Below are positions 1 to 64,000 of a DNA stretch of 64,000 nucleotides, piece after piece. The stretch spans positions 1-64,000 of IMG/VR virus record IMGVR_UViG_3300045049_000056. One strand, written 5' to 3'. The notes below the pieces were generated by a model that worked only from the letters and a program-made list of their open reading frames with translations, did no database searches and was not told where the DNA came from. This DNA comes from a virus (lineage: Duplodnaviria; Heunggongvirae; Uroviricota; Caudoviricetes). How positions within the stretch are numbered: position 1 is the stretch's first letter; each line of letters opens with the position of its first letter. A program made the position numbers and the translations under genes.

Positions 1-47
1 TAAAAGTGCATGACATCTTCAATCGTCTTGTCCACTTTAGCTCTCCG

Positions 48-254
48 TTAGTTGTTACGCAAATATCTAGCAGCTTGAATATAACTCTTCATTTGCACCG
101 GAAGATTCCAGCAAGCTTCAAAGCTGTATGTTACCCCATCTTGTACAATCTCGGAAGGCCAGTCTTTACCTAACGACACGATTTCGATGTAAGCGTACAA
201 CTCGCTTCCTTGTACGCTCAAAATTGTAATTTCATCCAGCGACATTTCAGCCAT
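48..254 (-). CDS. hypothetical protein (68 aa)
   Basis: Track ORF 48..314 starts at TTG. Internal ATG at 252-254 is preceded by GGAGGG 5 nt upstream, so it is the likely true start. Confidence 0.5.
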   Translation of the reverse strand: MAEMSLDEITILSVQGSELYAYIEIVSLGKDWPSEIVQDGVTYSFEACWNLPVQMKSYIQAARYLRNN

Positions 255-317
255 CCCGCCCTCCGTTGTATTGTTTGGTACATTGATTGTAGAGAGGAAA
301 TGGCTGTTAGTCAATGA

Positions 318-584
318 TTAATTTTGATTATTTTGAACACCTGAGCCCACAGCGGTTGCTCTTTCGTCGGCAAAGTAGTGCTTCGGGAAGCGCATCGCCT
401 TGATGTCGCGCAGCGCGTCGATGCAGCCACGGCAGTTGCACGGATGGTCTTCGGCGTCGTGGTCTTCCACGCCGGAACAGTCCACGTAACCGCACAGGGT
501 CTGTTGCATGTTGTGCACGCCGGGGATGTGGTACACGCCGCGTTCTTCGCCGGTGACTTCCACGGTGGTGTTGACGCGCGCCAT
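318..584 (-). CDS. Cys/His-rich putative zinc-binding protein (88 aa)
   Basis: ATG at 582-584 overlaps the stop of the upstream gene. Motif CGYVDC...HPCNCRGC suggests metal binding. No family recognised. Confidence 0.5.
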   Translation of the reverse strand: MARVNTTVEVTGEERGVYHIPGVHNMQQTLCGYVDCSGVEDHDAEDHPCNCRGCIDALRDIKAMRFPKHYFADERATAVGSGVQNNQN

Positions 585-1024
585 CACGCACCGCCTTCCT
601 GAACAACTGCGTCCGCAGCGGGTGTTCTGTCGGCGAGGAATGCCCCAGCTTCGCGCAGTGCGACAGCCATCGGGCCGTCTTTGTGTCGGTCCAGTTCGGC
701 GCGCAGTTCTTCGGGGCTGAGTACTGCCATTTCGTCCAGAACCTTTCTCAGCGCCTCACGCACTGACAGGCCGCCTGCGTTGGCAGCGGCTGCTTTATTA
801 CTCTCTGTTGGTGAGCACTCAGGTGCAGTCGCATTCGCGCCAGCGGGTGCACTATTAGTTTTGCTACTCTCGGCAACAAATTGCAGGATTTCTTTCAATT
901 TATCAGTCTTCTCCTGCTGAGAGTGTGCAAACACCGTACGCCCCATTTCACGATTATGCTTGGCAGCAGACTCAAGCGTCTGTGCAGCTTCTTCAATTGC
1001 TGCGATGTGTTGTTGTGTGAGCAT
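584..1024 (-). CDS. hypothetical protein (146 aa)
   Basis: Track ORF 584..1063. Internal ATG at 1022-1024 has a GGAGG RBS 6 nt upstream and starts MLTQQHIAAIEE. Confidence 0.55.
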   Translation of the reverse strand: MLTQQHIAAIEEAAQTLESAAKHNREMGRTVFAHSQQEKTDKLKEILQFVAESSKTNSAPAGANATAPECSPTESNKAAAANAGGLSVREALRKVLDEMAVLSPEELRAELDRHKDGPMAVALREAGAFLADRTPAADAVVQEGGA

Positions 1025-1025
1025 G

Positions 1026-1118
1026 TTATTCCTCCATCTTTGCAAGTTTGTAAAGAAGAACAAAGAATCCAGTACCTAATATAGTGACTGAACCAATTAA
1101 AGCAACTTGTGTGAGCAT
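1026..1118 (-). CDS. 30-aa hydrophobic micropeptide (MLTQVALIGSVTILGTGFFVLLYKLAKMEE)
   Basis: GGAGGA RBS 7 nt upstream of ATG. One predicted TM helix. Stop TAA lies 1 nt before the next ATG. The first 4 codons are duplicated by a 16-nt direct repeat. Confidence 0.35.
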   Translation of the reverse strand: MLTQVALIGSVTILGTGFFVLLYKLAKMEE

Positions 1119-1131
1119 GTTAGGGTTCCTC

Positions 1132-1383
1132 CTAGCGATATACGCCAAAATGTTGACGCACATATCCGGCTATCCATTCATCACTTGCTTCTTTTGCAGC
1201 GCCAGACAAAGTTTCGAGAAAATCTTGTTCATCTTTCACATGCTCAAGCACCACTTCCACAGCTTGGTGTCGAGCGTCACGATGTCCTAATTTGTAAATG
1301 AACTGTTCGGCAGGGGTCCAATTTTCATCGCGAATCTTGCACGGAATATTCATCAGGGATGCGTTGAGCTTGTCAATATTCAT
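1132..1383 (-). CDS. hypothetical protein (83 aa)
   Basis: Track ORF 1132..1395 (TTG). ATG at 1381-1383 follows a TGGAGAA RBS. Confidence 0.5.
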   Translation of the reverse strand: MNIDKLNASLMNIPCKIRDENWTPAEQFIYKLGHRDARHQAVEVVLEHVKDEQDFLETLSGAAKEASDEWIAGYVRQHFGVYR

Positions 1384-1384
1384 A

Positions 1385-1600
1385 TCATTCTCCAATTTCC
1401 TTCATAATACTCTCAGGAACACCCATCATCTCAAGAGCGTCACGATAAGCTTCCATTTGTGCACGATGCCACAATGCGGCTTCAACTGCATCTAAAGGAA
1501 ATGGAGCATTCTCCCATTTAGCCTCGTCTGCAACAGCTAAACGTTTTTCAATGATGCGAGTGCCATCAATCCAATATTTGGGGATCATATCTTTGTACAT
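1385..1600 (-). CDS. hypothetical protein (~71 aa)
   Basis: Track ORF 1385..1615. AGGAGG lies inside its 5' end, so the internal ATG (MYKDMIPKYW) is the likely start. Confidence 0.5.
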   Translation of the reverse strand: MYKDMIPKYWIDGTRIIEKRLAVADEAKWENAPFPLDAVEAALWHRAQMEAYRDALEMMGVPESIMKEIGE

Positions 1601-1611
1601 GTTATTCCTCC

Positions 1612-1944
1612 TCATTCATAAACCGTTCGTGCAGGAATCGCCTTCTCTTTGATGTAGCCGAAGCGCAGCAGCAGAGGAGTCCACAAGGAATCGGGTTGTG
1701 CCCATCCATCAAAGCGATCTTTGGAACGCAGCCACCATGAGTAGTTGAGTGCTACCATGTCCTCTAAAGTTTCGATAGTGTCTTGGTTGTCGTATCTTTG
1801 GAAAGCTACCCACTTACCGTCTTGCTGGCAGATTGTAACACCGCTGCTCTTGTAGAAGCCTTCGATGCGGAACTTTCCATCCTTTTGCAGAGTGACTGGG
1901 ATTCCTTCTTCAACCAGTTCTTCAATGAATTGTGGGATGCGCAT
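1612..1944 (-). CDS. hypothetical protein (110 aa)
   Basis: ATG-initiated ORF tightly packed in the leftward operon. Confidence 0.55.
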   Translation of the reverse strand: MRIPQFIEELVEEGIPVTLQKDGKFRIEGFYKSSGVTICQQDGKWVAFQRYDNQDTIETLEDMVALNYSWWLRSKDRFDGWAQPDSLWTPLLLRFGYIKEKAIPARTVYE

Positions 1945-1946
1945 GT

Positions 1947-2159
1947 TTAGTCCTCCAGCAGAGAGTTGATGTCAAAAGGGTCATCCTCAACACTACAGGC
2001 TTTCAGCGCCTTGACTAATTTCTTCGCAACATTTAACGTGAATTCGTAGTCTTGAGCACTATCATCGATAGCTATGATTAGGTTTTCTGCGGCTTCAAAA
2101 CCCCATGCAACAACCTGCTCAGCCAGTGCTTCTACATTAATTTCTGATGTGATTTGCAT
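1947..2159 (-). CDS. hypothetical acidic protein (70 aa)
   Basis: Track ORF 1947..2276 overlaps the upstream gene by 116 nt. Internal ATG at 2157-2159 has a GGAGAG RBS and directly follows the upstream TGA. Confidence 0.5.
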   Translation of the reverse strand: MQITSEINVEALAEQVVAWGFEAAENLIIAIDDSAQDYEFTLNVAKKLVKALKACSVEDDPFDINSLLED

Positions 2160-2160
2160 A

Positions 2161-2466
2161 TCACTCTCCAAATTTAGCTTTGAGGCGTTCGTATTCTGCA
2201 CGTTCGCGTTGTTCTTTGGTCTGCTTTGCAATATGTTCTGCCGATACGCGGGTTGAATATTCTTCATCAGTTTCAAGTCGTCGCTGGACGATTGTTACAC
2301 GAGCGTAAGTATCACCGTATTCGTATGTTGTGTCTATATCAAGTGTTGCATCAGGTCCGTATAGCCGAATCCACGTGTTCAGTGTCTCGACGACAACGGC
2401 TAACTTTTTACCATCAATCTCATCTTTCACGTCGGGTGTGCACTTTAGCACCACTTTTTTGTCCAT
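2161..2466 (-). CDS. hypothetical protein (101 aa)
   Basis: ORF with ATG start in the leftward early operon. Confidence 0.55.
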   Translation of the reverse strand: MDKKVVLKCTPDVKDEIDGKKLAVVVETLNTWIRLYGPDATLDIDTTYEYGDTYARVTIVQRRLETDEEYSTRVSAEHIAKQTKEQRERAEYERLKAKFGE

Positions 2467-2549
2467 GTTATTTCTCCTTGGTTGAATTCTTAAGAGTCTT
2501 CAGTTTATTCTTATGAATCTTAGCTGTCAAGCGTTTTCGTGAGCACAAA

Positions 2550-2578
2550 AAGAAAAAGCCCCAGCCGAAGCCGGGGCA
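2550..2578 (-). terminator. intrinsic terminator (8-bp GC stem, UUCG tetraloop, U-tract)
   Basis: Minus-strand RNA GCCCCGGC-UUCG-GCUGGGGC followed by UUUUUCU, just downstream of gene 2611..3282. Confidence 0.6.
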
Positions 2579-2610
2579 AACATGCATGGCACTGCATGAG
2601 GTGGAGGGTG

Positions 2611-3282
2611 TTACGTGATGGTTTGCAGCAGTTTAGCAAGCTTCAGGGCCAGTTGCATCGTAGCTTCGTCCACTTGCTCTTGCGTCACACCCGGACCCGG
2701 CACAACAGGTTGCATGAGGGTTGGCGATTCAGCAGCCGTCTTGCTCAGTTCGTCAAGGTAGCGCTTCATTGCGGCCTCGGAGCGCTTGTTCGTCTTCTTT
2801 TCATACTTGCGTTTGCCGGTAGTAGCTTCTTTCTCAGCAGCCGAACGTTTGATCGTAGCACCGTGAGGCTTGTCAGCAGAAGCTTTCTGTTCGTTCTGTG
2901 CAGGCTTCTTCGTTTCTTGGTCATGCAGGTCTTGCGCAAGCTGTTGAAGAGTTTCAGGCTTGTCCTGCTTGTCTTCATCTTTCTGAACAAGCACAAGATT
3001 GGCATCGTTCAGCTTGCGTGGAGTCTTGACAGACTTCGGGAAGCGCTGACGAACCAACACATCATGTTCAGGAATATTCGCATGCTTGGCATAAGCTTGT
3101 GCCAGCTTCATAGCCTGCGCGGGATCGAGATGTTCAGTGTGCATGTAAAAATCGTAGCCCACTTCGATGTCCTTGCCGTCCATGAAGGCTTTCAGACGAC
3201 CATTACCAGTTGCTTTGCTGTCCACGTCGAAGATAACAGGCGTGTTGGTCAGCGGGTAGATACGTGCGATAACCTGTTTCAT
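2611..3282 (-). CDS. hypothetical protein (223 aa) with Lys-rich central segment
   Basis: GGAG RBS before ATG at 3282. N-terminal ~100-aa domain, then a K/E/A-rich low-complexity centre. Confidence 0.6.
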   Translation of the reverse strand: MKQVIARIYPLTNTPVIFDVDSKATGNGRLKAFMDGKDIEVGYDFYMHTEHLDPAQAMKLAQAYAKHANIPEHDVLVRQRFPKSVKTPRKLNDANLVLVQKDEDKQDKPETLQQLAQDLHDQETKKPAQNEQKASADKPHGATIKRSAAEKEATTGKRKYEKKTNKRSEAAMKRYLDELSKTAAESPTLMQPVVPGPGVTQEQVDEATMQLALKLAKLLQTIT

Positions 3283-3472
3283 AGTGATGCTCCTATATAG
3301 TGTTTGATTTCGTTAGATATGTTTGACAACTTCGACAGTGCTGCATCTCTTGCTTGCCTTCGCTGTGTTGCTGTCGATGTGGTCACTTTATCGCGTTCTA
3401 AACCACACGTCAACAAAAATTTTCATGAATCAGACAATTCCTACTATCTTTCTGTTCTGAATCATGGTAGGC

Positions 3473-3484
3473 GTGAATTTTCAC
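3473..3484. repeat. perfect 12-bp palindrome GTGAATTTTCAC
   Basis: Read directly in the noncoding island. Confidence 0.6.
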
Positions 3485-3488
3485 CCAC

Positions 3489-3510
3489 CTACTGTGCATA
3501 TAGACAGTAG
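3489..3510. repeat. inverted repeat CTACTGT-N8-ACAGTAG
   Basis: 7-bp arms read directly. Confidence 0.6.
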
Positions 3511-3666
3511 TTCAATTGACGTTCAGATACATATGTCAGACGACTCTTACAACGCAGCGTGAGAATCTTTCAAATCTCACCAATATTTGCTGTACAGACT
3601 GAAAATATCGGCGTATCTTGAACACATTGTCACTGTAACGAGATTGTAATTCTTACGCTTTCTCTC

Positions 3667-3683
3667 TTATGTGCGGCACATAA
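3667..3683. repeat. perfect 17-bp palindrome TTATGTGCGGCACATAA, with TTATGTGA half-site repeated ~20 nt downstream
   Basis: 8-bp arms around a single central nt. Candidate operator or origin element. Confidence 0.6.
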
Positions 3684-3989
3684 CAGATCATTGTTATGTG
3701 AGCCCTATCAAACCTACTAGGTAGAGCACACAAAGATAGGCGTAGGATGGAATGTGGGTGAATAGTGTCGCCAAGCTTACAAACCCTCTGAATTGAGGGT
3801 AAGGGGAAGTATTGCCTGAAAGATGCAGCCTAAGAGGTAGCAGGGGAGAGCCATGCCCAAATTTGACGGACGAGGATTCCGAAGGGCGAAGCTTTGCCTG
3901 AACGGCTGGGGAAGGAGATGTAGAGGGGTGGTGCGCTAAAACGCACTTTTCAGAAGGCGTAATCTGGAAGAGTGCAGTAAGATGCACAA

Positions 3990-4033
3990 AACTGGGAAAA
4001 TGGAAGACACCCCTCGTTGATCCCAAGGGGTGC
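3990..4033 (-). terminator. putative intrinsic terminator after gene 4063..4734
   Basis: Minus RNA CACCCC-N13-GGGGUG hairpin followed by UCUUCCAUUUUCC. Confidence 0.4.
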
Positions 4034-4062
4034 ATGATTCTGGCTCGCTGACGAGTTTTTAC

Positions 4063-4734
4063 TTATGAAATCGGTCCAAAATCCAAATTGATTTCCTTGT
4101 GCCACTCATCAAACATTTCTACAGCACGCTTTGCGCTATCAAAAATGTCTTGCAAATCTTCGCGCAAGTCTTTGTGACCACGCTGACCTCCCGCAAGAGA
4201 TTTCTTCGTAAGATGTTGCAAGCACGGATCAGTGACGTTGAACGCTCGCAGCACATCATAAACGTCTACCCACACACCCGGCTTAATTTCGCGGTGGTAC
4301 TTGTTTTTAGCAAGCTTTTCCTCTTCTGGATCAGGCATGTACGTCTGGAAAATTGCAGTCTGCATTTCGTCACGTAGCTTCTGCACCTCCGCCATGTGGT
4401 CTACAGATTCATCTTTGACGATTTCAAAACGATTTTTTGCCCACGTCATCGTAACTTCCTTTAACACAAAGTCAGCACCTTCATACTCACCAACCGCAGT
4501 GTAAACGTTACCGTTGCGAAGAAATCCATCGGAACCTTCATCATCGACGCATCGCACGTTAAACGGATACTTAGGTTGATCTTCTACGACTTCAAACCTG
4601 CCTACTCGGTATTGGGAGTCGTTGCCCATATCATTAGTTATTTCATAAAAGTCGCCCCAGCTATCTAACACATCATATGTTTTACCGACTGTGATATTAC
4701 AGCAACTCTCAGCGTTTACACATTTAACTTTCAT
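4063..4734 (-). CDS. DUF550-like protein (dATP/dGTP diphosphohydrolase N-terminal family-like), 223 aa
   Basis: C-terminal segment VDVYDVLRAFNVTDPCLQHLTKKSLAGGQRGHKDLREDL resembles the prophage DUF550 signature. This is recalled from memory, not searched. Confidence 0.5.
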   Translation of the reverse strand: MKVKCVNAESCCNITVGKTYDVLDSWGDFYEITNDMGNDSQYRVGRFEVVEDQPKYPFNVRCVDDEGSDGFLRNGNVYTAVGEYEGADFVLKEVTMTWAKNRFEIVKDESVDHMAEVQKLRDEMQTAIFQTYMPDPEEEKLAKNKYHREIKPGVWVDVYDVLRAFNVTDPCLQHLTKKSLAGGQRGHKDLREDLQDIFDSAKRAVEMFDEWHKEINLDFGPIS

Positions 4735-4763
4735 ACACCCTCCAAATATTCATAAGAAGCTGT

Positions 4764-4793
4764 AGAATACCATCAGCCACCTCTACCTGTCAA
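4764..4793 (-). promoter_or_regulatory. leftward early promoter (TTGACA-N18-TATTCT)
   Basis: Minus strand -35 at 4793-4788 and -10 at 4769-4764, ~30 nt upstream of gene 4063..4734. Confidence 0.45.
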
Positions 4794-4828
4794 GCCCTGC
4801 ACACATAAGAATTGGTAAGAAAATTGTG

Positions 4829-4857
4829 TTGACACGGATGAAGGATGTGTGTAGTAT
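4829..4857 (+). promoter_or_regulatory. rightward early promoter, class A (TTGACACGGA-N-TAGTAT)
   Basis: TTGACA 4829-4834, 17-nt spacer, TAGTAT 4852-4857, ~30 nt before gene 4890. Confidence 0.6.
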
Positions 4858-4889
4858 GAGCCTCGTTGAACAAACTTAAGGAGGTTGCG

Positions 4890-5198
4890 ATGAAAGAGTA
4901 TCCTGTTGGCAGCGTGTGCGTGATCGTGCAAGGTAATGGGAAAATCTTAGAAGATTTTGTGGGGATGGAATGCGTTGTAGAGGAGGGTATATACTCACGC
5001 GATGGTACAACTCCATGCGGAGAGCGTGTAACTGTTGTAGGATATGTCGTGAGCGCGAGCGGTTATCCAAATGGTCTGTTGGTAGAGCATGTAAATCTTA
5101 AGCTCAAGAAGTTCCCCGGACAGCTTCAATCATGGCTTGCAGAGAAGATAGACAAGCTGACGCAGCCTAACCCAAACATTGTACTGGAGGAAGTATGA
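4890..5198 (+). CDS. hypothetical protein (102 aa)
   Basis: Track ORF starts at TTG 4866. AAGGAGG RBS then ATG at 4890. Confidence 0.6.
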   Translation: MKEYPVGSVCVIVQGNGKILEDFVGMECVVEEGIYSRDGTTPCGERVTVVGYVVSASGYPNGLLVEHVNLKLKKFPGQLQSWLAEKIDKLTQPNPNIVLEEV

Positions 5199-5440
5199 CC
5201 AAAGAAGACTTGCTAGGTTTTTGCTGGTGCAGAGACTTCTCTTACACTGACTTGATGGCTGTTGCAAAGCTAGACAATTCTCCTGACATTCCTACCGCAG
5301 AAGAATACTACGCCTATGTGCAGAAGGAAAACCGCATTATGATGGATACGTTCACTAAAGCATACGTAGACGACACCCGCACACCAGAAGAGAAAGCTCG
5401 TCAGGAGATGTCCATAACTTTTGAGGACTGCACGCGATGA
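5195..5440 (+). CDS. hypothetical protein (81 aa)
   Basis: GGAGGAAG RBS. ATGA overlap with the upstream gene. Confidence 0.55.
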   Translation: MTKEDLLGFCWCRDFSYTDLMAVAKLDNSPDIPTAEEYYAYVQKENRIMMDTFTKAYVDDTRTPEEKARQEMSITFEDCTR

Positions 5441-5685
5441 AACTTGAAATCAATCTTAACGAAACTGTAGAAGTTGTGCTGACCAAGGAAGGCGCTAAGA
5501 TTTATAATAGGCGTTATGATGATTTAAAGTTTGTTAAGAACTTTGACATCAAACAGTTCAAAGAAGGTGACACGCTTAGGACTCAGATTTGGAGTCTGAT
5601 GCAAGATTTTGGTCCACATATCCGTCTTGGGTGTACGCCACCTTTTGAAGGTCTTGTAATGACGATAGTAAAGGACATCTCATGA
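5437..5685 (+). CDS. hypothetical protein (82 aa)
   Basis: ATGA-coupled ORF. Confidence 0.55.
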   Translation: MKLEINLNETVEVVLTKEGAKIYNRRYDDLKFVKNFDIKQFKEGDTLRTQIWSLMQDFGPHIRLGCTPPFEGLVMTIVKDIS

Positions 5686-5951
5686 CACCCCTGAAACCAT
5701 GCAAAGTGGCCTGTGAAAACTGGTGGTGGAATCGTAAGCTGCAATTGTTTCTCAACGAGCGCTACGGTGTTAAATGGGGAATTCCCGGAGAGTTTAAACC
5801 TTTCAACACCCGTCGGCGTGGTGAGTTCTTGTTTATCGTGCAAAATCCTAACAATCTTACGTGGTGGTTCAATTGGGGCACGGAGCGGGATTTTGCCAAT
5901 GCAGACTTGCCAGAGTTCACAGCTAAGCAGCTTATTGAGGAGTTGTCTTGA
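5682..5951 (+). CDS. hypothetical Trp-rich protein (89 aa)
   Basis: ATGA-coupled ORF. Confidence 0.55.
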   Translation: MTPLKPCKVACENWWWNRKLQLFLNERYGVKWGIPGEFKPFNTRRRGEFLFIVQNPNNLTWWFNWGTERDFANADLPEFTAKQLIEELS

Positions 5952-6358
5952 GCACCGGCAACGCGCTTCTCCTCGCTCTCATGCTTGCCAGCAGCGCTCA
6001 AGCCAAGAACGCTGACGACATCTGCCTTCGTGCCATCACATACAAGGAAGCTGGCAATCAACCTACACGCGGTGTAGCTGCGGTGATTCAAACTGTGCGC
6101 AACAGAGCACGTAAGCGCAAGAAGAGTGTGTGCAGTGTTGTGAAAGAACCACACCAATTCTCTGCTTACAAGAAGGGTATGAATTTAAGAAGCGTAAGAA
6201 TTCCTAAAAAGTGGTTGCACAAGTTCTCAGAAGCTAGTAAGATGCGTCCTGTTGTAGCAAGTTGTGTAGAGTTTTATCACACGGTTGCTGTGAAGCCTGC
6301 ATGGAGCAAAGAGAGAAAGTTTGTTGGGAAGATTGCTTCGCATAAATTTTATTGTTAG
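5948..6358 (+). CDS. SleB-like cell-wall hydrolase (Hydrolase_2 family) with signal peptide
   Basis: Hydrophobic N-terminus ALLLALMLASSAQA. Motifs ICLRAITYKEAGNQP...GVAAVIQTVRNR...VV.EPHQFSAY...HKFY match the SleB domain consensus. Starts at TTG after GAGGAG. Confidence 0.6.
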   Translation: MSTGNALLLALMLASSAQAKNADDICLRAITYKEAGNQPTRGVAAVIQTVRNRARKRKKSVCSVVKEPHQFSAYKKGMNLRSVRIPKKWLHKFSEASKMRPVVASCVEFYHTVAVKPAWSKERKFVGKIASHKFYC

Positions 6359-6366
6359 GAGGGGTT

Positions 6367-6549
6367 ATGAAAGATTTAGTTTTGCTTATTTTTAGCACTA
6401 TGGTAGCAATGGTTGGTTATACGATTCACGGCAGCATTTTTTGGGCAGTTGTAGATTTTGTATTCTCGCCAATCGCAATCATCAAATGGCTTATTTGTCA
6501 CGAAATCACTTTTGCAATCATTCAACAGACGTTTGCGTTCTTGTTTTAG
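6367..6549 (+). CDS. small membrane protein (60 aa)
   Basis: AGGAGGGG RBS then ATG at 6367. Two hydrophobic segments. Confidence 0.5.
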   Translation: MKDLVLLIFSTMVAMVGYTIHGSIFWAVVDFVFSPIAIIKWLICHEITFAIIQQTFAFLF

Positions 6550-6557
6550 GAGAAACC

Positions 6558-6881
6558 ATGAGTGTTAATCACAGTTCGTTTTTGGGCATTGGTCGTCGGA
6601 TGTATAGCATTGCAGAAGTGGAAACATTTCTACTGGCGAAAACAAAACTTACTGAGGAAGATATTAAGGAAATTAGGAAGTGTTGTTACGAGGGTGAAGA
6701 GTATGTAGAAATTACCTGCCTAGATCACTACAATGAAGACGATTGGTTTGTTGGCTTTTCTGTAGGTAAGACACAAGAACCTAACAAGATTGAAGACTGC
6801 GTAGCAAGTGCAAAGAACGCTTGGGAAGAAATGTTTCCTAACGAACCTGCACGAGTTGTTTGGGCTGTTATTTATAGCTAA
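6558..6881 (+). CDS. hypothetical protein (107 aa)
   Basis: TAGGAGAAACC then ATG at 6558. The track ORF 6441.. is an upstream extension overlapping the previous gene. Confidence 0.55.
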   Translation: MSVNHSSFLGIGRRMYSIAEVETFLLAKTKLTEEDIKEIRKCCYEGEEYVEITCLDHYNEDDWFVGFSVGKTQEPNKIEDCVASAKNAWEEMFPNEPARVVWAVIYS

Positions 6882-6890
6882 GGAGAAAGC

Positions 6891-7172
6891 ATGAAAACTA
6901 TTTACGAGTTTTACTGGAATTGTGGCCGTATGGGTTCTGTCGAAGGTACATTCATTGCAGACAGTGAAGAAGTTGATAACGCTATTGGCAAGAGCCTCTA
7001 CTTTGGCGAGATTCTTGGAAAACACAGTGAAGTGTATGGCACTCTTGATGAGGGCGATATTGTGCTGAAAACTCAAGATCAAGGGTTCATCAAATTGTTT
7101 GAAGAAATCATGGGTGAAGGTTGGTATAGCGGTTACAACCCTCTGCACTACCTGCCGGAGGACGAAGAATGA
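6891..7172 (+). CDS. hypothetical protein (93 aa)
   Basis: AAGGAGAAAGC then ATG. Confidence 0.55.
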   Translation: MKTIYEFYWNCGRMGSVEGTFIADSEEVDNAIGKSLYFGEILGKHSEVYGTLDEGDIVLKTQDQGFIKLFEEIMGEGWYSGYNPLHYLPEDEE

Positions 7173-7393
7173 CAGCCATTTACGCAATTCTCGACACGGA
7201 AACTGAGCAGTTTGTCATGGTGGCATCTGGTAAAGTCGCTTGGCCATCCGAACGAGCAGCAAAATCCGCTTACACATGCCACATGGGGCCAAATTACTTT
7301 CACAAGGATCGTAAGAATTTTAACGAGCAAGAGCGCTACAAAATTGTTGAATTGACAGAAGCTTATTTTCGATTGGAGGGATTGGACAAATGA
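7169..7393 (+). CDS. hypothetical protein (74 aa)
   Basis: ATGA overlap. Confidence 0.5.
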   Translation: MTAIYAILDTETEQFVMVASGKVAWPSERAAKSAYTCHMGPNYFHKDRKNFNEQERYKIVELTEAYFRLEGLDK

Positions 7394-7695
7394 CACTGGA
7401 ACAACTGCAAGAATACGTAAAACAACATCTCGACAGCTACGGCGATGGGTTTATTGGTGAAGATGAACTACCAGAAGACTTCACACTTGTTGAAGATGAC
7501 GAGTGGACGCAAGATCATAAATATCAATATCACGTTGCTGTTTACAAGGATGATGACGGAAACTATTTCAGCATTCAAAACACCCGCTCTGGCAGCTATC
7601 ACACTGACTGGCACTATGGAGAACCATACATCAGTCAAGTCAAGCGTGTTGAGAAGGTTGTGACGAAAACTGTTGTGTCTTGGGAGGCTGTGTGA
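7390..7695 (+). CDS. hypothetical protein (101 aa)
   Basis: ATGA overlap. Confidence 0.5.
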   Translation: MTLEQLQEYVKQHLDSYGDGFIGEDELPEDFTLVEDDEWTQDHKYQYHVAVYKDDDGNYFSIQNTRSGSYHTDWHYGEPYISQVKRVEKVVTKTVVSWEAV

Positions 7696-8003
7696 AGAAA
7701 ACTGTCGCAGTAAAAATCGAGAAGCAATACGAAATTGAGCTTCGTCCAGAGGTCTGCACACAAGAGTTTGTTAGTGAGTTTGAGAGCTACATGTGGGAGC
7801 TTGACGGTGACACTCTTGAAGAGAAACTGAATAATCTGTCTGCGTACGTTGGTCGGCAGATTGCACAGTATGATATGGATTTTGTGGAAGGTGTTGGCTC
7901 TGTATCTAGCAAATTTTCTTTGAAGCTTAAGGAAGATGCTGGGCACAAGATTGCTGCTGTGTACCAAGAAGTCTATGATGATGTTGAGACGGAGGTGGAA
8001 TGA
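7692..8003 (+). CDS. hypothetical protein (~103 aa)
   Basis: GGGAGG then GTG at 7692 (MKKTVAVKIEK). The track gives TTG 7680. Confidence 0.5.
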   Translation: MKKTVAVKIEKQYEIELRPEVCTQEFVSEFESYMWELDGDTLEEKLNNLSAYVGRQIAQYDMDFVEGVGSVSSKFSLKLKEDAGHKIAAVYQEVYDDVETEVE

Positions 8004-8221
8004 AAATATTCGTATGGCAACAAGTGAAAAATTGTACAGATAATTGGCATTCAGAAGGTGGTGTAGTTGTTGTGGCAGAAAATCTAGCCCGTGCTAAAGA
8101 GATCGCTGCACAAAAAGGTTGTATTATCGATGACGGCGAATGGCCCGATATGGTGTCTACGCTGTATGATTTTGAGTACGAAGAGAGGATTTTTATTATG
8201 CCGAATGCTGGCTGCTGCTGA
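8000..8221 (+). CDS. hypothetical protein (73 aa)
   Basis: GGAGGTGGA then ATG with ATGA overlap. Confidence 0.5.
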   Translation: MKIFVWQQVKNCTDNWHSEGGVVVVAENLARAKEIAAQKGCIIDDGEWPDMVSTLYDFEYEERIFIMPNAGCC

Positions 8222-8231
8222 GGAGAGTTAG

Positions 8232-9257
8232 ATGATCGAAGTATTTGGCAAAGGGTCTGTTGCACGCCTCTTGAAGGACAGTGAATCTCCTTCTGGGCAT
8301 CGCCTGACTACAATGGAAATTGAAGTGAGCCGTATTGTATGGTGCGAATTCCTCACACATGGAATGCTTGCACGTAACGCTCATAGTTCCCGTGCCATCC
8401 CGTTTGATAAGATGGTTGAGCAGCTTAAGGGAAAGCCTGTGCGCTTTGGGCAGGCTAATAAGGGCATGCAGGATAAGGGTGAAGAGTTTGATGCACCTGT
8501 TAAGGGACACAAATATGAACCTCGTTTTTACACTGACGACGGACAAGAATGGCACACCCCTCAACAAGCATGGGAACTCGCAAAACGAGATGCTATTAAA
8601 TGGTCGCGACGGTTCTACGAAGCTGGCTACCACAAACAAGTGTACAATCGTCTGACAGAGCCGTTCCAGATGATTAAAGCTGTTGTGTCGGCTACAGAGT
8701 GGGACAACTACTATTGGCTTCGTGATGATGTTGCTGCTGATCCTACGTTGCACGATCTGGCGTCTACTATGCGCAAGGCCCACGAGCAGAGTGTTCCGCA
8801 ACTGTTGCAGCCGGGCGAGTGGCATTTGCCTTATATTGAAGATTCCCGTGACAGTAACGGAAATATCATATACTGGATTGATGGCGAAAATGGCGATCCG
8901 CATGTTCTTACGCTTGAAGAAGCTATCAAAGTATCCTCTGCACGTACTGGCGCAGTAAGCTTCCGCAACACTGATTACAATCTTGAGCGCTCTCTTGGTG
9001 TGTACGAGCGTCTTGTTGGTGATGATCGTAAGCATGCTAGTGCTATGCAACATCAGGCAACTCCGATGCAAGAGTCAAAAGGAAAAATGTTTATCGACGA
9101 TGTGGACCAATGGGTGAATCATCCGTACAGCCCTCTTACGTGGGAACCCGGTATCAGTCATGCAGATCGTGATGGCAACTTGTGGAGTGCTCAGTTCTGC
9201 GGCTGGATCATGCACCGTAAGCTTATTTCGGGTGAGAATTACAAAGCTGCAAAATAG
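8232..9257 (+). CDS. hypothetical protein (341 aa), no family recognised
   Basis: Long ORF with a GAGGAG-like RBS. Confidence 0.6.
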   Translation: MIEVFGKGSVARLLKDSESPSGHRLTTMEIEVSRIVWCEFLTHGMLARNAHSSRAIPFDKMVEQLKGKPVRFGQANKGMQDKGEEFDAPVKGHKYEPRFYTDDGQEWHTPQQAWELAKRDAIKWSRRFYEAGYHKQVYNRLTEPFQMIKAVVSATEWDNYYWLRDDVAADPTLHDLASTMRKAHEQSVPQLLQPGEWHLPYIEDSRDSNGNIIYWIDGENGDPHVLTLEEAIKVSSARTGAVSFRNTDYNLERSLGVYERLVGDDRKHASAMQHQATPMQESKGKMFIDDVDQWVNHPYSPLTWEPGISHADRDGNLWSAQFCGWIMHRKLISGENYKAAK

Positions 9258-9260
9258 TTG

Positions 9261-9290
9261 TTGACAAGCTTGCTCAACCTCTGCCATACT
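9261..9290 (+). promoter_or_regulatory. promoter, class B-like (TTGACAAGCTTGCT-N-CATACT)
   Basis: TTGACA 9261-9266, 18-nt spacer, CATACT 9285-9290, upstream of gene 9344. Confidence 0.4.
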
Positions 9291-9343
9291 ACGCCTGCGC
9301 TGAACAACAGCGCTTCTACAAACAACACAAGAAAGGTAATACA

Positions 9344-9676
9344 ATGAAGAAAATTATCTCCGCACTGGTCATGTCCCTGATGGCTTCGGCAGCATTTGCA
9401 CAAGCTGGCTATCCTGTCTCCGCTACGGCTGTTGCTACGGATGACGTGTCGGCTCCGTCTGTGCAAGCTGACGACGTTTCGTCCCCGTACATTGCTGCGA
9501 GTGTGGGAACGCCCAATTGCTGCGCGGTGTCTGTTTCGGCAAATGCTTTGGCAGGTCGTGTCTCGATTCCGCAAAAGGAAGACGACTCGGACAGCTTTGC
9601 AATGGCTGGCTTGGGCTTCGGCCTGTTTGGTTTGGTGGGCGTGAGCAAGCTGGCTCGTCGGAAGAAACAGAAGTAA
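9344..9676 (+). CDS. secreted protein with GlyGly-CTERM-like C-terminal anchor (110 aa)
   Basis: Signal peptide MKKIISALVMSLMASAAFA|QA. Internal DDVSxPS repeats. C-terminus AMAGLGFGLFGLVGVSKLARRKKQK is a Gly-rich hydrophobic helix with a basic tail. Confidence 0.6.
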   Translation: MKKIISALVMSLMASAAFAQAGYPVSATAVATDDVSAPSVQADDVSSPYIAASVGTPNCCAVSVSANALAGRVSIPQKEDDSDSFAMAGLGFGLFGLVGVSKLARRKKQK

Positions 9677-9684
9677 TTTGTAGA

Positions 9685-9708
9685 GGGGCGCCGAAAGGCG
9701 CTCTTTCG
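9685..9708 (+). terminator. putative terminator hairpin (GCGCC-GAAA-GGCGC) + UCUUUCG
   Basis: Directly after the stop of gene 9344..9676. Confidence 0.4.
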
Positions 9709-9727
9709 ATTAACTAAGGAGAGAGAA

Positions 9728-10069
9728 ATGAAACGTAGCATTGCACGGAAATGGGCTGCTGCACTAGCCAGTGGGGAGTACAAGCAAGGATTTGGTCAGC
9801 TTCGTAAAGGTGACAAATTTTGTGCACTTGGTACACTCTGTAATTTGCATGCACAAGAGCATCCTGAGGTTGCGGCAAAAGAGAAAGTAAAATCGCGCTA
9901 TCTTGGAGAAGAAACCATGTTGCCAACCCAAGTGGTGGAATGGGCAGGCATGAACTCTTCGGACGGTAAAATCAACTGGCGAGCGAGCATCATTGATCTG
10001 AATGACGAAGATAAAATGTCGTTTCCAGAGATTGCGAAAGTCATTAGAAACTGCTGGAAAGAACTGTAA
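9728..10069 (+). CDS. hypothetical protein (113 aa)
   Basis: AAGGAGAGAGAA then ATG. Confidence 0.55.
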   Translation: MKRSIARKWAAALASGEYKQGFGQLRKGDKFCALGTLCNLHAQEHPEVAAKEKVKSRYLGEETMLPTQVVEWAGMNSSDGKINWRASIIDLNDEDKMSFPEIAKVIRNCWKEL

Positions 10070-10083
10070 TTTAAGGAGAAATT

Positions 10084-10965
10084 ATGAACTATCAAATCAA
10101 CCCGAAATACATTAAATACGGCGCTGTAGGCGTTCTGGCGCTTATCCTCGCATCTTGTGCAAATCCATTCCACTCTGTACCTACCGGCTCCCGTGGTGTT
10201 GTCACTTCCTTTGGCAAGATTTCCGGTATTGAAGATGAGGGTCTTGTTGTTCTGCCTCCGTGGAAGAAACTCACCATTTTCAACATCCGTGCTGAGAAAG
10301 CTGACATTGAGAACGCGGAAGGTAGCACGAGCGATCAACAACCTGTCAAGGTGAGCATGACTGTGCGTTACAGCGTCGCTACCAACAAAGTTAGCGAAGT
10401 GTACGAGAAATATTCTCACGATGGCGATCTGTCAAGCTACGTTCAGACGGCCACACAAGAAGTGTTCAAGGCTGTTACGGCTCAATACTCTGCACCTGAT
10501 CTGATTATGCAGCGTGCCAAGGTTAGTGGTGATATTCGTAATCTGCTGGCCAAAAAGCTTGACATGTACGGTGCACAGGTTATCTCGATTGATATGCGTA
10601 GTTTCTCGTTCAGTCCCTCGTACATGGCAGCCATCAATGAGAAAGTTACGCAAGAGCAGCTTCGCCAAGGCGCTGAGAACAAGCTGAAAACTGTTGAGGC
10701 TGAGCAGAAGCAGAAAGTGGCAATTGCTGAGGCTGAAGCTAGTGCACAGAAGGTTCGTGCTGATGGACAGGCATATGCCACTACCAAGGCTGCACAGGCT
10801 GAAGCTGATAGCATCCGTGTGAAGGCACAAGCTCTTGCACAAAACAAGGATATGCTAGAACTGCGTCGTATCGAAGTAGAGCAAACTCGTGCAAGCCGTT
10901 GGGACGGTAAGCTTCCTACGTCGGTGTACGGTAGCGCACCTGTTCCGTTTATGAATGTAAAATGA
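10084..10965 (+). CDS. SPFH/Band-7 (prohibitin/HflK-like) domain lipoprotein (293 aa)
   Basis: Lipobox LILASC. Beta-rich SPFH-like core followed by a long Ala/Glu/Gln-rich coiled coil (QEQLRQGAENKLKTVEAEQKQKVAIAEAEA...), typical of HflK/C or YqiK. Confidence 0.55.
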   Translation: MNYQINPKYIKYGAVGVLALILASCANPFHSVPTGSRGVVTSFGKISGIEDEGLVVLPPWKKLTIFNIRAEKADIENAEGSTSDQQPVKVSMTVRYSVATNKVSEVYEKYSHDGDLSSYVQTATQEVFKAVTAQYSAPDLIMQRAKVSGDIRNLLAKKLDMYGAQVISIDMRSFSFSPSYMAAINEKVTQEQLRQGAENKLKTVEAEQKQKVAIAEAEASAQKVRADGQAYATTKAAQAEADSIRVKAQALAQNKDMLELRRIEVEQTRASRWDGKLPTSVYGSAPVPFMNVK

Positions 10966-11150
10966 TCCATTGGCCCGTTCTCCCTTTCAAGCCTACGCAC
11001 AAGGTTATTGTTGAGAACAATGAGCACGAATACAAAGCAGGGACGATTGTGCAGCATTTGTATTCAAGTGGCTTGACAGAATATGCTTGGTACACTGACG
11101 AAGAGGGTTGGATGCAGATTATGGATTCTACTGAATTGGAGGTGTTATGA
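10962..11150 (+). CDS. hypothetical protein (62 aa)
   Basis: ATGA-coupled to the SPFH gene. Confidence 0.5.
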   Translation: MIHWPVLPFKPTHKVIVENNEHEYKAGTIVQHLYSSGLTEYAWYTDEEGWMQIMDSTELEVL

Positions 11151-11374
11151 CTAATTTTCTTTTTGCGTTTATGGCGCTTACTGTAGTGTGGGGTATCATC
11201 GGTATGATTCGTGTTGATATTGTGTACAACCATCTAAAGCGACGAATCAAAGAGGTGTACTCTTCCAAAAACTGGCACAAGTATGAAATTGACATTCCCG
11301 GCACTTACAACTTGGCGCTGTGGGACTACCGCAAGTGGACGTACAAGCAATTCTTTCCAGAGGACGTGAAATGA
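11147..11374 (+). CDS. small membrane protein (75 aa)
   Basis: N-terminal TM helix FLFAFMALTVVWGIIGMI. Confidence 0.5.
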   Translation: MTNFLFAFMALTVVWGIIGMIRVDIVYNHLKRRIKEVYSSKNWHKYEIDIPGTYNLALWDYRKWTYKQFFPEDVK

Positions 11375-11550
11375 TATTTTTCTTACTGTTTTGGTTGGTT
11401 TCGGCAGGCTTGACATTGCTTATAATTGCTAAGATTGAGAAATGTATTACTTTGTTTGACGTAGGGATGTCGCTTCTGTGTGGTCCAATTGCAACTATTC
11501 CTGCGTTCTTTCAGTTTGGCCACGAGATCAACCTTTGGACAAAGAAATGA
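11371..11550 (+). CDS. small membrane protein (59 aa)
   Basis: ATG at 11371 (MIFFLLFWLVSAGLTLLII...). The track ORF 11320.. is an upstream extension. Confidence 0.45.
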   Translation: MIFFLLFWLVSAGLTLLIIAKIEKCITLFDVGMSLLCGPIATIPAFFQFGHEINLWTKK

Positions 11551-11720
11551 AAACAATCTTGTTAGCAATCTTAGGAGCGCTGCTCGGCTTTCTTGCTGGA
11601 GCGTTCTACAGTGTCAGCTTTGATATTTCAACATGGACTGAAAGCACTAGGTTCATGACGTTGCTGTTTATGTTCGGTGCCGGGTGTTTTGGCGTTGTTG
11701 TAGGGGAGTCAGTAGCATGA
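11547..11720 (+). CDS. small membrane protein (57 aa)
   Basis: ATGA overlap. Two hydrophobic helices. Confidence 0.45.
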   Translation: MKTILLAILGALLGFLAGAFYSVSFDISTWTESTRFMTLLFMFGAGCFGVVVGESVA

Positions 11721-11858
11721 AACAAACATTCTACGACCTAATCACATATCTTGAGCAGAACGAAGACAGCTTTCACTTCGATGGACAATTCGATATGGAA
11801 TCATTGGCTTCCGAGATTCTTGCTTTTGCTAGCGAGTTTGAGAAGCAATTTAATTAAG
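11718..11858 (+). CDS. small acidic protein (46 aa)
   Basis: ATGA overlap. Below the track's size cutoff. Fills the gap before 11867. Confidence 0.35.
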
Positions 11859-11866
11859 GAGAAATA

Positions 11867-12472
11867 ATGCCAACAGGATACACAGCGGTTCTGAACGAAC
11901 GCGACACCACGTTTCAAGAGTTCGCTTTACGTTGTGCGCGCGCATTCGGCGCACTGGTTCATATGCGCGACGACAAATTAGATGCAGAACTTCGTGAAGA
12001 TGTTGTAAGCCCGTTTTACGAAGAACGTTTGAAAGAGGCTAAGAGTAATCTTGCGACGTTTAGTATGTTGTCTGTCGATGTCGCACAGAAATTAATGTAT
12101 GATGAAAAGCTTGTACAGCATAAGCGTGCTCTAGAACGAATCGCTGAACTGAATGTTGTGAAGGGTCGCTACGAGCAAATGCGTCAAGAAGTGGAAGATT
12201 GGGTTGTTCCTACGAGCGAGCACAAGGCGCTTAAGAGTTTTATGTTGGACCAACTTGATATGTGCAAGTCTGATTACGACATTTCTTATTACGAAGAAAG
12301 TGCGAATGCTCCTGCATACCCCACAGAAGGTGAAGCGTTCAAGTGGCTTAATGAGCAAATCAAGAAGCATTCTTCTGATGTTGCGTACTATGGGAAACAG
12401 TACTCAGAAGAGGTTGAGCGTGTTAGCAAGCGTAACGAGTGGGTTAAACAGCTTCAGGAATCTTTGCAATGA
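11867..12472 (+). CDS. hypothetical protein (201 aa)
   Basis: AAGGAGAAATA then ATG. Confidence 0.6.
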   Translation: MPTGYTAVLNERDTTFQEFALRCARAFGALVHMRDDKLDAELREDVVSPFYEERLKEAKSNLATFSMLSVDVAQKLMYDEKLVQHKRALERIAELNVVKGRYEQMRQEVEDWVVPTSEHKALKSFMLDQLDMCKSDYDISYYEESANAPAYPTEGEAFKWLNEQIKKHSSDVAYYGKQYSEEVERVSKRNEWVKQLQESLQ

Positions 12473-12678
12473 GCATCACGGACAAGATTGAGCAACAATG
12501 GCTTAGCTACGTAGGCGAAACAGGACGAATGCCAAAGTATCTATTCTTAGGCTTCATTGATATGACCGACCTTGATAAGAAGCTAGGTATGGTGACGTTT
12601 AGATACAAAGAGATGGATGTTGTAGGCGTGGAGCGTGAGCGGCATGTGAGTGTTGGTGACAAGTATGCGGAGGTGTGA
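12469..12678 (+). CDS. hypothetical protein (69 aa)
   Basis: ATGA overlap. Confidence 0.5.
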   Translation: MSITDKIEQQWLSYVGETGRMPKYLFLGFIDMTDLDKKLGMVTFRYKEMDVVGVERERHVSVGDKYAEV

Positions 12679-12854
12679 TGAATCTTATTGATTTGCACGT
12701 TGTAGAAGTGATTGGCGAGCCTTACGAAGCTTATGGCAAATACTGGGTGAAAGTGCTGGCCAATGGAGAGGGCCATATTGCTCCGGGCACTGTCATGTGC
12801 AATTCGCTGGAAGATGCTCAGAAGGTGAAGCCGGGATATGTTTTTCAGGGGTGA
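12678..12854 (+). CDS. small protein (58 aa)
   Basis: GGAGGTG then ATG, overlapping the upstream TGA. Fills the gap before the primase. Confidence 0.4.
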   Translation: MNLIDLHVVEVIGEPYEAYGKYWVKVLANGEGHIAPGTVMCNSLEDAQKVKPGYVFQG

Positions 12855-12857
12855 GGG

Positions 12858-14582
12858 ATGGCAGAATTCGTCATTGGGAAAAATGCGTGCCCTTTTACAG
12901 GGTGCGGTTCCAGCGATGGCTTCCATTGGTACGGCGAAGGGAATGGGGGCTATTGCTACAGTTGTAACAAGAGCATTCTTTCCGATGAGCGTAAGGCAGA
13001 ATTAGGATTGGATGCTGAAGATGATTATGAGGAGGAAGTTGTGACTAGGGAGAAAATCACTCCAGAGGAAAACGAGCGCATCAAGGCCCGCACTGGCACT
13101 GATGGCAAGGGATATCGTGGTATCACTAAGGAGATTAACACTTTCTTTGGTGTACGTTATGAGTATGACGAAGCTACCGGCGAGCCAATTAAGCAATACG
13201 TGCCGACTACGATTAATGGGGAACTGTGTGGTTATCGCACACGCAAGTTTCCTAAAGACTTTTCGCACCCGATTGGTCAAGTTGGTAAAGAGTGTGATAT
13301 GGTGTTTCAGTTCCGCTTTAAGACGCACACCAAGACTTGTATTATCAGCGGTGGCGAGACTAAGGCTCTTAACACTTACCGCATGTTGTACGAGCATCAG
13401 GTTGCCCGTGGTAAGACGGATTACGAGACAGTAGCGGTTGTGTGCTCCACGTTGGGAGAAAGCGGGGCGCACAAACAAGTGCAGGCGCAATACGCATTTT
13501 TTGAGCAGTTCGACCGGGTTCTGGTTTGCATGGACCAAGATGAAGCGGGCATCAAAGCAACTGAAGAGATAGTTAAGGTTCTTCCCAAGGGTAAAGCTTG
13601 GGTTCTTAAGATGCGTTATAAAGACGCTGATGAATATGTTGAAAAGGGTAAGCAACAAGAATTCATCAACGACTACTACGCGGCTAAGAAGTATGTTCCA
13701 CACGGTGTGACAGCAAGTACGGATATTAGTGAGAAGATGCGAGAGTTCTTGATGAAGCCTCGCCTATCTTTCCCGCCTTATCTCCACAAACTCCAAAAGA
13801 AGCTGCGGGGAGGTTTGCCGGTTTGCATTTTCAATATTCTTAGTGCTTCAGGTACAGGCAAAAGTACCCACGTCGATGCTATGACACTGCATTGGATCAT
13901 GAACGAGAATAAGCTTGTAGGCATCGTTCCCATGGAAACTTGCGAAGGCGAGTACGGTGTAAACCTCTTATCTTCGTATGCTGAAGTTAAGATGAATCTT
14001 TTCGAGACAGTAGATGAGCGCTTGGCATTTATTGACAGGGAAGATACGAAAGCCTTGGAACGCGAACTCTTCTACAAGGAAGACGGCAACCCACGTTTCT
14101 ACATTCTTGATGCGGAGGCTGAAACTTTAAAGGATCGCGTCGAGTACCTTATCGTCAGCCTTGAGTGTAAGATTATTATCATTGATCCTATTCAAGACGT
14201 GTTCGACATGCTAGGTGAAGATGAACAAGCTAAGTTCATGGGATGGATGAAAGGTTGGATGAAGAAGGGCATTACCTTTGTCAACGTTAACCATTCCCGT
14301 AAGTCGGGACAAGGGCAGAAAGCTAACAGTAAAGGTGCAGACCTGTCAGAAGAGGATATGATGGGCCACAGCAGTATCTTCAAGAGTGGTGGCGTAAATC
14401 TAATTCTTATGCGAAACAAAGAAGCGGAAGATGAGGTTGAGAAGAATACCACGTTTATGAAGCTTACGAAGGCACGAGGAGTAGGTGACACAGGTATTGT
14501 TGGAAAGTATTACTACGAGATGGAAAAGCACAAGATTCATGACCTTGATGACTGGCTTACCGCTAACCCTCAGCATTTCTAA
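12858..14582 (+). CDS. T7 gp4-like bifunctional primase-helicase
   Basis: N-terminal zinc-binding domain CPFTGCGSSDG...YCYSC. TOPRIM-like region ISGGETKALN...CMDQDEAGIKATEEIVKVLPKGKAWV. Walker A SASGTGKST. Confidence 0.9.
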   Translation: MAEFVIGKNACPFTGCGSSDGFHWYGEGNGGYCYSCNKSILSDERKAELGLDAEDDYEEEVVTREKITPEENERIKARTGTDGKGYRGITKEINTFFGVRYEYDEATGEPIKQYVPTTINGELCGYRTRKFPKDFSHPIGQVGKECDMVFQFRFKTHTKTCIISGGETKALNTYRMLYEHQVARGKTDYETVAVVCSTLGESGAHKQVQAQYAFFEQFDRVLVCMDQDEAGIKATEEIVKVLPKGKAWVLKMRYKDADEYVEKGKQQEFINDYYAAKKYVPHGVTASTDISEKMREFLMKPRLSFPPYLHKLQKKLRGGLPVCIFNILSASGTGKSTHVDAMTLHWIMNENKLVGIVPMETCEGEYGVNLLSSYAEVKMNLFETVDERLAFIDREDTKALERELFYKEDGNPRFYILDAEAETLKDRVEYLIVSLECKIIIIDPIQDVFDMLGEDEQAKFMGWMKGWMKKGITFVNVNHSRKSGQGQKANSKGADLSEEDMMGHSSIFKSGGVNLILMRNKEAEDEVEKNTTFMKLTKARGVGDTGIVGKYYYEMEKHKIHDLDDWLTANPQHF

Positions 14583-14585
14583 GAT

Positions 14586-14614
14586 TTGACAAGATTGTTA
14601 TTCTGATGTATAAT
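14586..14614 (+). promoter_or_regulatory. consensus promoter, class B (TTGACAAGATTGTTA-N-TATAAT)
   Basis: TTGACA 14586-14591, 17-nt spacer, TATAAT 14609-14614. Perfect sigma70 consensus. Confidence 0.65.
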
Positions 14615-14636
14615 TAAAGCTTTAAGGAATAGTAAT

Positions 14637-14828
14637 ATGAGTTTTGATTATCAGAATAGTACTCTTGAAGAGTTGGCAGAGTACATTGAAACCGCAACGC
14701 CTCAAGTTATTTCCACCATGATTCGCTACTACGCCAACAAGGGTAATGTGGATATGGAGAATAAGATTCGTACGGCCCGTAAGATTGTTGTAAAACGTCG
14801 AGCACTGGCCCGATTGGAGGATATGTAA
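14637..14828 (+). CDS. hypothetical protein (63 aa)
   Basis: AAGGAATAGTAAT then ATG. Confidence 0.5.
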   Translation: MSFDYQNSTLEELAEYIETATPQVISTMIRYYANKGNVDMENKIRTARKIVVKRRALARLEDM

Positions 14829-15445
14829 TGTCGGGTAAGAGTGCAGATAAATACGGGCAGGACTGGCATGCGAATTTCGTATATGACCCATCCAGCGCAA
14901 GCGGAATCGTTTGGAAGGTTGATAAATTTCGCGGCAACAGTAAATCGCCATACGTTTTTAGAAAAGCTGGAGAACAGGCCGGGAACTTATCAAAGACAGG
15001 GTACTGGACGGTTTCTTTGTATCACGGCAATGGAAGGTCATTACCGTATCAGGTGCACAGAATCATCTACGAAATGCATCATGGACCTATTACAGATAAC
15101 ACGTTAGTAATTGACCACATTGACGGGTGCAAAACTAATAACTGCATTGAAAATTTAAGGCTGGTGAAGCGTAGTGATAATACTCGTAACACAGTCAAGT
15201 ATTCTAACAACTCTACAGGTGTTGTCGGAGTGTATCTGGATGGTAAGAGTGACAAGAACGGCAATGTGTATTGGTACTATAAGGCGGCTTGCATGAATTT
15301 AGATGGTGGTCAGTCAACTAAAGCGTTCTCTATCAATAAATACGGCGAACAGGAAGCCTTCCGTCTAGCCTGCGAATACCGCGCCAAGATGATTGCAGAG
15401 CTAAACGAACAAGGTGCGGGCTACACTGAACGCCACGGCACCTAA
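14828..15445 (+). CDS. free-standing HNH (HNH_3) + AP2-domain homing endonuclease
   Basis: VIDHIDGCKTNNCIENLRLVKRSDNTRN is an HNH_3 signature. STGVVGVYLD...YWYYKA...FRLACEYRAKMIAEL is an AP2-like DNA-binding domain. Confidence 0.8.
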   Translation: MSGKSADKYGQDWHANFVYDPSSASGIVWKVDKFRGNSKSPYVFRKAGEQAGNLSKTGYWTVSLYHGNGRSLPYQVHRIIYEMHHGPITDNTLVIDHIDGCKTNNCIENLRLVKRSDNTRNTVKYSNNSTGVVGVYLDGKSDKNGNVYWYYKAACMNLDGGQSTKAFSINKYGEQEAFRLACEYRAKMIAELNEQGAGYTERHGT

Positions 15446-15453
15446 AATTCTAG

Positions 15454-15482
15454 TTGACGAGCGGCACAAACTTCTGTATTCT
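15454..15482 (+). promoter_or_regulatory. promoter (TTGACG-N17-TATTCT)
   Basis: Upstream of gene 15514 with AAGGAGGAAAT RBS. Confidence 0.45.
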
Positions 15483-15513
15483 TGTGCCTGTTGAACAATA
15501 TTAAGGAGGAAAT

Positions 15514-16062
15514 ATGACGTTCAAGAAGATTAAAATCAAAGTGACCGATCCGCAGCACAGCAAGGAAATTCAAGAAGAACTGTTCAAGCTTGGCTACGAG
15601 TGGTTCTCTGGTGAACGTAAGATTCGTCACGACGATGCGGAAGTTCTGTACGCAGACGAAGACGGTTGTATCACTTATAGTTATTTGGACCACTTCGACA
15701 AAGTTCCTGAAAACGAGGAGCACTTTCTGTCGCCTGCTGGCCTTGTCACGAAAGACTACTACAAACAACCCATCACCTCGTGGAACAACATGCAGGATGC
15801 CAAAGCAGGACTTCAGGAGAAGATTAGTATTCCTGCACGATATGAGAACCCTCAGACAGACGAGGACAATATCGTGAAGCAAACTTTCGACAAGATGATT
15901 GATAATGTTTCTACACCAATCGGCCTAGTGCCAAAGAGCATTCACGACAGCAACCGTCTTCGTGACATTGTAGAAGCTATGCAGCGGTTTTCTTCCGCTA
16001 ACAAGCGTATCCCTGTCGAGTGGATTAGCGAGCTTCAATATCTTAACAATCTCGTGGAGTAG
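15514..16062 (+). CDS. hypothetical protein (182 aa)
   Basis: Strong RBS. Confidence 0.6.
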   Translation: MTFKKIKIKVTDPQHSKEIQEELFKLGYEWFSGERKIRHDDAEVLYADEDGCITYSYLDHFDKVPENEEHFLSPAGLVTKDYYKQPITSWNNMQDAKAGLQEKISIPARYENPQTDEDNIVKQTFDKMIDNVSTPIGLVPKSIHDSNRLRDIVEAMQRFSSANKRIPVEWISELQYLNNLVE

Positions 16063-16064
16063 AA

Positions 16065-16466
16065 ATGAAATTCTTCTTCAAATCTAAAGATGGTGGCCCT
16101 GAGTCCAACGTGACAGGGTATTGGCTGTTTGAGTCGAAACGCTTTGGCAGTATTGTTCTGCTGCGATTTGATCGAGGTAGCCGTGAAGCGTTTCACAACC
16201 ATGCGTTCAATGCTGTGTCGTGGGTGTTGAAAGGTCGTCTCACAGAGGATGTTAAGTCTGGCATCACTGTTACAGAGTTTAACGATATCCGACCATCGCT
16301 CAAGCCAATCTACACTGCACGGAACAGGATGCACAAAGTGCACGGAATGGAGGATCGTACGTGGGTGTTATCGTTCCGTGGCCCTTGGAATAAAACGTGG
16401 AAGGAATGGCTCCCTGCGGAAGACAGGGAGCTTACATTGACGAATGGAAGGAAGATTGTAGAATGA
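16065..16466 (+). CDS. hypothetical protein, possible cupin-like fold (133 aa)
   Basis: G-x5-HNH and HKVHG motifs weakly cupin-like. Confidence 0.5.
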   Translation: MKFFFKSKDGGPESNVTGYWLFESKRFGSIVLLRFDRGSREAFHNHAFNAVSWVLKGRLTEDVKSGITVTEFNDIRPSLKPIYTARNRMHKVHGMEDRTWVLSFRGPWNKTWKEWLPAEDRELTLTNGRKIVE

Positions 16467-16924
16467 AACTTACTAAGAAAGCTTTGCTGGCAGCTACACC
16501 GGTATTCCACCATAACTTCGACAGCGCTGCGGATGTCTTCAAGGAGTTTGAAGTGGGCGGCCTCAAAAGGTATTATTGGGGCGACGATGAAGACACCGCA
16601 AAGGATGCTGAACCGAAAAGGATCGATAAGCTTTGCAAGAAATACAAGATTCTTTATGCCGATTATACTGGCGGATACGAGGGTGACGCTTACGTGCTAG
16701 GATATGACACCGAAGAGAAGAAATTCTTTGAGGTGCACGGAAGTCATTGTTCTTGTTATGGTCTTGAGGACCAATGGGATGCGGAGTATTGCACCATTGA
16801 CGAGTTGAAAGAAATTGTCGAGCGGCGCTTCGTCGAAAAAGAGGAACACACTTGGATGCGCAAATATGCACACTCTAGTACACGTTTTGAAAACTGGCTT
16901 AAAAATGTTACGGAGGGTAAATAA
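16463..16924 (+). CDS. hypothetical protein (153 aa)
   Basis: ATGA overlap. The track ORF 16397.. is an upstream extension. Confidence 0.55.
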   Translation: MKLTKKALLAATPVFHHNFDSAADVFKEFEVGGLKRYYWGDDEDTAKDAEPKRIDKLCKKYKILYADYTGGYEGDAYVLGYDTEEKKFFEVHGSHCSCYGLEDQWDAEYCTIDELKEIVERRFVEKEEHTWMRKYAHSSTRFENWLKNVTEGK

Positions 16925-17343
16925 TGCGAGCAGCACTAATTCAACGACAGATTAAACTGAACTGCGACACTCTGACAGGTTTGTACGAAGAGTATTCCAA
17001 GCTGCGGACCGAGCGTAAGAAGTTTAACGAAGCAGCAGATGGGTTTGCACAACGCGCTTTAAATTCATCTGACGATGAAGAAGTTACATCGCTGTGCGCT
17101 GGAGAAAATGCTTGTCGTGAGCAAGCAACCGTCTACACGCCGTACATCGTGAAGTTTAAAAAGAAGATTGCCGCGCTGGAGGAAGTGCAGAAAGCTCTGA
17201 AGCATGAGTTGAAGTGTGCTCAATGTTGTGAGGCATTCTCGCCTTACAGCGGTGCAGAAACGTTTCAACAAAGCGGTCTGGTAAATATTAATGATTTTAG
17301 TATCACGTACAACTACGATCACTTGTTTTTGGAGCAAGAATAA
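16924..17343 (+). CDS. hypothetical Cys-rich protein (139 aa)
   Basis: Contains CAGENAC...KCAQCC. Confidence 0.5.
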   Translation: MRAALIQRQIKLNCDTLTGLYEEYSKLRTERKKFNEAADGFAQRALNSSDDEEVTSLCAGENACREQATVYTPYIVKFKKKIAALEEVQKALKHELKCAQCCEAFSPYSGAETFQQSGLVNINDFSITYNYDHLFLEQE

Positions 17344-17651
17344 TGTATTATTTCATGTTCAGCAGTGGCAGCTATTCAGATTACTCTGTTGGCGGTTTGT
17401 ACGTGTGCGATCATGAAGTTACTGAGAAAGAGTGGGGCGATTTCTATAACGCGTGGCAAGCTGAGTTGAATGGTCTTCGGGAATTATTGTATCAAAAACT
17501 GGGTTACTCTTACCATCATGTTCCGGGATATCGGAGCGATGAAACGTTTCTAGCTGTCGAAGAGTTTAAAAAGCATGACCCTGAAACACTTTTTCAAGTG
17601 ATGCACAACATGGTAGAAGTTCCTGTTACAGAAATGTGGAGGGATTGCTGA
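17343..17651 (+). CDS. hypothetical protein (102 aa)
   Basis: ATG start overlapping the upstream stop. Confidence 0.5.
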   Translation: MYYFMFSSGSYSDYSVGGLYVCDHEVTEKEWGDFYNAWQAELNGLRELLYQKLGYSYHHVPGYRSDETFLAVEEFKKHDPETLFQVMHNMVEVPVTEMWRDC

Positions 17652-17860
17652 TGGAAAAACTCTTGTGGGCAGTGTTGGCAGCAATGTTAATCTTTCTGGG
17701 GTTTGTCGCTTGGGATGATTATCATGCCGATAAGTATGAAATCCGTAAAGATGAGTGGTCGTGTACACAGCATAAAACGGTGCCGTCGTTTATGTTTGTT
17801 GGTAAGGTTATGGTGCCGACGAGTCGTCAGGAGTGTGTTGCTTATGAGAGGAAAATGTGA
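17651..17860 (+). CDS. small membrane protein (69 aa)
   Basis: GGAGGGATTGCTG then ATG. N-terminal TM. Confidence 0.5.
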   Translation: MEKLLWAVLAAMLIFLGFVAWDDYHADKYEIRKDEWSCTQHKTVPSFMFVGKVMVPTSRQECVAYERKM

Positions 17861-18105
17861 TGGCAAGCGTGAACATTTCTAAGTGGGACATTGCTCAGGC
17901 GTTTGGGTTGGAGTTTGTTGAAACGCAACGAGACAACAGCTATAACAAGTACTACATATACAAGATTCACGGAGTAAATGTGAGGGTTTCTGACGATAGT
18001 GCTTGGGATCAGGATATGGCCAATGAAGAAGCGGCTGAGCAAGTGCTTGATATGATTGCCAAGAATGCTCTAAGGGCTGAAGGATACGCAGTTCCGGTTA
18101 AATAA
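17857..18105 (+). CDS. hypothetical protein (82 aa)
   Basis: GAGAGGAAAA RBS. Confidence 0.5.
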   Translation: MMASVNISKWDIAQAFGLEFVETQRDNSYNKYYIYKIHGVNVRVSDDSAWDQDMANEEAAEQVLDMIAKNALRAEGYAVPVK

Positions 18106-18115
18106 GGGAGGTTGT

Positions 18116-20056
18116 GTGGGTGTATTTGCAGCAGACATTGAAACTTCGGGACTACTGGAGCAGATGCAGAAGCAGGCCAATCCGAGGCTGCACAACATCT
18201 GCGCAATCGACATTGATTCACCCCTGACGATTCTTATCGAAGGGCACGAGCGGGACAAGGTGCAGGCGTTCTTGGACGAGGGCCACACCCTCATTATGCA
18301 CAATGGCAAGCTGTTCGATATGGAAGCTCTTAAGCTTCTTGGCTACGATGTGTCCAAAGTAAACCTTATTGATTCTTTGCCGCTTAGCTGGTATCTTGAG
18401 CCAAATCGCATGAAGCACGGCTTGGCAGAGTATGGCGAAGAATTTGGCGTACCGAAGCCTGAGATTGAGGATTGGGAAAACCAAACACAGGAAGAGTATA
18501 ACCATCGTGTGACAGAAGACTGCAAGATTCAGAAGAAGTTGTGGCAACGTCAAGTGGCGAAGTTGAATGTGTTGTATGGTAAAGAGCCTGATGCACACAA
18601 GAAGATTATCGCCTACCTGATGCAGAAGATGGAGGAGTTTCGACAGCAGCAGGAAAACCGCTGGAAGCTGGATGTAGAGGGTGCCATCAAGTTGCAGGAA
18701 GAACTTGAAGCAGCGATTATTGAGAAGACAGAGGCACTTCGTCAGGTGATGCCGAAGGTTGCTGAGTATGTTGTACGGAAACGTCCTAGTGCACCGTTTA
18801 AGAAGAATGGCGAGCTTTCTGAGGCTGGTAAACGTTGGAAGGAAGTGACGGAAGCTGCAGGGTTGCCATTTGAGCACAAGGAAGATATCAAAGTCGTAAA
18901 GGAATGGAAGGAAGGTAACCCCGCTTCGCATACACAGATTAAAGCTTGGCTAGATTCATTGGGTTGGGAGCCAATCACCTTCAAGTTTGTTCGCGGTGAG
19001 AATGGTGAGCCTGACAGGAATATTCCTCAGATCAATCTTAAGGGCGGTGAGATTTGCCAGAGCGTGAAAGACTTGATTCCTAAGTGTGCAGGTATCGAGC
19101 ACATTGCAGGCTTGGGTATCCTCAACCACCGTGTCAGTGTTGTGAAGGGGTTCCTGCGGGATCATATTGATGGTGAAGTGACGGCACGAATGCAGGGATT
19201 GACGAACACGCTTCGTTGCCAACATCGCGAAATTGTTAATCTGCCAAGCTTGCGGGTTAAGTACGGCGAAGAATTGCGTGGGCTGCTAATGGCACGACCC
19301 GGTACAAAGTTGCTTGGTAGCGATCTTAGCAGCCTCGAAGACAGACTCAAACATCATTTCCAGTGGAAGCTTGATCCAGAGTACGTCAAATCGCAAATGA
19401 CGAAGGGCTTCGACCCGCACAACACAATTGCTGTGATTGCAGGGCTGATGTCGCAGGAAGATGCCGATTGGTATGCACACTACAAAAGCCTGCCGGACAG
19501 TGAACATACTGCGGAGAATGATAAGAAGTTTAAGAGGATTGATGAAATTCGTGCTGTTGGTAAGTCCACTAACTATGCATGTCAGTATGGGGCTGGTGTC
19601 GCCACGATTGCTAGAACAGCTAAAGTGAATCAATCAGTGGCGAAAAAGCTGCACGCTGCTTATCACAAGATGAATTGGTCCATTGCAAAGATTGCTAGTA
19701 TGATGGTTGTCAAGAAAACTGACTTCGGTGATTGGCAGATCAATCCTATCAATAAGATGTGGTATTCGTTACGTTCGGATAAGGATCGATTTTCTACACT
19801 GATTCAAGGTACGGGGGCATACATTCTCGACTTGTGGCTGTTCCACGCGGAGAGGCTTGCAAGGCAGCGAGGATTGAATTGGAAACTGTTGGGGCAGATG
19901 CACGACGAGCTTATCGCAGAGGTGCCGATTGGTGAAGAAGAGGTTTACCGTGCGCTTGTGGCAGATGCGATGACGAAAGTGAATGAGCAGTTGAAACTAA
20001 ACCGAGAGCTTGCGTGCGACATCAAATTCGGCGATAGGTATAGTGACATCCACTAA
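18116..20056 (+). CDS. family A (T7-like) DNA polymerase with 3'-5' exonuclease domain
   Basis: Exo I AADIETSG. Exo II MHNGKLFD. Motif A GSDLSSLEDR. Motif B RAVGKSTNYACQYG. Motif C QMHDEL. GTG start after AAGGGAGG. Confidence 0.9.
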   Translation: MGVFAADIETSGLLEQMQKQANPRLHNICAIDIDSPLTILIEGHERDKVQAFLDEGHTLIMHNGKLFDMEALKLLGYDVSKVNLIDSLPLSWYLEPNRMKHGLAEYGEEFGVPKPEIEDWENQTQEEYNHRVTEDCKIQKKLWQRQVAKLNVLYGKEPDAHKKIIAYLMQKMEEFRQQQENRWKLDVEGAIKLQEELEAAIIEKTEALRQVMPKVAEYVVRKRPSAPFKKNGELSEAGKRWKEVTEAAGLPFEHKEDIKVVKEWKEGNPASHTQIKAWLDSLGWEPITFKFVRGENGEPDRNIPQINLKGGEICQSVKDLIPKCAGIEHIAGLGILNHRVSVVKGFLRDHIDGEVTARMQGLTNTLRCQHREIVNLPSLRVKYGEELRGLLMARPGTKLLGSDLSSLEDRLKHHFQWKLDPEYVKSQMTKGFDPHNTIAVIAGLMSQEDADWYAHYKSLPDSEHTAENDKKFKRIDEIRAVGKSTNYACQYGAGVATIARTAKVNQSVAKKLHAAYHKMNWSIAKIASMMVVKKTDFGDWQINPINKMWYSLRSDKDRFSTLIQGTGAYILDLWLFHAERLARQRGLNWKLLGQMHDELIAEVPIGEEEVYRALVADAMTKVNEQLKLNRELACDIKFGDRYSDIH

Positions 20057-20057
20057 T

Positions 20058-20210
20058 ATGCAACTTAAAATCACCCTAACCCTAGACGACATCGACTCTG
20101 GATGCCTCACAGACGGCCAATACGTCTACACGAAGAGTTTCATCGAAAACAAGCTGCGAGAAATTGCGGATGGGCTTGAAGCGAGTATTGTGACAATGGA
20201 GATACAATGA
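20058..20210 (+). CDS. small protein (50 aa)
   Basis: ATG 2 nt after the polymerase stop. The track ORF 20010.. overlaps the polymerase. Confidence 0.4.
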   Translation: MQLKITLTLDDIDSGCLTDGQYVYTKSFIENKLREIADGLEASIVTMEIQ

Positions 20211-20512
20211 AAATGGCAATGCACGTTCGACATACGGTTCCATCGTGGCTCTACGAGAATGTTGACGATATTGTGCTCCGTGTGCACCAAGTCGAAGCAT
20301 TCATGCACAAGACCACATGGGTTGCCAATGATTTACAAGTCAATGTAACAAACAAGATGTTTGCTGATATTAAGATGGATAAGAAGTTTAGTCAGATGTA
20401 TCAGTTCTACGTGAAAGACCTTGATGCTGTGTACGAGGAAGAACACCCTAGCTTAAAAGGTAAGCAGTGGCTCAAGATTTCTAGGACGTTATTTATTGTG
20501 GAGGACAAATGA
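20207..20512 (+). CDS. hypothetical protein (101 aa)
   Basis: ATGA overlap. Confidence 0.5.
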   Translation: MKMAMHVRHTVPSWLYENVDDIVLRVHQVEAFMHKTTWVANDLQVNVTNKMFADIKMDKKFSQMYQFYVKDLDAVYEEEHPSLKGKQWLKISRTLFIVEDK

Positions 20513-20579
20513 CGGACTACGTTTGGAACGGAACTAAATGGCAACGTGTGCCTGAGAGGTATTTTACAGACAAGGAGGA

Positions 20580-20825
20580 ATGATGAAAGTTTATGTTGTG
20601 ACACGTTCCGGCGTTTATGATCGAGGATGCGGTGGTGTGTTTTCATCGTTCTACAACGCACAATGCGCTGCCAATCATTTTCTTGCAATGGAACCGGACA
20701 GGTATCATGACTACGCTATTAGTGAGTTTGAACTTGACAACTTGACCGATTTTGATCCTCTCGGTTGGGGATCGATGGAAGATGCTACGCATATTGTAAC
20801 AAGAATGCATAAGGAGAAAACATGA
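20580..20825 (+). CDS. hypothetical protein (81 aa)
   Basis: AAGGAGGAATG RBS. Confidence 0.5.
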   Translation: MMKVYVVTRSGVYDRGCGGVFSSFYNAQCAANHFLAMEPDRYHDYAISEFELDNLTDFDPLGWGSMEDATHIVTRMHKEKT

Positions 20826-21034
20826 AAGTTAAAGAGCTTATCGAAGCACTGAAGAAATTTGACGGCAATCTTGAAGTGTACGGCTATTGCGATCATGGGC
20901 AGAGTCCTGAGAAGGTATCTGGACCAAGCTACATTTACACCGATAGTACAGGCCATTGTCTGTGGGATGAGTGGACGAGTGATGGGTTTGATGCCGAAGA
21001 TATCGGTTACACCGTAACTGCTGTGATTCTGTGA
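20822..21034 (+). CDS. hypothetical protein (70 aa)
   Basis: ATGA overlap. Confidence 0.5.
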   Translation: MKVKELIEALKKFDGNLEVYGYCDHGQSPEKVSGPSYIYTDSTGHCLWDEWTSDGFDAEDIGYTVTAVIL

Positions 21035-21038
21035 GAAA

Positions 21039-21206
21039 ATGATGAATTGCCCAAATTGTAAACGTCCACAGGGGCACTACTCAAACATAGAGTATAAATG
21101 CCTTGACACGGGAAAGTTGGTTAATCAGGATTACTGGTTTTGCCACTTCGATGCTTACAAAGTTTATGATGACGAAGAAGATTATTCGCCACAAACCAAC
21201 TCGTGA
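21039..21206 (+). CDS. putative zinc-ribbon protein (55 aa; CPNC...C...C.H)
   Basis: ATG at 21039. Four Cys/His in ribbon spacing. Overlaps a TTGACACGG promoter-like site and the next ORF. Confidence 0.35.
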   Translation: MMNCPNCKRPQGHYSNIEYKCLDTGKLVNQDYWFCHFDAYKVYDDEEDYSPQTNS

Positions 21207-21558
21207 GCAGAAAGCGGCCACACACCCAGCTTCAGACGACGATTATGCCCGCCTCGCAGCAGTTGTCGTAGAAGCCATCACGCTTAAGCACAAGGATATC
21301 GTTCTTAAGGTGCCTTACTTCATCATATTTGATGAGGGATTCCCAAAAGGCATCCTCGTGAAGCGTGATGCGCAATACAATTGGTACAGGGCGAAAGTGT
21401 TCAAGCTCGCCGACTATTTGCACTCTAAAGGCCATATGCCAGCAGATGCAAAGGGAACAGTGAAGAGTATGCGCGTGGTGAACAACTTGTGGGGCGAGAT
21501 TGATAGGCTTCTTATGAATCCTGAAAATCTTGTTGACACGGAGATAGATTTAGGGTAG
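21166..21558 (+). CDS. hypothetical protein (130 aa)
   Basis: The track ORF 21103 starts on the TTG of a TTGACA hexamer. The first ATG is 21166. Weak RBS. Confidence 0.4.
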   Translation: MMTKKIIRHKPTREQKAATHPASDDDYARLAAVVVEAITLKHKDIVLKVPYFIIFDEGFPKGILVKRDAQYNWYRAKVFKLADYLHSKGHMPADAKGTVKSMRVVNNLWGEIDRLLMNPENLVDTEIDLG

Positions 21559-21561
21559 AAT
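21533..21561 (+). promoter_or_regulatory. promoter, class A (TTGACACGGA-N-TAGAAT)
   Basis: TTGACA 21533-21538, 17-nt spacer, TAGAAT 21556-21561. Gene 21588 follows. Confidence 0.6.
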
Positions 21562-21587
21562 GACGTTTCTGAAATTGAGGAGAAAAA

Positions 21588-21860
21588 ATGACTGAAGAAG
21601 ATGTAGCAAAGAAAAAGTGGAATGCGCAAGCAGACCAGTACAACCAGTGGGACGAACTCGGTAAGGATGAGAAAGACGAATTGATTGCAAAAGAAACGAC
21701 AGCTAAGCAACCTACCATGACCCTAGACGAAGTGCTGCAAGAAATCGCTCGTCTGCAATCTGTCATCGCTCGCTCTGAAGACGATGCGCTTGAGAGCCGT
21801 GAAGCGTTGCAGAAGATGTATGATTTGCGGGATAAGATGTCTGAGCTTGATAATGAATGA
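21588..21860 (+). CDS. hypothetical coiled-coil protein (90 aa)
   Basis: GAGGAGAAAAA then ATG. Confidence 0.55.
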   Translation: MTEEDVAKKKWNAQADQYNQWDELGKDEKDELIAKETTAKQPTMTLDEVLQEIARLQSVIARSEDDALESREALQKMYDLRDKMSELDNE

Positions 21861-21940
21861 GCTAGCCTACCAATGGATGATTATCAAGATCGGGTTTATT
21901 TTACTGTGGAGGGACATATGCGACCAGACGGGAGTGATTC

Positions 21941-22192
21941 TTGATCTTTTCAGAACCAAGTAAGAATTTCCACACTCGACGAATTAACTTTCGTGGCGTG
22001 GATTTAGATGTAGAGTTTCGATTCTACGAAGCCATTCCTGAATCATCTGACGAGCCACCTAGTCCTGAAGAGATTATTATCGAAGCTGTGTTTGTTGACG
22101 ATATTGAGATTAGTAATCTTCTTGGGATTAAGACGTTCAATGAGATTGAGCAAGAATTGTTGAAGATGTATGACAAAAAGGAGGATGTGTGA
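21941..22192 (+). CDS. hypothetical acidic protein (83 aa)
   Basis: TTG start after GGGAG. No in-frame ATG is available. Confidence 0.4.
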   Translation: MIFSEPSKNFHTRRINFRGVDLDVEFRFYEAIPESSDEPPSPEEIIIEAVFVDDIEISNLLGIKTFNEIEQELLKMYDKKEDV

Positions 22193-22491
22193 AGAAAGAG
22201 AAAAAGAGTTTGGCAACAGCAGTTGGTAACTTTGTATTGGGCCTTGTGGCAACAGGATTTAACGCATGGGCAGTCACGCTGTTATGGACTTGGTTCGCTG
22301 TAGCGACGTTTGGGCTTCCGGCGTTATCAATTGTTGCAGTGTTTGGTCTTGAGATTCTTCTGAAGACATTTGCATTCAACCCGTACACGTTTAAACCATC
22401 GGAGAAAGACTCTGCAACAGCATCTTGTGAACTGATTGGTGTGACGGCTTTTGCTCTGCTGGCAGGTTATCTGCTGCACCTGATGATGTGA
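22189..22491 (+). CDS. membrane protein (100 aa)
   Basis: AGGAGG then GTG. Three hydrophobic helices. Confidence 0.5.
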   Translation: MKKEKKSLATAVGNFVLGLVATGFNAWAVTLLWTWFAVATFGLPALSIVAVFGLEILLKTFAFNPYTFKPSEKDSATASCELIGVTAFALLAGYLLHLMM

Positions 22492-22498
22492 GGAATTG

Positions 22499-22702
22499 AT
22501 GATTATTTTCTATATCGTAAGCTGTCTGCTGTGCTTGGCACTCATTCTGTGCAACCTGCATTTTGCAGATAACAAGCTTAAAGGGTGGCAGATTGTTAGC
22601 ACGCTGGTTGTCTCGTTTATCCCGTTCGTGAATACGATGTTTATCATTCTTGTGCTGTTCGTAGCTGCGCGAATGGTTGCGGATGAGGGGAAGAAAACGT
22701 AG
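22499..22702 (+). CDS. small membrane protein (67 aa)
   Basis: GAGGAA then ATG at 22499. Two TM helices. Confidence 0.5.
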   Translation: MIIFYIVSCLLCLALILCNLHFADNKLKGWQIVSTLVVSFIPFVNTMFIILVLFVAARMVADEGKKT

Positions 22703-22769
22703 TCAGTGCGTTTCACTGACAAAGCCCGCGCTGGCTCTGCGCATAACATTTTAATCTAAAGGAAATTAT

Positions 22770-23792
22770 ATGTCGTTTAAACCACGTAATGATCGTCAAG
22801 CTAATACTGAAAACACCGAGCGTAAAGAGTTTGTGCCCATCGTGCCGGAAGATGGCCTGCAAGCAGTACAAGTCGGTATGCTGGTTGATCTTGGCAAGCA
22901 CAAGAAACATCCGAAGTTTGCGACTCAAAATGGCAAGCGTGAAAAGGATGAGAACGGTGATGACAAGATTCTGTGGCCTGTTGAGGGTAAAGACCTTGAG
23001 CAAAAGGTTGCTGTCTACATCGACCTGCTGACGCAACAGCACGACTACGAAGGTGAGATTGGCGTCCGCAACATCCGTCTGCCGCTGCACCAAGTTAATC
23101 GTGGAATGAGTGAAGGTGTTAACTTTACGACCGTTGCGCCGCGCGATCCTGATGGCAACTACATCAAAGGTAAACCGTGGTCGCTCGCTCCTGCAAGCCA
23201 ATGGAAGAAGATTGCCGACGCTACGAAGCAAGACAAAATCTTTGAAGCGGACTACAAGAATAAGGACCATAACAATATTGGTCTGCTGCTTGGCAAGCCC
23301 TTCATGATTAACGTCGAAGTGACGAAGACGGAGAAGGATGGCAAGACGTACGTGAATACGAAGCTCAAGTCTCCCGTACCTACGATGCGTGGCATGGCTG
23401 TGCCAGATGCTCTGCAAGCTGCTGTGTCGATCAACTTTGATGACACTGATCTTCTGGAAGTGAAAGAAGAACTTGGTGGTATTGCTAAGATCGATCTGCT
23501 GCGTATGGCTGACATCCGTAAGATTGTTCTGGCTGACGATTATCAAGGCAGCGAAATTCAGAAGGCAATTCGCGAGCGACACGATGAAGAAGACATCATC
23601 AAGTACGCCAAGGAAGTGTACGCGAAGATTGTTGAGAATGATCGCGATCTTAAAGAGATTCGTGAGAAGTTCCCGAACGGCAAGCCGCAAGAAGGGGAAG
23701 CTGCTCAAGAGACTAAGCCTGCTGCAAAGCAAGCAACTCCGAAGAAGCCCGCTCCTGCTGGCGACGACGCAGACTTCGACTGTCCTTTTTAG
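22770..23792 (+). CDS. putative ssDNA-binding protein (gp2.5-like) with acidic C-terminal tail ending in Phe
   Basis: Lies in the replication module upstream of the exonuclease. C-terminus ...AGDDADFDCPF resembles the SSB/gp2.5 acidic tail. The body was not recognised by motif. Confidence 0.45.
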   Translation: MSFKPRNDRQANTENTERKEFVPIVPEDGLQAVQVGMLVDLGKHKKHPKFATQNGKREKDENGDDKILWPVEGKDLEQKVAVYIDLLTQQHDYEGEIGVRNIRLPLHQVNRGMSEGVNFTTVAPRDPDGNYIKGKPWSLAPASQWKKIADATKQDKIFEADYKNKDHNNIGLLLGKPFMINVEVTKTEKDGKTYVNTKLKSPVPTMRGMAVPDALQAAVSINFDDTDLLEVKEELGGIAKIDLLRMADIRKIVLADDYQGSEIQKAIRERHDEEDIIKYAKEVYAKIVENDRDLKEIREKFPNGKPQEGEAAQETKPAAKQATPKKPAPAGDDADFDCPF

Positions 23793-23818
23793 TCTTAATT
23801 TGATGTAGCGTGATCTAC

Positions 23819-23850
23819 GCCCTGCTCCGCAAGGGGCGGGGCATTTTGTT
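23819..23850 (+). terminator. intrinsic terminator (10-bp stem, GCAA tetraloop, U-tract)
   Basis: GCCCUGCUCC-GCAA-GGGGCGGGGC then AUUUUGUUU, directly after gene 22770..23792. Confidence 0.6.
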
Positions 23851-23869
23851 TACCAAGGAGAGAAAACTA

Positions 23870-24640
23870 ATGCAGCATAAGAAAGAATTGGAACTAATCA
23901 AACAAGCAGCAGGCGGGTTCCTACCGAAGGGTGCATTTATTGCAGGCGGTGCTCTGACTAGCGCTTTCACCAGTGCGCCAATTAACGACGTTGATTTTTA
24001 TTTCAAGTCTGAGCAAGCATTCATCGAAGCTGTAGCTGACGCCTACGACAGCAATCTTTGGTGCCTTGCTGCGACAGATAGGGCTATCACTTTTGCAGAT
24101 CGTGACAAAGTTATCCAGCTTATGCATTTCGACTTCTTTGAGTCTGCTGAAGCTGTGTTCGATGCTTTTGACTATACTGTAGTCATGGCTGCATATGACA
24201 TCGACAAGGAAGATTTTGTTTTCCATGAGGATTTCTTCAAGCATGCTGCACAGCGTTTTCTCCGCTTCCACAGTGGTACGCGCTACCCTTATGGTTCACT
24301 GATGCGCTTGCTGAAGTATCAAGATCGTGGATATAAGATTGGTAAGAGTGACCTGCTTCGTATTGGCCTTGCTTGCCAACGTGTAGAGCTGAATTCTTGG
24401 GACGATTTAGCTAAGGCTATTGGTGGACAATATGGTGAGAAAGCCAATATTGAAGCTAAAGATACTCCGTTCAGCATTGATGCTGCGCTTGATCTTTTCA
24501 AAGATGCTGAGATTACTGTGGCTTCCGCAGCAGAAGAAATGCCAAACAACGCATATGATTTGCTGAAGAAAGTTGGAATCGATTATCCTGAGTGGGAAAA
24601 TGAAACTCGTCCGCATGGGCCGAAAGGATGGTGGGATTGA
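23870..24640 (+). CDS. putative Pol-beta-superfamily nucleotidyltransferase-like protein (256 aa)
   Basis: AAGGAGAG then ATG at 23870. The track ORF's GTG 23810 lies inside the terminator. Motif hGG-x13-DVDF fits the hG[GS]...[DE]h[DE]h NTase signature. Weak. Confidence 0.4.
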   Translation: MQHKKELELIKQAAGGFLPKGAFIAGGALTSAFTSAPINDVDFYFKSEQAFIEAVADAYDSNLWCLAATDRAITFADRDKVIQLMHFDFFESAEAVFDAFDYTVVMAAYDIDKEDFVFHEDFFKHAAQRFLRFHSGTRYPYGSLMRLLKYQDRGYKIGKSDLLRIGLACQRVELNSWDDLAKAIGGQYGEKANIEAKDTPFSIDAALDLFKDAEITVASAAEEMPNNAYDLLKKVGIDYPEWENETRPHGPKGWWD

Positions 24641-25596
24641 TGACAGAGCGACTGACTGTGATTGACGGCGACCTACTCGCCTATCGTTGCGCAGCAGCAA
24701 CGGAAAAGCGGAGCGTCATCGCAACACATAAAGAAAATCTTACCGAGCTTGAATTTGATACTGTAACATTGTTCAAGGAGTGGGCGGGGGATGAGGCCAA
24801 TCAGTACGACTTGAAGCCTGTACAAACGCCGGAGCCGATTGCCAATACGATCTATGCAATGAAGCAAATGTTGGACATGTTATTGCGCAAGACAAAATGT
24901 GACACGTACCATATCGTTGTCTCTGGACCCAGCAATAGTAACTTTCGTAAGCACCTCCCGCTTCCCACACAGTACAAGAACAACCGCGTGGATGTTAGCA
25001 AGCCTATCAATCTTGAGGAAGCTAAGCAGTATCTTGTAGAGAAGCACAACGCAGAAGTTGCTGTTGGTGAGGCAGATGATTTGATCGCGGCCTACAAGTA
25101 CCAAGGATATAAAGCAAAACAATACGTCGTATCATCTACAATCGATAAGGACGACAACGGCACTCCGGGTTGGCAATTCAACTGGTTGCACATGGAAGAA
25201 CCTGAGTTTGTAGATGGGCTTGGCAAGTTGTATATCACTGAGAAAGACGATGTGAAAGGGTACGGGAGGTTGTTCGTCTATTTTCAAATGTTGTTCGGTG
25301 ATCCTGCTGACTGCTACAAACCGTCTGAGATTGCTAAGAAGAAGTTTGGTGAGAAGGGTGCGTATAAACTTCTTAGCAAGTGCGAGACGGACAAACAAGC
25401 TGTGCAAGCCGTGGTTGACCAGTACAGAAAATGGTATCCTGAGCCCGTCTATTACACTGCGTGGGATGGCAGTAGACACAAGAAAGATTGGATGGAAATC
25501 TGGCAAATGTATGCTGACTGTGTGCACATGCGGCGATGGGATGGTGATAGGCTGGATGTGAAGAAATTGTGTGAACGATTGGAGATTGAGGTATGA
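24640..25596 (+). CDS. 5'-3' exonuclease / flap endonuclease (T7 gp6-like)
   Basis: N-terminal LTVIDGDLLAYR and GEADDLIAAY match FEN/5'-3' exonuclease motifs. Confidence 0.75.
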   Translation: MTERLTVIDGDLLAYRCAAATEKRSVIATHKENLTELEFDTVTLFKEWAGDEANQYDLKPVQTPEPIANTIYAMKQMLDMLLRKTKCDTYHIVVSGPSNSNFRKHLPLPTQYKNNRVDVSKPINLEEAKQYLVEKHNAEVAVGEADDLIAAYKYQGYKAKQYVVSSTIDKDDNGTPGWQFNWLHMEEPEFVDGLGKLYITEKDDVKGYGRLFVYFQMLFGDPADCYKPSEIAKKKFGEKGAYKLLSKCETDKQAVQAVVDQYRKWYPEPVYYTAWDGSRHKKDWMEIWQMYADCVHMRRWDGDRLDVKKLCERLEIEV

Positions 25597-25784
25597 AACA
25601 CTATGACATGTTAGAAATCAGCAAAGAGCAGTTTGAAAAACTACTGGACTTGCACGCAATCAAAGATACGTTCAGGTTCTACAAGGACAATCCTAACATT
25701 CTTATTGAAGATGACTATCCTGATCTTTCTAATAAGCGCTGGATTAAGTATTCTGGCATTGTGTTTGTGGTGAAGGATGAGTAA
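25593..25784 (+). CDS. hypothetical protein (63 aa)
   Basis: ATGA overlap. Confidence 0.5.
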   Translation: MKHYDMLEISKEQFEKLLDLHAIKDTFRFYKDNPNILIEDDYPDLSNKRWIKYSGIVFVVKDE

Positions 25785-26271
25785 AAAGCCCATCAACTTC
25801 TACGTATGGCTTCGCTCAGGGCTGCGCAAGCTCTCACGCCGATGGCCTGCCGTATACGAAGCCCTCGCCGCCGCAAAAGTGCCCTACCAAGGGGAGAACA
25901 AGCGCCGCCAGTGGAGTTACAAATGTGCAGAGTGTGCACAGCTATTTGACAGTAAATCCGTAGCCGTGGATCATAAGATTCCTGCTGGACAGTTGGCTTG
26001 TAAGGAGGATGTTGCAGGGTTTGTGGAACGGCTTTTCTGCGATGCTTCCGGTTTGCAAGTGTTGTGCCATGATTGCCACGACCTTAAGACGCACATGGAG
26101 AAGACTGGACTCTCTCTAGAAGACGCCAAGATCGATAAAGAAGTTATCCGTCTGTTGCGCAAAGAAAACAAAGCAGAAATGATTGCACTACTTCAGCAAC
26201 ATGGTGTAGAATGTAAAAATGCTGACCAAAGACGGGAAGCACTGACACGAATCTTAAAGGAGAAGATGTGA
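25777..26271 (+). CDS. HNH endonuclease (classical HNH motif)
   Basis: VDHKIP...LQVLCHDCHDLKT plus Cys pairs (CAEC). Confidence 0.7.
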   Translation: MSKKPINFYVWLRSGLRKLSRRWPAVYEALAAAKVPYQGENKRRQWSYKCAECAQLFDSKSVAVDHKIPAGQLACKEDVAGFVERLFCDASGLQVLCHDCHDLKTHMEKTGLSLEDAKIDKEVIRLLRKENKAEMIALLQQHGVECKNADQRREALTRILKEKM

Positions 26272-26465
26272 ACTTTGAATTTGAAAACCAGATTGGAAAT
26301 GTTGAAGGTGTTTCAACTTGGCGTAACCGAGATTCTGAGTGGGGTATAAACGTGCATGACGATAGAGATGAGCCTTGTGAGTTCTTTCACGAAGACATCC
26401 CAAAACTCATCGCCGTCCTACAACAAGCTTACGAATACATTCAGCAACAAAAGGAGAAAGCATGA
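26268..26465 (+). CDS. hypothetical protein (65 aa)
   Basis: AAAGGAGAAG then GTG. Confidence 0.45.
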   Translation: MNFEFENQIGNVEGVSTWRNRDSEWGINVHDDRDEPCEFFHEDIPKLIAVLQQAYEYIQQQKEKA

Positions 26466-27061
26466 AGCAAGATTCAAAGAAGATTGCATTGCCGCACAAA
26501 TTTCAGTTTAGGCACTGCCAGCACAGCAACTACACCCACACTGCGAAGATGAACGCAAATGGTGATTACGAGGTGAATTGGGCACGAGGTTGGGCAAATG
26601 TTATCGGGATTGTGCCGAACGTTGTGTTTGACAGTGATCTTGCAGCAGAACTGGTGAAAGCTGGCAGTTGGGTTGTTGTAGACGACAAGCCGAAGCAGGA
26701 GAACTCTGCGAGTTCATTGCCGGATGAATTCTACTTCCTCAACAGCCTTGGTGAACGTTTCAAAGCGGTTCGTGGGCAATCTTACTGGACGTTGACGCGT
26801 CAAGAAGACGGTCGAACACTTAGTGTCACGGACGATCAGGTTAAACACTCTCTCAAGACATCTTGGGAAATGATCACCAAGCTCGTTCTCACAGCCGAGC
26901 AACAGAGGCAAGTGAAAGAGTATAAAGAGCAAGTGGCACAGCTTGACAGCAGCATTAAGCTGAATGAGCAGGATATTGAGCATCGCAACAGGCTCATTGC
27001 CAATTACAAAGAGCGGCAAGAAACGCTTCGTAAGAAGATCGAGGAGATTGAGAATGCCTAA
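26462..27061 (+). CDS. hypothetical protein (199 aa) with C-terminal coiled coil
   Basis: ATGA overlap. Confidence 0.55.
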   Translation: MKQDSKKIALPHKFQFRHCQHSNYTHTAKMNANGDYEVNWARGWANVIGIVPNVVFDSDLAAELVKAGSWVVVDDKPKQENSASSLPDEFYFLNSLGERFKAVRGQSYWTLTRQEDGRTLSVTDDQVKHSLKTSWEMITKLVLTAEQQRQVKEYKEQVAQLDSSIKLNEQDIEHRNRLIANYKERQETLRKKIEEIENA

Positions 27062-27278
27062 ATGGGATTATCGAATTGCTGTGAATGTTGATGACGACTG
27101 TTACGATGTTATCGAATGTTATTACGACAATGATGGTGCGATTGAGGGTTGGTGCGCTGCATCTGTATCGGGCTGGGAACATAAAGAAGATATCAAATTT
27201 ACTCTTGAGAAGATGCTAAAGGCATTCGACAAAGAACCTGTTAAACTTGAAGACGAAGTTGCGAGGGAGTACGAATGA
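27055..27278 (+). CDS. hypothetical acidic protein (74 aa)
   Basis: ATG at 27055. The track ORF 26964.. is an upstream extension. Confidence 0.45.
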
Positions 27279-28234
27279 GCAAACAAGAGGCATATGTGGG
27301 CGACTGGAAGATTCTTGCCTGCAAACTGAAGAATGACCACCCTGATATGTCCCTCCGCGAGATTGCGCGACAGCTTAACAAGCCTTGGGCAACGGTTTGG
27401 GATCATATGAGCAAGTATCTCAAGTTCCGTGAAGTGGCTGTAGAACCAGCAGAAGGTGCTGTAGATAAGAGCGCTAAGATTCTTCTTCTTGATATCGAGT
27501 GTGCACCAACTCAAGCATTCGTGTGGGGCCGTTTCGATCAGACGGTAGCACAGAAACAAGTGATTAAAGAGGGCTACCTGCTGACGTACTCTGCAAAGTG
27601 GCTTGGTGAACCCACCATCTACAGCAATCGTATCTACGAAGCGGAGAACGATGAATGCCTTGTGCGTGAACTGGCAGAACTGATGGATGTTGCTGATCTG
27701 GTTGTCGCTCACAATGCTGAACGCTTCGACGTACCTCTCATCAAGACTCGTATGCTTGCTCTTGGGATGAACCCTCCAAGCCCTAGTAAGATCGTTGATA
27801 CGCTGCGAATGGCCAAGCGAGAGTTCCGCTTCCCGAGTAACAGCCTTGATAACATTGCTGCATATCTTGGCCTGTCTCGCAAGCAATCTCACAGCGGCTT
27901 TGAACTGTGGGTGAAGTGTATGCAGATGGATGACGAGGCTTTTGAAGAGATGCTGACGTACAACATTCAAGATGTGGTCGTGCTGGAAGAACTGTACATG
28001 AAGCTCCGTCCTTGGTACAAGACACATCCTAATGTTGCTCTGTACGGTCCTGCTGACAAGCCTCGTTGTGTGTGCTGTGGAAGTGACAAGCTTTCTAAGA
28101 TCGACAAGAAATATTATACGAACGTTTCGGAGTTTGATGTGTACAAGTGTGTTGATTGTGGTAAAATGAATCGTTCTCGTATGAACACTTCGGAGCATAC
28201 CAAACAAAACACTCTTACGAATGTGGGGAAATAA
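27275..28234 (+). CDS. DnaQ-like DEDDy 3'-5' exonuclease with N-terminal HTH and C-terminal zinc ribbon
   Basis: Exo I LLLDIECA. Exo II VAHNAERFDVP. Exo III YNIQDVVVLEELY. N-terminal LREIARQLNKPWATV is HTH-like. C-terminal CVCCGSDK...CVDCGK. Confidence 0.6.
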   Translation: MSKQEAYVGDWKILACKLKNDHPDMSLREIARQLNKPWATVWDHMSKYLKFREVAVEPAEGAVDKSAKILLLDIECAPTQAFVWGRFDQTVAQKQVIKEGYLLTYSAKWLGEPTIYSNRIYEAENDECLVRELAELMDVADLVVAHNAERFDVPLIKTRMLALGMNPPSPSKIVDTLRMAKREFRFPSNSLDNIAAYLGLSRKQSHSGFELWVKCMQMDDEAFEEMLTYNIQDVVVLEELYMKLRPWYKTHPNVALYGPADKPRCVCCGSDKLSKIDKKYYTNVSEFDVYKCVDCGKMNRSRMNTSEHTKQNTLTNVGK

Positions 28235-28236
28235 GA

Positions 28237-28449
28237 ATGGCCACAATTGACATTAGAGCTACAGACGAAAAAGTTGATAAGATTGTATTCTCAAGTGCTA
28301 CGTACGAGATTGCAAACAGCTTGGAGTTAGATTCTCGTGTTGTGATTCTAAAGAATGACGAGGATGATTACATGAACATCCAAAAAGCTGACGTACAAAA
28401 CCTCATCAAAGCTTTGCAGAAAGCTGTTGAGCTTGGGTGGACGAAATAA
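28237..28449 (+). CDS. hypothetical protein (70 aa)
   Basis: ORF with a plausible RBS. Confidence 0.5.
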   Translation: MATIDIRATDEKVDKIVFSSATYEIANSLELDSRVVILKNDEDDYMNIQKADVQNLIKALQKAVELGWTK

Positions 28450-28628
28450 TGGAAGAACGAGACTACAACGTCTGCATTGGTAAGATTCTTGCTGGCAAAC
28501 CTCTTAATGACGAAGAGGCAAACATGTTTGTCGATGTACTGCGAGAGTTTGAAAGTATGCTAGATGAGGGAGACCAAGAAGATTTTTATGGCACTGAAGG
28601 TTGGCACCATCGGATGGGCTGGGATTAA
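28449..28628 (+). CDS. hypothetical acidic protein (59 aa)
   Basis: ATG at 28449 overlapping the upstream stop. Confidence 0.45.
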   Translation: MEERDYNVCIGKILAGKPLNDEEANMFVDVLREFESMLDEGDQEDFYGTEGWHHRMGWD

Positions 28629-28637
28629 GGAGAAAGT

Positions 28638-29096
28638 ATGATTGAATTGAAAATTGAAAAAGTTGAGCAAGACGCCGATGTCCGGATGCCGGAATATTCC
28701 ACTGAAGGTGCAGCGTGCTTCGACATTAAAGCGTACATGCCGGGAGCTTCTGTTGTTGTAGATTCTACTGCGATTAACGGTGTTATCATTCCTACTGGCC
28801 TTAAGTTTGAAGTTCCTGAAGGTTATGCCATGATGATTTATTCCCGCAGTGGTCAAGGCTTTAACAGCAACACTCGTCTTAGCAATTGTGTGGGCGTTAT
28901 TGATGCTGACTACCGTGGTGAAGTTAAAGTGAAGCTTGTGTATGACGGTGGCAACAACACGCCAATTACCGTCAAGCACGGTGATAAGATTGCACAAGCG
29001 ATGCTGATTCCTGTACCTAAAGTCGAACTCAAACTGGTGAAAGACCTGAGCAAGACTAAGCGTGGCGCAAAAGGCTTTGGGAGTACTGGCGTATGA
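28638..29096 (+). CDS. dut: dUTPase
   Basis: AAGGAGAAAGT then ATG. Motifs AACFDIKA, SRSGQG, GVIDADYRGEVKV and a C-terminal Gly-rich motif 5. Confidence 0.85.
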   Translation: MIELKIEKVEQDADVRMPEYSTEGAACFDIKAYMPGASVVVDSTAINGVIIPTGLKFEVPEGYAMMIYSRSGQGFNSNTRLSNCVGVIDADYRGEVKVKLVYDGGNNTPITVKHGDKIAQAMLIPVPKVELKLVKDLSKTKRGAKGFGSTGV

Positions 29097-29716
29097 AAGT
29101 TATTTCCTGCTACGACCTCCTGCTTGCTGACCCTCTCAAGCACATGAACATCTTCGATCTTGTGCATCTAGACAACGCTGAAGTTGTGTACGACGTTCTA
29201 GAAACACTGGGTATGGATGTGGCGAAGCCAGTACATATTTATGCTGCACAGCACCGAACTCTTGCTGGCGATGTTAAAATTGGATACTTGTTCGCTGGCG
29301 AGCTAGATACATCGCGAAGTTTCCTCAAAGGGAAGTATGCGCATCCTGAAGACCTGTTAATTGCGGCCAGCATCCGTGATAAGAGCCTCTATGAGCACCT
29401 ACACGAAATGAGCACAACTTGTACAGCTTACGGTGGGGTGATGGCTCTAGATGATGGGATTCCACCACGGCCCAGCCCTGACGAAAGGTTCTCTCTGAAG
29501 AGTGCGAAGGCTTATGAGAAAGAGTATGTTTCTGAGGAGTCTAAGATTCTTGCAGAGATTACTCAGCTTGAGGATATTCTGTTTGATATTCGCGGTGAGC
29601 AATTTAATCCTGATGGATCGGTGAAGACGTTGGAAGAGTACACAACTCCGAAGCCTGCTGAAAAATTAAGAAAAAAATATAAGAAACGCAAAGGTAAAAG
29701 TGATGAGAGTGTTTGA
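29093..29716 (+). CDS. hypothetical protein (207 aa) with Lys-rich C-terminus
   Basis: ATGA overlap. Confidence 0.55.
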   Translation: MKVISCYDLLLADPLKHMNIFDLVHLDNAEVVYDVLETLGMDVAKPVHIYAAQHRTLAGDVKIGYLFAGELDTSRSFLKGKYAHPEDLLIAASIRDKSLYEHLHEMSTTCTAYGGVMALDDGIPPRPSPDERFSLKSAKAYEKEYVSEESKILAEITQLEDILFDIRGEQFNPDGSVKTLEEYTTPKPAEKLRKKYKKRKGKSDESV

Positions 29717-29867
29717 AACTTCTTGCTTGGACAACACGATTTGTGAGTACGCCTACAAGTTAGGATACACACATATTGATTTTGACGAAGCTCTGTATAA
29801 GATTGTTGAGTCCGAGATGTACGGGTATGATTGGATTGAAGAAGGGAGTGTTGATGGCGCAAATTAA
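29703..29867 (+). CDS. small protein (54 aa)
   Basis: ATG at 29703. Overlaps the nrdA start by 14 nt. Weak RBS. Confidence 0.3.
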   Translation: MRVFETSCLDNTICEYAYKLGYTHIDFDEALYKIVESEMYGYDWIEEGSVDGAN

Positions 29868-32088
29868 GACGGTGAAGAAGCGGAATGGTGAAGTTGTTCC
29901 GTTCGATCCTGAAAAACTAACGCATTGGGCCAAATGGGCCGGTGATATTGGTGTCGATTGGTTTGCCATTGTTGGCGAGGCTTACAAGAAGTGCCCCGAC
30001 GAATGCACTACGAATGACCTTCAGAACGCAATGATTCAAGCATGCATGGATTTTGAAGATACTCCGCACATGTTGATGGCTGGCCGTTTATTGATGGGCG
30101 ACGTGTACAAACAGGCATTTGGTGGGCACAATAAGATTCCTACAGTGCCTCAAATGGCAGTTGCCATGATGACACTTGGTCTGTGGGAAAACATGGATTA
30201 CACGATTGATGAGCTTGACGAGGCCGAAGCATTCATCAACCACGACCGTGATCTTAATAGTGTTTACTCCGTTGTGAATCAAATCACCACTAAGTATGCT
30301 ATCAAGGATATTGAGACTAATCGTGTGTTGGAGTCGCCTGCGTTCGTGTGGATGCGTATGGCTCTTGGCGTGTGCAAAGAGGAGCCTCGTGAAACTCGTA
30401 TGCAGAGTGTCAAAGAGTATTACGAAGACTTTGCAACTGGGCGCATCAATGCACCTACACCGAACATTAACAATCTTGGAACTCCTAAGCGAAGCTATGC
30501 TTCTTGCTGCGTGTACAAGAGCAATGATGAGCTAGGTAGCCTTGCTGCTGGCGATCACATCGCTACTATTATGACGGCTGCTAGTGCTGGTATTGGTGGT
30601 ATGCTGATGACTCGCAGCAAAGGTGATGGCGTTCGTAAGAATACTATTCGCCACGGTGGCAAGCTGCCGTACTACAATGCTCAAGCGAGTGCCGTGAATG
30701 CTAACCTGCAAGGTGGTCGTGGTGGTGCGGAGACGATGCACTTCAATGCTCTGGACCCGGAGACGCCGCTGATTCAACGCATGCGACACCCAACCACTGT
30801 TGCATCGAAGGCAGAACGCCGTCTTGATTACAGCTTTGGTTTCCATCCTTTGCTTGCAGAGAAAGCAGCAAAGAACGAACAATGGATGCACATCAGCTAC
30901 AAAGCCAATCCTGACCTGTGGGAAGCTGCGTACCGTGCAGACGGAAGCTTTGAGAAGATGTACACCGAGCATGAGAATAGCAGCAAGCGTAAGAAGTTTG
31001 TGAGTGCTCGTGCAGTTGTGCTAGAGCACCTTCGCATGCAGGAAGAGACTGGTAGGATGTATGAACACAACACGTATGAAATGAATCGCCATACGCCGTT
31101 TAAAGACCCGATCTACAGTAGCAATTTGTGTCAAGAAATTGGCCTGCCAACCCAAGGGTATAAGGATGTTACCGAGTTATATCGGATGGATGACGATGTG
31201 CAGGGTGAGATTGGTTTGTGCAATCTTGGTGCAATTGTCGCTGGACGTGTAACGCCTGAGATGTATGAGGAAGTGGCGTATCGCACGCTGAAGATGGTGG
31301 ACAATGTTATCAGTATCATGGATTATCCGTTCCCACACCTGAAGTACACTGCGCAGGCTCGTCGTTCAGCAGGCATCGGCATTACCAATCTTGCTCATGA
31401 TATGGCAATGAAGGGGCTTCGTTACGATGCGGCTGAAGGTAAGGCGTACATGCACCGGCTTGCGGAGATGCATTCTTACTGGCTCCACAAGGCTTCTGTA
31501 CGGCTGGCCAAGGAGCGTGGTAAGTGCGATTGGTTCCACAAGACGAAGTATGCAGATGGTTGGCTGCCTATTGACACGTATTGCAAACACATCGATAATG
31601 TGACGGATCAACCCTTACTGTGCGATTGGGAAGGGCTGCGCAAGGAGATTGCTGAACATGGCATGCGCAACAGTGTCCTTGAAGCGTATATGCCTGTTGA
31701 GTCGAGCAGTATTGCTGGTAACACGACTAATAGCATTTATCCTGTTCGTGAACTTGTTGTTGTTAAAACGAGCGGTACGAATAAGAATGTGTTTCTTGCA
31801 CCAGATTTGGAAGAGTTGAAAGGTGCCTATCAGCTTGCTTGGACTGTGCCGCGTAAAGATATTACGGAGATGTACGGCATCTTCCAGAAGTTCTGCGGAC
31901 AGGCAATCAGTGCTGACCACTATCGTGCTTTTGCTGAAGGTGAGATTCCGAAGATTAGTGCCACGGAGATGTTTGAAGATTGGTTGTACAGAATTACGTG
32001 CGGCCTTAAGAGTGGCTACTACTCGAATACGAAAGCTGGTTTGACGTTGGAAGAAAGTGAAGCAGAATGTGAGGCTTGCAAACTATGA
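29854..32088 (+). CDS. nrdA: class I ribonucleotide reductase alpha subunit
   Basis: GAAGGGAG then ATG at 29854 (track TTG 29776). N-terminal ATP-cone VKKRNGEVVPFDPEKL. The body, including NLCQEIGLP and a C-terminal Cys pair, is of NrdA type. Confidence 0.85.
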   Translation: MAQIKTVKKRNGEVVPFDPEKLTHWAKWAGDIGVDWFAIVGEAYKKCPDECTTNDLQNAMIQACMDFEDTPHMLMAGRLLMGDVYKQAFGGHNKIPTVPQMAVAMMTLGLWENMDYTIDELDEAEAFINHDRDLNSVYSVVNQITTKYAIKDIETNRVLESPAFVWMRMALGVCKEEPRETRMQSVKEYYEDFATGRINAPTPNINNLGTPKRSYASCCVYKSNDELGSLAAGDHIATIMTAASAGIGGMLMTRSKGDGVRKNTIRHGGKLPYYNAQASAVNANLQGGRGGAETMHFNALDPETPLIQRMRHPTTVASKAERRLDYSFGFHPLLAEKAAKNEQWMHISYKANPDLWEAAYRADGSFEKMYTEHENSSKRKKFVSARAVVLEHLRMQEETGRMYEHNTYEMNRHTPFKDPIYSSNLCQEIGLPTQGYKDVTELYRMDDDVQGEIGLCNLGAIVAGRVTPEMYEEVAYRTLKMVDNVISIMDYPFPHLKYTAQARRSAGIGITNLAHDMAMKGLRYDAAEGKAYMHRLAEMHSYWLHKASVRLAKERGKCDWFHKTKYADGWLPIDTYCKHIDNVTDQPLLCDWEGLRKEIAEHGMRNSVLEAYMPVESSSIAGNTTNSIYPVRELVVVKTSGTNKNVFLAPDLEELKGAYQLAWTVPRKDITEMYGIFQKFCGQAISADHYRAFAEGEIPKISATEMFEDWLYRITCGLKSGYYSNTKAGLTLEESEAECEACKL

Positions 32089-33176
32089 GTGTATTTAATC
32101 AAGAGAATAACGAGTGGAAGACAGGTAAATATTCTCTATTTCTTGGGCAGGCTCCGGGACTGTACGACAGCATTAACGTAACGCACCCAACCCTGTTTAA
32201 GAAGTACAAGGAGCAGAAGCAGGCTGACTGGAGCGAGGATGAAATCGATCTGGAGCAATCTCGTATCGACATGCTGACGTGCCCTCCTGAGAGTCGTGAA
32301 CTGATGCTGGAGAATCTTGCCCTTCAGTGGGAAGCTGACTCGATTGCTGCGCGAAGCATTGCACCTTTATTTGCACCCTTCGTCACCAACAGCGAGTACT
32401 GGGCTGCGCTGCTGAAGATTAGCGAGATTGAAGTGCTACACGCTCTGACGTACTCAGAGATTGTTCGTGTTTGCATGGCTAATCCTAACGAAATCTTTGA
32501 GCGCATCATGAAGAATGACGAGATGACTGGTCGTATGGATACAGTGTCTCGGGCATTCAGTAATCTCTCAGATGCGGGGGCTCGATACAAGCTTGGAGAG
32601 ATTGACGAGGATGTTGCGTATGGCGTAGTAATGAGTGCCCTTGTTGCTCTGTACTGCTTAGAGCGCCTTCAGTTCATGGTGTCGTTTGCCGCGACGTTCG
32701 GTGTTGTTGAGACAGGCTACTTCCAAGGAATCGGAAAGCTCGTTCAAAAGATTATGCAGGACGAAAGGTATATTCATGCTGAAGTAGGCAAGTACGCTAT
32801 CAAGACTGAGCTTGCAACAGAACGTGGACAAGAATGGTTCTACTACAACAAAGGTATTGTGTTCAATACGCTTAAAGAAGTTGTTCGTGCAGAGTATGAC
32901 TGGAATGGTCACTTACACAGCAGCGGTCGCAAAGTTCCCGGCTTCACGCATCAGCTTGGTGTTGATTGGATCGACTACAACGCGCAGGAAGTGTATGAAC
33001 TGTTTGGCTTTGAGCCACCACGCAAGATTGTTAAGAATCCTCTGAAGTACATGGAGAATTGGCTTGATCTGAACAAAACTCAGAATGCCAATCAAGAAGG
33101 CGATCAAGCTAACTATCGCCTGAATATTATTGTTGACGATCTTGGAGACAAGATCATTGAATGGAGCTATCGATGA
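32085..33176 (+). CDS. nrdB: class I ribonucleotide reductase beta subunit
   Basis: ATGA overlap with nrdA. Di-iron/tyrosyl-radical helices (EVLHALTYSE..., FMVSFAATF...E..H...). Confidence 0.8.
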   Translation: MSVFNQENNEWKTGKYSLFLGQAPGLYDSINVTHPTLFKKYKEQKQADWSEDEIDLEQSRIDMLTCPPESRELMLENLALQWEADSIAARSIAPLFAPFVTNSEYWAALLKISEIEVLHALTYSEIVRVCMANPNEIFERIMKNDEMTGRMDTVSRAFSNLSDAGARYKLGEIDEDVAYGVVMSALVALYCLERLQFMVSFAATFGVVETGYFQGIGKLVQKIMQDERYIHAEVGKYAIKTELATERGQEWFYYNKGIVFNTLKEVVRAEYDWNGHLHSSGRKVPGFTHQLGVDWIDYNAQEVYELFGFEPPRKIVKNPLKYMENWLDLNKTQNANQEGDQANYRLNIIVDDLGDKIIEWSYR

Positions 33177-33427
33177 GTGTGATTGTGTATAGTAAGAATA
33201 ACTGTCCTGAATGTGCTAAAGCGCTGGCATTGCTGGACGCTAAGGGTGTTGAGTACACTGCTGTGAAAGTTGAAGATACACCGGGGGCGCGGGAGTTTCT
33301 GATGGCTCGCGGACATCGGTCTGTGCCGCAGATTTATGTGAATGGTGAAGATGTGGCTTATGTAGGAGACTATAAGACCCTTGCAAAATTTACCGAGCAT
33401 GAGTTTGAAAGTCTGAAGAAAGAGTAA
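33173..33427 (+). CDS. nrdH: NrdH/glutaredoxin-like redoxin
   Basis: VIVYSKNNCPECAKA is a CPxC thioredoxin-fold motif. ATGA overlap with nrdB. Confidence 0.75.
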   Translation: MSVIVYSKNNCPECAKALALLDAKGVEYTAVKVEDTPGAREFLMARGHRSVPQIYVNGEDVAYVGDYKTLAKFTEHEFESLKKE

Positions 33428-33435
33428 GATTGTTG

Positions 33436-33464
33436 TTGACAGGAAGCGTACTCATCTGTAGAAT
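33436..33464 (+). promoter_or_regulatory. promoter (TTGACA-N17-TAGAAT)
   Basis: TTGACA 33436-33441, TAGAAT 33459-33464, upstream of gene 33511. Confidence 0.6.
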
Positions 33465-33510
33465 GCTTCCTTGTCGATTGAGACGCTAAACAAATTTAAG
33501 GAGAGTAACA

Positions 33511-33702
33511 GTGCAACGTAATGAAAATGAATCGTTTGAAGACTACAAAGTCCGTCGTGCAGCCGCCAACAAAGCTGTGAAGGCCCTAAAGCGTGGCGTG
33601 CCGTTTCATAACAGTGCTGAGCAGGGTACGTACATCAACTGGGACAAGCGTGAACTGAAAGCGCAACGGGCTGCTAAGCAGGCACAACGTAAAGGGAACT
33701 GA
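33511..33702 (+). CDS. hypothetical basic protein (63 aa)
   Basis: AAGGAGAG then GTG. Confidence 0.5.
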   Translation: MQRNENESFEDYKVRRAAANKAVKALKRGVPFHNSAEQGTYINWDKRELKAQRAAKQAQRKGN

Positions 33703-33704
33703 TA

Positions 33705-33869
33705 TGGAAGTGAAGATCACTCGTGCAGAACTTCACGCTGCACTCACACACTTCTACACTGAGTTTAAGGACCATCCTGAAAACTTTGAAGGCTATGGCA
33801 CCCCTGAAGAAGATGCTGAAGTTGTTACCAACGCTATTTTTGAATACATCAACAACCAAGGAGCTTAAC
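33705..33869 (+). CDS. small acidic protein (54 aa)
   Basis: ATG 2 nt after the upstream stop. Fills the gap. Below the track cutoff. Confidence 0.35.
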
Positions 33870-33870
33870 A

Positions 33871-34134
33871 ATGACTAATACCATCACCATCGGCAACGCA
33901 ACTATCAACTCGGATGACATGTACGAATTTCTGCAACGCAGCCGCACGATCCTTGAGAACATCGAACTAGAAAACGATTCCTTCAAAAACCTCGTCAAAG
34001 AGATTGTTGATGCGACCAAACTGGACAAGAAAGTAGTGTCCAAGTTTCTGAAGAGTCGCTACAAGTTCAAGACGAAGGAGATCGTTGCCGAAGCAGAAAC
34101 TCTGGATGCTCTGAGCAAAGCTGTTGATGAGTAA
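33871..34134 (+). CDS. hypothetical protein (87 aa)
   Basis: CAAGGAGCTTAACA then ATG. Confidence 0.5.
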   Translation: MTNTITIGNATINSDDMYEFLQRSRTILENIELENDSFKNLVKEIVDATKLDKKVVSKFLKSRYKFKTKEIVAEAETLDALSKAVDE

Positions 34135-34199
34135 TGCAACATTGTCACAAGATCATTTATGTGTTGTGTGAATCAGACGTGATAAACCACAAGTATTGC

Positions 34200-34227
34200 T
34201 TGACGTAACTAAGTTTGTAGGTATATG
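34200..34227 (+). promoter_or_regulatory. promoter (TTGACG-N16-TATATG) with ~115-nt leader
   Basis: Upstream of gene 34347. Confidence 0.4.
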
Positions 34228-34346
34228 CTTACAAACATGCTGATACGGAACAACACTCTCACACAGCAAATGATATAAGAGCCGAACGGTCAGCCTGCAA
34301 GGGCAAACAACTCTACCGAAGTCAAATTAAATTAAGGAAAGCTAAA

Positions 34347-34619
34347 ATGAACATCATCACCACCGCAAACGTCGTCATGACCCTGCTGCCGATCATCAGC
34401 GACACCGTTAAGAACGTTGAAGCTATCGTGGGTGCTGGCAACGGCGCACAGAAGAAAGAACTGGCCATCAGCCTCATCAAATCAATCTACAACGCTTCCA
34501 CTCCCCCCGTCCCGTTTGACACTCTGGTGGGTCATATCACCGAGGCAATTGCGGCTTTTGTCAGCTACTACAACAGCGTGCGTGCGTTCGCCCGTTCTGT
34601 CCAGCAAGCAGCAGCGTAA
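34347..34619 (+). CDS. hypothetical protein with hydrophobic N-terminus (90 aa)
   Basis: AAGGAAAGCTAAA then ATG. Last gene of the rightward block. Confidence 0.55.
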   Translation: MNIITTANVVMTLLPIISDTVKNVEAIVGAGNGAQKKELAISLIKSIYNASTPPVPFDTLVGHITEAIAAFVSYYNSVRAFARSVQQAAA

Positions 34620-34700
34620 ATAAAAATGCCCCAACACCAACAAGGTGAAGGGGCGAAGGAATGCACCTGATGGTGCAGCACTCTACCAAAGTGCTAAGGA

Positions 34701-34745
34701 AAGCGTGAATTACCGGATCAAGGGGTTCACGCTTTTATTTTATTG
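34701..34745. terminator. bidirectional terminator hairpin (8-bp stem AGCGUGAA/UUCACGCU) in the convergent zone
   Basis: Plus strand: hairpin then UUUUAUUUUAUU. Minus strand: same hairpin then UUUCCUU. Extra hairpins lie at 34640-34700. Confidence 0.55.
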
Positions 34746-34780
34746 TGCATCGCAATGAGATGTCAACCCCTTTGAGGTTG

Positions 34781-35239
34781 TCACGCATCATTTGAAAGGC
34801 CGTTTGTGGCGCTGTGCTCTCGCGCCCATTTAATGGCTCTTGCACGTACGTCATCATTAATTGACGGAGTAACATTTCCTCGTCCAACATCAGATGTGCT
34901 TTCAGCTTGCACGCTGACGGGTTCTTCTTTGGCTGGCTGTTCAGCGCTTGGCAAAGTCTGTTCGGCTTCTCGTACGGTGCTCGAGGGCAATCCAATGTGC
35001 TTGGTTGTCGCAACGGTGAAGCCCACATTGGCGATGGCAAGAACACCAATTGCAATATCAGCACAAGTCTGCATGTCAATCCCGAAGTCATACCCGAAAG
35101 CCTTTCCCAACTGAACAATGGCGAACAGCAATGCTGCAATGGCATTGGCTGACACTTGATGGAGTTTCCATGCCTTGGGATCAGAAACGCTCTTCCCAGC
35201 TTGGAACACTTCCCACAGAGCTTTCATCTTAGCTAACAT
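34781..35239 (-). CDS. putative holin with dual-start motif (MLAKMK...), two TM helices
   Basis: Two hydrophobic helices and a hydrophilic C-terminus. Met-Leu-Ala-Lys-Met-Lys dual start resembles lambda S. Overlaps the endolysin stop. Confidence 0.5.
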   Translation of the reverse strand: MLAKMKALWEVFQAGKSVSDPKAWKLHQVSANAIAALLFAIVQLGKAFGYDFGIDMQTCADIAIGVLAIANVGFTVATTKHIGLPSSTVREAEQTLPSAEQPAKEEPVSVQAESTSDVGRGNVTPSINDDVRARAIKWAREHSATNGLSNDA

Positions 35240-35642
35240 TATTCTTCCTTTTCAGTTCTGCGATGGTGTGGCCTGCCTCTTGCAAGTGGGCGTACTCCTT
35301 GAACGATGTCCAATCCCCTGCGTACTCCAAGCCAAGCTTCTTTCCAATCTCGCCACATTTAATAAACGTTTTAATGTCACTCCACTGAGCCTTGCCATTG
35401 ACTACGGGGCAGAAGTCGAATGCAATGTGGTAGTTGTGGAACGACTCTCCTCCACGGGCATTAGTCACCTTGGCCCCCGGAGCAGTGCGACCTTGCGCGT
35501 AGAGCGCGTCTTGCGATTCAATGTCTCGATAGGTGGATGTGATGATTACGTCAATGCCAGCCTCCTTGCACTTTTGAATGAACTCTAGACACTTCTCTTT
35601 CATGGAGGGTGTAAGGTCATCTACACTACGGCTGTTGATCAT
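35229..35642 (-). CDS. endolysin, L-alanyl-D-glutamate peptidase (M15 family, T5 Lys-like, 137 aa)
   Basis: Motif GESFHNYHIAFDF corresponds to SxHxxGxAxD of M15 peptidases. Same length as T5 endolysin. Confidence 0.7.
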   Translation of the reverse strand: MINSRSVDDLTPSMKEKCLEFIQKCKEAGIDVIITSTYRDIESQDALYAQGRTAPGAKVTNARGGESFHNYHIAFDFCPVVNGKAQWSDIKTFIKCGEIGKKLGLEYAGDWTSFKEYAHLQEAGHTIAELKRKNNVS

Positions 35643-35644
35643 GA

Positions 35645-35926
35645 TTACTCCCTTTGCTCAATCATCTTGTTAAGACGCTCATCGATACGATCTAGTCGGG
35701 CGTCAAGCTTCGTACCATAAGCTTCAAAAGATTTGTTAATGTCTTTGATAGCCTCTTTCAGTTCCGTACTAGAGGCGTACGTCTCCGCAACGTGAACACG
35801 GTATTGCGCAAGATCGTTTTCCACCTTCTCAGCCTTCTTCTTCGTCTCTGTCAAATTAGCCCACAACACGGCGCACAAAGCCCCTAACAGGGCTTGCACT
35901 GGCCCCAGCAGTAAGTTAAAATCCAT
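35645..35926 (-). CDS. i-spanin-like or class III holin-like protein (N-terminal TM + coiled coil, 94 aa)
   Basis: ATG at 35924-35926 (MDFNLLLGPVQALLGALCAVLW...) then coiled coil. The track ORF 35645..36073 has a 5' extension overlapping the upstream gene. Confidence 0.5.
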   Translation of the reverse strand: MDFNLLLGPVQALLGALCAVLWANLTETKKKAEKVENDLAQYRVHVAETYASSTELKEAIKDINKSFEAYGTKLDARLDRIDERLNKMIEQRE

Positions 35927-35927
35927 A

Positions 35928-36437
35928 TCAGTCTTTCGTAACAAGGTTAAGTGAGTAACCCTGTGAAAGGGCTTTGTGTACAACTTTTGCTGGTGTGGCT
36001 TTTGTTCCCAAATCGAGCGATGACAGTCTACGCATACAGATAGTAAGCTCTGCGCACTCCCAGTACTCATCACCGCCTACTGGGAGCAAGTCAAGGTAAC
36101 CTGCAATTGCCTCAAGTTTGCTATATTTCTGCTTGAGTTTGCTACGACCATAAGCTTCTTCTTCCTTGCTCATGGGTTTGTCATGAGTGTGTATATGGTA
36201 GAAGCCGTTGTTGAGGTATTTTGTAAGCGGATTAATTGTGACTTCGGGAACCACTGCTTCTAGAACGCAAGGCTCCCCATGCTCATCCTTAATTAAGACA
36301 CATACGTGCGAAAACTCGCTCTCGGTCGCCATGCGAACAATCTGACTTTCTATATCAGATATTGTTTCCCATTCTTGGTGACTCACAGCAATTATGTCAC
36401 CACTCTGACACGTCTTCTTAAACTCAGAATATTTCAT
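35928..36437 (-). CDS. hypothetical protein (169 aa), Cys/His-containing, possible peptidase
   Basis: ORF between the tail fibre gene and the lysis genes. Confidence 0.5.
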   Translation of the reverse strand: MKYSEFKKTCQSGDIIAVSHQEWETISDIESQIVRMATESEFSHVCVLIKDEHGEPCVLEAVVPEVTINPLTKYLNNGFYHIHTHDKPMSKEEEAYGRSKLKQKYSKLEAIAGYLDLLPVGGDEYWECAELTICMRRLSSLDLGTKATPAKVVHKALSQGYSLNLVTKD

Positions 36438-36451
36438 GGAACATCCTTATT

Positions 36452-37876
36452 TTAGATTTCTTCAATGTCCAACTTAGCGGCTTGATGATTAAAGTACGGA
36501 GTGTTCATCACAGGCGTGGTTGTCAACCTCCCGTACAATTGATGAACGTCCTCTAGCCGTGTATCACTGTTGTTTGGATAAAGGCTCAAAAATATAGGCG
36601 TGCGCGAGCCATTGCCCCACAATATGTCCCACATCTTAGCTCTGTCGGTCGGCCCAAGAGACGGAAGATTGATCTGCTGCTTGCGATGCCGAGGGCCAAC
36701 TTTAACAAGCATACCCCCGGCCTCAGTTCGTATCTGAGTGCTTGTGTCCACAAGTGTAAAAGTGGTTTCGCTCTGATCTGCACCAATAACAGGCTCCCAG
36801 TAATCCCCGATAATCAATCTGCCTGCTTCTACATAACCTTGAAGATTGTTGGTATCGGCAACATCAATAGCGACACCATAGCAGGAAATTCTAGGAATCC
36901 ACGCTCGCGCATATTTGCCACCGCCATACCCGTATGCACTAGATGCTTGTGCAGCAGTGAAGCCACTAAGCTTGACGGCTGGAGATGGGCAACACAGTAC
37001 GAAACCACTGTCATACGCATATGATTGCCAAGAATCTATATAACCGAGCGGACGAGTAAGTGCTGTAGAGGTCGTAGGGTAATAACTGGTAAGGCTGCCT
37101 TGTTCTACTTGAGCACCCCACGCCAGAATAGTGCCTGCTCCATCGCCAGCATAAGCTCCTGCCGCTGCTGCGGCTTTCATACCAACGTATGTTGTCGCTG
37201 CTGTCGAAATTGTTGCTACTGCGGTCACAGACACTCTGTACCAACCCGGCATATTTAGTGCAGGTTGAATCGAGACGACACTTGGTGTGCCATTTGTTAG
37301 TGCCACTGAACCGGAAACAAGATTAAAAATGGCGTATGTGGAGACACCAAATGCTGCGGATGGGAGTCCTACATATCCAAACGAAAGTGTTCCAGCTTTC
37401 AGGAATGTGGACACTGTGTATGTTGTACCGGCGACAAAGTTGATAGCCCACGATCTGATCTCATGGGCAGAATTTGCCGTAGTATCTTGCAGTGTTACAG
37501 CCGACGTACTGCCATCTGGTGCAGCTACCCCTGTTGTTGCTGTAACCGCTGTCCATGACCATCCACTGCTGTTGTCCATCTGCTGAGAATAGCCAACAAG
37601 GTTGGTTGTCTGGCCTTCCGTAGTAGCCCTTACGCGCATTGTTGCAGAGGGTGACCAATTTGTAAATCCAAAAACAGAGGCGCCAATAGTTTCTTGTTGT
37701 GGCCACGTCGCGCGGATCGAAAATTGATTACTCGAAGACCTGCATAAAGCAAACTTATCATCTGTCACGAGATTTGACACAGTTAAGGCGCCAAGAGTAG
37801 CGGACGAAGAAAGGGTTGCCCTATCTGCCGCGTTGTCGTAAATCACTCGTAGATTAGGCATACAACCCCTTTCCAT
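36452..37876 (-). CDS. tail fibre/receptor-binding protein (474 aa)
   Basis: Gly/Thr/Ser-rich beta-type sequence. Last structural gene. Has its own promoter. Confidence 0.6.
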   Translation of the reverse strand: MERGCMPNLRVIYDNAADRATLSSSATLGALTVSNLVTDDKFALCRSSSNQFSIRATWPQQETIGASVFGFTNWSPSATMRVRATTEGQTTNLVGYSQQMDNSSGWSWTAVTATTGVAAPDGSTSAVTLQDTTANSAHEIRSWAINFVAGTTYTVSTFLKAGTLSFGYVGLPSAAFGVSTYAIFNLVSGSVALTNGTPSVVSIQPALNMPGWYRVSVTAVATISTAATTYVGMKAAAAAGAYAGDGAGTILAWGAQVEQGSLTSYYPTTSTALTRPLGYIDSWQSYAYDSGFVLCCPSPAVKLSGFTAAQASSAYGYGGGKYARAWIPRISCYGVAIDVADTNNLQGYVEAGRLIIGDYWEPVIGADQSETTFTLVDTSTQIRTEAGGMLVKVGPRHRKQQINLPSLGPTDRAKMWDILWGNGSRTPIFLSLYPNNSDTRLEDVHQLYGRLTTTPVMNTPYFNHQAAKLDIEEI

Positions 37877-37895
37877 CTAAAGAATAACAAATAAG

Positions 37896-37924
37896 ATTTT
37901 AGCACGTAAAGATGTTATTGTCAA
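37896..37924 (-). promoter_or_regulatory. promoter (TTGACA-N17-TAAAAT) for the distal tail fibre gene
   Basis: Minus-strand -35 at 37924-37919 and -10 at 37901-37896. Confidence 0.55.
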
Positions 37925-37933
37925 AAAGCACAA

Positions 37934-38632
37934 TCACGTTGCTTGAGGCATTGGCATACCCCAATAAATTGCGCTTACAGAATTTGTATCAGCAGCGTTG
38001 GCAACTTGCTGCTTAAGCCATTGGGCATACAAAAAATTATTTTGACCCTGATTAACCATCGCAGTGTAAAACGCCTTCCAATCGTCCAAAGATTCAATCT
38101 GGATATAGGCGTTGTCCACTGTCTTCCACTTGCCTACCCACCCCGGAGGGAAAGCACCCATAAGGGCGATATAACCATTAACACCGTCTATATCACTACG
38201 ACTCAATGCATCACAGGCGATTTCTTTGCCCATATAAGGGAACGATGTAGTGTTAGCCACTAGCCTAGCATTGTTAATCTCAAAAATTTTAGTGGCTTTT
38301 GCTGTGTCAGTAGTGATGTCACCAGAATCTTCAGCAACATCCAAAATATTCTGACCTGCAAAGATGTCGTACTCTTTAATCAAGTCGTAAAAGCCTTTTG
38401 AGCTTGGGCCTTGGCGAGGGTCTGTTGTCAACGCATAAAATGGAACATTGACTTGATATTGCCAGAGAGGGTTAGTATTTTGTGCCCGCACATCTTGGCT
38501 AGCATAAAAGCCAACCAGCACTTCCCAACGAGGGGTAGCCTCTCCGGGCGCGCAAATGCCGTTGATACGCAGTATCCGGAAGTAGTTACCTTTTGCACCA
38601 TTAGGTGCGGTGTGATCCATTAGAATTGCCAT
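37934..38632 (-). CDS. tail protein (232 aa)
   Basis: Lies in the tail fibre cluster. Confidence 0.55.
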   Translation of the reverse strand: MAILMDHTAPNGAKGNYFRILRINGICAPGEATPRWEVLVGFYASQDVRAQNTNPLWQYQVNVPFYALTTDPRQGPSSKGFYDLIKEYDIFAGQNILDVAEDSGDITTDTAKATKIFEINNARLVANTTSFPYMGKEIACDALSRSDIDGVNGYIALMGAFPPGWVGKWKTVDNAYIQIESLDDWKAFYTAMVNQGQNNFLYAQWLKQQVANAADTNSVSAIYWGMPMPQAT

Positions 38633-38640
38633 AATTTTCC

Positions 38641-39777
38641 TTATTGATATGCCGTAGGCGGAGTGCCAGTGACGCTGCTTGGATTAAGTTGAGACACATC
38701 CACAGCAAGAACAAAATTGTTAGTCACCACCCCTGTTTGTGTATTGAATGTGCTGCCACCTGTTCTAGGGTCTTCTTGTATCTCATACAGTTTTGTGTAC
38801 AAAGTGGAACCTTTTCTTTGCACAAGGCCACGCATATCAGAGAAATATCCTATGTTCCCATTAACGTCCGGGGATGAGTAAGCAACCCAATTATCTTGTT
38901 CAAAGAACGGGATTGCTACTCCGGGTGTTCCTGAGAAATTCATTGAATAGCTTGCAGGAGTACCTGTATTAGAATATACAATGTTTTGGATTGCTGAAAT
39001 AGTTACGTTCTCTGCTGATGAATCATAGACAAGAGTTCCATCACTCGTGTAGTATTGTTCTCCATAGCTACCGCCGCCATTTATCGGGCCATCTAAAGCA
39101 AATACATGTAGTGTTGGAACTACATAAGGCACTCCCCGAGGTCTTACGATGGTGAGCGTGACTGTAATATCATAACCGCCCTGCGCGTTTACCCTCCCAG
39201 CTTCCACAAAAGATGTGCAAGAATACCATATATCTGCATTTGTTGAGTCTGGCAAGTTTACGACAATAAACCTATTAGATTGCGGTCTGGCGTTTAGGGT
39301 TGCCGTATGGTCATGTCGAACTATGACGTTATCTCCGTTACAGTACGAGTTTAATACTGGAGTTGCAGATGGCTGCAATGTCGTTACGTATTGAGGTACA
39401 GGATAATTGAAATCTGCTAGTTGATCGCCATCATCGTTATATAAAATAGTTCCGTACGTGTAGGTCTGATTCAATCTCTTAGCAAATACCACAAATTCTG
39501 TAGGTGCCGTCGAATTTAGATAAGGGCTCCCGCTGCTAACTTTAGTCCACACTAATTTTGCATGCCCAAGCCCGTCATCTGTAATTGCAATACTGAATTG
39601 CCCTCCGGACGAGACAGGAAGAATGTATATCGCACCTGCCGGAATCTGATTATAAACTTTACTTCCGGAAGGGGACGAATACTGTATGGTTAGTAGCTCT
39701 ATGAAGATTCCTGCCTTATTTGCTCCAGTCATTGCAACAGAGCCATTTGGGCGATAAGTTTCAATTCCAAGAGTCAT
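38641..39777 (-). CDS. tail fibre protein (378 aa)
   Basis: Ser/Thr/Gly/Asn-rich, beta-helix-like composition. Confidence 0.6.
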   Translation of the reverse strand: MTLGIETYRPNGSVAMTGANKAGIFIELLTIQYSSPSGSKVYNQIPAGAIYILPVSSGGQFSIAITDDGLGHAKLVWTKVSSGSPYLNSTAPTEFVVFAKRLNQTYTYGTILYNDDGDQLADFNYPVPQYVTTLQPSATPVLNSYCNGDNVIVRHDHTATLNARPQSNRFIVVNLPDSTNADIWYSCTSFVEAGRVNAQGGYDITVTLTIVRPRGVPYVVPTLHVFALDGPINGGGSYGEQYYTSDGTLVYDSSAENVTISAIQNIVYSNTGTPASYSMNFSGTPGVAIPFFEQDNWVAYSSPDVNGNIGYFSDMRGLVQRKGSTLYTKLYEIQEDPRTGGSTFNTQTGVVTNNFVLAVDVSQLNPSSVTGTPPTAYQ

Positions 39778-42623
39778 AAAGAAAGATTCCCAATCTTAAT
39801 ACGGATAGCACCTGTCGTATCATAAACTTTGATGGCACCATCGCTAATAACAACACGACCACCACCAGCACCTTTAGCACTGTCGAATGTGCCAATGTTA
39901 TTAGCGATGTCGTTAGCATTAGTCGCTGCACCAGTTACGTTACCGCCCGGACCAAGAGTTGCACCATTGGTTGCATTCAAATCACCTGTGTAAACACTCC
40001 TGTCTAGATCGCGAATCCACGCACCCCAAGACGTATCGGCGCAACCTCCGCTACGTTTCCATACTTCCGACGAGCTTACATACGCCCACTGTGTAGCGTA
40101 TCCACCAGAGTTATCGGTCCAAGGTTTAATAGTTTCTAGTGTACAATAGGTTGCAGACGTTGTAAGCCCAATAGAAGAACATTGCTTGAACTCTTTAACA
40201 TGCGCAACCGAGTATCCTGCTGGCGACGTATTAGTGGTCCGCGCGCCATCAACGACAGGCAAATATTGTACCCGCCCACCCCCTGCTCCATTCAATGTCC
40301 CATCTGAGCCTAAAGTCACTCCTGTGGCCATCGTCGCAGCCTTGGCAGCAAGAGCATTAATCAGCTTTTGTTTTTCATCGTAATACGTTGTCCAATTGCT
40401 ACGCCATGTCGAGCCAACAATGACAGTATCCTGCGTTGTGTCATTCCATGCAGGTGAGAGCGAAAGAAGATATGTTGAAAGATTTTGATGAGCGGTGTTG
40501 TATGCTGTGCGGCTAACACCAAGACCATCGGCCTGTGCAATCAATGTCGTCCATTCAGCATCTACTGTATTCCAGTTAAGAATTACCTGGGCTTTTTCGC
40601 CCCTAGACAGGATATTGTCGCTTGAAATATTCGACAACTGTGTAATTGCCGCATCTGCCGTTACCTTGGCTTCACGCGAACTTTGGAACCACTCAGAATA
40701 AACATCACCTTCTTGGATGATCAGTTCATCAATATGGAATTCGTCATTTACTGCGACCGTCCCATTATTGCAGTCGATATAAAGCCTTCCCTGACCTTCC
40801 ACGGTGCCACCCCAAGTCAGCCGCACCGTGTAGATTTGCCATGCTGTCGAAAGCGCGGGGCGAGCTACCCACACTGTTGAAGATGGTGCAGAGTTCCACT
40901 GAAGAGTAGGCAGGCTGAAACCGGACCCGTTCACCTTCTTCGCCTTGAAGGAAACTACGTACGTCTTATTCGGTTGCCAACCGCCTTGAACACCTCCGGT
41001 TTCTAGTTCGGTTCCGGTATAAAGCCCCCATGTGGTAGCACCCGTGGCGTCGGCCCGAATCCCAAACGCCTTTCCACCTGTGCGGCCCGTTACGTTCAAA
41101 AAGCTTGTTGAAATCGCGGCATTGTTATAGGCTGTGTAGCCGATTGGTCGATAATCCGTTGGAAGATTCTGAGTCTCAAAGCTGCTATTGTTAAGCAGAT
41201 TGTCACCTCCGATCACGACTTTCAACTTGTCCGCGTTAATGTTCGGGGCGTAGGAGTCAGCAAGTTGCTGTCCAACAGCGAGAATCACATTACCATTCCC
41301 ATCTTGCATACTGGCAGACTGCATAATGACATTGCCATTTACGTCAACAGAAAACTTACCATTCGCAGAACTAATCGTGCCACTTACATTCAGGTTGCCT
41401 GTATTTGTCGTAATAGCGCTAAGCGTGCCCACTTTAAGCGAAGACCAATAAGGAATCGACCAAGTAATCTTGTTTGTCGTAGGATCGTAGATACCATCTG
41501 ACTGATACATGTACTGACCAGATGTCAGCGTAGGAACTGTAGAAGACCACGTACCAACAATACCGCCATCGTTCGTTGCAGGAAGACTCGTCTTACCTGT
41601 TGTCTGTGCGGGAGCAGTTGTTGTTGTAGGAGTAGAGGAGGCACAATATGCCGCTACATAAGACGCACCAGCAGCCGCAGCCGCACCATTCGATCCAGAA
41701 TAGCCAACAGCGATGACGGCAGCAGTGGTCCAGTTAAAGCTTGTTTGCGTATTCGTTGCAGTGTCGGTAAGATATACCCTAGCAGCCCAAAGCGTCATGC
41801 CCTGAGAGGCGGACGTACCCGGTGTGGCAGACCAGCCAGAAGGAATCGTGCCAATTGCACCGCCATTCCATGTGTACGTAGATGTGCCGACAGGACCAGC
41901 AGGAATGCTTGCAGCCCATTGGTAGACGTTAATCGTTGCAGACTGCATACCAGCCGTACCAGCATTACCTTGAGGCCCCTGCGCACCATTTGTTGTCCAC
42001 GCTTGCACAGTAGACGACGTGTAGGTTACACTTGTGGTTGTAGCGCCGCCAGCAGCACTAATAGGCATAGCTGCTACATATAAGCTGAGTCCCGGTGTGC
42101 CCGGATTAGACGGAACTGTCACACTCCAATTATCGGAATCACTGTACGTACTATTTGTACTATTTGCCCAAGTGTAGACAGTCGAGCCAGTCGGCTTGGC
42201 AGGTGTAGTGACATTCCACTGATACAGATAAGCTATAGCGTGCTGATCCCCGGCAGGGCCTACTGTACCGGACGTGCCGTCAGAAACTTTAGTCACAGAG
42301 GTGCTTGCTGTGTAAGTTTGCCCGTTGCTTGTCACTGTGGCTGTAACGATTGCAGACGTTCCCGACATAGCATTGTAGGCAATAGTGGCCGTGTTGTCGT
42401 GGTTGTCCGTGATCGTTGCACCGTTCGCTGTAAAAGAAGCTGTGCCCGTGATACCCAGCAAGTGCGCTGTGAAAGTAATGTACGAAGGGGTTGTGACATT
42501 CGATGCGCTCACATGGAATGCTGGGTTATCTGATGTAATCAAGATTGTTGCGCTTTGAGGATTTGTACTCCTCGTTGCTGTCCCCAACAGAAGCACATCC
42601 CTATCGTTCATTACTGTTGCCAT
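39774..42623 (-). CDS. central tail fibre/host-specificity protein (949 aa)
   Basis: Large, Thr/Ser/Gly/Ala-rich, repetitive. Its position after the TMP and distal tail protein corresponds to lambda J. Confidence 0.65.
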   Translation of the reverse strand: MATVMNDRDVLLLGTATRSTNPQSATILITSDNPAFHVSASNVTTPSYITFTAHLLGITGTASFTANGATITDNHDNTATIAYNAMSGTSAIVTATVTSNGQTYTASTSVTKVSDGTSGTVGPAGDQHAIAYLYQWNVTTPAKPTGSTVYTWANSTNSTYSDSDNWSVTVPSNPGTPGLSLYVAAMPISAAGGATTTSVTYTSSTVQAWTTNGAQGPQGNAGTAGMQSATINVYQWAASIPAGPVGTSTYTWNGGAIGTIPSGWSATPGTSASQGMTLWAARVYLTDTATNTQTSFNWTTAAVIAVGYSGSNGAAAAAGASYVAAYCASSTPTTTTAPAQTTGKTSLPATNDGGIVGTWSSTVPTLTSGQYMYQSDGIYDPTTNKITWSIPYWSSLKVGTLSAITTNTGNLNVSGTISSANGKFSVDVNGNVIMQSASMQDGNGNVILAVGQQLADSYAPNINADKLKVVIGGDNLLNNSSFETQNLPTDYRPIGYTAYNNAAISTSFLNVTGRTGGKAFGIRADATGATTWGLYTGTELETGGVQGGWQPNKTYVVSFKAKKVNGSGFSLPTLQWNSAPSSTVWVARPALSTAWQIYTVRLTWGGTVEGQGRLYIDCNNGTVAVNDEFHIDELIIQEGDVYSEWFQSSREAKVTADAAITQLSNISSDNILSRGEKAQVILNWNTVDAEWTTLIAQADGLGVSRTAYNTAHQNLSTYLLSLSPAWNDTTQDTVIVGSTWRSNWTTYYDEKQKLINALAAKAATMATGVTLGSDGTLNGAGGGRVQYLPVVDGARTTNTSPAGYSVAHVKEFKQCSSIGLTTSATYCTLETIKPWTDNSGGYATQWAYVSSSEVWKRSGGCADTSWGAWIRDLDRSVYTGDLNATNGATLGPGGNVTGAATNANDIANNIGTFDSAKGAGGGRVVISDGAIKVYDTTGAIRIKIGNLSL

Positions 42624-42636
42624 TTTATTCCTTTAA

Positions 42637-44121
42637 TTATATTAGTACTTGGACTGTGATTGTGCCCTTAAACCAATTCGGAGAGAGAGAAACCACAACA
42701 CCACTCTTGCCAGCAGAGAGCCCATAACGATTGTGTGTCAATGTAACAGCACAGCCAAGAGAGAGCGAGTTTATGAGTTCTGGCGCTCCAACAAACTCAA
42801 ACACAGATCGAGGAGTGCTCCACATTGCTACACGACGATCTGCTTCAGCAGCAGCATCAGTTCTACGAAGCAGCATTGTGTCAACTTGAGGCGGGGCAGC
42901 GTTAAGCTTGTAATCTGCTTTTGCTGAAAGATTCGTTGACGTCGTAGTCAACCATTCTTGTGCGAACAATTTCTTATGTTCTTCTGGAATGTTCGTAAGC
43001 ATATTATCCTGCACAGTGTAGTTTTTGTCAAATCCCAACTTCACTGACGCTTTCACAAGAGGTCGATTAACAATCTTAAGGGGCCCCAACACAATCTGAT
43101 TCGGGCCGATTGCCACAGGCGTTCCACTGCCACTGATGTTCACTTGAATCAAGCGAAGCAGTCCTGTCCTAGATGTTACCAAGCGTGCGTCAACACTTTT
43201 TGCCAACTCTTGACATGTTGAAAGAACGTTGTCGCCGCTTTCAAGGTACACACCAACAGGTTGCGGGCACGACGTATCAAATGCAGAGAAGTTTGCAAGA
43301 TCAATATCCGCATCTGTATATCTTGTGGCAGACGTACCAAATCCAGTAGCCAAGCGCTTTACAATACCTGCAATCGTATTTACGTAAGTGCCGTTCTTGT
43401 CGCCTTGCACGGAACAAGTAATTGTACCTGCGGAGGCTTGATTAAGCTTGAACGTACCTGTAGAGACATCTTTCGTAATGGCTACAGGAACCCCGTTATC
43501 TCTTACTTCAAGAATATCTTCGATAGCACCATTATGTACTTGATATTGAAGCTGGGTAGGGTCGAGCAACTGAGGTGTAACATTGTGCACCTCGCCAAAT
43601 GTCAACTTAAGAAGATTATCTTTGTTTGTCGGATTTTTGTTCTGAGGGTCGACATCCTTAATCTTCGTCTCTGTCGATGGAGAATTCAATCGTTGCAGCT
43701 TGTCCAGAATTGTCAGCGTCAGAGTTTTTTCATCCTTGCTGTCAATCGTAGCTACAATACCGTTGAAGATCATCTGAAAGTCAGAACGCTTCCAGCTAGG
43801 ATCACCAATCCATGCAATAATCTGTCTGTTATCCCACACATCATCAAGCCAGCTATCCCGCTCCCCGTTGTTGTTAGCAATCTCAAGATCACCACCAGAC
43901 AATCCGCCTTCTCCTTCAATATCCAAACGTTCCGTATATTGTAAACCGGAAGTCAGGACAGGAGAGTATGCTTGGTTGGCAGGGATGTCTGTAGGAGACG
44001 TGATGTACGCCCCCGTAGAAAGATAGCGGGTAATTTCTTGCCCGCCACTTTTCACAGACACCTCAACCAACACAATACGAGGAGCGGCAGGGTTTTTCAG
44101 CCATGCCGCAAAGTCAATCAT
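42637..44121 (-). CDS. distal tail/baseplate-hub protein (494 aa)
   Basis: Immediately downstream of the TMP. AAAGGTA RBS. Confidence 0.6.
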   Translation of the reverse strand: MIDFAAWLKNPAAPRIVLVEVSVKSGGQEITRYLSTGAYITSPTDIPANQAYSPVLTSGLQYTERLDIEGEGGLSGGDLEIANNNGERDSWLDDVWDNRQIIAWIGDPSWKRSDFQMIFNGIVATIDSKDEKTLTLTILDKLQRLNSPSTETKIKDVDPQNKNPTNKDNLLKLTFGEVHNVTPQLLDPTQLQYQVHNGAIEDILEVRDNGVPVAITKDVSTGTFKLNQASAGTITCSVQGDKNGTYVNTIAGIVKRLATGFGTSATRYTDADIDLANFSAFDTSCPQPVGVYLESGDNVLSTCQELAKSVDARLVTSRTGLLRLIQVNISGSGTPVAIGPNQIVLGPLKIVNRPLVKASVKLGFDKNYTVQDNMLTNIPEEHKKLFAQEWLTTTSTNLSAKADYKLNAAPPQVDTMLLRRTDAAAEADRRVAMWSTPRSVFEFVGAPELINSLSLGCAVTLTHNRYGLSAGKSGVVVSLSPNWFKGTITVQVLI

Positions 44122-44124
44122 ATA

Positions 44125-47100
44125 TTACCTTTCTACAATTTTATAAGCCGAGCTAGTTTTTGTCGAAGACACAGCACTAGAAACACCATTGACCGTTTTC
44201 TCTGCTGCCTTATCCTGAGAGTCGTACACAGCACCAATAAGGTTATTATTCGCAGCTTGTGTTGTCTCAATGATAGTTGTGTTCAATGTGTTGACAGCTT
44301 TAACAACATCGGCATTAGAAGCAGCTTGAGTGCTAATCGTTGCCGTCACCGGAGCAATAGCTTGGGTTGTGCTCGTCGTACCAATCGGCTTGATTTCACC
44401 CTTGCCTTCGGGGCTATTAGCAATTGCGTTAGCGATATCTGTAAGCGACACACCTTCTTTGATCTTGCTCAGCCAGAAATCCATGCCTGCCTGATCGGAA
44501 TGACGATGAAGGATATCGTTGTACAATTTCTCGATTGCAGATTGAGCATTGCTTGCAGCCTGATTAGCAACCTTGTCACCCTCTGGAGTGCCCTTCAGAG
44601 CCTTGATAAGATTAGCAATAGCTTGCGAGACAGTAAGCAAACCGTCATTCACGTTGATAAGACCCTCAACTTGCTTATTCAGAGCATCCAGCGTAGCCTG
44701 TGCAACATCTACTTGCTTCTGACCCCAATCCGTCAATTTCTGTGCAACCGATTGAGCGTATTGGAAGTCTTTCTGATATTGCGAGCCAGACGCATTGGCT
44801 GTCTTAGAAGCTTCAAGGAATGCGCTATAAGCCGACGAGAACTGTTCTTGTGCATCCTTGTCACCGCCCTGTGCTTTTTGAGAGATAGTCTCAAATTGCG
44901 ACTTTGCTTCCAAATACTTCTGTTGCGGAGTAAGTGGTGACAAATCTCCCAACAAGCTGCCAGACGTAAGCTGCTTCAAAGTTTTCACAAAATCTTGCAT
45001 CTTGCTTTGTGTTTCTTTGATAGCATCTGACTCTCGCTTGTACGCATCAGTTAATGCGCTACGTGCGTCTTGTGCAAGCTTCTCTGTGTCATCAATAGTT
45101 TGAGCAAATGCAGGAGCAATGTTCATCAGTGCAGCAAACATCTTCGCGCCAGCTTCAGTGGTCAGATCAAGGCTATCCACAACTTGCTTGAATTGCTCTT
45201 TGGTTTTCACATAAGACAATCCAAGACCGTCCATCGCTGTGTTCACAGATTTAATGATCGGTAGGAGCTTTTCTTGGTCTGTGTAGATTGCATTGATGTA
45301 GCTCTTAACACCCTTCGTCAGATTATCAACAGAGCCAAACTGAGTAACCAATGCCTCAGAAGCAGCAATGGCAGCAACACCAGCAGGAATCGTCTTGCTC
45401 AGAGAGTCAAACACATCCTTCACTTGCTGAAGATCGTTAGCAACACGAACAACCGTCTCCATCAACCCTTCACCAATCTTTTGATACCGCTGAAGATCGG
45501 AGAAAGCGAATTGAGCCATTTGATCGCCAAGCTTGGAGAACACATTTTCCAGAGTCTTTTGAATCTCGTCTCCAGTCATGCCCTTCAGGCTGATGTTGCC
45601 AATGTCAACCACAAAGCTTTTCAGCTTCTCGTCAAAAGCATCAGCGTTCATTCCAAGACCTGTTGCAGCAGTCTTGAGGGTGTCTTGCATGTTCAGCACA
45701 ATCTTGGTAATCTGATCGTTAAACTCCGCACCAAGAGATTTGGTTTCTGTGTCATGATCATCTCCACGGAACCAACCACCACTTGTTGTTGTATTGGTGT
45801 ATTGATTCGCAGTGAGTCCAGACATTGCAATTTGTGCCAGCGAAGCAGACTTGACGTTCAAGCCAGTGTCATCCACGGTCTTCTTGCCGCCAAAGATAGC
45901 TGTTCCAACCTTGCCGAGAATGCCGCCAACAACGGGTACTTTGCTCAGGATATTGCCGATGCCAGAGACAGAATCATTCGCAGTGATGCCAGTGAGTCCA
46001 CTATTCTGCACAGCCAACGTGGCAAACTTCTCAATGCTGCCACTAAGCTTATTCAAAGCGTTCAGCATGTCGTTCTGCACAACAAGACCAAGGCCAGAAT
46101 TCTTCTCAGCGATTTTTAGCGAGTTGGCAATCGAGTCAGACTTTTGACCAACCAGTTTGACATCAACACCGTCAGTAATTGTCGGAGAGCCGAGAACAGT
46201 GCCAGTGCCTTGAATCTTTTGTTGATTCGCAGAAGACATTGGGCCGCTGCCTTTACCACCTGTGATAGCAACACCAAGACCTGCGACAAGGGCAGTCATT
46301 GCAGCCATACGAGCAAATGCTGTGTACGGATCACCTTCACCTTGTGTAAGGATGGCATTAACACCTTTGATGATAGACAGAGCAACTTCAGCCGTATGCA
46401 ACACTTGGGCTGCTTTAGCCATTGCCTGATAACCTGTGGAACCTTTGTCAAAGAACGTAGACGCAGCATTAGCCATGTCACCGTACATGCCAACTTGATT
46501 CTGTGCAGATTGAATGCGGATATCCTGAAGCTGTTTCTCTTTTTCAGTTTCAGAAAGCGACTTATTCTCACTGATAATGCGAGCTTTATCCAACAAGCTA
46601 ATCTGGTCGGCCTGTCCTTCAGCGAAAGCTTTGAACATCTTGCCAGCAGCTTCACCAGATGCACCGAAAGAGGCTTTCAGAGATTTCTCAATCTCGCTGC
46701 CAACATCTTTCCACATACGGATTTGTTCTGTTGCCACTTTCGTGAGGGCGGATGAGCGACCAAGGGCGTCGCTGTTCTGTTTATCGTTTGCTTCCTTCTG
46801 ACCAAGCACACCTTTCAGCTTAAGACGTTCAGCAATCTCTTTATCAATCTGGTCAATACGACGTTGATTGACAATGGTGTACATCGCATCCATATTCAGC
46901 AAGTCGTCCTTCTCAGCTTGCAGAGCATCAATCTTCGATTGCTCAACTTCACTTGCCATTTCTTTCTGACGAATACCCGCAGCTTTAACAGCGTCAGGGA
47001 GGCGATTGTAAGCATCCACTTGAGCTTGCACTTGAGCAGTTTGCTTCTCAATCTGCTTCATGATATTGTCTTGCTCTTTCTGCTGCTTAATCGCTTCTGC

Positions 47101-49707
47101 GGCAGAATTAACATCAGGGACAAGATCATTTTGTTTTTGCTTAAGAGCAATGTCGCTCATCAATCTGTCAAGCTGTTTCTGGATGTTGTATTTTTTACTT
47201 GCAGCATCATTCATCAGCCGGACATCTTTGGAATGAAAATCGTTGATGGCAGCAATAGCTTTTTCAAGATGCTCTTTTTCCAGAGCCATCTCTTTATCAA
47301 GCAACTCTTCCTTTTGATCTTGAGCATCCGTATCAGCAAGAAGGCCGTATTTGTTCTTGAAATCAATCAGCTTAATTTCGTTGTCTGTTGCGCGCTTCTG
47401 AACTTCGTACAGATCGTTCAGTCGATTCAGTTCTGCATCAAGACCCGACAAACCTTCAGTGTGAGGCTTAGGCTGTTTCTTTGAATAATAATCAGTGATG
47501 TCTTTGTTGCGCTTTGCAATAGCTTCATCCGTGTACATTGCGCTGGCTTTTTCAGCAGCTTCACGAACCTTTGCATCTTCAGAGAGCTTGTCACGAGCGA
47601 TAGCTTGCTTCGCCAACTCATCATTCACTTTCTGCTCAGCCAGAGCAATTTCTAGGGCAGACTGCTTAGATACTTGCCGCTGAACTGCAATCGTACGGGC
47701 AATAGCGTGCATACCGGCTGTCTGTTCTTGTTGCTCTTTACCTTTTTGTGCAGCTTCGGCGTCCTCGTTGTTCAGACGAACAGTGGCTTCGATAAGTTGA
47801 TTAACAAGCTTCAAACGGGTTGCAGCAAGTCCGGGGCTCATGCTCCCTTCAGGATTGCTCGCATCAAACTTACGGCCAAGGCGCTTGTTAGATTCTTCCA
47901 CCTCTTTGTCAAACTCAACCAAACGTGTTTTAAGGCGATCCACAATGGCAGCACTGGTATCTTTCTTGCCGATACCTAGCATGGTGTCCCAAGCTCCGGA
48001 AGCGGCTTCTTTGATGCCCATCCAGATTTGTTGAATAATCCCCAAGCTACCTTTCAACTTCTCAGCACGCTCTTGAAGTTTAGCTGCGTAAATCTCTTCA
48101 GCCATATTCATAGCTTCTTGAGCTTGACCCTCTTTCTCAAGCATGGAGATTTGTTCAAATTGGGATGCTGTGAGGAAGTGATACTGATCGTTCAGTTTCA
48201 GAATGTGTTGCGAAACTTGATCAGTGGAACGCTTCGTAGATGTAACAGCGGCGGTTGCAATCGACTCAAACTGCTTAATCATGTCGTCAGCAGACTTACC
48301 TGTGACGTGCGACATCTCAGCGATGGCAGGAGCAATAATTGCAATCTGTGTACCAGTGAAACGACCACTCTCTGCTAATTCACGAACAATCTTCTTGGCC
48401 TCACCCATGCTGCCAACGGCTTTACCAATATCGATAGCCATCTGATTCAGGTGACCACCAGTCATACCGGCGAAATCGCCTGTTTGCACAACAGCAGCGT
48501 TAAAGGCTTTAAGTTCGGCAGCACCTTTAAAGTAGGCCACTGTTAGCACAGCGATAGTCGCTACAACGCCAGCAATAGAGGCAGCGAACAGGCCAAAACT
48601 CATGCCAACAGCTTTTGCAGCTTCAGACATCTTCTCAAGCAAGCTTGGGAGGAAGTTGATACGCTCACCAAGAACGATAAGAGAGCCACCAAAGCGTTGA
48701 AACTGACCTTGGCTAAGTTCGTGGCCCAACACCATCAATTCACGAGCAGAGCCTGCTGTGAGTAGGTTGAAGCTCTCGTGTGGACCTTTTGTGTTGCGGA
48801 TAGTGTTTATGTAGCTGTTGATCTGTTTTTCAGTGTCAGAGCCAGCTTTCATCAGGCCAAGTTGTGCAGCTTGTGCACGCGTCAGTTCAGCTTGATAATC
48901 GCGCAGCTTCTGACCATGTAAGCCTGTAGCTTCTGCTTGGCGCTTCAGAGAATTGATGAAAGACTCAGCCGTCGATGCACGGGCTTGCTGTTCTTTCTGC
49001 TCAGCAGCTTCAGCAGCAGCAAGGCGCTCGGTTTCTTGGCGAAGTGCACGATTAGCGTCTGCAAGCTTCTTAGCGTCTTCAGCAGCCTTAGCCTTGGCTT
49101 GATTGGCATAGAACTTATCAGCATCAGCAGCAAGCTTCTTCTCAGATGCATAGTATTCGTCAGCAGCTTTGGTGAGGGCTTTCCACTCAGCTTCTTCTTG
49201 TTTCATCGCAGCCAGTTGTGCAGCATTGTCGCGCTTCTTATCAAAAGCAGCGTTCATGCGATTTGCCATCTCTTGTTGCTGAGCGTACCAAGCTTGTGCA
49301 GCGTCCATCTGTTGCTGCTGTTTAGCGCGAATGTCGTCACTTTCTTTTTGACGCATTGCTGCACGATCTGCTTGGCTCTGCTGGATGATTGCGGTAAGCT
49401 TGTCAGCAAGGGCCATACCGTCGAAGATTTCCTGCTGAGAAGCTTTGAAAGCTGCGAGGGTTTTATTGGCGTAAAACTCGTTGGCCTTCTCAGTCATCAT
49501 GTCGATGATTGCGTTGTAAGCAGACGCCGCCTGTTCGGCAGCATCCACTTGTGCTTTGGCGGATGCTTTAGCACCGTTGCCAATGTTAGATGTCTTTTTC
49601 TCAGCGTTCTCACCAGCTTTGGCAAGATCGTTGAGCGCTTTGGTTGTGTTTTCAATCCCTTCAGATTGCACTCGTACTGTAAGTGTACTAGCCTCAAGAC
49701 TCATCAT
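44125..49707 (-). CDS. tape measure protein (1860 aa)
   Basis: Very long, Ala/Gln/Lys/Glu-rich coiled coil with hydrophobic segments. Preceded by the G/GT pair. Confidence 0.9.
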   Translation of the reverse strand: MMSLEASTLTVRVQSEGIENTTKALNDLAKAGENAEKKTSNIGNGAKASAKAQVDAAEQAASAYNAIIDMMTEKANEFYANKTLAAFKASQQEIFDGMALADKLTAIIQQSQADRAAMRQKESDDIRAKQQQQMDAAQAWYAQQQEMANRMNAAFDKKRDNAAQLAAMKQEEAEWKALTKAADEYYASEKKLAADADKFYANQAKAKAAEDAKKLADANRALRQETERLAAAEAAEQKEQQARASTAESFINSLKRQAEATGLHGQKLRDYQAELTRAQAAQLGLMKAGSDTEKQINSYINTIRNTKGPHESFNLLTAGSARELMVLGHELSQGQFQRFGGSLIVLGERINFLPSLLEKMSEAAKAVGMSFGLFAASIAGVVATIAVLTVAYFKGAAELKAFNAAVVQTGDFAGMTGGHLNQMAIDIGKAVGSMGEAKKIVRELAESGRFTGTQIAIIAPAIAEMSHVTGKSADDMIKQFESIATAAVTSTKRSTDQVSQHILKLNDQYHFLTASQFEQISMLEKEGQAQEAMNMAEEIYAAKLQERAEKLKGSLGIIQQIWMGIKEAASGAWDTMLGIGKKDTSAAIVDRLKTRLVEFDKEVEESNKRLGRKFDASNPEGSMSPGLAATRLKLVNQLIEATVRLNNEDAEAAQKGKEQQEQTAGMHAIARTIAVQRQVSKQSALEIALAEQKVNDELAKQAIARDKLSEDAKVREAAEKASAMYTDEAIAKRNKDITDYYSKKQPKPHTEGLSGLDAELNRLNDLYEVQKRATDNEIKLIDFKNKYGLLADTDAQDQKEELLDKEMALEKEHLEKAIAAINDFHSKDVRLMNDAASKKYNIQKQLDRLMSDIALKQKQNDLVPDVNSAAEAIKQQKEQDNIMKQIEKQTAQVQAQVDAYNRLPDAVKAAGIRQKEMASEVEQSKIDALQAEKDDLLNMDAMYTIVNQRRIDQIDKEIAERLKLKGVLGQKEANDKQNSDALGRSSALTKVATEQIRMWKDVGSEIEKSLKASFGASGEAAGKMFKAFAEGQADQISLLDKARIISENKSLSETEKEKQLQDIRIQSAQNQVGMYGDMANAASTFFDKGSTGYQAMAKAAQVLHTAEVALSIIKGVNAILTQGEGDPYTAFARMAAMTALVAGLGVAITGGKGSGPMSSANQQKIQGTGTVLGSPTITDGVDVKLVGQKSDSIANSLKIAEKNSGLGLVVQNDMLNALNKLSGSIEKFATLAVQNSGLTGITANDSVSGIGNILSKVPVVGGILGKVGTAIFGGKKTVDDTGLNVKSASLAQIAMSGLTANQYTNTTTSGGWFRGDDHDTETKSLGAEFNDQITKIVLNMQDTLKTAATGLGMNADAFDEKLKSFVVDIGNISLKGMTGDEIQKTLENVFSKLGDQMAQFAFSDLQRYQKIGEGLMETVVRVANDLQQVKDVFDSLSKTIPAGVAAIAASEALVTQFGSVDNLTKGVKSYINAIYTDQEKLLPIIKSVNTAMDGLGLSYVKTKEQFKQVVDSLDLTTEAGAKMFAALMNIAPAFAQTIDDTEKLAQDARSALTDAYKRESDAIKETQSKMQDFVKTLKQLTSGSLLGDLSPLTPQQKYLEAKSQFETISQKAQGGDKDAQEQFSSAYSAFLEASKTANASGSQYQKDFQYAQSVAQKLTDWGQKQVDVAQATLDALNKQVEGLINVNDGLLTVSQAIANLIKALKGTPEGDKVANQAASNAQSAIEKLYNDILHRHSDQAGMDFWLSKIKEGVSLTDIANAIANSPEGKGEIKPIGTTSTTQAIAPVTATISTQAASNADVVKAVNTLNTTIIETTQAANNNLIGAVYDSQDKAAEKTVNGVSSAVSSTKTSSAYKIVER

Positions 49708-50198
49708 TGTCCCTTCTTAAAAAATTGCATCTGTTCTCTAATTCTCATCGCCACAGCGATTCCATCGACTTCTTCCGGGTCTTGTTCTGGTGCGTACGGT
49801 GCAGGACGTTTCGGGTCTGATGCTCTTGAATACTCTGTACAGTAAGCTTCCGACATCTTCTTAAGCAACTCTCTTTCCCACAAAGTTATCTCTAACTCGT
49901 TCTCTTCTCTAAATGCCTTAATCTCTTGCCAAGACAGGGGGACCAATCCCATACCTGTCTGAGTGGCCTGACCGCTCAAATAGAAATAGCCCAACAGATA
50001 CCCAAATGCAGACGGAATATCTGGCAGATGAATCTCTGTTGGGCCTTGAATCACTTCTCCGTCATCATCACGTTGCACAAGATTTACACCTTGAGCAAGT
50101 TCAAAACGGCTTTTAGTTGATTTTTCTGGAGTGGCGCCAAGCCATGCAAGCTGGCGCGCATAGAGAAGAAAGAGGTTGCTTAACGCTTCAAAAAATGT
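49704..50198 (-). CDS. T-frame extension of tail assembly chaperone (GT fusion via -1 frameshift)
   Basis: This frame is open from 50198 to the stop at 49704 overlapping the TMP start (ATGATGA). It is entered from G by a -1 slip at T TTT TTG. The track shows only 49704..50078 (TTG). Confidence 0.7.
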   Translation of the reverse strand, partial: TFFEALSNLFLLYARQLAWLGATPEKSTKSRFELAQGVNLVQRDDDGEVIQGPTEIHLPDIPSAFGYLLGYFYLSGQATQTGMGLVPLSWQEIKAFREENELEITLWERELLKKMSEAYCTEYSRASDPKRPAPYAPEQDPEEVDGIAVAMRIREQMQFFKKGQ

Positions 50199-50596
50199 TC
50201 AACACTCTGGACAGCTTTATTAACTTGCACTTTCACCCAGTCATAATGCGGGTCCAGATACAGCTTGCGGAAAGCTTCAGGATTATCAACCGGCTCACCG
50301 TTCAGCGTCATATTATCGACACGGACAGACAGGGCAGTGAGGAAATCAGCATTCTGTTCACGCAGTTCATCAGGGGTCGCTTCACGCTTACCACGTTTGT
50401 TGATCTTCTTCATCATAGCGTCAACAGCTTTTTGGTATTCGCGGCTTGCTTCACCTTTCACAGTCACTTGCACAGGTTTCGATTCCGGGTCTTCACCTTT
50501 TTCAACTGGCGCAAACAGCAGTTCACCAGTTGCAGGGTGCTCAAGTTGAACAACGGTTTCTTCAGTCAGAGCCAGCGAGTTAAGTTCAAAAGTCAT
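50180..50596 (-). CDS. tail assembly chaperone G (138 aa)
   Basis: Position and length match. The slippery site sits 3 codons before its stop. Confidence 0.75.
   Translation of the reverse strand: MTFELNSLALTEETVVQLEHPATGELLFAPVEKGEDPESKPVQVTVKGEASREYQKAVDAMMKKINKRGKREATPDELREQNADFLTALSVRVDNMTLNGEPVDNPEAFRKLYLDPHYDWVKVQVNKAVQSVEHFLKR
50189..50195 (-). promoter_or_regulatory. programmed -1 ribosomal frameshift slippery heptamer T TTT TTG
   Basis: Minus strand reads cat TTT TTG aag cgt taa. The -1 frame continues as F E A L S N... into the T ORF. Confidence 0.7.
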
Positions 50597-50697
50597 GGTA
50601 GAGTTCCTTTAAGTTTGTTATAATTGCTCTTGCGAGCGGGGTTTAGAGCTATTTTGCTCTTTGAAAAATCTTCTTCTAAACGCTCTAATATTTACTA

Positions 50698-50730
50698 GAA
50701 GGCTTAGAAGAAGAGAGGGCCGAAGCCCTC
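50698..50730 (-). terminator. intrinsic terminator/attenuator after major tail gene (GAGGGC-UUCG-GCCCUC + U-rich)
   Basis: Perfect 6-bp stem with UUCG tetraloop, followed by UCUUCUUCU on the minus strand. Confidence 0.55.
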
Positions 50731-50735
50731 GCGTA

Positions 50736-51197
50736 TTACGAGCCGGTAACAGTGATAACTGGGCTATCCAATTCCACGTCCACGTTCGATTGGAGGATGG
50801 CGTCAGCATTACCAATATTGGTCGGAACACCAGTCACGATGCCAGTGAAGTATTCCACGTCACCGAGAGCAGTCGGGTAAACAACTTTGAACGAAATCGA
50901 TGCGCGCGAGTTGAAAGCAGAGACAAGACCTGTGAAGTCAGCGCCTTTGTGGCGTGCCAGCGTCAGCGACATCGTGCCGTAGTCAACGGAACCAGCGCGC
51001 TTAACAACGGTAGCGGTGTCAACAGGGATGTGCTTCTGGACCGAAGTCTTACCACCAAATTGACCAATGTTGCTGACTTCAGAAACGAGCACCCAGCCAG
51101 TAACAGCCGTGTAGCCAGCCGAGTCAAACGTAGCAGGCAGAGTAGGCGAGAAATACAGTTTTGTGGTTGCGCTAGTAATAGCAGACGATTGAGCCAT
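50736..51197 (-). CDS. major tail (tube) protein (153 aa)
   Basis: Position upstream of G/GT. Beta-rich. Followed by a terminator. Confidence 0.7.
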   Translation of the reverse strand: MAQSSAITSATTKLYFSPTLPATFDSAGYTAVTGWVLVSEVSNIGQFGGKTSVQKHIPVDTATVVKRAGSVDYGTMSLTLARHKGADFTGLVSAFNSRASISFKVVYPTALGDVEYFTGIVTGVPTNIGNADAILQSNVDVELDSPVITVTGS

Positions 51198-51246
51198 TTT
51201 ATTTCCTTAATAATATATAAAATTAAAACTTGCAGGATATAAGAGA

Positions 51247-51639
51247 CTACATCTCCTGCCTATATTTAACCCTCACTGCACACCACAAGAATGCTGCATC
51301 AATCATCGCTTGACTTGCGTTCGGTGTTTGTTCAACAGAGAAAGTTTGGTACAACTCTTTTTGATCGAAAGGGAACAGTGCAATAATCTCATCAGAGAGA
51401 GTATCCAAGGCTTTCATGCCCTTTCCGTTTGGCGTGTAACAGTTAATTTGAAACACTCCATTTTTACGAATCCTAGAGCCATCTACTGTGGGGTTTGTAG
51501 TATCAGAGGCTAGGAACACTAGTTCAATCCAATTACCAGCAGAGGGCTTCGTAAACGGAACACCTTCAACTGCAATCGGGATATTCTTAACAGTGGCGTA
51601 CACGCGAAGGGCTTGCTCCACTTCTTGACGAATGTTCAT
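51247..51639 (-). CDS. tail terminator/completion protein (gpU-like, ~130 aa)
   Basis: Internal ATG (MNIRQEVEQ...) overlaps the upstream stop. The track ORF 51247..51708 extends 5'. Confidence 0.5.
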   Translation of the reverse strand: MNIRQEVEQALRVYATVKNIPIAVEGVPFTKPSAGNWIELVFLASDTTNPTVDGSRIRKNGVFQINCYTPNGKGMKALDTLSDEIIALFPFDQKELYQTFSVEQTPNASQAMIDAAFLWCAVRVKYRQEM

Positions 51640-52082
51640 CAAATAATCCCCTTCATGTTGTTGAAGCTCACATCTACAGGAGCGTAATATCTGCGCATAC
51701 CTGTCCAAGTCCAGCCGCTAACAGGGTCTTTACCAGCAGGCCAAGCGGCGTACTCAACTCGATATGCGTAGTTAAGATTGTTACTCAACGTAATGAATCC
51801 ATCTTTCTGATAGAAAGCGTTAGACTCCTTGACAACCATATCAATGCGAGCTAAGCTGTCACTACCGTTGCTAGTTGCACCTGTGATAGATGTGTCATAT
51901 GAATTCACAGCAGGGAACCAGTTGGCCACAAAATGCCCTGCAACATATGGACCATCACCTGTGTGTGGGGAATTGTTGACAATCTTGTAGAATAGCGTGT
52001 ACCCAACGAAGTTGATCTTTTGATTGACTTCCTTGTTCACACGCTCGATGTTTGATTTGAGAGAGTCCAGAAAACTTCCCAT
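51639..52082 (-). CDS. head-tail joining protein (147 aa)
   Basis: GGGAGGAGC then ATG. Has its own consensus promoter. Confidence 0.5.
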   Translation of the reverse strand: MGSFLDSLKSNIERVNKEVNQKINFVGYTLFYKIVNNSPHTGDGPYVAGHFVANWFPAVNSYDTSITGATSNGSDSLARIDMVVKESNAFYQKDGFITLSNNLNYAYRVEYAAWPAGKDPVSGWTWTGMRRYYAPVDVSFNNMKGII

Positions 52083-52102
52083 GCTCCTCCCTATAGATCA
52101 GA

Positions 52103-52131
52103 ATTATAGCACTGGCTAACATTCTTGTCAA
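52103..52131 (-). promoter_or_regulatory. consensus promoter, class B (TTGACAAGAATGTTA-N-TATAAT)
   Basis: Minus-strand -35 at 52131-52126, 17-nt spacer, -10 at 52108-52103. Confidence 0.6.
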
Positions 52132-52133
52132 TT

Positions 52134-52532
52134 TTACGGTTGCACAACATACGAACCTTCTAGTAAGGTTTCGGAGTAGTTTTTAGCTTTGACAGAAACA
52201 TCATACTGATAGAAACCTGCATCCATATTTTCAACCTTGAATGAAACAACACCCTTAATATCGGTGTTGATCTTCCCCTTGCTCGTGAGCACAACATCAT
52301 CATCTTTGGAAATCGTCAGGAAAATTGCCATTCCAGTTATATCAGCAGGAAGATTCGTTTTCATTTCAAAAACAGAGAAGATGTCTTGGTCAAAGTTGGA
52401 TAGGCTTTTTACAAGCTGCCGCTTCATAGCTCCAAGAGGCACAGCACGAAGCTGCACCCTTGGCTTAGCTGCAAATGTCACGTCATCTCTGCTCAAAGCT
52501 TCATTGATAACAATTACTTTGCACGAGTTCAT
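52134..52532 (-). CDS. hypothetical structural protein (132 aa), Ig-like beta composition
   Basis: ORF in the structural module. Confidence 0.5.
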   Translation of the reverse strand: MNSCKVIVINEALSRDDVTFAAKPRVQLRAVPLGAMKRQLVKSLSNFDQDIFSVFEMKTNLPADITGMAIFLTISKDDDVVLTSKGKINTDIKGVVSFKVENMDAGFYQYDVSVKAKNYSETLLEGSYVVQP

Positions 52533-53230
52533 TACTCCTCCGCAACATCAATGTACACAGTTCGTTCATCGGTGCGAGACGGTGTAGTAAGAGTCTTAAT
52601 CTTACATGCCACGGTTGCTGCGCTTCCAGCCGTACCGCCAGTAATGAACACAGTGACCTTGCTGCCATCCGAGAAACTTCCAACGCTACTTACACCATTC
52701 AGAGTGAACGTCACTTCGGAAATTTGGACAGACCCAATGTCATCTAACCAAGGAGTCCAATCGAAGGTAACATCAATCGTAGCATCAGGGTCTTTAGCCC
52801 CCCGTGGCTTTTTAGGATCAGTTAATGTCCACCACCTGCCGCCTGTAAACATCGGGCTAGTGGACTGAACAGTAATTGTTCTGGCTGTACTTGGTGTAAA
52901 CATTGGAATCGCCTGTGAAGTAGTTAAGTCTCCAGAAACAGTACTTTGTGAGATTAATAGTGCTGTGAATCTAACTCCGGAAGAGAGAGAACTCGCGCTT
53001 AACGTCGAGGCGGATGCCAGATTTGCTGTCAATTGGGCAGCAGGAGAACTTAACGCAGAGGTTAAAGCAGAAGCAGATAACAATATTGCGGACAGCTTAA
53101 TGCTTGTACTTATTACCGCTGTTACGCCGGATGTGGATGACAAAGAGCAAGAAAGAGACGCCGAGGAAGCGCTTGTGGCACTCCCCGACGAACCTACTGC
53201 ATCCATGCCTACTGCATTAAATGCTGGCAT
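52532..53230 (-). CDS. structural protein with ~110-aa Ser/Ala/Leu/Thr-rich low-complexity N-terminus (232 aa)
   Basis: AAGGAG RBS 6 nt before ATG at 53230, directly after the upstream TAA. The C-terminal half is a normal beta-rich domain. Confidence 0.55.
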   Translation of the reverse strand: MPAFNAVGMDAVGSSGSATSASSASLSCSLSSTSGVTAVISTSIKLSAILLSASALTSALSSPAAQLTANLASASTLSASSLSSGVRFTALLISQSTVSGDLTTSQAIPMFTPSTARTITVQSTSPMFTGGRWWTLTDPKKPRGAKDPDATIDVTFDWTPWLDDIGSVQISEVTFTLNGVSSVGSFSDGSKVTVFITGGTAGSAATVACKIKTLTTPSRTDERTVYIDVAEE

Positions 53231-53240
53231 GGTTTACTCC

Positions 53241-55856
53241 TTATACCCAAGTACCCGTACCGCTCGGCGCGATGAACTGACCACCACTCTGCGACTGGAT
53301 TTGGAAGTACAACGTACCTGTCGGGACACCCGTGAATTGGAGAATCTGTGTCCAAGTTTGTGCGTTATCACTCGACACGTACGCCTGAATCGTCGAACCT
53401 GTTCGGCGGAACTCCATCCAGTCGTTTTCTGCCGGAACTCGATTGGACACCAAGGTGCTGCCGCTACCGTAGTACATACCGTAACCTGCTGTACCTGCCA
53501 TCATGTTGCCCGAGTTGTAGCCGTAACCGTCGATAGTCTTCGTAGTTTTGAAGCCAATCATCGGCTTGGTATTTCCACTATTGAGCTGGGCAATCTTGAC
53601 GCGGATCGTACCATCACCAGACAGTCCAAGACCAGTGACACCACCCAGCGGACTATTGTCGTAACCAACACCTGCTGCGGTCTGATAGGAGTACGGTGCG
53701 ACGCTGGAGGTTTCCGTCATGCGCTGGAGAGTTGCGCCATTAAAGCGGATATCCTGTGTGCCGCTTGACGATGCGTTGACAACGTAAGTATTCGACGTTG
53801 CAGTGACACCAGTATTCACGCGGTCACGAACACTCAAGGTACGACCTGCACTGCTTGTAGAAGGCGTCAGACTAAAGGACCATGTACCATTCGCATTGAT
53901 GGTTGCTGCGATCTGCGTCCACACACCTGCTGTGTCATCACTCAAGCGATAATCGAGGTTTGCAGGCTGTACCGTAGTCCATGTACCGGACACGGTGAAC
54001 GGCGTACCAACTGTCTGCGTTGCAATCGTGTTGATCGATAGAGTTTCAGACGAAGCCGCAGATGCCGTGAAAGTAATACTTGTCGGATTAGTCAGGCTAC
54101 CATTGTTGGTTGTGCTGATCGTGATCGTGCCAGCAGCAGCGGCCGTATAAGTGAACGTGGCTGTCGGGCTGGCCGTTGTGAGCGAAACACTAGTCGGAGA
54201 GAACGTACCACCTGCACCGCCATCCGAAGGAGTTACAACGACTGTGCCTGTAATATTGGAGCCTACAGGCGATACACCGACAGTGAAGTTACTAGAAGCC
54301 ACACCCGCTGTACCTGTTGTCGGGCCAGTCAACGTAGTAGCTGTTGCTGTAGACGGAACGTTATTGCCGATGGATTGTGTCGTACTAACCATCTGATTGC
54401 CTGCCAAGTCACGCAAGCCGTTTGTTCCCGGTGCTGTGTACGTAAGCGTGCGAGCAGCTTCACCATAAACAAACGCAGGTGTAACAGAAACGTAGATGTA
54501 ATTACCTTGGACACGTACTCCAGTAGCAGTATGGCCCGTAAGCGTAAATGCCGAAGCAGCAGGAACATAGTTCGGATCAACAGGCTCAGATACCGACCAA
54601 GCAATTGTAGAGGCATCCGATGCGTACACAATTGCAGCACGAGTTACAGGGGCAGTTGTGTCAACGCCCTGCGACAACATTGCTTGAGGAATCACCGATG
54701 CCATATTGGAGCCTAGCAAACGTGCACCAGCGGCATTGTAATGGAGGTTGTCACCCATCATATAGCCGGACAACCCCGGAGTATAAGCACAACGGGGGAA
54801 TTCTGCTGCAACAGTACGATGAGCATTGTCAACAGATTGATAACCCGGATGTCCAGAGGTATCAGCTACGTTTTCAGCTACAAGACCTCCAATAACAAAC
54901 CAAGCATTGGACGCAGTAGGCACACGGGTACGAATGGCTTGGATAAGAGTCTTCATCGCGCCGGTGTAATTCAGTTGCAGGTTTGAGCCATAGTAATCTG
55001 CGTCACCTTCGCCCTGATGCCATGCGATTCCAACAACACGCGATGCCGGATAAATCTTCTGTGCGGCTGTAACAGCGAGAGTGGCTTGATTGATAGCATT
55101 GTCGAGCAGAACGCTACCTGTTGCGCCAAGAGCTACGCCGCTGCCTGCGGTGCCGTCTCCGGGGAACCATTCTCGTGTGTCTGCAAACAGTTTAGTTGCA
55201 CTACGTGCGGCAGGAACCAGAAGAACTTTACGATTGCTTGGGCACATACCCGCATACGTGCGGCCGAGCCAAGAGCCGGGACCAAGACCCGCACCATTGC
55301 CCATTGTTGGCAAAGACACTTGTGCGAAATAATGACGTAGAGGATCAACAGCTTGCGTAATCTTCTGATACGTAGTCGCATCATTCGGGTAGCTACCGAA
55401 CATGTAGACTCGGGAATCTGCGAGGTCGAGCAACGGAGTGTTAACGTCCATGCCAACCATGTTCGATTGACCAAGCAAAAGAATAATGTCAAAGCCGGGA
55501 TCGTACGGATTAATCAACCCCATATTCAACAGTGCAGCAGGGGCACTATTAAACACTGTCGGCGTACCTGCAATGAAATTGACGGCATTACCGTTATTGG
55601 AGCTATTAATAATCTTCGTGCACGTAATAACTGTTGTGCTCGTAATCGTGAAGAAAGCACTTTGCCAATTACCAGCACCGTCATCTACGATGAACGGAAC
55701 ATTGATATCGCCAACAGCAATTTCATTAGCACTAATGGCTTGTGCGAGAGTTCGGCAGCCTGTCAAAGCTGCGCCCATAGTAATTGTAGCGTTCACAGAC
55801 AGAGTTGTAGAACTCATGCTGGACGCTGTAACCTTTAAGCGATCTGCAAATTTCAT
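53241..55856 (-). CDS. large structural protein with SASA/SGNH (sialate O-acetylesterase-like) esterase domain, Ig-like repeats and C-terminal lectin-like region (871 aa)
   Basis: FDIILLLGQSNMVGM is the GQSN hallmark of SASA/DUF303 esterases. Thr/Ser/Gly-rich tandem beta-repeats follow. AGGTGA RBS. Confidence 0.65.
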   Translation of the reverse strand: MKFADRLKVTASSMSSTTLSVNATITMGAALTGCRTLAQAISANEIAVGDINVPFIVDDGAGNWQSAFFTITSTTVITCTKIINSSNNGNAVNFIAGTPTVFNSAPAALLNMGLINPYDPGFDIILLLGQSNMVGMDVNTPLLDLADSRVYMFGSYPNDATTYQKITQAVDPLRHYFAQVSLPTMGNGAGLGPGSWLGRTYAGMCPSNRKVLLVPAARSATKLFADTREWFPGDGTAGSGVALGATGSVLLDNAINQATLAVTAAQKIYPASRVVGIAWHQGEGDADYYGSNLQLNYTGAMKTLIQAIRTRVPTASNAWFVIGGLVAENVADTSGHPGYQSVDNAHRTVAAEFPRCAYTPGLSGYMMGDNLHYNAAGARLLGSNMASVIPQAMLSQGVDTTAPVTRAAIVYASDASTIAWSVSEPVDPNYVPAASAFTLTGHTATGVRVQGNYIYVSVTPAFVYGEAARTLTYTAPGTNGLRDLAGNQMVSTTQSIGNNVPSTATATTLTGPTTGTAGVASSNFTVGVSPVGSNITGTVVVTPSDGGAGGTFSPTSVSLTTASPTATFTYTAAAAGTITISTTNNGSLTNPTSITFTASAASSETLSINTIATQTVGTPFTVSGTWTTVQPANLDYRLSDDTAGVWTQIAATINANGTWSFSLTPSTSSAGRTLSVRDRVNTGVTATSNTYVVNASSSGTQDIRFNGATLQRMTETSSVAPYSYQTAAGVGYDNSPLGGVTGLGLSGDGTIRVKIAQLNSGNTKPMIGFKTTKTIDGYGYNSGNMMAGTAGYGMYYGSGSTLVSNRVPAENDWMEFRRTGSTIQAYVSSDNAQTWTQILQFTGVPTGTLYFQIQSQSGGQFIAPSGTGTWV

Positions 55857-55866
55857 GCATCACCTA

Positions 55867-56310
55867 TTAGTTATCAATTTGAATCGACAGTGCGGCAGCC
55901 GAGAACGAAGGGGCGGCATCACCGCTGTTAACAGTTTTCGGAGTAGCCAGCGCACCGTACTCCCACTCATTACCTCCAGATGCAGCATCAAAGATGCCCA
56001 GTCCAACAATATTGCCCCAGTTAGCTGTAGGTGCAGGGAACGTAATAGAGTTGTTGTTCGACGTTGTTCCAGATGTTCCGTTAGATGCCACTGTTGTACC
56101 TGCGCCCTGCGTGCCAGCCCAATTGGCCATAGAGGATGTAACAGCCACGCGAGCGTAAGAGCCTCCAGACACTTCAACACGAGCACTACCTGCATCGTTG
56201 TCCGCAGTGGTAAACAGTGCAACATACAGAGTAGTAGGCGGTACGAACGATTGCCCACGGAAGAGAAAATCAATAAGTTTGTTTTCCAAATAATCCGACA
56301 TCGATGCCAT
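55867..56310 (-). CDS. hypothetical structural protein (147 aa)
   Basis: ORF in the head-tail region. Confidence 0.5.
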   Translation of the reverse strand: MASMSDYLENKLIDFLFRGQSFVPPTTLYVALFTTADNDAGSARVEVSGGSYARVAVTSSMANWAGTQGAGTTVASNGTSGTTSNNNSITFPAPTANWGNIVGLGIFDAASGGNEWEYGALATPKTVNSGDAAPSFSAAALSIQIDN

Positions 56311-56334
56311 TATTATTTCCTTTAAATTGTTGTG

Positions 56335-56730
56335 TTATTCACGAATATACAATTCGTATAAAATGCAATTTTCTTGTGCCAACGACGGATTTAATTGCTT
56401 CACCGTTACGATCTTGTAAGTCTTGTCACCAATCTTCAGGAAATCTCTGTTGGCGTTCAAGTGCGGCAATGCAATTCCGACTTCAGTTTTCTGAGGAGGT
56501 TGCACATAAACTTGCTTGTCCCCTGTCTGGACTAGTGTATTGTTCTGAGTGCCTTCGCCCTCATTCTTACGGACGTAATCAAACACCATAATGTTGACTG
56601 GGTAGTCTTGGTACGTAACTACGTTCTCAGATGTGGCAGGATCGTACTCTTCGCTAACAGACACAGTGATAAAACCAGATGTACCGAAGCGAGACATCAT
56701 TGTTGCTACTGTGCGGTCAAGTTGGTTCAT
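56335..56730 (-). CDS. head-tail connector/adaptor candidate (131 aa)
   Basis: Position after the major capsid gene. Confidence 0.45.
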   Translation of the reverse strand: MNQLDRTVATMMSRFGTSGFITVSVSEEYDPATSENVVTYQDYPVNIMVFDYVRKNEGEGTQNNTLVQTGDKQVYVQPPQKTEVGIALPHLNANRDFLKIGDKTYKIVTVKQLNPSLAQENCILYELYIRE

Positions 56731-57124
56731 TTATAATCGACCACCCTTCTGCACCGTACCAGAAGCGATAACGATGCCAATTCTTTTCAAACTTGACGAT
56801 GGGGCTTTGTGTTCCGTCACCGCTATACGGAATAGGGCTAATCTCAGACATACTTGGGTCTTTGACCATCATTGTCAGGTACTCTTTATACTGTTGGAAT
56901 ACCTGATTTCCATAAACCTCAATCACACCCATTCGCTGTTGAGAGTCGAATGCCAGTTGCGCCAAGATATAGTTCCCACACAAAATAGCGGCAGAGCGGA
57001 GGTTACCACCTTTATCAGCAAAGGCTTTTTCATAAACTTCGTCAGGTAAGATTGGAATATCGCGAGTATCCCCACAACGCATGCGAAGCAAGCCTACAGG
57101 GGAGTTAATATCAATAATTGGCAT
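56717..57124 (-). CDS. head completion candidate (135 aa)
   Basis: AAAGGAG then ATG, directly after the post-capsid terminator. Confidence 0.45.
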   Translation of the reverse strand: MPIIDINSPVGLLRMRCGDTRDIPILPDEVYEKAFADKGGNLRSAAILCGNYILAQLAFDSQQRMGVIEVYGNQVFQQYKEYLTMMVKDPSMSEISPIPYSGDGTQSPIVKFEKNWHRYRFWYGAEGWSIINEPT

Positions 57125-57139
57125 TCTTGCTCCTTTAGT

Positions 57140-57172
57140 ATTCTTAACAAAACGCCCTCCGAAGAAGGCGCT
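57140..57172 (-). terminator. intrinsic terminator after major capsid gene (stem + UUCG loop + UUUUGUU)
   Basis: Minus RNA GCGCCUUC-UUCG-GAGGGCG then UUUUGUU. Confidence 0.6.
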
Positions 57173-57187
57173 TCAGTCAAAACACTA

Positions 57188-58219
57188 TCAGTTCGAAGAG
57201 AACACGCGAATGACAGCTTGGGGGCGAAGCAAGGCGCTGATATGATTGCTCTCAGTTTCCAGCTCAATCTTCGTACCATTTTGGGCAGCTTGCTCAAATG
57301 CGTACATTTTTTCGCCCTGAGTATTCACCAGACCAAAACGTTCTGCCGGTGCGAAGTACGTCTTGAACATATCGCTGCCAGTCGGAACAGCGACACCTTC
57401 AGCCGGAGTGACAATCTTCTGGCCGTTGTACGAGTCGCGGACTTCGCGGAAGGTGACGCCACCAAACGTAAACTCACGGCCGTTAGGCATAACCGAGCCA
57501 CCGGCAGCAAGACGGCCACGAGTCGGGTCCATACCTGCGTTAGCAACGTAGAACTGGTATGCAGCCTTAACACTTGGATGGATAATCAGCTTGTTGAAGA
57601 ATGCGGTATCGCACGGGATGATAATACCTGTGAAAATACCATTGCCGCCCATACCGTCATGAACAGCTTGAATGACGAGTTCAATTTGCGAAAGAACGTC
57701 GGTAGTCGAAGTACCGAGCACGAAGTCCACTTGCTTGCGGGTCACGCCGAATTCAGCGTTCCAGTCTTGCACAACCGTACCGTTCGGAGCATACGCCGTA
57801 CCTTGGAACAGGGCTTGTGCACGAGCGGCGTTCAGCGTCCAGTCGTGGTTCTGGCGGATACGGACCAGCTTGCGGGTACGCACGGCGTCCAGTTGTTCAA
57901 CTTCGTCAAAGTTGTCATACGCCGATTTGTTTTGCAGGTCTTTAGGCGAGATATAGTCGTCCAGCGGAAAGTGCGGCACAGCAAAGGTGTGCAGCTTACG
58001 GCTACCTTCTTTGCTCACAACATTCTTGTCACCACGAACACGGTCGACCAGCAGTGCACCGTCAACAGTGGTTTCTTCGAACATCACGGTATCCGAGGCA
58101 ACGCCTTCTTCCGAGAAGATACCAAGTTGGTTGAACGTGCCGTACTGAATAGGAATATTCCGTACTGCTGCGGTCAGGTCAACTACTTCAAAATTATTAA
58201 GTGGGCTACGAATCAGCAT
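57188..58219 (-). CDS. major capsid protein (lambda gpE-like, 343 aa)
   Basis: Lies after the scaffold and decoration genes. Typical size. Followed by a strong terminator. Confidence 0.8.
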   Translation of the reverse strand: MLIRSPLNNFEVVDLTAAVRNIPIQYGTFNQLGIFSEEGVASDTVMFEETTVDGALLVDRVRGDKNVVSKEGSRKLHTFAVPHFPLDDYISPKDLQNKSAYDNFDEVEQLDAVRTRKLVRIRQNHDWTLNAARAQALFQGTAYAPNGTVVQDWNAEFGVTRKQVDFVLGTSTTDVLSQIELVIQAVHDGMGGNGIFTGIIIPCDTAFFNKLIIHPSVKAAYQFYVANAGMDPTRGRLAAGGSVMPNGREFTFGGVTFREVRDSYNGQKIVTPAEGVAVPTGSDMFKTYFAPAERFGLVNTQGEKMYAFEQAAQNGTKIELETESNHISALLRPQAVIRVFSSN

Positions 58220-58241
58220 TTTGTTTCCTTTGTTTCAGATA

Positions 58242-58658
58242 TTAGATAGTGGTCAGAACGTCGATGCCGACAGCGCCAAGTTGTGCGTAAGCTGCTTGAG
58301 TCAGGGCGCCCGCAGTAACGCTTGCACCAAAAGTCAGCGAGTTTGCCGACACAGCAGCCGGTCCGCGATACATCACCAAGAACGTCGTGTCCGTGGTTGC
58401 AGCCATAGCGGTAGGCATCGGCTTACCAGCGCTATTACCGACCACGACAGCAGCCGCCACTTGCGAGCCATCATTAGCCGAAGCTTCGCAAACTTTCCAT
58501 TTGCCAGTGGCAGTAACTTGACCCAGCACAGTGCCGATAGCGATAGTCGCAGCAGGACCATTCACCACGACAGTCTTTTTGCAGTAAGCCCAATCCGGGG
58601 CGTATTCGTGTTTGACTACATTGGAGTAGTGTTGATTTTCAGTTGCGATAACAGGCAT
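58242..58658 (-). CDS. head decoration protein (gpD-like, 138 aa)
   Basis: Small Ala/Gly/Val/Thr-rich beta protein between the scaffold and capsid genes. Confidence 0.6.
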   Translation of the reverse strand: MPVIATENQHYSNVVKHEYAPDWAYCKKTVVVNGPAATIAIGTVLGQVTATGKWKVCEASANDGSQVAAAVVVGNSAGKPMPTAMAATTDTTFLVMYRGPAAVSANSLTFGASVTAGALTQAAYAQLGAVGIDVLTTI

Positions 58659-58685
58659 TTTATTTCCTTTGATTCTAAGATTAGA

Positions 58686-59207
58686 TTATTTAGCGTTTTT
58701 AGGCGCGTACTCTGCTTCAAGTTTGGCTGCAAGGCGCGTAACCATGTCAGCTTCAGCAGGCGTCTCAACAACCGCATCAACACCCTGCTCAACGAACTGT
58801 TCCGACTTCGCTTCCGTAGCCATGTTAGCCGACAGAGTGCCAACCATTGCCTCAAAAACTTTATCGTCCAGCCCTTCAAATGCTGTCAGCAATTCGACAG
58901 CTTTTGCATCGCCAACGACTTCTTGCAGCTTCGTCAGACGCGCATTCGTTTTTTCTTTAGCAGCCTCAGCAACTGCATCAGCTTTTTCTTTTTCTACAGC
59001 AGCCAGAGCAGCTTCAGCAGCTTGCAGCTTTTCAGTTGTTTGTGCCAGCGTTTCCGAAACCTGAGCAAAGCTCGACTTCAGTTCAGCCAGTTCAGCAGCG
59101 ATTGCCTCAACATTCGGCACTTCGGCCTGATTTGCTTCTACGATTTCGGTTGTCATTTCGACGCTAACCCCTTCTTGTTTAAAAAATTTCTGTAGGCTTT
59201 TCAGCAT
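58686..59207 (-). CDS. scaffolding protein (173 aa)
   Basis: Ala/Glu/Lys-rich coiled coil between the protease and capsid genes. Confidence 0.65.
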   Translation of the reverse strand: MLKSLQKFFKQEGVSVEMTTEIVEANQAEVPNVEAIAAELAELKSSFAQVSETLAQTTEKLQAAEAALAAVEKEKADAVAEAAKEKTNARLTKLQEVVGDAKAVELLTAFEGLDDKVFEAMVGTLSANMATEAKSEQFVEQGVDAVVETPAEADMVTRLAAKLEAEYAPKNAK

Positions 59208-60049
59208 TACTTTGCTCCTTTAGTCTGTTCGGCAAGATAAGCCGAGAACTGATTGTGATCCATTACTTTATTAACCAACCCTGCCTCCAAAGCAGCTTCC
59301 GCATGAAACATCTTCGCATCCATTGCGAGAATTGTGTCCACGTCAATTCCCGTGTAATTGCTGACATGTTGGGCGAATTGATTTCCTAGCCGAGTGACTT
59401 CATCTTGAATTTCAGCCAAGAACTCTTTAGAGAAACTGCCATCTTCTGCGAAAGGCGTCTTGCCCGGTGTGCTGGAGATATAAATTGGTTTTAGGCCAGC
59501 TTGTTCAAATGCTTTAGAACGGTCCAAAAGTGCCACCACGCAGCCAACACTCCCTGTGCTCGCGTCAGGATGAATAACCACTTCATCGGCAGCCACGTTA
59601 AGGGCAAGAGACGCGGACGCAGAGATTGTGTCGATATACGCGTACCATTTGACACCGGCTTGGTCGCACATTGCACGAAGATCGTTTGCAGTGGAAAAGC
59701 AATGCGATGCTTGACCACCGGGACTCGAATGCATAGTGATGAGTGTCGTGATACCATCATCGATAAGCGCTTGCGCTTGAGCTAGAATACCTTCATAGCT
59801 GCAACCACTAACCTCTCCACACGCACCAACAACGGGACGATAAGTGAGCGCCCCATCAATATCAATCTGACCAATTTTGTCAAGACGTTGAGGTGCAGGT
59901 TGATCTGCTTTTTGAGCGTCTACTTTGACAGAGAAGCTTGCGGAATTACGATAGTTGATATATTCGAGGATAGCGGTAGCTGCCTCTGCTTGGATTAAAT
60001 GCGGGACGTTATACAAACTCTCCGCGAATCTAAAAAGGCTATGTGCCAT
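59207..60049 (-). CDS. prohead protease (S49/ClpP-like, lambda gpC-like)
   Basis: ITMHSSPGGQ and the wider architecture are typical of S49/SppA-type prohead proteases. Lies after the portal. Confidence 0.7.
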   Translation of the reverse strand: MAHSLFRFAESLYNVPHLIQAEAATAILEYINYRNSASFSVKVDAQKADQPAPQRLDKIGQIDIDGALTYRPVVGACGEVSGCSYEGILAQAQALIDDGITTLITMHSSPGGQASHCFSTANDLRAMCDQAGVKWYAYIDTISASASLALNVAADEVVIHPDASTGSVGCVVALLDRSKAFEQAGLKPIYISSTPGKTPFAEDGSFSKEFLAEIQDEVTRLGNQFAQHVSNYTGIDVDTILAMDAKMFHAEAALEAGLVNKVMDHNQFSAYLAEQTKGAK

Positions 60050-60051
60050 CT

Positions 60052-61545
60052 CTATCCTTTATTGTCGTTGTTGTTTGCCGACCTATCTTGGCCACTCGAC
60101 TTACCACCAATCTTTGAAGTGCCATCACCAGTGGTTCCGGGAGCCATACCTTCACCAGAATTAGAAGTATTCGTCGTCAAAGCTTTTTCATCAACAGGTT
60201 CATCATCAGGACGTGGGCGAGCGCCTGCGGCTTTACGAACGATATTCATAATCTCGCGATCACGTTCAATCAGACCTGTCGAAGCTGTACGCTGCAAGAA
60301 TTTCGACAATTCCTCAAGCGAAACAGAACTAATATCAGACGGAACAAATTTCGGCATCACCTCGTCAGTCCAGCCGTTTAGCTTATAAATCGAAGGAATC
60401 AAGTCGCTGTTAAGTACGCTTGCAATCTCATTCAACCTGTGGCTCATCGCAAGAGCTAGCACGTTCGTATCGCCATCGCTAAGGGAAAAACTGCCGGGAT
60501 TTGTACCTGCTTTGAGGATATCCACTGCAAGAGCAGAAAGAATCTCATCTTGATAGCGTCGAATAACTGTGTCGATGTTAGCCCCGTTCATACCTTTCTT
60601 TTCCATAAGAGAGATATCGAACATATCTTTCTTAGATTCAGGATCAATGAACGTAGGAAAAACGATGCAATCCGCAGTGCCATTCTTGATATTCGTGCCA
60701 ATTTGTTTGGCAGACTCATATACAGCTTTTTGTCCGTCGTCAGCATCTTCCGACATGAACGCAGCAGGGATACGAATCAAGGGGATGCCTGTAGCCTCCT
60801 TAGCAATGCCAAGAATTTCCGTGTCCTTTAGCATTGACATCTGCTTCCAACTGAGATACACCCCCTTCAAGATAGAATGCCCCATCGGGTTTCCACGGGT
60901 AGCATCAGCAGAGAACAGCAAGAATTTTTCACGAGGGATGCGAATCAAACCGTTCTTATCCGCCGCTGAGAGGTATAGATAGCTGTTTTGTAGACTGGAG
61001 ATACCTTGGTAGACAGCAAGCAAATCGCGCCCATCTTCAGAAAACTCCCAACGAGCGATAGACTCTTGAGGGCGTGGTGCAATTTTCTTCAAGCCAATGA
61101 TGCCGTCGTTGTAGCGCGAGCCATTCTTACGAAGCCTGCGGCGGAAGACTTTTTCCTGCACACTGTAGCCGTAAGGAAGATATTCGATAACATCAGCAAT
61201 GAAATCGTCCCATGTGTTTTCCATATCGGTCATCATAGACTCGATAATCTTAGCTCGTTGGGTTTCTTGGTCAGACGCTCCTACAGGGGCTTCCACATGC
61301 CATTTGACACGAGACAGCAGCATTTTGTAGGCGTTTAATGCGGATGCAATGATTGCCGTGTTCCGCATCTCGTTGATAGTGCGGAAGAATCTTGGAAATT
61401 GGAATGCGGGATTTAGCTCCTCGTAGATGTGCCCATTAGACACTCGCAAGGCTGTAAACCCGACTTCTCCGAGGCTTACGCGGGGAATTACCGCACCATC
61501 ATCGGCAGCAAGAGCCGACTTATTTTCAGGCTTCTTTTTTGCCAT
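60052..61545 (-). CDS. portal protein (497 aa)
   Basis: Lies between the terminase and protease genes. Size is typical for a lambda-B-type portal. Confidence 0.75.
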   Translation of the reverse strand: MAKKKPENKSALAADDGAVIPRVSLGEVGFTALRVSNGHIYEELNPAFQFPRFFRTINEMRNTAIIASALNAYKMLLSRVKWHVEAPVGASDQETQRAKIIESMMTDMENTWDDFIADVIEYLPYGYSVQEKVFRRRLRKNGSRYNDGIIGLKKIAPRPQESIARWEFSEDGRDLLAVYQGISSLQNSYLYLSAADKNGLIRIPREKFLLFSADATRGNPMGHSILKGVYLSWKQMSMLKDTEILGIAKEATGIPLIRIPAAFMSEDADDGQKAVYESAKQIGTNIKNGTADCIVFPTFIDPESKKDMFDISLMEKKGMNGANIDTVIRRYQDEILSALAVDILKAGTNPGSFSLSDGDTNVLALAMSHRLNEIASVLNSDLIPSIYKLNGWTDEVMPKFVPSDISSVSLEELSKFLQRTASTGLIERDREIMNIVRKAAGARPRPDDEPVDEKALTTNTSNSGEGMAPGTTGDGTSKIGGKSSGQDRSANNNDNKG

Positions 61546-61572
61546 TAGTGCTCCTTTTATTTACTGAAACGG

Positions 61573-61601
61573 ATAATAACATGAGGTAACAATCTTGTCA
61601 A
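61573..61601 (-). promoter_or_regulatory. promoter, class B (TTGACAAGATTGTTA-N-TATTAT)
   Basis: Minus-strand -35 at 61601-61596, 17-nt spacer, -10 at 61578-61573, upstream of the portal gene. Confidence 0.55.
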
Positions 61602-61629
61602 TTATTGTGCTGCTACCCGTTTTATTGTG

Positions 61630-62991
61630 TTATACTGTGGGGATTGGGGAAGGTTTAGAAGTGACGGGGATGGAGAAGGACGGAAGGGTGTTATTTTTCA
61701 TAACTGCTTTCGCTGCTGTTCCGGTTGCATCGAACATGTCGTCCTTTTGATTCCTATTACCGTCAATGTAGTCTTCTAGCTCGTTGAACCACATTTCGTT
61801 CCAATCACCTTTAACCACTCGTACCCATCCAGCTTCCGCGAGGGAAAGGAAAGGTTGCATCCTTGCCAACTTACCTGTGTGGCCACTGACCGTCTCAGAG
61901 CGAACATCAACACCCTTCTCAACTAAAGTTTTTACGAAGAATGCTGCGGCCTGCGCCCCAGAAGCGCCGGGGTCTTTAGGGATTGTCACTGGAACTTTTG
62001 TTCCAAATTCGTACAAATCCTTTTTAGAGCACTCTGCAATAGCTTCTAGAACCCCGTGCGTTAGCTGACGGTATCGCTCTACGTGCTCAACATAATAGAA
62101 ACCATCCACACCTTTAGATATGCGAACAGAAGCGGTCCAGTCAGGATTAGGGTTGCTTTCAGACTTAAGAGTGCTTGCCAAGTCCATGCCACGATGTCTG
62201 GAATGTACTCGTGCAGGGACAGCATCAACAATCTCACACCAGTCACGCTTGAAGTAGCCCGAAGACTCTTCTTTAGCAAACCAAGAGCCAAGCAACAGAC
62301 GTTCACGCTCAACACGTTTAAGGTTCTCAAGACGAGCAACGTAGCCCGGATTGAGCACTTTCATGCGGGGATTGTCCTTGATCGTTGCACTGATAAAGGT
62401 GTAGGATTGAGGACGTACGCCGGGGTATTGTTCGATGAGTTCTTCTTTGGTGTCAGCAAACACCATCGTGCCGTTGTAGGAAGCGTAATAACGCTCAACG
62501 CCAGAGCGTTCAGGGATTGGAATGCCTGTTTCTTGATCCAGATACCAACTCACAAAAGGCATCAAGTGGCTGTCACGACGTGGGTTACAGGTTGCAATCA
62601 GTTGATGCGGACCTTTTGCCTGAGAACGAATACGAGATTCAAGATATCGAATCTGGATGTCTGTGTGGTTCTGTGCTTCGTCAAATACAACAAGGGAGAA
62701 CTGACCACCATCATAGTTGGTGATGTCACGGTCTGCACCACAAACCTTAAACTGCACTTGCGCGCCGCTTGGGAACGTGGCAGTCATCTGAGGGTGCGTT
62801 TTAAACTGCGCACCAAACTGACGCCACATCTTCTCGGCTTCTTGGTAAAGACCGCCTGCTTGAGATAGCTGCGTGGAAGTTTCGCGGATAAACACCGCAC
62901 GGAAATTTGGATCGTCCTTGTACTTAAGGACTTTGAGTAATGCCTGATGGCTCTTACCGCATCCCGCTCCCTTTGTGTTCGGACAATCTCG
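61630..62991 (-). CDS. terminase large subunit, 3' exon (5' exon beyond window end)
   Basis: The track ORF (GTG 62895) continues open upstream through Walker A NTKGAGCGKS to an in-frame UAG at 62992-62994 only 7 codons before it. No start codon lies between. Walker B LVVFDEAQ. A nuclease domain is present. Confidence 0.75.
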   Translation of the reverse strand, partial: RDCPNTKGAGCGKSHQALLKVLKYKDDPNFRAVFIRETSTQLSQAGGLYQEAEKMWRQFGAQFKTHPQMTATFPSGAQVQFKVCGADRDITNYDGGQFSLVVFDEAQNHTDIQIRYLESRIRSQAKGPHQLIATCNPRRDSHLMPFVSWYLDQETGIPIPERSGVERYYASYNGTMVFADTKEELIEQYPGVRPQSYTFISATIKDNPRMKVLNPGYVARLENLKRVERERLLLGSWFAKEESSGYFKRDWCEIVDAVPARVHSRHRGMDLASTLKSESNPNPDWTASVRISKGVDGFYYVEHVERYRQLTHGVLEAIAECSKKDLYEFGTKVPVTIPKDPGASGAQAAAFFVKTLVEKGVDVRSETVSGHTGKLARMQPFLSLAEAGWVRVVKGDWNEMWFNELEDYIDGNRNQKDDMFDATGTAAKAVMKNNTLPSFSIPVTSKPSPIPTV

Positions 62992-64000
62992 CTAGTTATT
63001 GTCCCGCTTATCGCAGCACTACATCGCTGTAGTGTTCAGACTATATCTTCATCCTTTCGGAGTCTCCCGTTTCGGATCGCTTGATCCTACGCTTCTCAGC
63101 TAGTCGTTGCACCTTCCCACATGGGCTTGGCTCAGGATTGTCTCAGTGAGAGTTCCCCTGAATTAGAGAGATTTTTATCGGAGGCAGAGTTGTTTACCAC
63201 CGAAGATCACATAATCGCTTGTGCAATCTAGAAACCGCTTGTGTGTCGGGCTGTCAGGCCCGAGCACCACTTTATTTTTCTTAGTCATTTACTCCTCTAT
63301 CATGTTATCGGCAATACCGTGGTGTTCTCCGTATTCAACTCCCAACCTCTTTAACTCTTCAAGTTTGCTATTTCTCCACTCTTGAGCAAGGGCGGTTGCC
63401 TCTTCTAAGCTTCTCGTACCGAAGCCCCACGATTTACTAATCCGCTTCTTACTGATAGGGTCATTGTATCTGGCGATTACCCTGTTACCCTTGCTTTTGT
63501 CGTACCTAACAATAATACCATTGATACCTGATGTATTATTCTTCTGCAAGGAATGATTTCGTGCCTGTTGTTCATCAGTTTCCCAACGAATATTGCCCGG
63601 CTTATAACCTTCTTTATTATCAATTCTTCCCACAGACCATTTTCCAGTGGGTTTGGGGCCAATCTCGTTATAGAATGCGAGAAAATCGTCCTCAAACTCT
63701 TTGCAAACTGTAATGCCACGGCTCGTGTAATGTTCGTAATCGGGATGATTTGGATTAGTGCAACGAGAAAGCATATTTGCGTAGTGGCGATATTCAACTG
63801 ACCCACTCATACCGTGCGTTGTAAATTTCTTAGACATCTCTTCGTTCTTTAAACACCCGCACGAACGATGTTTTCCAGACCTCAAATCATACGATCTAGA
63901 CTCTGTAGTATTTCCACAGGAACACTGACAAACCCACAACACTACATTTTTATAATTTTTGTAGTGTGAAGTTGCGGTAAGTCGTCCAAAAGTCACACCC
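62992..64000 (-). mobile_element. group I self-splicing intron (3' part) in the terminase gene, carrying an HNH homing endonuclease ORF
   Basis: Minus RNA carries R-like UGCAACGACUAG (63111-63101) and S-like AAGAUAUAGUCUG (63049-63039) core elements, candidate P/Q-like segments, a P9-like hairpin CACUAC-AGCGAU-GUAGUG, and a terminal G (of UAG) at the exon junction. Confidence 0.65.
63289..63996 (-). CDS. intron-encoded HNH (HNH_3) + AP2-domain homing endonuclease (N-terminus may extend past window)
   Basis: GKWSVGRIDNKEGYKPGNIRWETDEQQARN is an HNH_3 signature. N-terminal Cys cluster CQCSCG...CGC. GINGIIVRYDKSKGNRVIARYN is AP2-like. The track start is GTG at the window edge. Confidence 0.75.
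   Translation of the reverse strand: MTFGRLTATSHYKNYKNVVLWVCQCSCGNTTESRSYDLRSGKHRSCGCLKNEEMSKKFTTHGMSGSVEYRHYANMLSRCTNPNHPDYEHYTSRGITVCKEFEDDFLAFYNEIGPKPTGKWSVGRIDNKEGYKPGNIRWETDEQQARNHSLQKNNTSGINGIIVRYDKSKGNRVIARYNDPISKKRISKSWGFGTRSLEEATALAQEWRNSKLEELKRLGVEYGEHHGIADNMIEE

Follow-up and report, generated by a model that had tools for sequence, protein, structure and literature searches.

A prohibitin-like SPFH protein with a lipobox encoded in the early gene block of an uncultured tailed phage

Introduction

What does a phage gain from an SPFH/Band 7 protein, and do the small genes that follow its gene form a unit with it? These questions are raised by a locus of an uncultured virus of the class Caudoviricetes (IMG/VR record IMGVR_UViG_3300045049_000056), of which positions 1 to 64,000, here called the window, were analyzed. 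The original prediction, made from the nucleotide sequence alone, described a 293-aa protein with a lipobox, an SPFH core and a long helix of the HflK/C type, encoded by a phage-borne element and translationally coupled to four small proteins that were regarded as possible NfeD-type partners of the SPFH protein. Manipulation of the host membrane, superinfection exclusion and counteraction of membrane-based abortive infection were put forward as possible roles.

Cage-type SPFH proteins assemble in membranes as rings or cages of roughly 16–26 subunits. For HflK/C and the prohibitins, the formation of cages that enclose a protease is established and is echoed in the titles of PDB entries 7WI3, 9CZ2, 8RRH and 9O9Z.

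SPFH ORFs were reported in T4-like phages in 2006 (PMC1524935), and the function of phage SPFH proteins was still termed unclear in 2026 (PMC13239085); the literature that we searched contained no tested function for any phage SPFH gene. We therefore examined the family membership, anchoring, predicted fold, origin and neighborhood of the protein encoded in the window.

Results

The 293-aa protein belongs to the SPFH/Band 7 family

The protein encoded at the locus (Table 1) is a genuine SPFH/Band 7 member of the prohibitin/HflK-like type. The Band_7 HMM search proposed along with the original prediction gave a strong match to PF01145 over residues 31–209, with an E-value of 2.1e-30 and a score of 106.5 bits (gathering cut-off, 23.6). 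Furthermore, the protein matched phrog_200, annotated as 'lipoprotein' (E = 2.7e-50), and, among PDB sequences, prohibitin-2 (E = 1.2e-16) and HflK (E = 6.6e-11). Equivalog identity with HflK was rejected, since the protein scored 50.6 bits against TIGR01933 (cut-off, 159.4) and 42.5 bits against NF008181 (cut-off, 660), and identity with HflC was rejected on a score of 32.5 bits against TIGR01932 (cut-off, 134.4). Paired hflK–hflC genes were not found, a single SPFH gene being present here and in all the related loci and bacterial contexts inspected.

Table 1. Features of the SPFH locus, with positions in the window.
Feature	Position	Strand	Basis
up110, secreted repeat protein with C-terminal hydrophobic helix and RRKKQK tail; opens the conserved, envelope-directed array of early genes	9344..9676	+	sequence
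up113, phrog_18067 protein, upstream of SPFH	9728..10069	+	PHROG
Shine-Dalgarno AAGGAG, 5 nt upstream of the SPFH ATG	10073..10078	+	read from sequence
SPFH/Band 7 (prohibitin-family) protein, 293 aa, ATG start	10084..10965	+	Pfam, PHROG, PDB sequence, Foldseek
N-terminal membrane anchor or signal peptide, aa 1–25, ending in lipobox L22-A-S-C25	10084..10158 (lipobox 10147–10158)	+	sequence and predicted helix 7–26
SPFH domain	10174..10710	+	aa 31–209 by Pfam; alpha/beta core aa 31–176 in model
Long helical region, aa 178–253 and 255–272	10615..10899	+	AlphaFold2 model and Foldseek
s62, soluble, 62 aa, beta-rich by prediction, ATGA overlap with SPFH	10962..11150	+	sequence; sibling homologues
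s75, 75 aa, one N-terminal membrane helix and C-terminal D-(L/Y)-R-K-W-T-Y-K-Q-F-F-P-E motif	11147..11374	+	homologue alignment
s59, 59 aa, two predicted membrane helices	11371..11550	+	sequence; one weak homologue
s57, 57 aa, two predicted Gly-rich membrane helices	11547..11720	+	sequence; sibling homologue
s46, acidic and soluble, 46 aa; fifth ORF of the ATGA chain, beyond the end coordinate of the original prediction	11717..11857	+	sequence; sibling homologues

The membrane anchor alternates between a lipobox and a Trp-containing form

The N-terminus of the SPFH protein comprises an N-region with two Lys residues (K8 and K11), a hydrophobic stretch (residues 12–21) and then L22-A-S-C25, which conforms to the lipoprotein pattern [LVI][ASTVI][GAS]C within about 15–30 residues of the start. 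Among the 120 closest homologues, just six have this pattern, and all six come from the phage clade of the protein (P0001–P0009), where the lipobox Cys is found in six of the nine members and Trp in the remaining three; outside the clade, the other homologues include at most one doubtful match to the pattern. A Trp located two residues downstream of the Cys position was present in 107 of 109 other homologues compared. The lipobox and Trp-anchor forms interleave inside the one phage clade.

The lipobox form of the protein would have to be exported, and toggling between the two anchor states would be tolerable only if the SPFH domain were exported in both, which argues for the same side of the membrane in either state. 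The domain probably lies on the periplasmic side, as it does in HflK/C and the prohibitins. The predicted mature N-terminus reads C-A-N, with Ala-Asn at positions +2/+3 and no Asp at +2, so that the Lol rule of E. coli would predict sorting to the outer membrane, where caging of FtsH is impossible. Lipoprotein sorting rules vary between proteobacteria.

The modeled fold resembles subunits of prohibitin and HflK/C cages

An AlphaFold2 monomer model of moderate confidence (pLDDT 72.5, pTM 0.44) consists of a helix (residues 7–26), an alpha/beta SPFH domain (31–176), a long helix (178–253) and a second helix (255–272), the helical part after the SPFH core amounting to about 95 residues in total. 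Foldseek comparison of this model with the PDB yielded 65 matches at E ≤ 1e-3, the best being full-length chains of prohibitin, HflK/C, stomatin, erlin and QmcA cage subunits. The top fold matches were the prohibitin entries 8RRH and 9O9Z, accompanied by 7WI3, 9CZ2 and 7VHQ for HflK/C and 8Z5G for QmcA, and the alignments to prohibitin and HflK/C covered the full length (257–300 columns). The modeled helices 178–253 and 255–272 are predicted to correspond to the helices that form wall and cap in the cages of prohibitin and HflK/C. The protein shows the full layout of a cage former, with the SPFH domain placed between an N-terminal anchor and the wall and cap helices, and with a conserved tail at the C-terminus. 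Pfam, PHROG, the sequence itself, AlphaFold2 and Foldseek thus bore out the lipobox, the SPFH core and the long HflK/C-type helix initially assigned to the 293-aa protein.

Five small coupled ORFs follow the SPFH gene

The ATGA motif, a 4-nt overlap of stop and start codons, chains SPFH to s62, s75, s59, s57 and s46 in this order. The overlaps underlying the proposed translational coupling are therefore present, but the string contains five small ORFs, extending to position 11,857 with s46, and not four. A Kyte-Doolittle scan gave 0, 1, 2 and 2 membrane segments for s62, s75, s59 and s57, respectively, in agreement with the initial description of a 62-aa protein followed by three membrane proteins of 57–75 aa. 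The five small ORFs are real genes, present more than chance would allow. The JGI gene caller predicted the identical five small proteins, and four of the five have homologues at the protein level in sibling phages (tblastn E-values from 1e-6 to 1e-29), so that the conservation in related phages on which the original prediction depended was found for most of them.

Homologues of s62 (49–55% identical) occur in five sibling loci lacking SPFH; they were reached indirectly via the s75 loci, as a related-locus search with s62 alone gave none and a homologous-protein search returned s62 only. A search of 1.84 billion proteins with s75 retrieved 24 cluster representatives at E ≤ 1e-3, and the s75 gene is present in sibling phages with and without SPFH. 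A single weak homologue of s59, a 68-aa protein, lies directly after SPFH in locus L033 (phmmer E = 6.5e-5, in a small set). A homologue of s57 (56% identical) was found in the SPFH-less loci L067 and L068, and homologues of s46 (39–51% identical) in L002, L033, L054–56, L065, L067 and L068.

Profile searches with the small proteins recovered no NfeD match in Pfam at E ≤ 10, where just two unrelated weak DUF matches appeared, no match in NCBIfam and, when a profile of s62 homologues was compared with PDB sequences at E ≤ 10, no NfeD chain; the s75 profile gave nothing meaningful against the PDB. Moreover, the PADLOC-DB 2.0 defense HMMs (E ≤ 0.01) matched neither SPFH nor any of the five small proteins and three neighbors. 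A 20-residue match of s62 to the WWE domain of RNF146 (E = 0.054) is unproven and confined to the last third of s62, and s62 was therefore rejected as a full WWE domain. The single-sequence AlphaFold2 model of s62 (pLDDT 53) was too poor for a fold search. Since s62 has neither a signal peptide nor a membrane segment, it is predicted to be cytoplasmic.

SPFH and the small genes occur independently of each other

The array s62–s75–(s57)–s46 was found in six sibling contigs with no SPFH gene at this slot, and these contigs are absent from the 50 SPFH-bearing viral loci found by family-invariant motifs. In the SPFH-less siblings, the slot is filled by lipoproteins of 74–78 aa with LTGC or LSGC lipoboxes. 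Six other SPFH-bearing loci of the clade lack s62 and s57, three of them (L050, L052 and L053) lack all five small genes, and SPFH without any of these genes is also found in more than 40 other viral loci. In the three bacterial contexts inspected, the orthologues are stand-alone (monocistronic) genes in a non-phage setting; a prophage origin of the bacterial homologues was rejected for these three.

Of the genes upstream, up110 has homologues in sibling phages that are 48–56% identical, and up113, which precedes SPFH here, follows it in L052 and L053, indicating gene shuffling around SPFH. Overlaps of 4 nt occur at 17 of the 48 junctions of the + strand module and are the house style of this phage genome, so that coupling by itself is no sign of a complex. 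The gene distribution indicates that the small ORFs are probably an independent, mosaic early gene array and not SPFH partners.

The SPFH gene is of host type and long resident in the phage

A search at E ≤ 1e-10 retrieved 3166 SPFH homologues, including named proteins of Collimonas and Pseudolysobacter, and 191 genome loci were found to encode SPFH relatives. The phage protein is 67–79% identical to the products of chromosomal genes in at least 191 species, mostly Burkholderiales and Gammaproteobacteria, with many Burkholderiales, Nevskiales/Steroidobacteraceae and Lysobacterales among the bacterial relatives. Only two columns, the juxtamembrane N27 and V98, are specific to the phage clade when compared with the other, largely bacterial homologues.

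The GC content at third codon positions (GC3) of the phage gene (47%) equals the phage level and differs from that of bacterial copies (71–78%). Comparison with clade homologues gave a dN/dS of 0.03–0.06 at dS > 1.5. Recent capture from a host was rejected because GC3 is phage-like and the phage copies have diverged from one another to saturation at synonymous sites. Across the clade, SPFH is 79–94% identical, compared with 21–43% for the primase and about 50% for thyX; L033 stands apart, with a primase 81% identical. These comparisons point to a host-type gene that has long been resident in the phage under very strong purifying selection. Roughly every second member of the phage clade carries the gene, which appears to be accessory there.

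Conservation of this strength (77% mean column identity; dN/dS 0.03–0.06) would be compatible with assembly into a ring or cage.

The SPFH gene lies in the early/replication block of its phage

The element is phage-borne, as the window also codes for a tape measure protein, major head protein, portal, large terminase, primase/helicase, PolA and RNR. The uncultured tailed phage measures about 88 kb, and the SPFH gene is part of its early/replication gene block. Compared with cultured phages, its large terminase reaches no more than 42% identity, the best match being of the Pseudomonas PAK_P-like type, and a megablast search of region 9300–12500 against GenBank phages gave no match. Scanning region 7800–13200 for promoters and terminators revealed no excess over shuffled sequence. 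The only recognizable wall hydrolase (Hydrolase_2, positions 5948–6358), with an adjacent 60-aa membrane ORF, is located about 3.7 kb upstream of SPFH, with at least nine genes in between.

SPFH homologues are encoded in 324 GenBank phage records, all less than 33% identical to the protein described here. The carriers include P1, the Alteromonas N4-like AD45 phages, Burkholderia phage CSP3, Rhizobium phages and jumbo phages of Cronobacter, Erwinia, Yersinia and Serratia. Their SPFH genes are often embedded in replication or nucleotide-metabolism blocks, as in the arrangements thyX–SPFH–ligase (Alteromonas AD45-P1), dam–SPFH–ban (P1) and DnaC–PagP–SPFH (CSP3) of three unrelated phages. In PhiSH19, the SPFH gene adjoins an annotated superinfection-exclusion gene, and in Kayvirus the gene for the SPFH protein MbpS is flanked by those for the endolysin and another lytic enzyme, beside a holin-like protein (PMC7150955). 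With an exclusion neighbor in one case and a lysis module in the other, no single shared role for phage SPFH proteins is evident.

Discussion

The interpretation that we favor, with a probability of about 0.5, is that the locus contains an accessory early phage gene for a host-type, cage-forming scaffold of the prohibitin family tethered outside the cytoplasmic membrane, and that the small ORFs are a separate array. The phage protein would be exported and anchored with its SPFH domain on the periplasmic face, and there, alone or together with the host orthologue, it could build a ring or cage enclosing an area of the membrane. Such a cage, if it worked like HflK/C–FtsH and prohibitin–m-AAA, might control whether a membrane protease or other clients gain entry and, during infection, might keep membrane-protein quality control and membrane function favorable to the phage. 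The phage SPFH protein may modulate membrane-protein quality control, or it may take part in envelope remodeling or exclusion. Counted against this explanation is that half of the sibling phages manage without the gene. In addition, the SPFH proteins of P. aeruginosa were dispensable under laboratory conditions in a 2026 study (PMC13086221), and a strong housekeeping benefit is therefore not assured.

A possible but rather doubtful alternative regards the SPFH lipoprotein as an interchangeable cassette of an early envelope-directed cluster that blocks superinfection or masks or inactivates receptors. The replacement of SPFH by short lipoproteins in siblings is consistent with this possibility, as are the exported and membrane proteins abundant in the surrounding array (up110, s75, s59 and s57), the near restriction of the lipobox state to the phage clade, a mature N-terminus devoid of the E. 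coli inner-membrane retention signal, the arrangement in PhiSH19 and a sporadic, accessory distribution typical of exclusion genes. However, the protein is almost indistinguishable from its largely bacterial homologues, from which two diagnostic columns alone set it apart, and nothing thus points to a newly acquired ability to block receptors; a transmembrane anchor was retained or regained in three clade members; and neither a match to a known exclusion or defense family (Pfam, PHROG, PADLOC) nor, in the literature searched, an experiment tying SPFH to exclusion was found. We consider it unlikely that the near-host-identical phage protein acts as a 'Trojan subunit', which would co-assemble with the host cage and alter its tethering or gating, freeing or trapping clients such as FtsH, or would form an SPFH ring at the outer membrane. 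That proposal builds on the combination of an exported part that closely matches the host's own prohibitin-type protein, with its two diagnostic columns, and has been kept so by extreme purifying selection, and a variable membrane anchor (transmembrane helix versus lipid). Were it true and the protein sorted to the outer membrane, an SPFH ring would be located where no SPFH cage has been described.

It is very unlikely that the SPFH protein times lysis by corralling holins, antiholins or spanins in the membrane, even though Kayvirus MbpS lies among lytic genes and s59 and s57 are two-helix membrane proteins of holin-like size. The distance to the wall hydrolase argues against it, as does the placement of SPFH among replication genes both here and in the three unrelated phages; furthermore, the C-terminus of s57 has no charged tail of the kind usual in holins, that of s59 has only a very short basic stretch, and siblings retain s57 without SPFH. 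Membership of the SPFH gene in a lysis cassette was rejected on position. Hardly any credit remains for the view that SPFH and the downstream small proteins form one SPFH–NfeD-like unit, with the small proteins anchoring or regulating the ring or using it as a scaffold. Five consecutive ATGA overlaps do join six genes into one translationally coupled string, a homologue of s75 follows SPFH directly in L001 and L002, an s59-like protein does so in L033, and in IMG/VR loci the position directly after SPFH holds a small membrane ORF slightly more often (6/30) than positions further downstream do (8/99). Three of those six cases, though, come from the window's own clade, and the overlaps are generic in this genome. 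The lack of an NfeD match for the small proteins and their independent assortment among siblings also contradict the NfeD-type partnership initially proposed, as do the bacterial orthologues, monocistronic in the three contexts inspected, and the predicted cytoplasmic location of s62 and s46 opposite a predicted periplasmic SPFH domain. The gene distribution has largely refuted such a unit.

Phage SPFH genes are already known, having been noted since 2006 and in hundreds of diverse phages, and this locus adds another one, not a new kind of system. Its value resides in the constraints that it sets on function: a gene of host type and long residence, far more conserved than the neighboring replication genes and yet dispensable within its clade, with no fixed partner gene and with variation essentially only in membrane anchoring. 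It also calls for caution when translational coupling in tightly packed phage genomes is taken as evidence for a protein complex.

Comparison with known systems

Early lipoproteins and small membrane proteins such as T5 Llp, Cor and T4 Imm/Sp mediate superinfection exclusion. The phage cluster shares with them an early block that contains a lipoprotein and tiny membrane proteins and is patchy among relatives; the likeness concerns gene type and position only, and there is no sequence similarity. SPFH–NfeD operons (QmcA–YbbJ, archaeal stomatin–STOPP) also have a small translationally coupled gene after SPFH, and QmcA is among the fold matches; in contrast, the phage locus encodes no NfeD homologue, its downstream genes assort independently of SPFH, and QmcA faces the cytoplasm whereas the phage protein is predicted to be exported. 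Unlike other phage SPFH proteins of PHROG 200, the protein described here has its close relatives among bacterial chromosomal genes and uncultured phage contigs.

E. coli HflK/HflC–FtsH is a further parallel in architecture, although the phage protein is not an orthologue and is encoded by a single gene, not an hflK–hflC pair, with 293 aa compared with the 419 aa of HflK. Both belong to the same superfamily and have long helices of the cage-forming type, with a periplasmic SPFH domain, predicted as such in the phage protein, behind an N-terminal anchor. The best PDB sequence and fold matches are prohibitin 1/2 and the bacterial 'prohibitin family protein' (COG0330). Two paralogues make up the hetero-oligomers of prohibitin, whereas the phage has one gene only, and the phage copy differs further in being encoded by a phage and in carrying a lipobox in place of the usual uncleaved helix as anchor. 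The two nevertheless agree in length (about 270–300 aa) and in the order of N-terminal anchor, SPFH domain, long helix and C-terminal tail.

Identification of a prohibitin-family SPFH protein in the phage genome

The 293-aa product of the SPFH gene, whose ORF is preceded by an AAGGAG ribosome-binding site, matches Pfam Band_7 (E 2.1e-30) and phrog_200 ('lipoprotein'; E 2.7e-50), in agreement with the original prediction of an SPFH/Band-7 protein. Its nearest solved proteins by sequence are human prohibitin-2 (E 1.2e-16) and prohibitin-1, followed by E. coli HflK (E 6.6e-11). An AlphaFold2 monomer model generated with 41 homologues as input (pLDDT 72.5) comprises a helix (aa residues 7-26) and an alpha/beta domain (31-176), after which come one long helix (178-253) and a further helix (255-272). 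The top fold matches, near-full-length over ~260-300 columns, were the cage subunits prohibitin, HflK/C, stomatin, erlin and QmcA. Orthology to HflK or HflC was rejected, as the NCBIfam equivalog scores were 50.6 and 32.5 bits versus cut-offs of 159.4 and 134.4, respectively, and anti-phage defence models gave no match to the SPFH protein. The gene encodes a host-type, strongly constrained, membrane-anchored SPFH protein of the prohibitin family, an identity and architecture to which we assign a probability of about 0.9.

The window belongs to an 88,355-bp JGI metagenome contig, whose protein P0001 matches the SPFH protein at 100% identity. The gene lies within an early/replication block on the + strand (~5 to 33 kb). 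Structural genes, encoding a 1860-aa tape measure protein, the major head protein, the portal and the large terminase, occupy the - strand past ~34 kb, where the GC skew changes sign. No tRNA genes were found in the window. A cultured close phage was not found, megablast of positions 9300-12500 against GenBank phages gave no match, and the best identity of the large terminase was 42%, to Pseudomonas PAK_P-like phages.

Several neighbouring genes showed features of their own. The thymidylate-synthase-like protein matches phrog_85 (E 1.4e-73) yet Pfam Thy1 only at E 0.039, and seems to represent a ThyX that has diverged or been extended. A homing-endonuclease-type protein is encoded 3' of the primase/helicase gene, with one 63-aa ORF between them. 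The Hydrolase_2 protein (SleB/CwlJ-type cell-wall hydrolase, E 6.6e-11) carries an N-terminal signal peptide, and the adjacent downstream ORF encodes 60 aa with two hydrophobic helices; the two may act as a pair in lysis or in early remodelling of the wall. The product of up110, upstream of the SPFH gene, contains a Sec-type signal peptide, DDVSAP/DDVSSP repeats, a Cys-Cys pair and a C-terminal hydrophobic helix with an RRKKQK tail, a layout resembling exosortase/rhombosortase sorting signals (PEP-CTERM or GlyGly-CTERM type). Its homologues in sibling phages are 48-56% conserved, and its sole family match, NCBIfam WGxxGxxG, is weak (E 0.0054) and under the cut-off.

Coordinates of the features in the window and in related phage loci (L numbers)
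Feature	Position	Strand	Remarks
Hydrolase_2 protein	5948-6358	+	136 aa
Hydrolase_2 gene plus 60-aa ORF	5948-6549	+	early strand
thyX-like thymidylate synthase	8232-9257	+	341 aa; early/replication block
up110	9344-9676	+	
up113	9728-10069	+	phrog_18067
SPFH	10084-10965	+	293 aa
s62	10962-11150	+	62 aa
s75	11147-11374	+	75 aa
primase/helicase	12858-14582	+	early/replication block
HNH_3 + AP2-domain protein	14828-15445	+	
family A DNA polymerase	18116-20056	+	early/replication block
ribonucleotide reductase	29776-33176	+	early/replication block
up113 in L052	6331-6675		3' of SPFH
up113 in L053	7329-7706		3' of SPFH
slot lipoprotein, L055	2607-2843		
slot lipoprotein, L056	2562-2798		
slot lipoproteins, L068	3340-3578, ~3604-3813		
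slot lipoprotein, L065	3730-3954		

Origin and constraint of the SPFH gene

The SPFH family comprises 3166 proteins at E<=1e-10, with relatives encoded at 191 loci in a collection holding one genome per species. The eleven nearest relatives (79-100% identity) are all located on uncultured phage contigs, and the next tier (67-79%) is found in bacterial genomes, namely those of Burkholderiaceae, Oxalobacteraceae (Collimonas, Janthinobacterium, Duganella), Rhodocyclaceae, Caldimonas, Rhizobacter, Nevskia, Steroidobacteraceae, Lysobacterales and a few Verrucomicrobia. In the three bacterial genomes inspected (Collimonas pratensis, Pseudolysobacter antarcticus and a third), the gene is solitary among ordinary chromosomal genes that differ in each case, with no phage genes or NfeD gene nearby.

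The GC3 of the phage SPFH gene (47%) is similar to that of the rest of the phage, versus 71-78% in the bacterial copies, and synonymous sites are saturated between phage copies (dS 1.6-2.8; dN/dS 0.03-0.06). Recent capture from a host was therefore rejected. When the window was compared with its six SPFH-bearing relatives (L001, L002, L033, L050, L052 and L053), identity reached 79-94% for SPFH, ~50% for thyX and 21-43% for the primase (81% in L033), making SPFH by far the best-conserved protein around the locus. When the phage clade was aligned with 109 other homologues, only two columns set it apart, N27 (Trp in the others) and V98 (Ile in the others). Together with the constraint, this argues that the exported part is essentially the bacterial protein kept intact.

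Switching of the membrane anchor

The predicted lipobox was recovered as L-A-S-C at residues 22-25, canonical by pattern and preceded by K8, K11 and a hydrophobic core. Among the 120 closest homologues, it is present in six (P0001, P0004-P0007 and P0009), all within the phage clade P0001-P0009; a seventh regex match (AGGC) occurs in a non-clade protein. The remaining clade members (P0002, P0003 and P0008) carry Trp at the Cys position, a single-base difference (TGT vs TGG), and bacterial homologues show a Trp-Pro-Phe motif two residues downstream of it. Since lipobox and Trp forms were interleaved in a neighbour-joining tree from which the anchor region was left out, the anchor state has switched more than once. 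Both anchor types thus appear to be tolerated, and the SPFH domain would consequently lie on the exported side in either form, as in HflK/C and prohibitins. Under the Lol rule of E. coli, an Asp keeps lipoproteins in the inner membrane; this residue is missing from the predicted mature N-terminus (C-A-N), although the sorting rule may differ in the host of this phage.

The downstream small ORFs are very probably not NfeD-type partners

The SPFH stop codon and the start of the following ORF share an ATGA overlap, and four more such overlaps link ORFs of 62, 75, 59, 57 and 46 aa (s62 to s46) up to position 11857. The predicted coupling was therefore confirmed, with the 46-aa ORF as a fifth member beyond the four originally counted. 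A hydropathy scan predicted 0, 1, 2, 2 and 0 membrane segments, respectively. The JGI annotation calls exactly the same five proteins, and these ORFs are real genes. However, 17 of the 48 junctions in the + strand block share a 4-nt overlap (27 show some overlap), and such tight coupling thus reflects the packing style of the genome rather than a complex.

Gene order in the 13 distinct loci of the clade
Locus	SPFH	Gene order
window	present	up110 - up113 - SPFH - s62 - s75 - s59 - s57 - s46
L033	present	up110 - SPFH - s59-like - s46 - primase
L002	present	thyX - SPFH - s75 - s46
L001	present	thyX - SPFH - s75-like
L052, L053	present	thyX - SPFH - unrelated ORF - up113
L050	present	primase - SPFH - 72 aa - PolA
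L067, L068	absent	up110 - up113 - two small lipoproteins - s62 - s75 - s57 - s46
L054, L055, L056	absent	up110 - 78-aa lipoprotein - s62 - s75 - s46
L065	absent	up110 - 74-aa lipoprotein - s75 - 90 aa - s46

The clade survey covered seven SPFH-bearing and six SPFH-less loci; four of the latter contigs are 80-89 kb, near full genome size, and none of the six was included in the 50 viral loci that a search for the family-invariant motifs V[YF]EKYSH and KVTQEQL recovered. SPFH is hence an accessory gene of the early/replication block. Most of the small ORFs are conserved in related phages, s62 being present in 1/7 SPFH-bearing versus 5/6 SPFH-less loci and s75 in 3/7 versus 6/6. Of 43 IMG/VR loci, six have a small membrane ORF immediately 3' of SPFH, and three of these six are from this clade. 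Moreover, none of the five proteins matched NfeD or another named family in Pfam even at E<=10, two unrelated weak DUF matches aside. With neither homology nor consistent co-occurrence, and with a mismatch in predicted topology, the SPFH-NfeD analogy fails, and the small ORFs are very probably not dedicated SPFH partners. In summary, the original observation holds and its interpretation is supported in part, the proposed NfeD-type partnership being the part that lacks support.

In the SPFH-less siblings, 74-78-aa lipoproteins with LTGC, LSGC or AAGC lipoboxes fill the SPFH slot directly 5' of s62 or s75, often overlapping the start of the next gene. The gene up113 lies 5' of SPFH in the window but 3' of it in the two relatives L052 and L053, which indicates that genes around the SPFH cassette have been shuffled locally. 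The s75 protein defines a previously unnamed small family, for which 1.84 billion proteins yielded 24 cluster representatives, and which has one N-terminal membrane helix, R-x-x-L-V-Y...R-R-I-D-E-I-Y and a conserved C-terminal D-L-R-K-W-T-Y-K-Q-F-F-P-E; its distant members occur in unrelated contexts, and no relative was found in Pfam, PHROG or PDB. Residues 36-55 of s62 carry the family motif (S/Y)G..EYAWY.D..G.WQ, resembling the first strands of the poly-ADP-ribose-binding WWE domain of RNF146. This match spans just 20 residues (E 0.054), too close to the C-terminus for a full WWE domain, which was rejected. The JGI name for the 62-aa protein (10962-11147), 'uncharacterized SAM-dependent methyltransferase', was likewise rejected, as it had no search support and 62 residues fall far short of such a fold.

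Possible functions and comparison with known phage SPFH genes

Full-length SPFH proteins of such architecture build large membrane rings or cages, HflK/C and prohibitins enclosing the AAA+ proteases FtsH and m-AAA, respectively. The PDB entries matched by fold are exactly these HflK/C and prohibitin protease assemblies. In the favoured reading, the phage protein would by analogy form a periplasmic-side cage, possibly mixed with the host orthologue, that would tune the quality control of membrane proteins or the organisation of the membrane in the infected cell; a protease/quality-control role specifically is proposed only tentatively. It is quite improbable that the protein acts as a 'Trojan subunit', a cage subunit identical to the host's except for a changed anchor, co-assembling with the host cage and rewiring it.

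The main rival explanation places SPFH in an early, envelope-directed cluster, as one among several lipoprotein cassettes that can replace each other and act in superinfection exclusion or receptor masking. It draws on the small lipoproteins held at the same slot by siblings, the restriction of the lipobox to the phage clade and the annotated exclusion gene adjoining the SPFH gene in PhiSH19, and we consider it rather unlikely. A role in lysis timing, suggested by Kayvirus MbpS, is scarcely probable here, as the position is unfit, with the only wall hydrolase gene 3.7 kb away.

Phage SPFH genes are already on record as one PHROG family, and 324 GenBank phage records, including P1, N4-like, Rhizobium and jumbo phages, encode homologues. 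SPFH ORFs were reported in T4-like phages in 2006 (PMC1524935), the gene of Burkholderia phage CSP3 was treated as a moron (PMC10269572), and in Pasteurella a prophage-island HflK/C-like (SPFH) protein was described as a virulence factor (PMC9872710). A 2026 paper stated that the reason for the gene's presence in a phage 'remains unclear' (PMC13239085), and no functional test of SPFH in phage biology was found in the searched literature. Distant phages also carry SPFH within replication/nucleotide-metabolism blocks, with the orders thyX-SPFH-DNA ligase in Alteromonas phage AD45-P1, dam-SPFH-DnaB helicase in P1 and DnaC-PagP-SPFH in CSP3. Early or middle expression is the simplest explanation for this recurrent siting beside thyX/replication genes in unrelated phages. 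To these known systems, the present locus adds modestly, with evidence on where the gene comes from, how strongly it is constrained, how its anchor switches and the absence of a fixed partner.

Follow-up and report, generated by a model that had tools for sequence, protein, structure and literature searches.

The gene described here encodes an 871-aa protein that, judged from its sequence, is a predicted sugar O-acetylesterase with intact catalytic motifs, fused to a fibre-anchoring domain. We consider, with a probability of roughly 60%, that this protein is a virion-borne fibre, consisting of an anchor, a SASA O-acetylesterase domain, Ig-like spacers and a SPRY-like lectin domain, and that a neck-fibre cassette of three genes carries it as cargo. 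Homology and gene linkage indicate that the fibre protein is most likely located on a collar around the phage neck, and not at the tail tip. The phage is an ~88-kb siphophage, of which we analyzed a stretch of 64,000 nt (the window), and the fibre gene is located between its head-closure gene and its tail-completion and tail-terminator genes. The features discussed below are listed in Table 1.

Table 1. Position of the fibre gene, its domains and catalytic codons, and the surrounding genes within the window.
Feature	Coordinates	Strand	Evidence or remark
871-aa anchor-SASA-Ig-SPRY fibre protein	53241..55856	(-)	ORF call, RBS, Pfam SASA, AlphaFold, homologues
N-terminal anchor domain, residues 1-118, beta-barrel-like	55503..55856	(-)	No Pfam or PHROG family
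SASA/SGNH carbohydrate O-acetylesterase domain, residues 119-395	54672..55502	(-)	Pfam and motifs
Gln130 codon	55467-55469	(-)	SASA catalytic motif
Ser131 codon	55464-55466	(-)	SASA catalytic motif
His280-Gln281-Gly282-Glu283 codons	55008-55019	(-)	
Asp369 codon	54750-54752	(-)	
His372 codon	54741-54743	(-)	
Two Ig-like beta-sandwich spacers, residues 396-500 and 501-602	54051..54671	(-)	AlphaFold pLDDT ~90
Insert, residues 603-698, probably Ig-like	53763..54050	(-)	Poorly modelled, pLDDT <50
C-terminal SPRY/B30.2-like (concanavalin-type) beta-sandwich, residues 699-871	53244..53762	(-)	
gpD-like decoration protein	58242-58658		
Head-closure protein Hc1, upstream boundary of cargo slot	56335..56730	(-)	PHROG 161, E=5.6e-11
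147-aa Gp80-like "bead"/whisker protein, GP4 Fiber I homologue	55867..56310	(-)	PF23140, E=6e-42
232-aa putative rope-collar protein	52532..53230	(-)	PF23148, E=3.7e-14
132-aa protein	52134..52532	(-)	PHROG 1084 and 16573, neither with assigned function
Tail completion/Neck1 protein, downstream boundary of cargo slot	51639..52082	(-)	PHROG 169, E=3.2e-12
Tail terminator	51247-51708		PHROG 179

The fibre gene runs on the minus strand, which an earlier note on this DNA had left unstated, from an ATG at position 55856 to a stop codon at 53241-53243. A public gene call for the same protein (P0001) starts at Met27 and comprises 845 aa. Because an AGGTGA ribosome-binding site precedes the ATG at 55856 by 4 nt, and because the alignment of homologues shows conservation starting at Met1, we take Met1 to be the right start and P0001 to be probably a truncated version. 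We collected 69 homologues, about 20 of which are full length, with 42-66% identity. The 871-aa protein matched no family in a PHROGs search, and a megablast search of positions 50000-58300 against 50,697 phage records gave zero matches. The sole matches of the protein in a tblastn search of phage records, with ~30% identity over the SASA domain, were to Arthrobacter and Glutamicibacter phages, and neither search revealed a cultured relative of this phage. The window contains no tRNA genes, so that tRNAs give no clue to the host.

The GQSNMVG motif (residues 129-135) had been read in the earlier note as the mark of a SASA O-acetylesterase domain, and the profile search proposed there confirmed this: Pfam SASA (PF03629) matched residues 122-388 with E=7e-20 and 72 bits (cut-off 24.8), covering profile positions 2-223 of 226. 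The domain has the SGNH alpha/beta/alpha fold. Block I (G129-Q130-S131-N132), which contains the catalytic Ser and the oxyanion Gln, is invariant in all 30 homologues compared and, Ser131 included, aligns with the "GQSNMAG" of the solved SASA enzyme 1ZMB. Block III corresponds to W279-H280-Q281-G282-E283-G284-D285, of which Q, G, E and D are invariant in the same set. Block V corresponds to D369-N-L-H372; its His372 is invariant and its Asp is found in 13 of the 30 homologues. Such a block signature, including GQSN, has been described for SASA/CE6-type esterases, and, in contrast to the fibre protein, NanS has no counterpart of the Block V Asp (PMC9487903).

The SASA domain is preceded by the anchor and followed by the Ig-like spacers and, at the C-terminus, the SPRY-like lectin domain; the AlphaFold model of the 871-aa protein has a mean pLDDT of 79. 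The fold of the anchor, a beta domain of ~110 residues, matches the anchor domains of fibres and tailspikes and not decoration proteins. Comparison of 17 members of the domain with Pfam, and by profile with PDB sequences, gave nothing consistent. The domain heads 19,737 protein clusters with cargo as varied as fn3, SASA, SPRY, GDSL, collagen, C1q and pectate-lyase-like domains, which supports a role in virion anchoring. Its nearest structural relative is GP4 gp76, a protein that is attached to the nozzle and not to the collar. An hhalign comparison of the anchor domain with the N-terminus of gp76 was negative (probability 0.1); given the failure of the sequence and profile comparisons, the likeness to gp76 is one of fold level only.

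The Thr/Ser-rich Ig-like repeats and the C-terminal lectin-like region that had been noticed before were both recovered by structure prediction. Residues 396-602 are modelled as two Ig-like beta-sandwiches with a pLDDT of ~90, the second of which (residues 501-602) consists for 42% of Ser and Thr, and homologues contain Pfam SWM_repeat, Big_5, Big_2 or fn3 domains in this region. The insert that follows is, in the alignment, shared only with P0032. The SPRY-like beta-sandwich that ends the protein is presumed to bind glycans.

In the order of transcription, the fibre gene is preceded by genes encoding the major capsid protein, a 135-aa protein, Hc1 and the 147-aa protein, and is followed by genes encoding the 232-aa and 132-aa proteins, the tail completion protein, the tail terminator, the major tail protein, chaperones and the tape measure. 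The PHROG assignments of these neighbours thus bear out the previous placement of the gene between capsid-proximal connector genes and tail terminator genes. The gap between the gene of the 147-aa protein and the fibre gene is 10 nt, and the 147-aa protein also matches PDB 8jou_a (E=9e-11) and PHROG 240. The 232-aa protein, the gene of which has an AAGGAG ribosome-binding site 6 nt ahead of its ATG, carries a Gp77-like Ig domain at residues 146-227 (53.4 bits against a 27-bit cut-off), and its pairwise match to GP4 gp77 (PDB 8jou_D) is weak (E=0.024). It opens with the motif MPAFNAVGMDAVG, and its residues ~15-106 are Ser/Thr/Ala-rich and of low complexity, with a period of ~21 aa. A tblastn search with this protein against phage records gave zero matches. 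The gene of the 132-aa protein also comes after the collar gene in loci L009-L012 and is absent from the cassette-less loci L080 and L094; its product is possibly a fourth cassette member or a neck partner.

We then compared loci that encode the anchor domain. A gene with the rope motif (MPAFNAVG..AVG opening) follows the fibre gene in 20 of the 25 distinct loci, in 18 cases at a distance of 0-12 bp, and only two other ORFs among 3,923 contain the motif, the regular expression for which was composed after the sequences had been seen. The strict motif is missing in the other five loci; L008 has a looser variant and L059 a rope/collar-family ORF downstream. In L081 the motif is present downstream of cargo with a different N-terminus, and the pairing of motif and anchor is therefore not exclusive. 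In L014 the protein with the rope motif carries a fused head-tail adaptor domain, which was recognised by PHROGs (PHROG 442, E=3e-18) though not in a Pfam search of the fusion, and in the podophage locus L095 it is joined by a Pro/Glu linker to an SU10-type adaptor. A Pfam search with the small proteins encoded upstream (types B, C and D) gave no match to Gp80.

Backbones of the lambda-like, HK97-like and E217-like (myophage) kinds contain the cassette, which in every case is located between capsid and tail genes. In a Massilia prophage (L003), a homologue of the fibre gene is flanked by the regulatory/lysis region on one side and by the terminase gene on the other, a placement presumably similar to that of nanS-p in Stx prophages. 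Relatives with a 74-86% identical capsid protein have a junction between the Hc1 and tail-completion genes that is empty or filled with other cargo. Hence, the three-gene cassette (encoding the 147-aa, fibre and 232-aa proteins) is accessory and exchangeable, and is not essential.

The earlier note had suggested a head fibre, collar or neck appendage. The collar or neck part of this suggestion has strong circumstantial support, since the flanking genes encode homologues of the GP4 Fiber-I (Gp80) and fibre-tail adaptor (Gp77) proteins, and since rope-motif partners are fused to an adaptor in two phages (L014 and L095). The neck location of the fibre protein is inferred, as are its docking mode, oligomeric state, substrate and biological role. 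In the 232-aa protein, the Gp77-like Ig domain at the C-terminus would form a collar round the head-tail adaptor or head-closure rings, and the N-terminal part would extend outward as a "rope" along which Gp80-like dimers of the 147-aa protein would be strung. The esterase fibre would be held by its N-terminal anchor, docked either straight on the collar or on the rope, at its conserved N-terminal peptide. From a position close to the head-tail junction, the lectin and Ig domains could bind acetylated surface or matrix polysaccharide, from which the esterase would strip O-acetyl groups. The outcome would be a reversible, receptor-modifying attachment, in the form of primary adsorption or of passage through capsule or biofilm. 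The O-antigen or capsule substrate and the role in host range that the earlier note proposed are putative. The tape measure has 1,860 residues, which implies a very long tail; it is doubtful that an enzyme on the neck, at such a distance from the tip, takes a direct part in irreversible adsorption.

The least unlikely of the alternatives is that the protein is a head fibre, a capsid-decoration esterase of which the N-terminal domain binds hexons or vertices as in gp84 (NanS-p) of Stx phage phi24B. That protein follows the same logic, with a small N-terminal virion-binding domain, SASA and a C-terminal jelly-roll/lectin domain, and it decorates hexons (10.64898/2026.04.10.717836). Moreover, in L007 and L008 the cassette is located just downstream of the major capsid gene, with two small ORFs in between, which is a typical spot for decoration genes, and the whiskers of Bas63 and GP4 contact the capsid too (PMC12609058). 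However, no DUF1737 was detected in the fibre protein, SASA being its sole Pfam match at E<=1, and its N-terminal fold is that of fibre and tailspike anchors. In addition, the window already encodes a gpD-like decoration protein, and the close linkage to collar and adaptor-fused proteins favours the neck.

The same likeness of the N-terminal domain to the anchors of tail fibres and tailspikes might be taken to mean that the protein is a conventional tail or side fibre, attached to the tail tip or to the side of the tube, and that the location of its gene near those of the connector has no bearing on where the protein sits; the SASA proteins of Arthrobacter phages are, indeed, annotated as minor tail proteins. 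We regard this as unlikely too. The genes that follow the tape measure gene form a distal-tail block of their own in the window, with products of 494, 949, 378, 232 and 474 aa, the cassette stays between capsid and tail-terminator genes in both siphophage and myophage backbones, and in L014 and L095 it is to a head-tail adaptor that the partner protein is fused. It is very improbable that the protein is a non-structural enzyme (moron), released when the cell lyses and then acting on glycans of the host or the environment, the role originally suggested for the NanS-p esterases of prophages: the position of the Massilia homologue and the relatives that do without the cassette would fit this, but the protein has a fibre-type anchor domain and long Ig-like spacers, its gene is translationally packed, with 10-nt gaps, between homologues of two proven virion proteins, and even NanS-p now seems virion-bound (10.64898/2026.04.10.717836).

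If the neck-fibre reading is right, its implications go beyond this phage. The search for phage enzymes that bind receptors or modify glycans normally concentrates on the tail tip, and the cassette would put an esterase where head and tail meet in long-tailed phages. The region between the head-closure and tail-completion genes is a hypervariable "cargo slot", the contents of which annotation pipelines leave as hypothetical proteins, and an unannotated family of anchor domains, with ~20,000 clusters, could now be named. Confirmation would improve host-range prediction, would offer phage engineers a site for enzyme display that leaves the tail untouched, and would tie the GP4/Bas63 collar structures and the virion-borne NanS-type esterases to a much wider set of environmental phages. 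The analysis also offers a candidate interaction pair, with the anchor domain on one side and, on the other, the peptide at the N-terminus of the rope or adaptor. As a tentative generalisation, possible but not what we would expect, the anchor domain and the peptide M-x-x-F-N/D-A/P-I/V-G-x-x-A-V/I-G, which opens rope, collar or head-tail-adaptor proteins, might form a general plug-and-socket by which podo-, sipho- and myophages hang exchangeable cargo on the portal-proximal adaptor, very often an O-acetylesterase, in the form of a fused SASA domain or of a SASA or GDSL protein encoded nearby. It would then be common for long-tailed phages to possess, on the neck, a second organelle for glycan processing that was inherited from tail fibres of the podophage type.

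We class the fibre protein with the known virion-borne esterases and with the collar fibres of the GP4/Bas63 type. It has the two kinds of domain seen in phi24B gp84, SASA and a C-terminal domain of jelly-roll/lectin type, though the C-terminal domains of the two proteins may not be homologous; here, ~300 residues of Ig-like spacer lie between the two domains, the DUF1737 that forms the N-terminus of gp84/NanS-p is absent, and, unlike gp84/NanS-p, the fibre gene is linked to collar and bead genes. The earlier note expected enzymes of this sort to be found mostly on tail spikes or fibres, which is correct for SGNH tailspikes of the G7C type but is now incomplete. G7C gp63.1 (PDB 4QNL, of an E. 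coli phage) and the Pan3 tailspike (PDB 9VYH, of a cyanopodophage) are encoded in, and attached to, a podophage tail-tip adsorption apparatus, whereas the fibre protein is encoded among siphophage head-tail connector genes and paired with collar proteins.

Cryo-EM of podophage GP4 and myophage Bas63 has revealed a collar with beads-on-a-rope or whiskers round the head-tail adaptor (PMC12609058, PMC11445570). Ralstonia phage GP4 (gp80-gp79-gp78-gp77; PDB 8JOU/8JOV) has a Gp80-type bead and a Gp77-type Ig collar, as is the case here. The GP4 rope, gp79, has a period of 20 aa (z=5.9), and the 232-aa protein a lag of 21 (z=3.5); their N-terminal motifs, YALNVAPING and MPAFNAVG, respectively, resemble each other, and the putative rope of the 232-aa protein gave no significant sequence alignment to gp79. 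A large cargo gene is located between the bead and collar genes in GP4 (gp78, which we presume to form fibre II), in Bcep22 (gp62, annotated as pectin lyase) and here. Judged by eye, the N-terminus of the SASA-esterase cargo has no resemblance to those of gp78, which is absent from the PDB, or gp79. Secondary accounts of GP4 differ in where they put the adhesin, either at the end of fibre I or on the collar itself (PMC12609058, PMC11445570, PMC13243795). The gene order is bead-cargo-rope::collar here and bead-rope-cargo-collar in GP4, and a fusion of rope to collar is also found in Bas63 (PMC12609058). Furthermore, GP4 is a podophage, whereas in the long-tailed siphophage analyzed here the collar would be about one tail length away from the tail tip.

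Two other long-tailed phages provide parallels. In Anabaena myophage A-1(L), gp82-gp81-gp80 form bead-chain fibres that are anchored at the neck and end in a carbohydrate-binding module; these proteins are unrelated to those described here, with trimeric beads, a pentadecameric gp5 neck and a fibre without enzyme, and the distal module did not bind the host (PMC10966104). Alishewanella siphophage LSH1 encodes a three-gene accessory module (gp34-36), consisting of a payload, a GP4-fibril homologue and an Ig-fold protein, which is present only in some relatives, as is the cassette described here. Its payload is a lyase-like beta-helix and its module is located downstream of the lysis genes, whereas here a SASA esterase is encoded among connector genes; the authors of that study propose the same payload-fibril-Ig working model (PMC13243795).

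The 871-aa open reading frame (ORF) of the earlier note runs exactly from ATG to stop over 871 codons, and is here placed on the minus strand. An AGGTGA ribosome-binding site is located 4 nt upstream of its ATG, the upstream gene ends with its stop codon 10 nt from the ORF, and the gene for the 232-aa protein starts 10 nt past its own stop, behind an AAGGAG site. The identical protein P0001 is encoded on a JGI contig of 88,355 bp, where the public gene call gives 845 aa starting at Met27. We consider Met1 the better start, because the sequence from Met1 onwards is conserved among the aligned homologues, because of the AGGTGA site and because residues 7-30 form beta-strands in the structure model. 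With the Met27 call, the anchor domain loses its first two strands.

The GQSNMVG motif is present at residues 129-135, and the SASA profile (Pfam PF03629) covers residues 122-388 almost over its full length (E=7e-20; score 72 bits, cut-off 24.8). Ser131, the catalytic serine on which the assignment hinges, falls on Block I in the alignment with 1ZMB, a SASA enzyme of solved structure. Residues G129, Q130, S131, N132, Q281, G282, E283, D285 and H372 are invariant in the 30 SASA-bearing homologues, and D369 is present in 13 of them. According to a review of SGNH enzymes, the SASA signature is GQSN together with (H)QGE; these build an inverted oxyanion hole, and the Block V Asp is dispensable, as in NanS (PMC9487903). 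The residue pattern of the 871-aa protein matches this signature, which argues that the predicted esterase is very probably active.

An AlphaFold2 model of the whole protein, built on 31 homologues (mean pLDDT 79), and a separate model of residues 1-118 (pLDDT 92) together resolve six parts. Residues 1-118 form a compact beta domain, and residues 396-500 and 501-602 form two Ig-like sandwiches, the second of which consists of 42% Ser and Thr; in homologues, this region contains SWM_repeat, Big_5, Big_2 or fn3 domains. The layout proposed earlier, an esterase followed by an Ig-like region and a lectin-type domain, is plausible. Residues 603-698, a poorly modelled Ser/Thr-rich insert, are shared in the alignment only with the homologue P0032, in which their position is a different one, as if domains had been shuffled among fibres. 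The N-terminal domain is of a fibre-anchor type. No Pfam family covers it in the 87 anchor proteins checked, and its closest structural match binds the nozzle of the Ralstonia podophage GP4, not the collar. When 1.84 billion proteins were searched with a profile of the domain, 19,737 cluster representatives matched (9,953 at E<=1e-10), almost always at residues 1-100 of proteins of 111-873 aa. Downstream domains among the 87 anchor proteins include fn3 (26), SASA (14), SWM_repeat (9) and SPRY (8), as well as other Ig-like, collagen, GDSL lipase, C1q and pectate-lyase-like domains. One predicted protein combines an intact SASA esterase with a fibre-type anchor, Ig spacers and a lectin-type domain.

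Features of the window and of the compared loci (L numbers), with their coordinates
Feature	Locus	Coordinates	Strand	Remarks
871-aa ORF	window	53241-55856	-	
Residues 603-698 of the 871-aa protein	window	53763-54050	-	Ser/Thr-rich insert
Segment dropped by the Met27 call	window	55776-55856	-	
Head closure-tail completion junction	window	52082-56335	-	compared with L076-L094
132-aa protein, function not assigned	window	52134-52532	-	PHROG 1084; overlaps collar gene stop codon by one base
Tape measure, 1,860 residues	window	44125-49707	-	
SPFH/Band-7 protein; both class I-type ribonucleotide reductase subunits	window	10084-10965; 29776-33176	+	replication half of the window
Motif protein	L014	10690-11706		residues 168-319 = PHROG 442 'head-tail adaptor', E=3e-18
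SU10-type adaptor	L095 (P22-like podophage locus)	8279-9055		Pfam SU10_adaptor; starts 'MLGYYPLGAVALG', then Pro/Glu linker
Small proteins of types B, C, D in bead position	L006; L007; L008	9587-9991; 9619-9996; 9513-10004		
Separate esterase gene (GDSL or SASA) directly after anchor fibre without esterase	L028; L029; L096; L059; L060; L095	5024-5707; 10001-10699; 1885-2556; 9443-10984; 9300-10853; 7386-8198		
Three genes of Massilia sp. PWRC2 prophage (P22-like)	L003	9582-12502		type-B protein, 728-aa anchor-SASA-SPRY protein, 103-aa motif protein; between regulatory/lysis region and terminase gene

The window is the larger part of a phage of ~88 kb with its own replication genes (Toprim primase-helicase, family A DNA polymerase, ribonucleotide reductase and exonucleases); a search of the window for tRNA genes found none. 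The structural block on the minus strand begins with the large terminase, a Mu-type portal, an S49 protease and a scaffold-like protein, followed by a gpD-like decoration protein, a gpE-like major capsid protein, a 135-aa protein and head closure Hc1. Next come the 147-aa, 871-aa, 232-aa and 132-aa proteins, then tail completion, tail terminator, major tail protein and two chaperones, and the block ends with a 1,860-aa tape measure, five distal tail proteins and lysis genes. The earlier placement of the 871-aa gene between the connector and tail terminator genes was thus right. A capsid-decoration esterase has a real precedent in phi24B gp84; however, the DUF1737 domain was not found in the 871-aa protein, which has a fibre-type fold at its N-terminus, and a gpD-like decoration protein is already among the products of the window.

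The flanking genes point to the neck instead. The 147-aa protein is a match to the Pfam family Gp80 ('podophage GP4 fiber I protein', E=6e-42) and to PDB chain 8jou_a (E=9e-11). In the 232-aa protein, residues 146-227 match the Pfam family Gp77 ('GP4 fiber-tail adaptor', E=3.7e-14) and 8jou_D (E=0.024). By sequence, both are homologues of structurally proven bead and collar proteins, and the esterase gene fills the cargo slot between them. The 132-aa gene comes after the collar gene in L009-L012 and before tail completion in L085, and it is absent wherever the cassette is, so its product is a candidate fourth cassette member or a possible neck adaptor serving the collar.

We screened locally the ORFs of loci gathered by identical-protein look-ups (8) and from IMG/VR (65). 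They contain 25 distinct anchor-domain proteins, 20 of which are followed by an ORF opening with M-[PLI]-[AG]-F-[ND]-[AP]-[IV]-G-x-x-A-[VI]-G, a regular expression composed after the sequences had been seen. The gap is 0-12 bp in 18 cases, and a separate SASA ORF intervenes in the other two. Among the five without the strict motif, L008 has a looser variant and L059 a rope/collar-family ORF downstream. Only two more of the 3,923 ORFs of >=80 aa carry the motif, and SASA proteins without the anchor domain had no such motif-bearing neighbours in these loci. The linkage is tight and specific in these sequences, and a general plug-and-socket system for neck-borne cargo is a wider possibility; since the motif in L081 follows a cargo with a different N-terminus, the pairing of motif and anchor is a hypothesis, not a rule. 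Most anchor fibres have, upstream, a protein of 125-165 aa that belongs to one of four types, of which type A alone is recognisably Gp80; Pfam Gp80 does not recognise types B, C and D, the last of which opens with 'IRxRLSGGASN'. The motif protein ends in a Gp77 Ig domain in the window, L001, L008-L012, L022 and L025, and in other small beta domains at other loci; in L018, rope and collar are split.

The most informative cases are L014 and L095, in which the C-terminal end of the motif protein is a head-tail adaptor. The L014 fibre is 65% identical to the 871-aa protein over residues 1-521, and its motif fusion carries 14-aa tandem repeats; in L095, genes for an anchor-domain fibre and for a distinct SASA protein of 270 aa stand before the adaptor gene. 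Both fusions locate the motif at the adaptor ring just beneath the portal, and by inference the fibre as well. Together with the conserved gene position, they disfavour a fibre at the tail tip. The anchor domain and the operon context speak against a released, non-structural enzyme.

The cassette lies between capsid and tail genes in backbones of three kinds: lambda-like heads with a siphophage tail (window), HK97-like siphophages (L007, L008) and an E217-like myophage (L006). We examined the head closure-tail completion junction in 19 loci found with the capsid protein of the window; in most, the capsid protein is 74-86% identical. L080 and L094 have nothing at this junction, L079 and L089 have about 1 kb, and other cassettes of up to 6.6 kb occupy it in L077, L081-L083, L085, L088 and L093, for instance bead, 647-aa anchor fibre, 500-aa protein and collar (L077) or type D bead, 842-aa cargo, rope and 92-aa collar (L081). 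In these capsid relatives, the junction is a hypervariable cargo slot. The empty or differently filled junctions imply that the cassette is dispensable for virion building, and by its distribution it is mobile and accessory and behaves like an exchangeable adhesion module. Mosaicism among the compared genomes is strong: in L010-L012, identity to the window is 55-80% for the proteins of head closure, bead, collar and tail completion and for the chaperones, versus only 28-31% for the major capsid protein; L077 has an 84% identical capsid protein and no match to the tail genes of the window, and in L001 the capsid protein is only 31% identical and the tail differs too. Esterases recur as cargo, as SASA domains fused to the fibre, as separate SASA ORFs (L059, L060, L095) or as separate GDSL esterases (L028, L029, L096), which suggests that deacetylation is a recurrent function of the anchor-fibre family. 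The separate genes directly after esterase-less fibres suggest that fibre and esterase can act in trans. The position of the three L003 genes resembles that of nanS-p in Stx prophages.

The flanking homologues and adaptor fusions make an esterase-bearing neck or collar appendage, as proposed earlier, plausible. The 232-aa protein would sit as a collar on the rings of the adaptor or of head closure, and its rope would carry a few Gp80-like dimers. The esterase fibre would dock by its anchor domain on the N-terminal peptide of the rope or on the collar; its distal domains would bind O-acetylated polysaccharide, which the enzyme would then deacetylate. As the tail would be roughly 280 nm long by our own estimate from the tape measure (~0.15 nm per residue), a neck-borne enzyme cannot share a surface patch with the tail tip. 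In our view, the enzyme more likely serves a reversible first contact, passage through capsule or matrix, or release from debris; that the protein is the primary host-range switch, in line with the host-range role first suggested, is less likely.

In GP4, a dodecameric head-tail adaptor is reported to be encircled by fifteen copies of a 93-aa Ig-like adaptor that hold the fibres (PMC11445570), and the rope is a separate protein; secondary sources disagree on where the GP4 adhesin attaches. Its gene order is gp80, gp79, gp78 (568 aa), gp77 and then tail fibres, and we equate gp79 with the rope. The middle protein of the Bcep22 cluster has 688 aa and is annotated as pectin-lyase-like, and Itty13 has bead, rope and collar genes and no cargo gene. 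In the myophage Bas63, a homologous Ig-like collar has an N-terminal 'rope' on which whisker dimers, homologues of Gp80, are threaded like beads (PMC12609058). As in Bas63, the 232-aa protein looks like a rope-like N-terminal part joined to a C-terminal Ig collar domain: its conserved N-terminal peptide is followed by a Ser/Thr/Ala-rich stretch with a period of ~21 residues (z=3.5), compared with 20 residues (z=5.9) in GP4 gp79. About four such repeats suggest about two Gp80-like dimers on the rope, as in Bas63. For the siphophage LSH1, a payload-fibril-Ig model was proposed independently for a comparable three-gene module (PMC13243795). Judged by the genes, long-tailed phages would carry a SASA esterase as the cargo of a collar cassette of the GP4/Bas63 type.

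Follow-up and report, generated by a model that had tools for sequence, protein, structure and literature searches.

A tailed-phage terminase gene with a putative compact group I intron in its Walker A coding sequence, beside a free-standing endonuclease-like gene

Where is the N-terminus of the terminase large subunit encoded in this phage? The stretch of DNA analysed here, termed the window, comprises positions 1 to 64,000 of the Caudoviricetes record IMGVR_UViG_3300045049_000056 in IMG/VR, and its terL frame was called from GTG 62895 on the minus strand. Upstream of this GTG, the frame continues without a stop through the GAGCGKS motif, and an in-frame TAG is encountered 7 codons further upstream (NN*RDCPNTKGAGCGKS). 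By reading of the sequence, no in-frame ATG, GTG or TTG is present between the TAG and GTG 62895. From this frame, which is confirmed here, the initial annotation concluded that a group I intron interrupts terL at the Walker A motif and that the ATPase depends on splicing, and this core idea is borne out. The arrangement that it drew is revised: the 5' exon was placed outside the window and the HNH-AP2 endonuclease gene within the intron, whereas exon 1 is located inside the window, and the endonuclease-like ORF ends before the terL ATG, leaving a 225-nt intron with no ORF. The order on the minus strand is probably endonuclease-like gene, terL exon 1, ORF-less group I intron and terL exon 2 (Table 1). 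We hold this explanation as a whole, that is, the layout, the split terL and its splicing, to be likely.

The initiation codon of exon 1, ATG 63288, directly follows the TAA of the endonuclease-like ORF, and a Shine-Dalgarno-like GAGGAG is read directly 5' of the exon. Exon 1 ends with GGU GGU, the final U of which lies in the U.G pair of P1, and exon 2 opens with GGA GCG GGA TGC GGT AAG AGC, encoding the Walker A residues GAGCGKS. As judged from these sequences, the intron interrupts the part of terL that encodes the P-loop, separating two Gly codons (GGU GGU before the junction, GGA GCG after it). Conceptual splicing joins DYVIFGG to GAGCGKS, and the junction peptide, FLDCTSDYVIFGG followed by GAGCGKS, is the same in the uninterrupted homologs P0001, P0002 and P0004. 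Joining of the exons restores the terminase. Over its full length (100%), the spliced product of 477 aa shares 87-88% identity with uninterrupted homologs, and the alignment of its N-terminus with those of intact terminases begins at residue 1-3. It contains both the Terminase_6N (82.3 bits) and Terminase_6C (50.4 bits) domains with Walker A intact, the first profile position of Terminase_6N aligning at residue 28, and it matches phrog_979 with an E value of 1.5e-154. In tblastn against intact terminases, single-piece alignments cross the exon junction.

Table 1. Features of the terL locus in the window, with the basis of each assignment.
Feature	Position	Strand	Description and basis
Free-standing endonuclease-like gene (HEG1)	63289..64000	minus	Frame open to window edge; stop TAA 63291..63289
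terL exon 1	63288..63196	minus	ATG + 30 codons (31 codons), MTKKNKVVLGPDSPTHKRFLDCTSDYVIFGG; translation
Group I intron, ORF-less, IA-type, 225 nt	63195..62971	minus	RF00028 match and homolog structure
Internal guide sequence CUCU-GCCUCCG	63179..63189	minus	P1 and P10 pairing
Catalytic core, 3' half	63039..63111	minus	Rfam alignment; compensatory pairs in P7.1 and P7.2
R element TGCAACGACTAG	63111..63100	minus	P7 5' strand, 63105..63101
P7.1, GCU-GAGA-AGC	63100..63091	minus	Compensatory changes in homologs
P7.2, GGAUC-AAGC-GAUCC	63087..63074	minus	Compensatory changes in homologs
P3'	63068..63063	minus	Rfam alignment
P8	63061..63052	minus	Rfam alignment; J8/7 and then S element follow
S element AAGATATAGTCTG	63049..63037	minus	P7 3' strand, 63043..63039
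Peripheral 3' hairpins P9, P9.1, P9.2	62982..63034	minus	All three predicted by MFE fold
P9	63034..63017	minus	3 pairs changed on both sides across homologs
P9.1	63016..63004	minus	MFE fold
P9.2	63003..62982	minus	4 pairs changed on both sides across homologs
terL exon 2	62970..61630	minus	446 codons + stop; translation

The covariance-model search with the Rfam family Intron_gpI (RF00028) gave 85.7 bits (gathering score, 50), with an E value of 4.9e-22 on 1.5 kb and of 2.1e-20 on the whole 64-kb window, where it is the sole Rfam match. All of model positions 1-253 are matched, within 63234..63017. The R element, the S element, the P9 hairpin and the terminal G that the initial annotation had recognized were all located, the last as omega-G 62971, which is kept in 6/6 distinct copies. 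An explicit P1-P10 structure of 64 pairs in 14 helices was counted over 5 distinct homologous copies from related phage contigs. In this structure, 96.2% of cells are paired, as against 34-46% in slid controls, and 13 pairs show a compensatory change (0/500 shuffles). P3, P4, P7 and P8 are invariant, and the covariation falls in P6, P7.1, P7.2, P9, P9.2 and P10. The MFE fold recovers P1, P4-P6, P7.1, P7.2 and P9-P9.2. All features of sequence and structure that mark a self-splicing ribozyme are present in the intron, and on this comparative evidence we regard the group I intron as real.

The internal guide sequence would help to define both splice sites. P1 is formed by GCCUCCG (63185..63179) and the last nucleotides of exon 1, CGGUGGU (63202..63196), with the terminal U.G pair at U63196. 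The same P1 was found independently by the MFE fold and is seen in all copies; it is invariant in them together with its U.G pair, and covariation is neutral on P1. GGTGGT is present in all intron-bearing alleles, whereas synonymous variation occurs at the same codons in intron-less alleles. P10 joins CUCU (63189..63186) to the first nucleotides of exon 2, GGAG (62970..62967). This pairing covaries with exon 2 in three states, GGAG/CUCU (window, L016), GGCG/GCU (L015, L018) and GGGG/CCCU (L041), and tracks the third base of exon 2. Rfam itself assigns another P1 (AGAUUGCA/UGUGAUCU, a hairpin within exon 1), which gives the junction FLD followed by YCPNTKGAGCGKS. This assignment was rejected, because it loses four residues kept in all intact homologs and its hairpin is not retained in L014. 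According to the structure, the RNA would self-splice by the usual two-step guanosine-initiated route, with the 5' site set by P1 (CGGUGGU/GCCUCCG, U63196.G) and the 3' site set by omega-G 62971 and P10 (GGAG/CUCU). Active packaging ATPase would then be made from the spliced mRNA only.

The extra helices P7.1 and P7.2 are present between P7 and P3', which places the intron in subgroup IA; its finer class is probably IA2. No ORF longer than 23 aa is present on its own strand within the 225 nt, and the listed 37-aa ORF (63175..63288) consists of terL exon 1 and its in-frame continuation into the intron. The classical phage introns of the IA2 type (T4 nrdD and sunY, SPbeta bnrdE, the phiNIT1 DNA polymerase, Twort-like phages) likewise occupy conserved nucleotide-metabolism or packaging genes and have P7.1 and P7.2 in the same place, and the P3-P8 cores of the T4 nrdD and SPbeta bnrdE introns share ~70-74% nucleotide identity with the window. 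They differ from the window intron in host gene, and the latter is very compact (225 nt), with no internal ORF and, as far as its sequence can be read, no P2 helix. The nearest database intron is that of Vibrio phage S4-7, located in the DNA polymerase gene. Searched by megablast, the region matched no sequenced phage, and an exact 30-nt intron pattern had no match in viral contigs. A 38-nt core stretch (63039..63111 region) is the same in all terL intron copies from viral contigs; as a search pattern it recovered only terL loci that were already known in viral contigs, and zero loci in metagenome contigs. Thus, no copy of the intron was found in any other gene. Group I introns also interrupt the terminase large-subunit genes of Bastillevirinae (for example SIOphi), where splicing was validated in vitro and in vivo. 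Those introns are ~800 nt on average and often contain internal endonuclease genes (PMC11878797), and the terL family there is phrog_675 instead of phrog_979.

The upstream gene, HEG1, was annotated as a 235-aa ORF running to the window edge, and this ORF is present at 63996..63289; 236 codons are open to the edge. About 10 N-terminal codons lie beyond the window, and a full length of 247 aa is predicted from the homologs P0121 and P0122. A 100% identical sequence, P0123, is carried on an 88,355-nt JGI contig. HEG1 is made up of a divergent HNH_3-like core and a C-terminal AP2 domain. The label HNH_3/AP2 holds at the level of profiles and structure, the only level at which the homology is visible: HEG1 is homologous to HNH_3-AP2 endonucleases (hhalign 99.6%), its beta-beta-alpha-Me core is homologous to that of bona fide HNH_3 members, and an AP2 domain (PF00847) is recognized. 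The label finds no counterpart in Pfam, where neither HEG1 nor its homologs gave a match at E<=1, below the thresholds of HNH_3 (PF13392). NCBIfam and the PDB sequence search returned nothing useful for HEG1, and Foldseek gave no nuclease match. At the end of the first beta strand, where the catalytic His is expected, DHID of a genuine HNH_3 protein aligns with GRID of HEG1, and the residue at the His position, R125, is invariant in 54 family members. Since Arg replaces the catalytic His and Foldseek gives no nuclease match, HEG1 may be inactive as a canonical HNH nuclease. The HNH-AP2 homing endonucleases and the IPA-HNH proteins gp59 and gp209 of ICP1 (PMC10448857) similarly have an HNH_3-related region, N-terminal or central, whose divergence puts it out of reach of Pfam HNH_3, a C-terminal AP2 domain and a location beside essential phage genes, including terminase. 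The HEG1 family differs from them in its invariant Arg and in an N-terminal CxC...CGC module resembling a zinc ribbon. Further endonuclease-like genes occur at other places in these genomes: L003 and L041, for example, carry a NUMOD3 gene located between portal and protease, and the window has an HNH_3-AP2 gene at 14828..15445.

Homologous introns of 224-230 nt occur at the identical site in related loci (L014/L019/L026, L015, L016/L017, L018, L041), and the layout of an endonuclease gene next to an intron-bearing terL recurs in seven other distinct loci. L041 has the same gene order as the window, with a 247-aa HEG1 homolog that is 78% identical. The initial annotation considered introns in phage terminase genes uncommon; this does not apply to the clade of the window, as 62/120 of the closest terL gene calls start just after the window-type junction. 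An endonuclease-like ORF abuts terL in 8/8 distinct intron-bearing loci and in 4/10 intron-less loci (L010, L012, L013 and L030), an association with a one-sided Fisher p of 0.011 in a small sample whose loci were counted without phylogenetic correction. The other six intron-less loci (L003, L004, L005, L006, L008, L025) have no endonuclease gene upstream of terL. Three unrelated endonuclease families occupy the upstream slot, and two of these are found together with one and the same intron: in L015 and L016, the window-type intron is accompanied by a T5orf172/MUG113-type gene. A single endonuclease family can be found at both intron-bearing and intron-less loci, and in Rheinheimera phage Barba14S the interrupted terL has no endonuclease gene upstream. 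The four intron-less loci and Barba14S indicate that the pairing of intron and endonuclease is not obligatory. The nucleotide identity of exon 1 is 78.7% among intron-bearing alleles and 69.1% to intron-less alleles, with no difference in the remaining terL, and this excess is consistent with co-conversion. In the P-loop DNA, no obvious diagnostic substitutions were seen between endonuclease-positive and endonuclease-negative intron-less alleles.

The closest known system is the terL locus of Vibrio phage ICP1, and the window locus is a clear further example of the ICP1-like layout, not a new kind of system. RNA-seq and RT-PCR confirmed that the ICP1 terL is spliced, and Barth et al. (2023; PMC10448857) interpreted the locus as a case of collaborative homing. 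In ICP1, tcgB (gp130), a putative homing endonuclease gene of the T5orf172 type, is followed by the split terL (gp129 and gp128): a 33-codon exon 1 ending in FYGG, ~253 nt without an annotated ORF, and an exon 2 with AGGGKS. In both loci, an endonuclease gene thus adjoins or overlaps the start of terL and is followed by a first exon of ~31-33 codons, an ORF-less insert of ~225-253 nt and exon 2. As read in the sequences, both insertions come after GGT GGT and before the P-loop (FYGG then AGGGKS in ICP1, IFGG then GAGCGKS in the window). The terL genes belong to the same family, ICP1 terL aligning to the window terL from residue 33 with 34% identity. The two loci differ in that the window phage is of another lineage, the intervening sequence of ICP1 is below Rfam detection at E<=0.01, P7 is GAUCAU/AUGAUC in ICP1 and GACUA/UAGUC in the window, and the ICP1 endonuclease is of the T5orf172 type instead of the divergent HNH-AP2 type.

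An ORF-less intron with a free-standing neighbour implies a mobility mechanism different from that of a composite mobile intron. Collaborative (trans) homing was reviewed for the psbA intron of cyanophage S-PM2 with F-CphI and for T3/T7-like phages (PMC3984707, and therein Zeng, Bonocora & Shub, 2009; Bonocora & Shub, 2009), and the window has the corresponding layout, an ORF-less intron in a conserved gene with an adjacent free-standing endonuclease gene. By analogy with the proposals for ICP1 terL and cyanophage psbA, we tentatively suggest that the HEG1 protein and the intron may act as such a pair. During co-infection, terL alleles lacking the intron would be cleaved by HEG1 close to the conserved P-loop sequence. 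With the donor genome as repair template, the endonuclease gene, exon 1 and the intron would be copied jointly, and the intron, by disrupting the target site, would protect the donor. The S-PM2 and T3/T7-like cases have other target genes and endonuclease families, and cutting at the intron insertion site was shown there, whereas the putative enzyme of the window lacks the canonical catalytic His.

It is also conceivable, if somewhat doubtful, that the two elements are independent neighbours, as Barth et al. put forward as an alternative for ICP1 (PMC10448857). The intron would then be a vertically inherited, immobile remnant, possibly left after loss of an internal endonuclease gene, and the upstream gene would home alone (intronless homing) to a target in the 5' part of terL or in the intergenic DNA before it, so that their adjacency merely reflects a shared preference for one conserved gene. 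Such endonuclease turnover fits the pairing of one intron with two unrelated families, the occurrence of one family with and without the intron, the lone interruption in Barba14S, and the further endonuclease-like genes elsewhere in these genomes. Against it stand the enrichment of endonuclease genes at intron-bearing loci and the restriction of the excess similarity to exon 1, which lies between the endonuclease gene and the intron. In addition, multiple insertion positions and an intein within ~20 nt point to repeated recent invasion, not to a single old remnant.

The position of HEG1 directly upstream of terL is that of HK97-type HNH genes (PMC10448857), and a role as a packaging cofactor of the terminase, like the HK97 gp74-type HNH proteins in cos cleavage, was therefore weighed. 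We regard it as improbable. In 6/10 intron-less relatives, with terL 85-88% identical, no such gene is present, and in other relatives two unrelated families occupy its place, including T5orf172/MUG113-type proteins. This patchy distribution indicates a mobile gene, not an essential cofactor; the lineage-wide partnership with terminase that marks the gp74-type proteins is not found for HEG1. The AP2 DNA-binding domain and the zinc-ribbon-like N-terminus are typical of homing-type enzymes, and the missing catalytic His also speaks against a gp74-like function. Very improbable, in our judgement, is a dead intron in a terL pseudogene of a defective or misassembled genome. The misassigned P1 of Rfam could be taken in that sense, but both exons are intact, and 87-88% amino-acid identity as against ~70-80% nucleotide identity to relatives indicates constraint at the protein level. 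Moreover, the ribozyme helices are kept by compensatory changes in six distinct genomes, and the same kind of interruption in about half of the terL gene calls of the clade is incompatible with loss of an essential gene. A composite mobile intron holding the HNH-AP2 gene in a loop, with the terL 5' exon beyond 64000, deserves hardly any credence: many phage group I introns do hold internal HNH or GIY-YIG genes (PMC3984707), and the ORF lies on the same strand near the ribozyme core, but this model is refuted by the position of exon 1 inside the window, between the ORF stop and the intron and matching intact terminase N-termini, and is further contradicted by the fit of the full Rfam model without the ORF and by the same gene order in six other distinct loci and ICP1.

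The splicing of terL bears on annotation. In the window phage, and in about half of its relatives from metagenomes, terL is mis-called as N-terminally truncated, with the ATP-binding loop missing or clipped; to give the true product, a 31-codon exon left orphaned by gene callers would have to be spliced on. The locus is also a well-resolved, covariation-supported addition to the few cases in which an ORF-less intron and a free-standing endonuclease gene share one conserved site, the others being ICP1 terL and cyanophage psbA. The natural combinations in the clade (the intron with two unrelated endonuclease families, an endonuclease gene without the intron, and neither element) permit direct tests of whether introns spread with neighbouring endonucleases or protect against them.

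A more speculative reading, which we think rather unlikely, is that the Walker A coding stretch of terL is an unusually dense battleground of selfish elements, in which the compact ORF-less intron would serve mainly as an immunity device against free-standing enzymes, and the HNH-AP2 family with the His-to-Arg change would be a non-canonical nuclease or a co-opted, non-cutting DNA binder. At least two clearly distinct intron insertion points, a probable third (L021) and an intein (L020) are found within ~20 nt of terL. Rfam did not confirm the interruptions of L021, ICP1 and Barba as group I introns, and in L021 the canonical U and omega-G boundaries could not be placed in frame. The two distinct insertion points are that of the window type, after GGU GGU, and that of the L002 type, located 10 nt further on.

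In the window, the gene for the terminase large subunit (terL) is interrupted at its Walker A motif by a genuine group I intron. The initial annotation was accurate on the open terminase frame with its Walker A motif, on the TAG located seven codons upstream, and on the intron's R and S elements, P9 hairpin and terminal G. However, it placed the 5' exon outside the window and an endonuclease gene within the intron. Both exons are in the window, the intron is ORF-less (no ORF longer than 23 aa on its own strand), and the endonuclease-like gene is free-standing, with its stop codon 5' of the terL ATG.

Coordinates of the features in the window and at the related loci (L handles)
Feature	Position	Strand	Remark
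Upstream ORF (HEG1)	open from window edge to TAA 63291..63289	minus	ORF call
terL exon 1	ends 63196, ...GGT GGT	minus	ATG ACT AAG... = MTKKNKVVLGPDSPTHKRFLDCTSDYVIFGG, then stop codons
Group I intron	63195..62971	minus	225 nt
terL exon 2	starts 62970, GGA GCG GGA TGC...	minus	translated frame
Second endonuclease gene	14828..15445	plus	bona fide HNH_3, 60.7 bits; AP2-like part too
Primase/helicase-like ORF	12858..14582		574 aa
Portal gene	60052..61545
Protease gene	59207..60049
L002, different group I intron	5512..5872		Rfam 97.7 bits
L021, region with interruption	5001..5360		interruption ~260 nt
L020, terL with in-frame insertion	185..2296		insertion ~220 aa
L011, intron-less terL	12..1439
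L003, NUMOD3-containing ORF	8985..9731		~250 aa
L041, NUMOD3-containing ORF	7978..8739		~250 aa
Barba14S (L046), interrupted terL region	2129..2540
ICP1 (L045), interrupted terL region	2143..2500

The exon 1 ATG directly follows the TAA of the upstream ORF. The terminase frame of exon 2 opens ~225 nt beyond exon 1, after the in-frame TAG, and reads RDCPNTK-GAGCGKSHQALL...; no in-frame start codon is present in it ahead of the GTG at 62895. Joining ...GGT GGT to GGA GCG GGA TGC... gives a 477-aa protein with Terminase_6N and Terminase_6C domains, which matches phrog_979 (E 1.5e-154). Uninterrupted metagenomic homologs are 87-88% identical to it over 100% of the length. Intact terminases of Pseudomonas PAK_P5-like phages align to it in one piece across the junction (42% identity), and the terL homologs P0001, P0002 and P0004 have the very same junction peptide, FLDCTSDYVIFGG|GAGCGKS. 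With high confidence, we infer that terL is spliced in the window phage. According to this exon joining and the homolog match, the intron boundaries are those listed.

The covariance-model search was positive: the Rfam group I model matched over its full length, at 63234..63017 on the minus strand, with 85.7 bits (E 4.9e-22; gathering score 50), the sole Rfam match in the entire 64-kb window. The P1 aligned by Rfam, a hairpin inside exon 1, was rejected because the implied junction deletes four conserved residues. Homologous introns of 224-230 nt occupy exactly the same site in L014 (= L019, L026), L015, L016 (= L017), L018 and L041 (= L042, L043). Five distinct copies were aligned, and a full group I structure was written out for them with P1, P10, the P3/P7 pseudoknot, P4-P6, P7.1, P7.2, P8, P9, P9.1 and P9.2. 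Paired cells amount to 96.2%, against 34-46% when the partners are slid by 1-3 columns; both sides change in 13 pairs, and none of 500 shuffles reached the observed values. The guide sequence is CUCU-GCCUCCG: its GCCUCCG part forms P1 with CGGUGGU at the end of exon 1 (U63196.G), and its CUCU part forms P10 with GGAG at the start of exon 2. Three states of covariation link P10 to exon 2's third base (GGAG/CUCU, GGCG/GCU and GGGG/CCCU), and thus the 3' splice site is pinned. P1 is invariant across the copies and was found independently by MFE folding. GGTGGT is present at the 5' splice site in all intron-bearing alleles, whereas intron-less alleles vary synonymously there. As P7.1 and P7.2 are present and the core is 70-74% identical to the T4 nrdD, SPbeta bnrdE, phiNIT1 polymerase and Twort-like introns, the intron is IA-type. 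[quoted passage not shown] In several relatives (L014, L015, L018) the intron ends ...AUG|GG, and the truncated terL calls P0005, P0009 and P0010 begin with a spurious Met that the intron's final three bases encode (MGAGCGKS...).

The upstream ORF had been labeled HNH-AP2. Pfam and NCBIfam models gave no match to the ORF itself, whereas PHROGs assigned it to phrog_374 'HNH endonuclease' (E 5e-53). Homologs 38-42% identical to it pass the AP2 threshold, and its 54-sequence family profile matches AP2 chains in the PDB (E 1e-4). The profile also aligns with the bona fide HNH_3 protein encoded at 14828..15445 (99.6% probability, E 1e-23), whose DHID lines up with GRID of the profile. The ORF is thus a homolog of HNH_3-AP2 homing endonucleases, but the position of the catalytic His is occupied by Arg, invariant in the family. 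The IPA-HNH class described for ICP1 is likewise missed by Pfam HNH_3 (PMC10448857), and these features fit the upstream ORF as a candidate member. As the full-length homologs P0121 and P0122 (78-82% identical) have 247 aa, ~10 codons lie beyond the window. The 14828..15445 gene, directly downstream of the primase/helicase-like ORF, is probably another free-standing homing endonuclease beside a replication gene.

Three unrelated endonuclease-like families were found upstream of terL: HEG1 (window, L012, L013, L014, L018, L041), HEG2 (L002, L010) and HEG3 (L015, L016, L021, L030; DUF4379 repeats and a MUG113/T5orf172 domain). The same intron occurs with HEG1 or HEG3. An endonuclease-like gene abuts terL in all eight distinct intron-bearing loci and in 4 of 10 intron-less loci (Fisher one-sided p = 0.011, without correction for shared ancestry). 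In exon 1, the segment between endonuclease gene and intron, intron-bearing alleles have 78.7% nucleotide identity with one another and 69.1% with intron-less alleles; the rest of terL shows no such difference. This excess would fit co-conversion but is not proof of it. A role of the pair in mobility or immunity is plausible, though tentative: the catalytic His is missing and the pairing has exceptions, and both weaken the case. In the intron-less terL of L011, the 42-nt 5' exon flank, GGTGGT included, is identical to that of intron-bearing L018; either this allele is a naive target or it arose by precise intron loss.

Other elements occupy the same P-loop. L002, the closest terL relative (exon 2 ~92-93% identical), carries its intron within the Cys codon of Walker A (GGC T|GC), 10 nt further downstream than the window's intron, and ahead of its terL lies an unrelated ORF of 314 aa that contains AP2 (HEG2). 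The L021 interruption, ~7 nt further downstream than that of the window, has a core like that of the L002 intron and is a probable third intron; it gave no Rfam match at the gathering score, and no canonical U / omega-G splice-site pair keeping the reading frame could be placed. The L020 insertion follows GAGCGK (ALKHGEKV... to ...VVTHN|T) and looks like an intein; P0050 and P0106 (756-777 aa) have LAGLIDADG/Hom_end Pfam domains. Terminase introns had been considered uncommon. Among the 120 closest terL clusters, however, 62 start just after the junction, 48 have a complete N-terminus and 3 are of intein length; interruption here is thus common in this clade.

The kind of arrangement is already known and would not surprise a specialist; the locus is of use in annotation and for comparison. 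ICP1 (MW794179) is organized in this way too: first tcgB, a putative homing endonuclease, then an exon 1 of 33 codons ending ...FYGG, ~253 nt without an annotated ORF, and exon 2 (AGGGKS). As read here, its interruption also follows GGT GGT. Splicing of ICP1 terL was confirmed by RNA-seq and RT-PCR; the authors described the arrangement as collaborative homing and named endonuclease turnover as an alternative (Barth et al., PMC10448857). The concept came from cyanophage psbA/F-CphI and T3/T7-like phages (PMC3984707), and terL introns are documented and validated in Bastillevirinae (PMC11878797). In Rheinheimera Barba phages terL is interrupted at the same point, but without an upstream endonuclease gene; in Barba14S the 'hypothetical protein' gp097 resembles exon 1 (...EILVIGG), and exon 2 starts AAGSGKS. 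P7-like GAUCAU/AUGAUC elements are common to the Barba14S and ICP1 intervening RNAs, neither of which matched Rfam RF00028 at E<=0.01.

In L003 and L041 the NUMOD3-containing ORF lies between the portal and S49 protease genes, which directly adjoin in the window; the packaging module has here a further variable site for endonuclease genes. No tRNA genes were found in the window (1..64000). Such genes occur 2-3 kb upstream of terL in L002, L003 and L041, and by synteny the corresponding region of the window phage would lie beyond position 64000.
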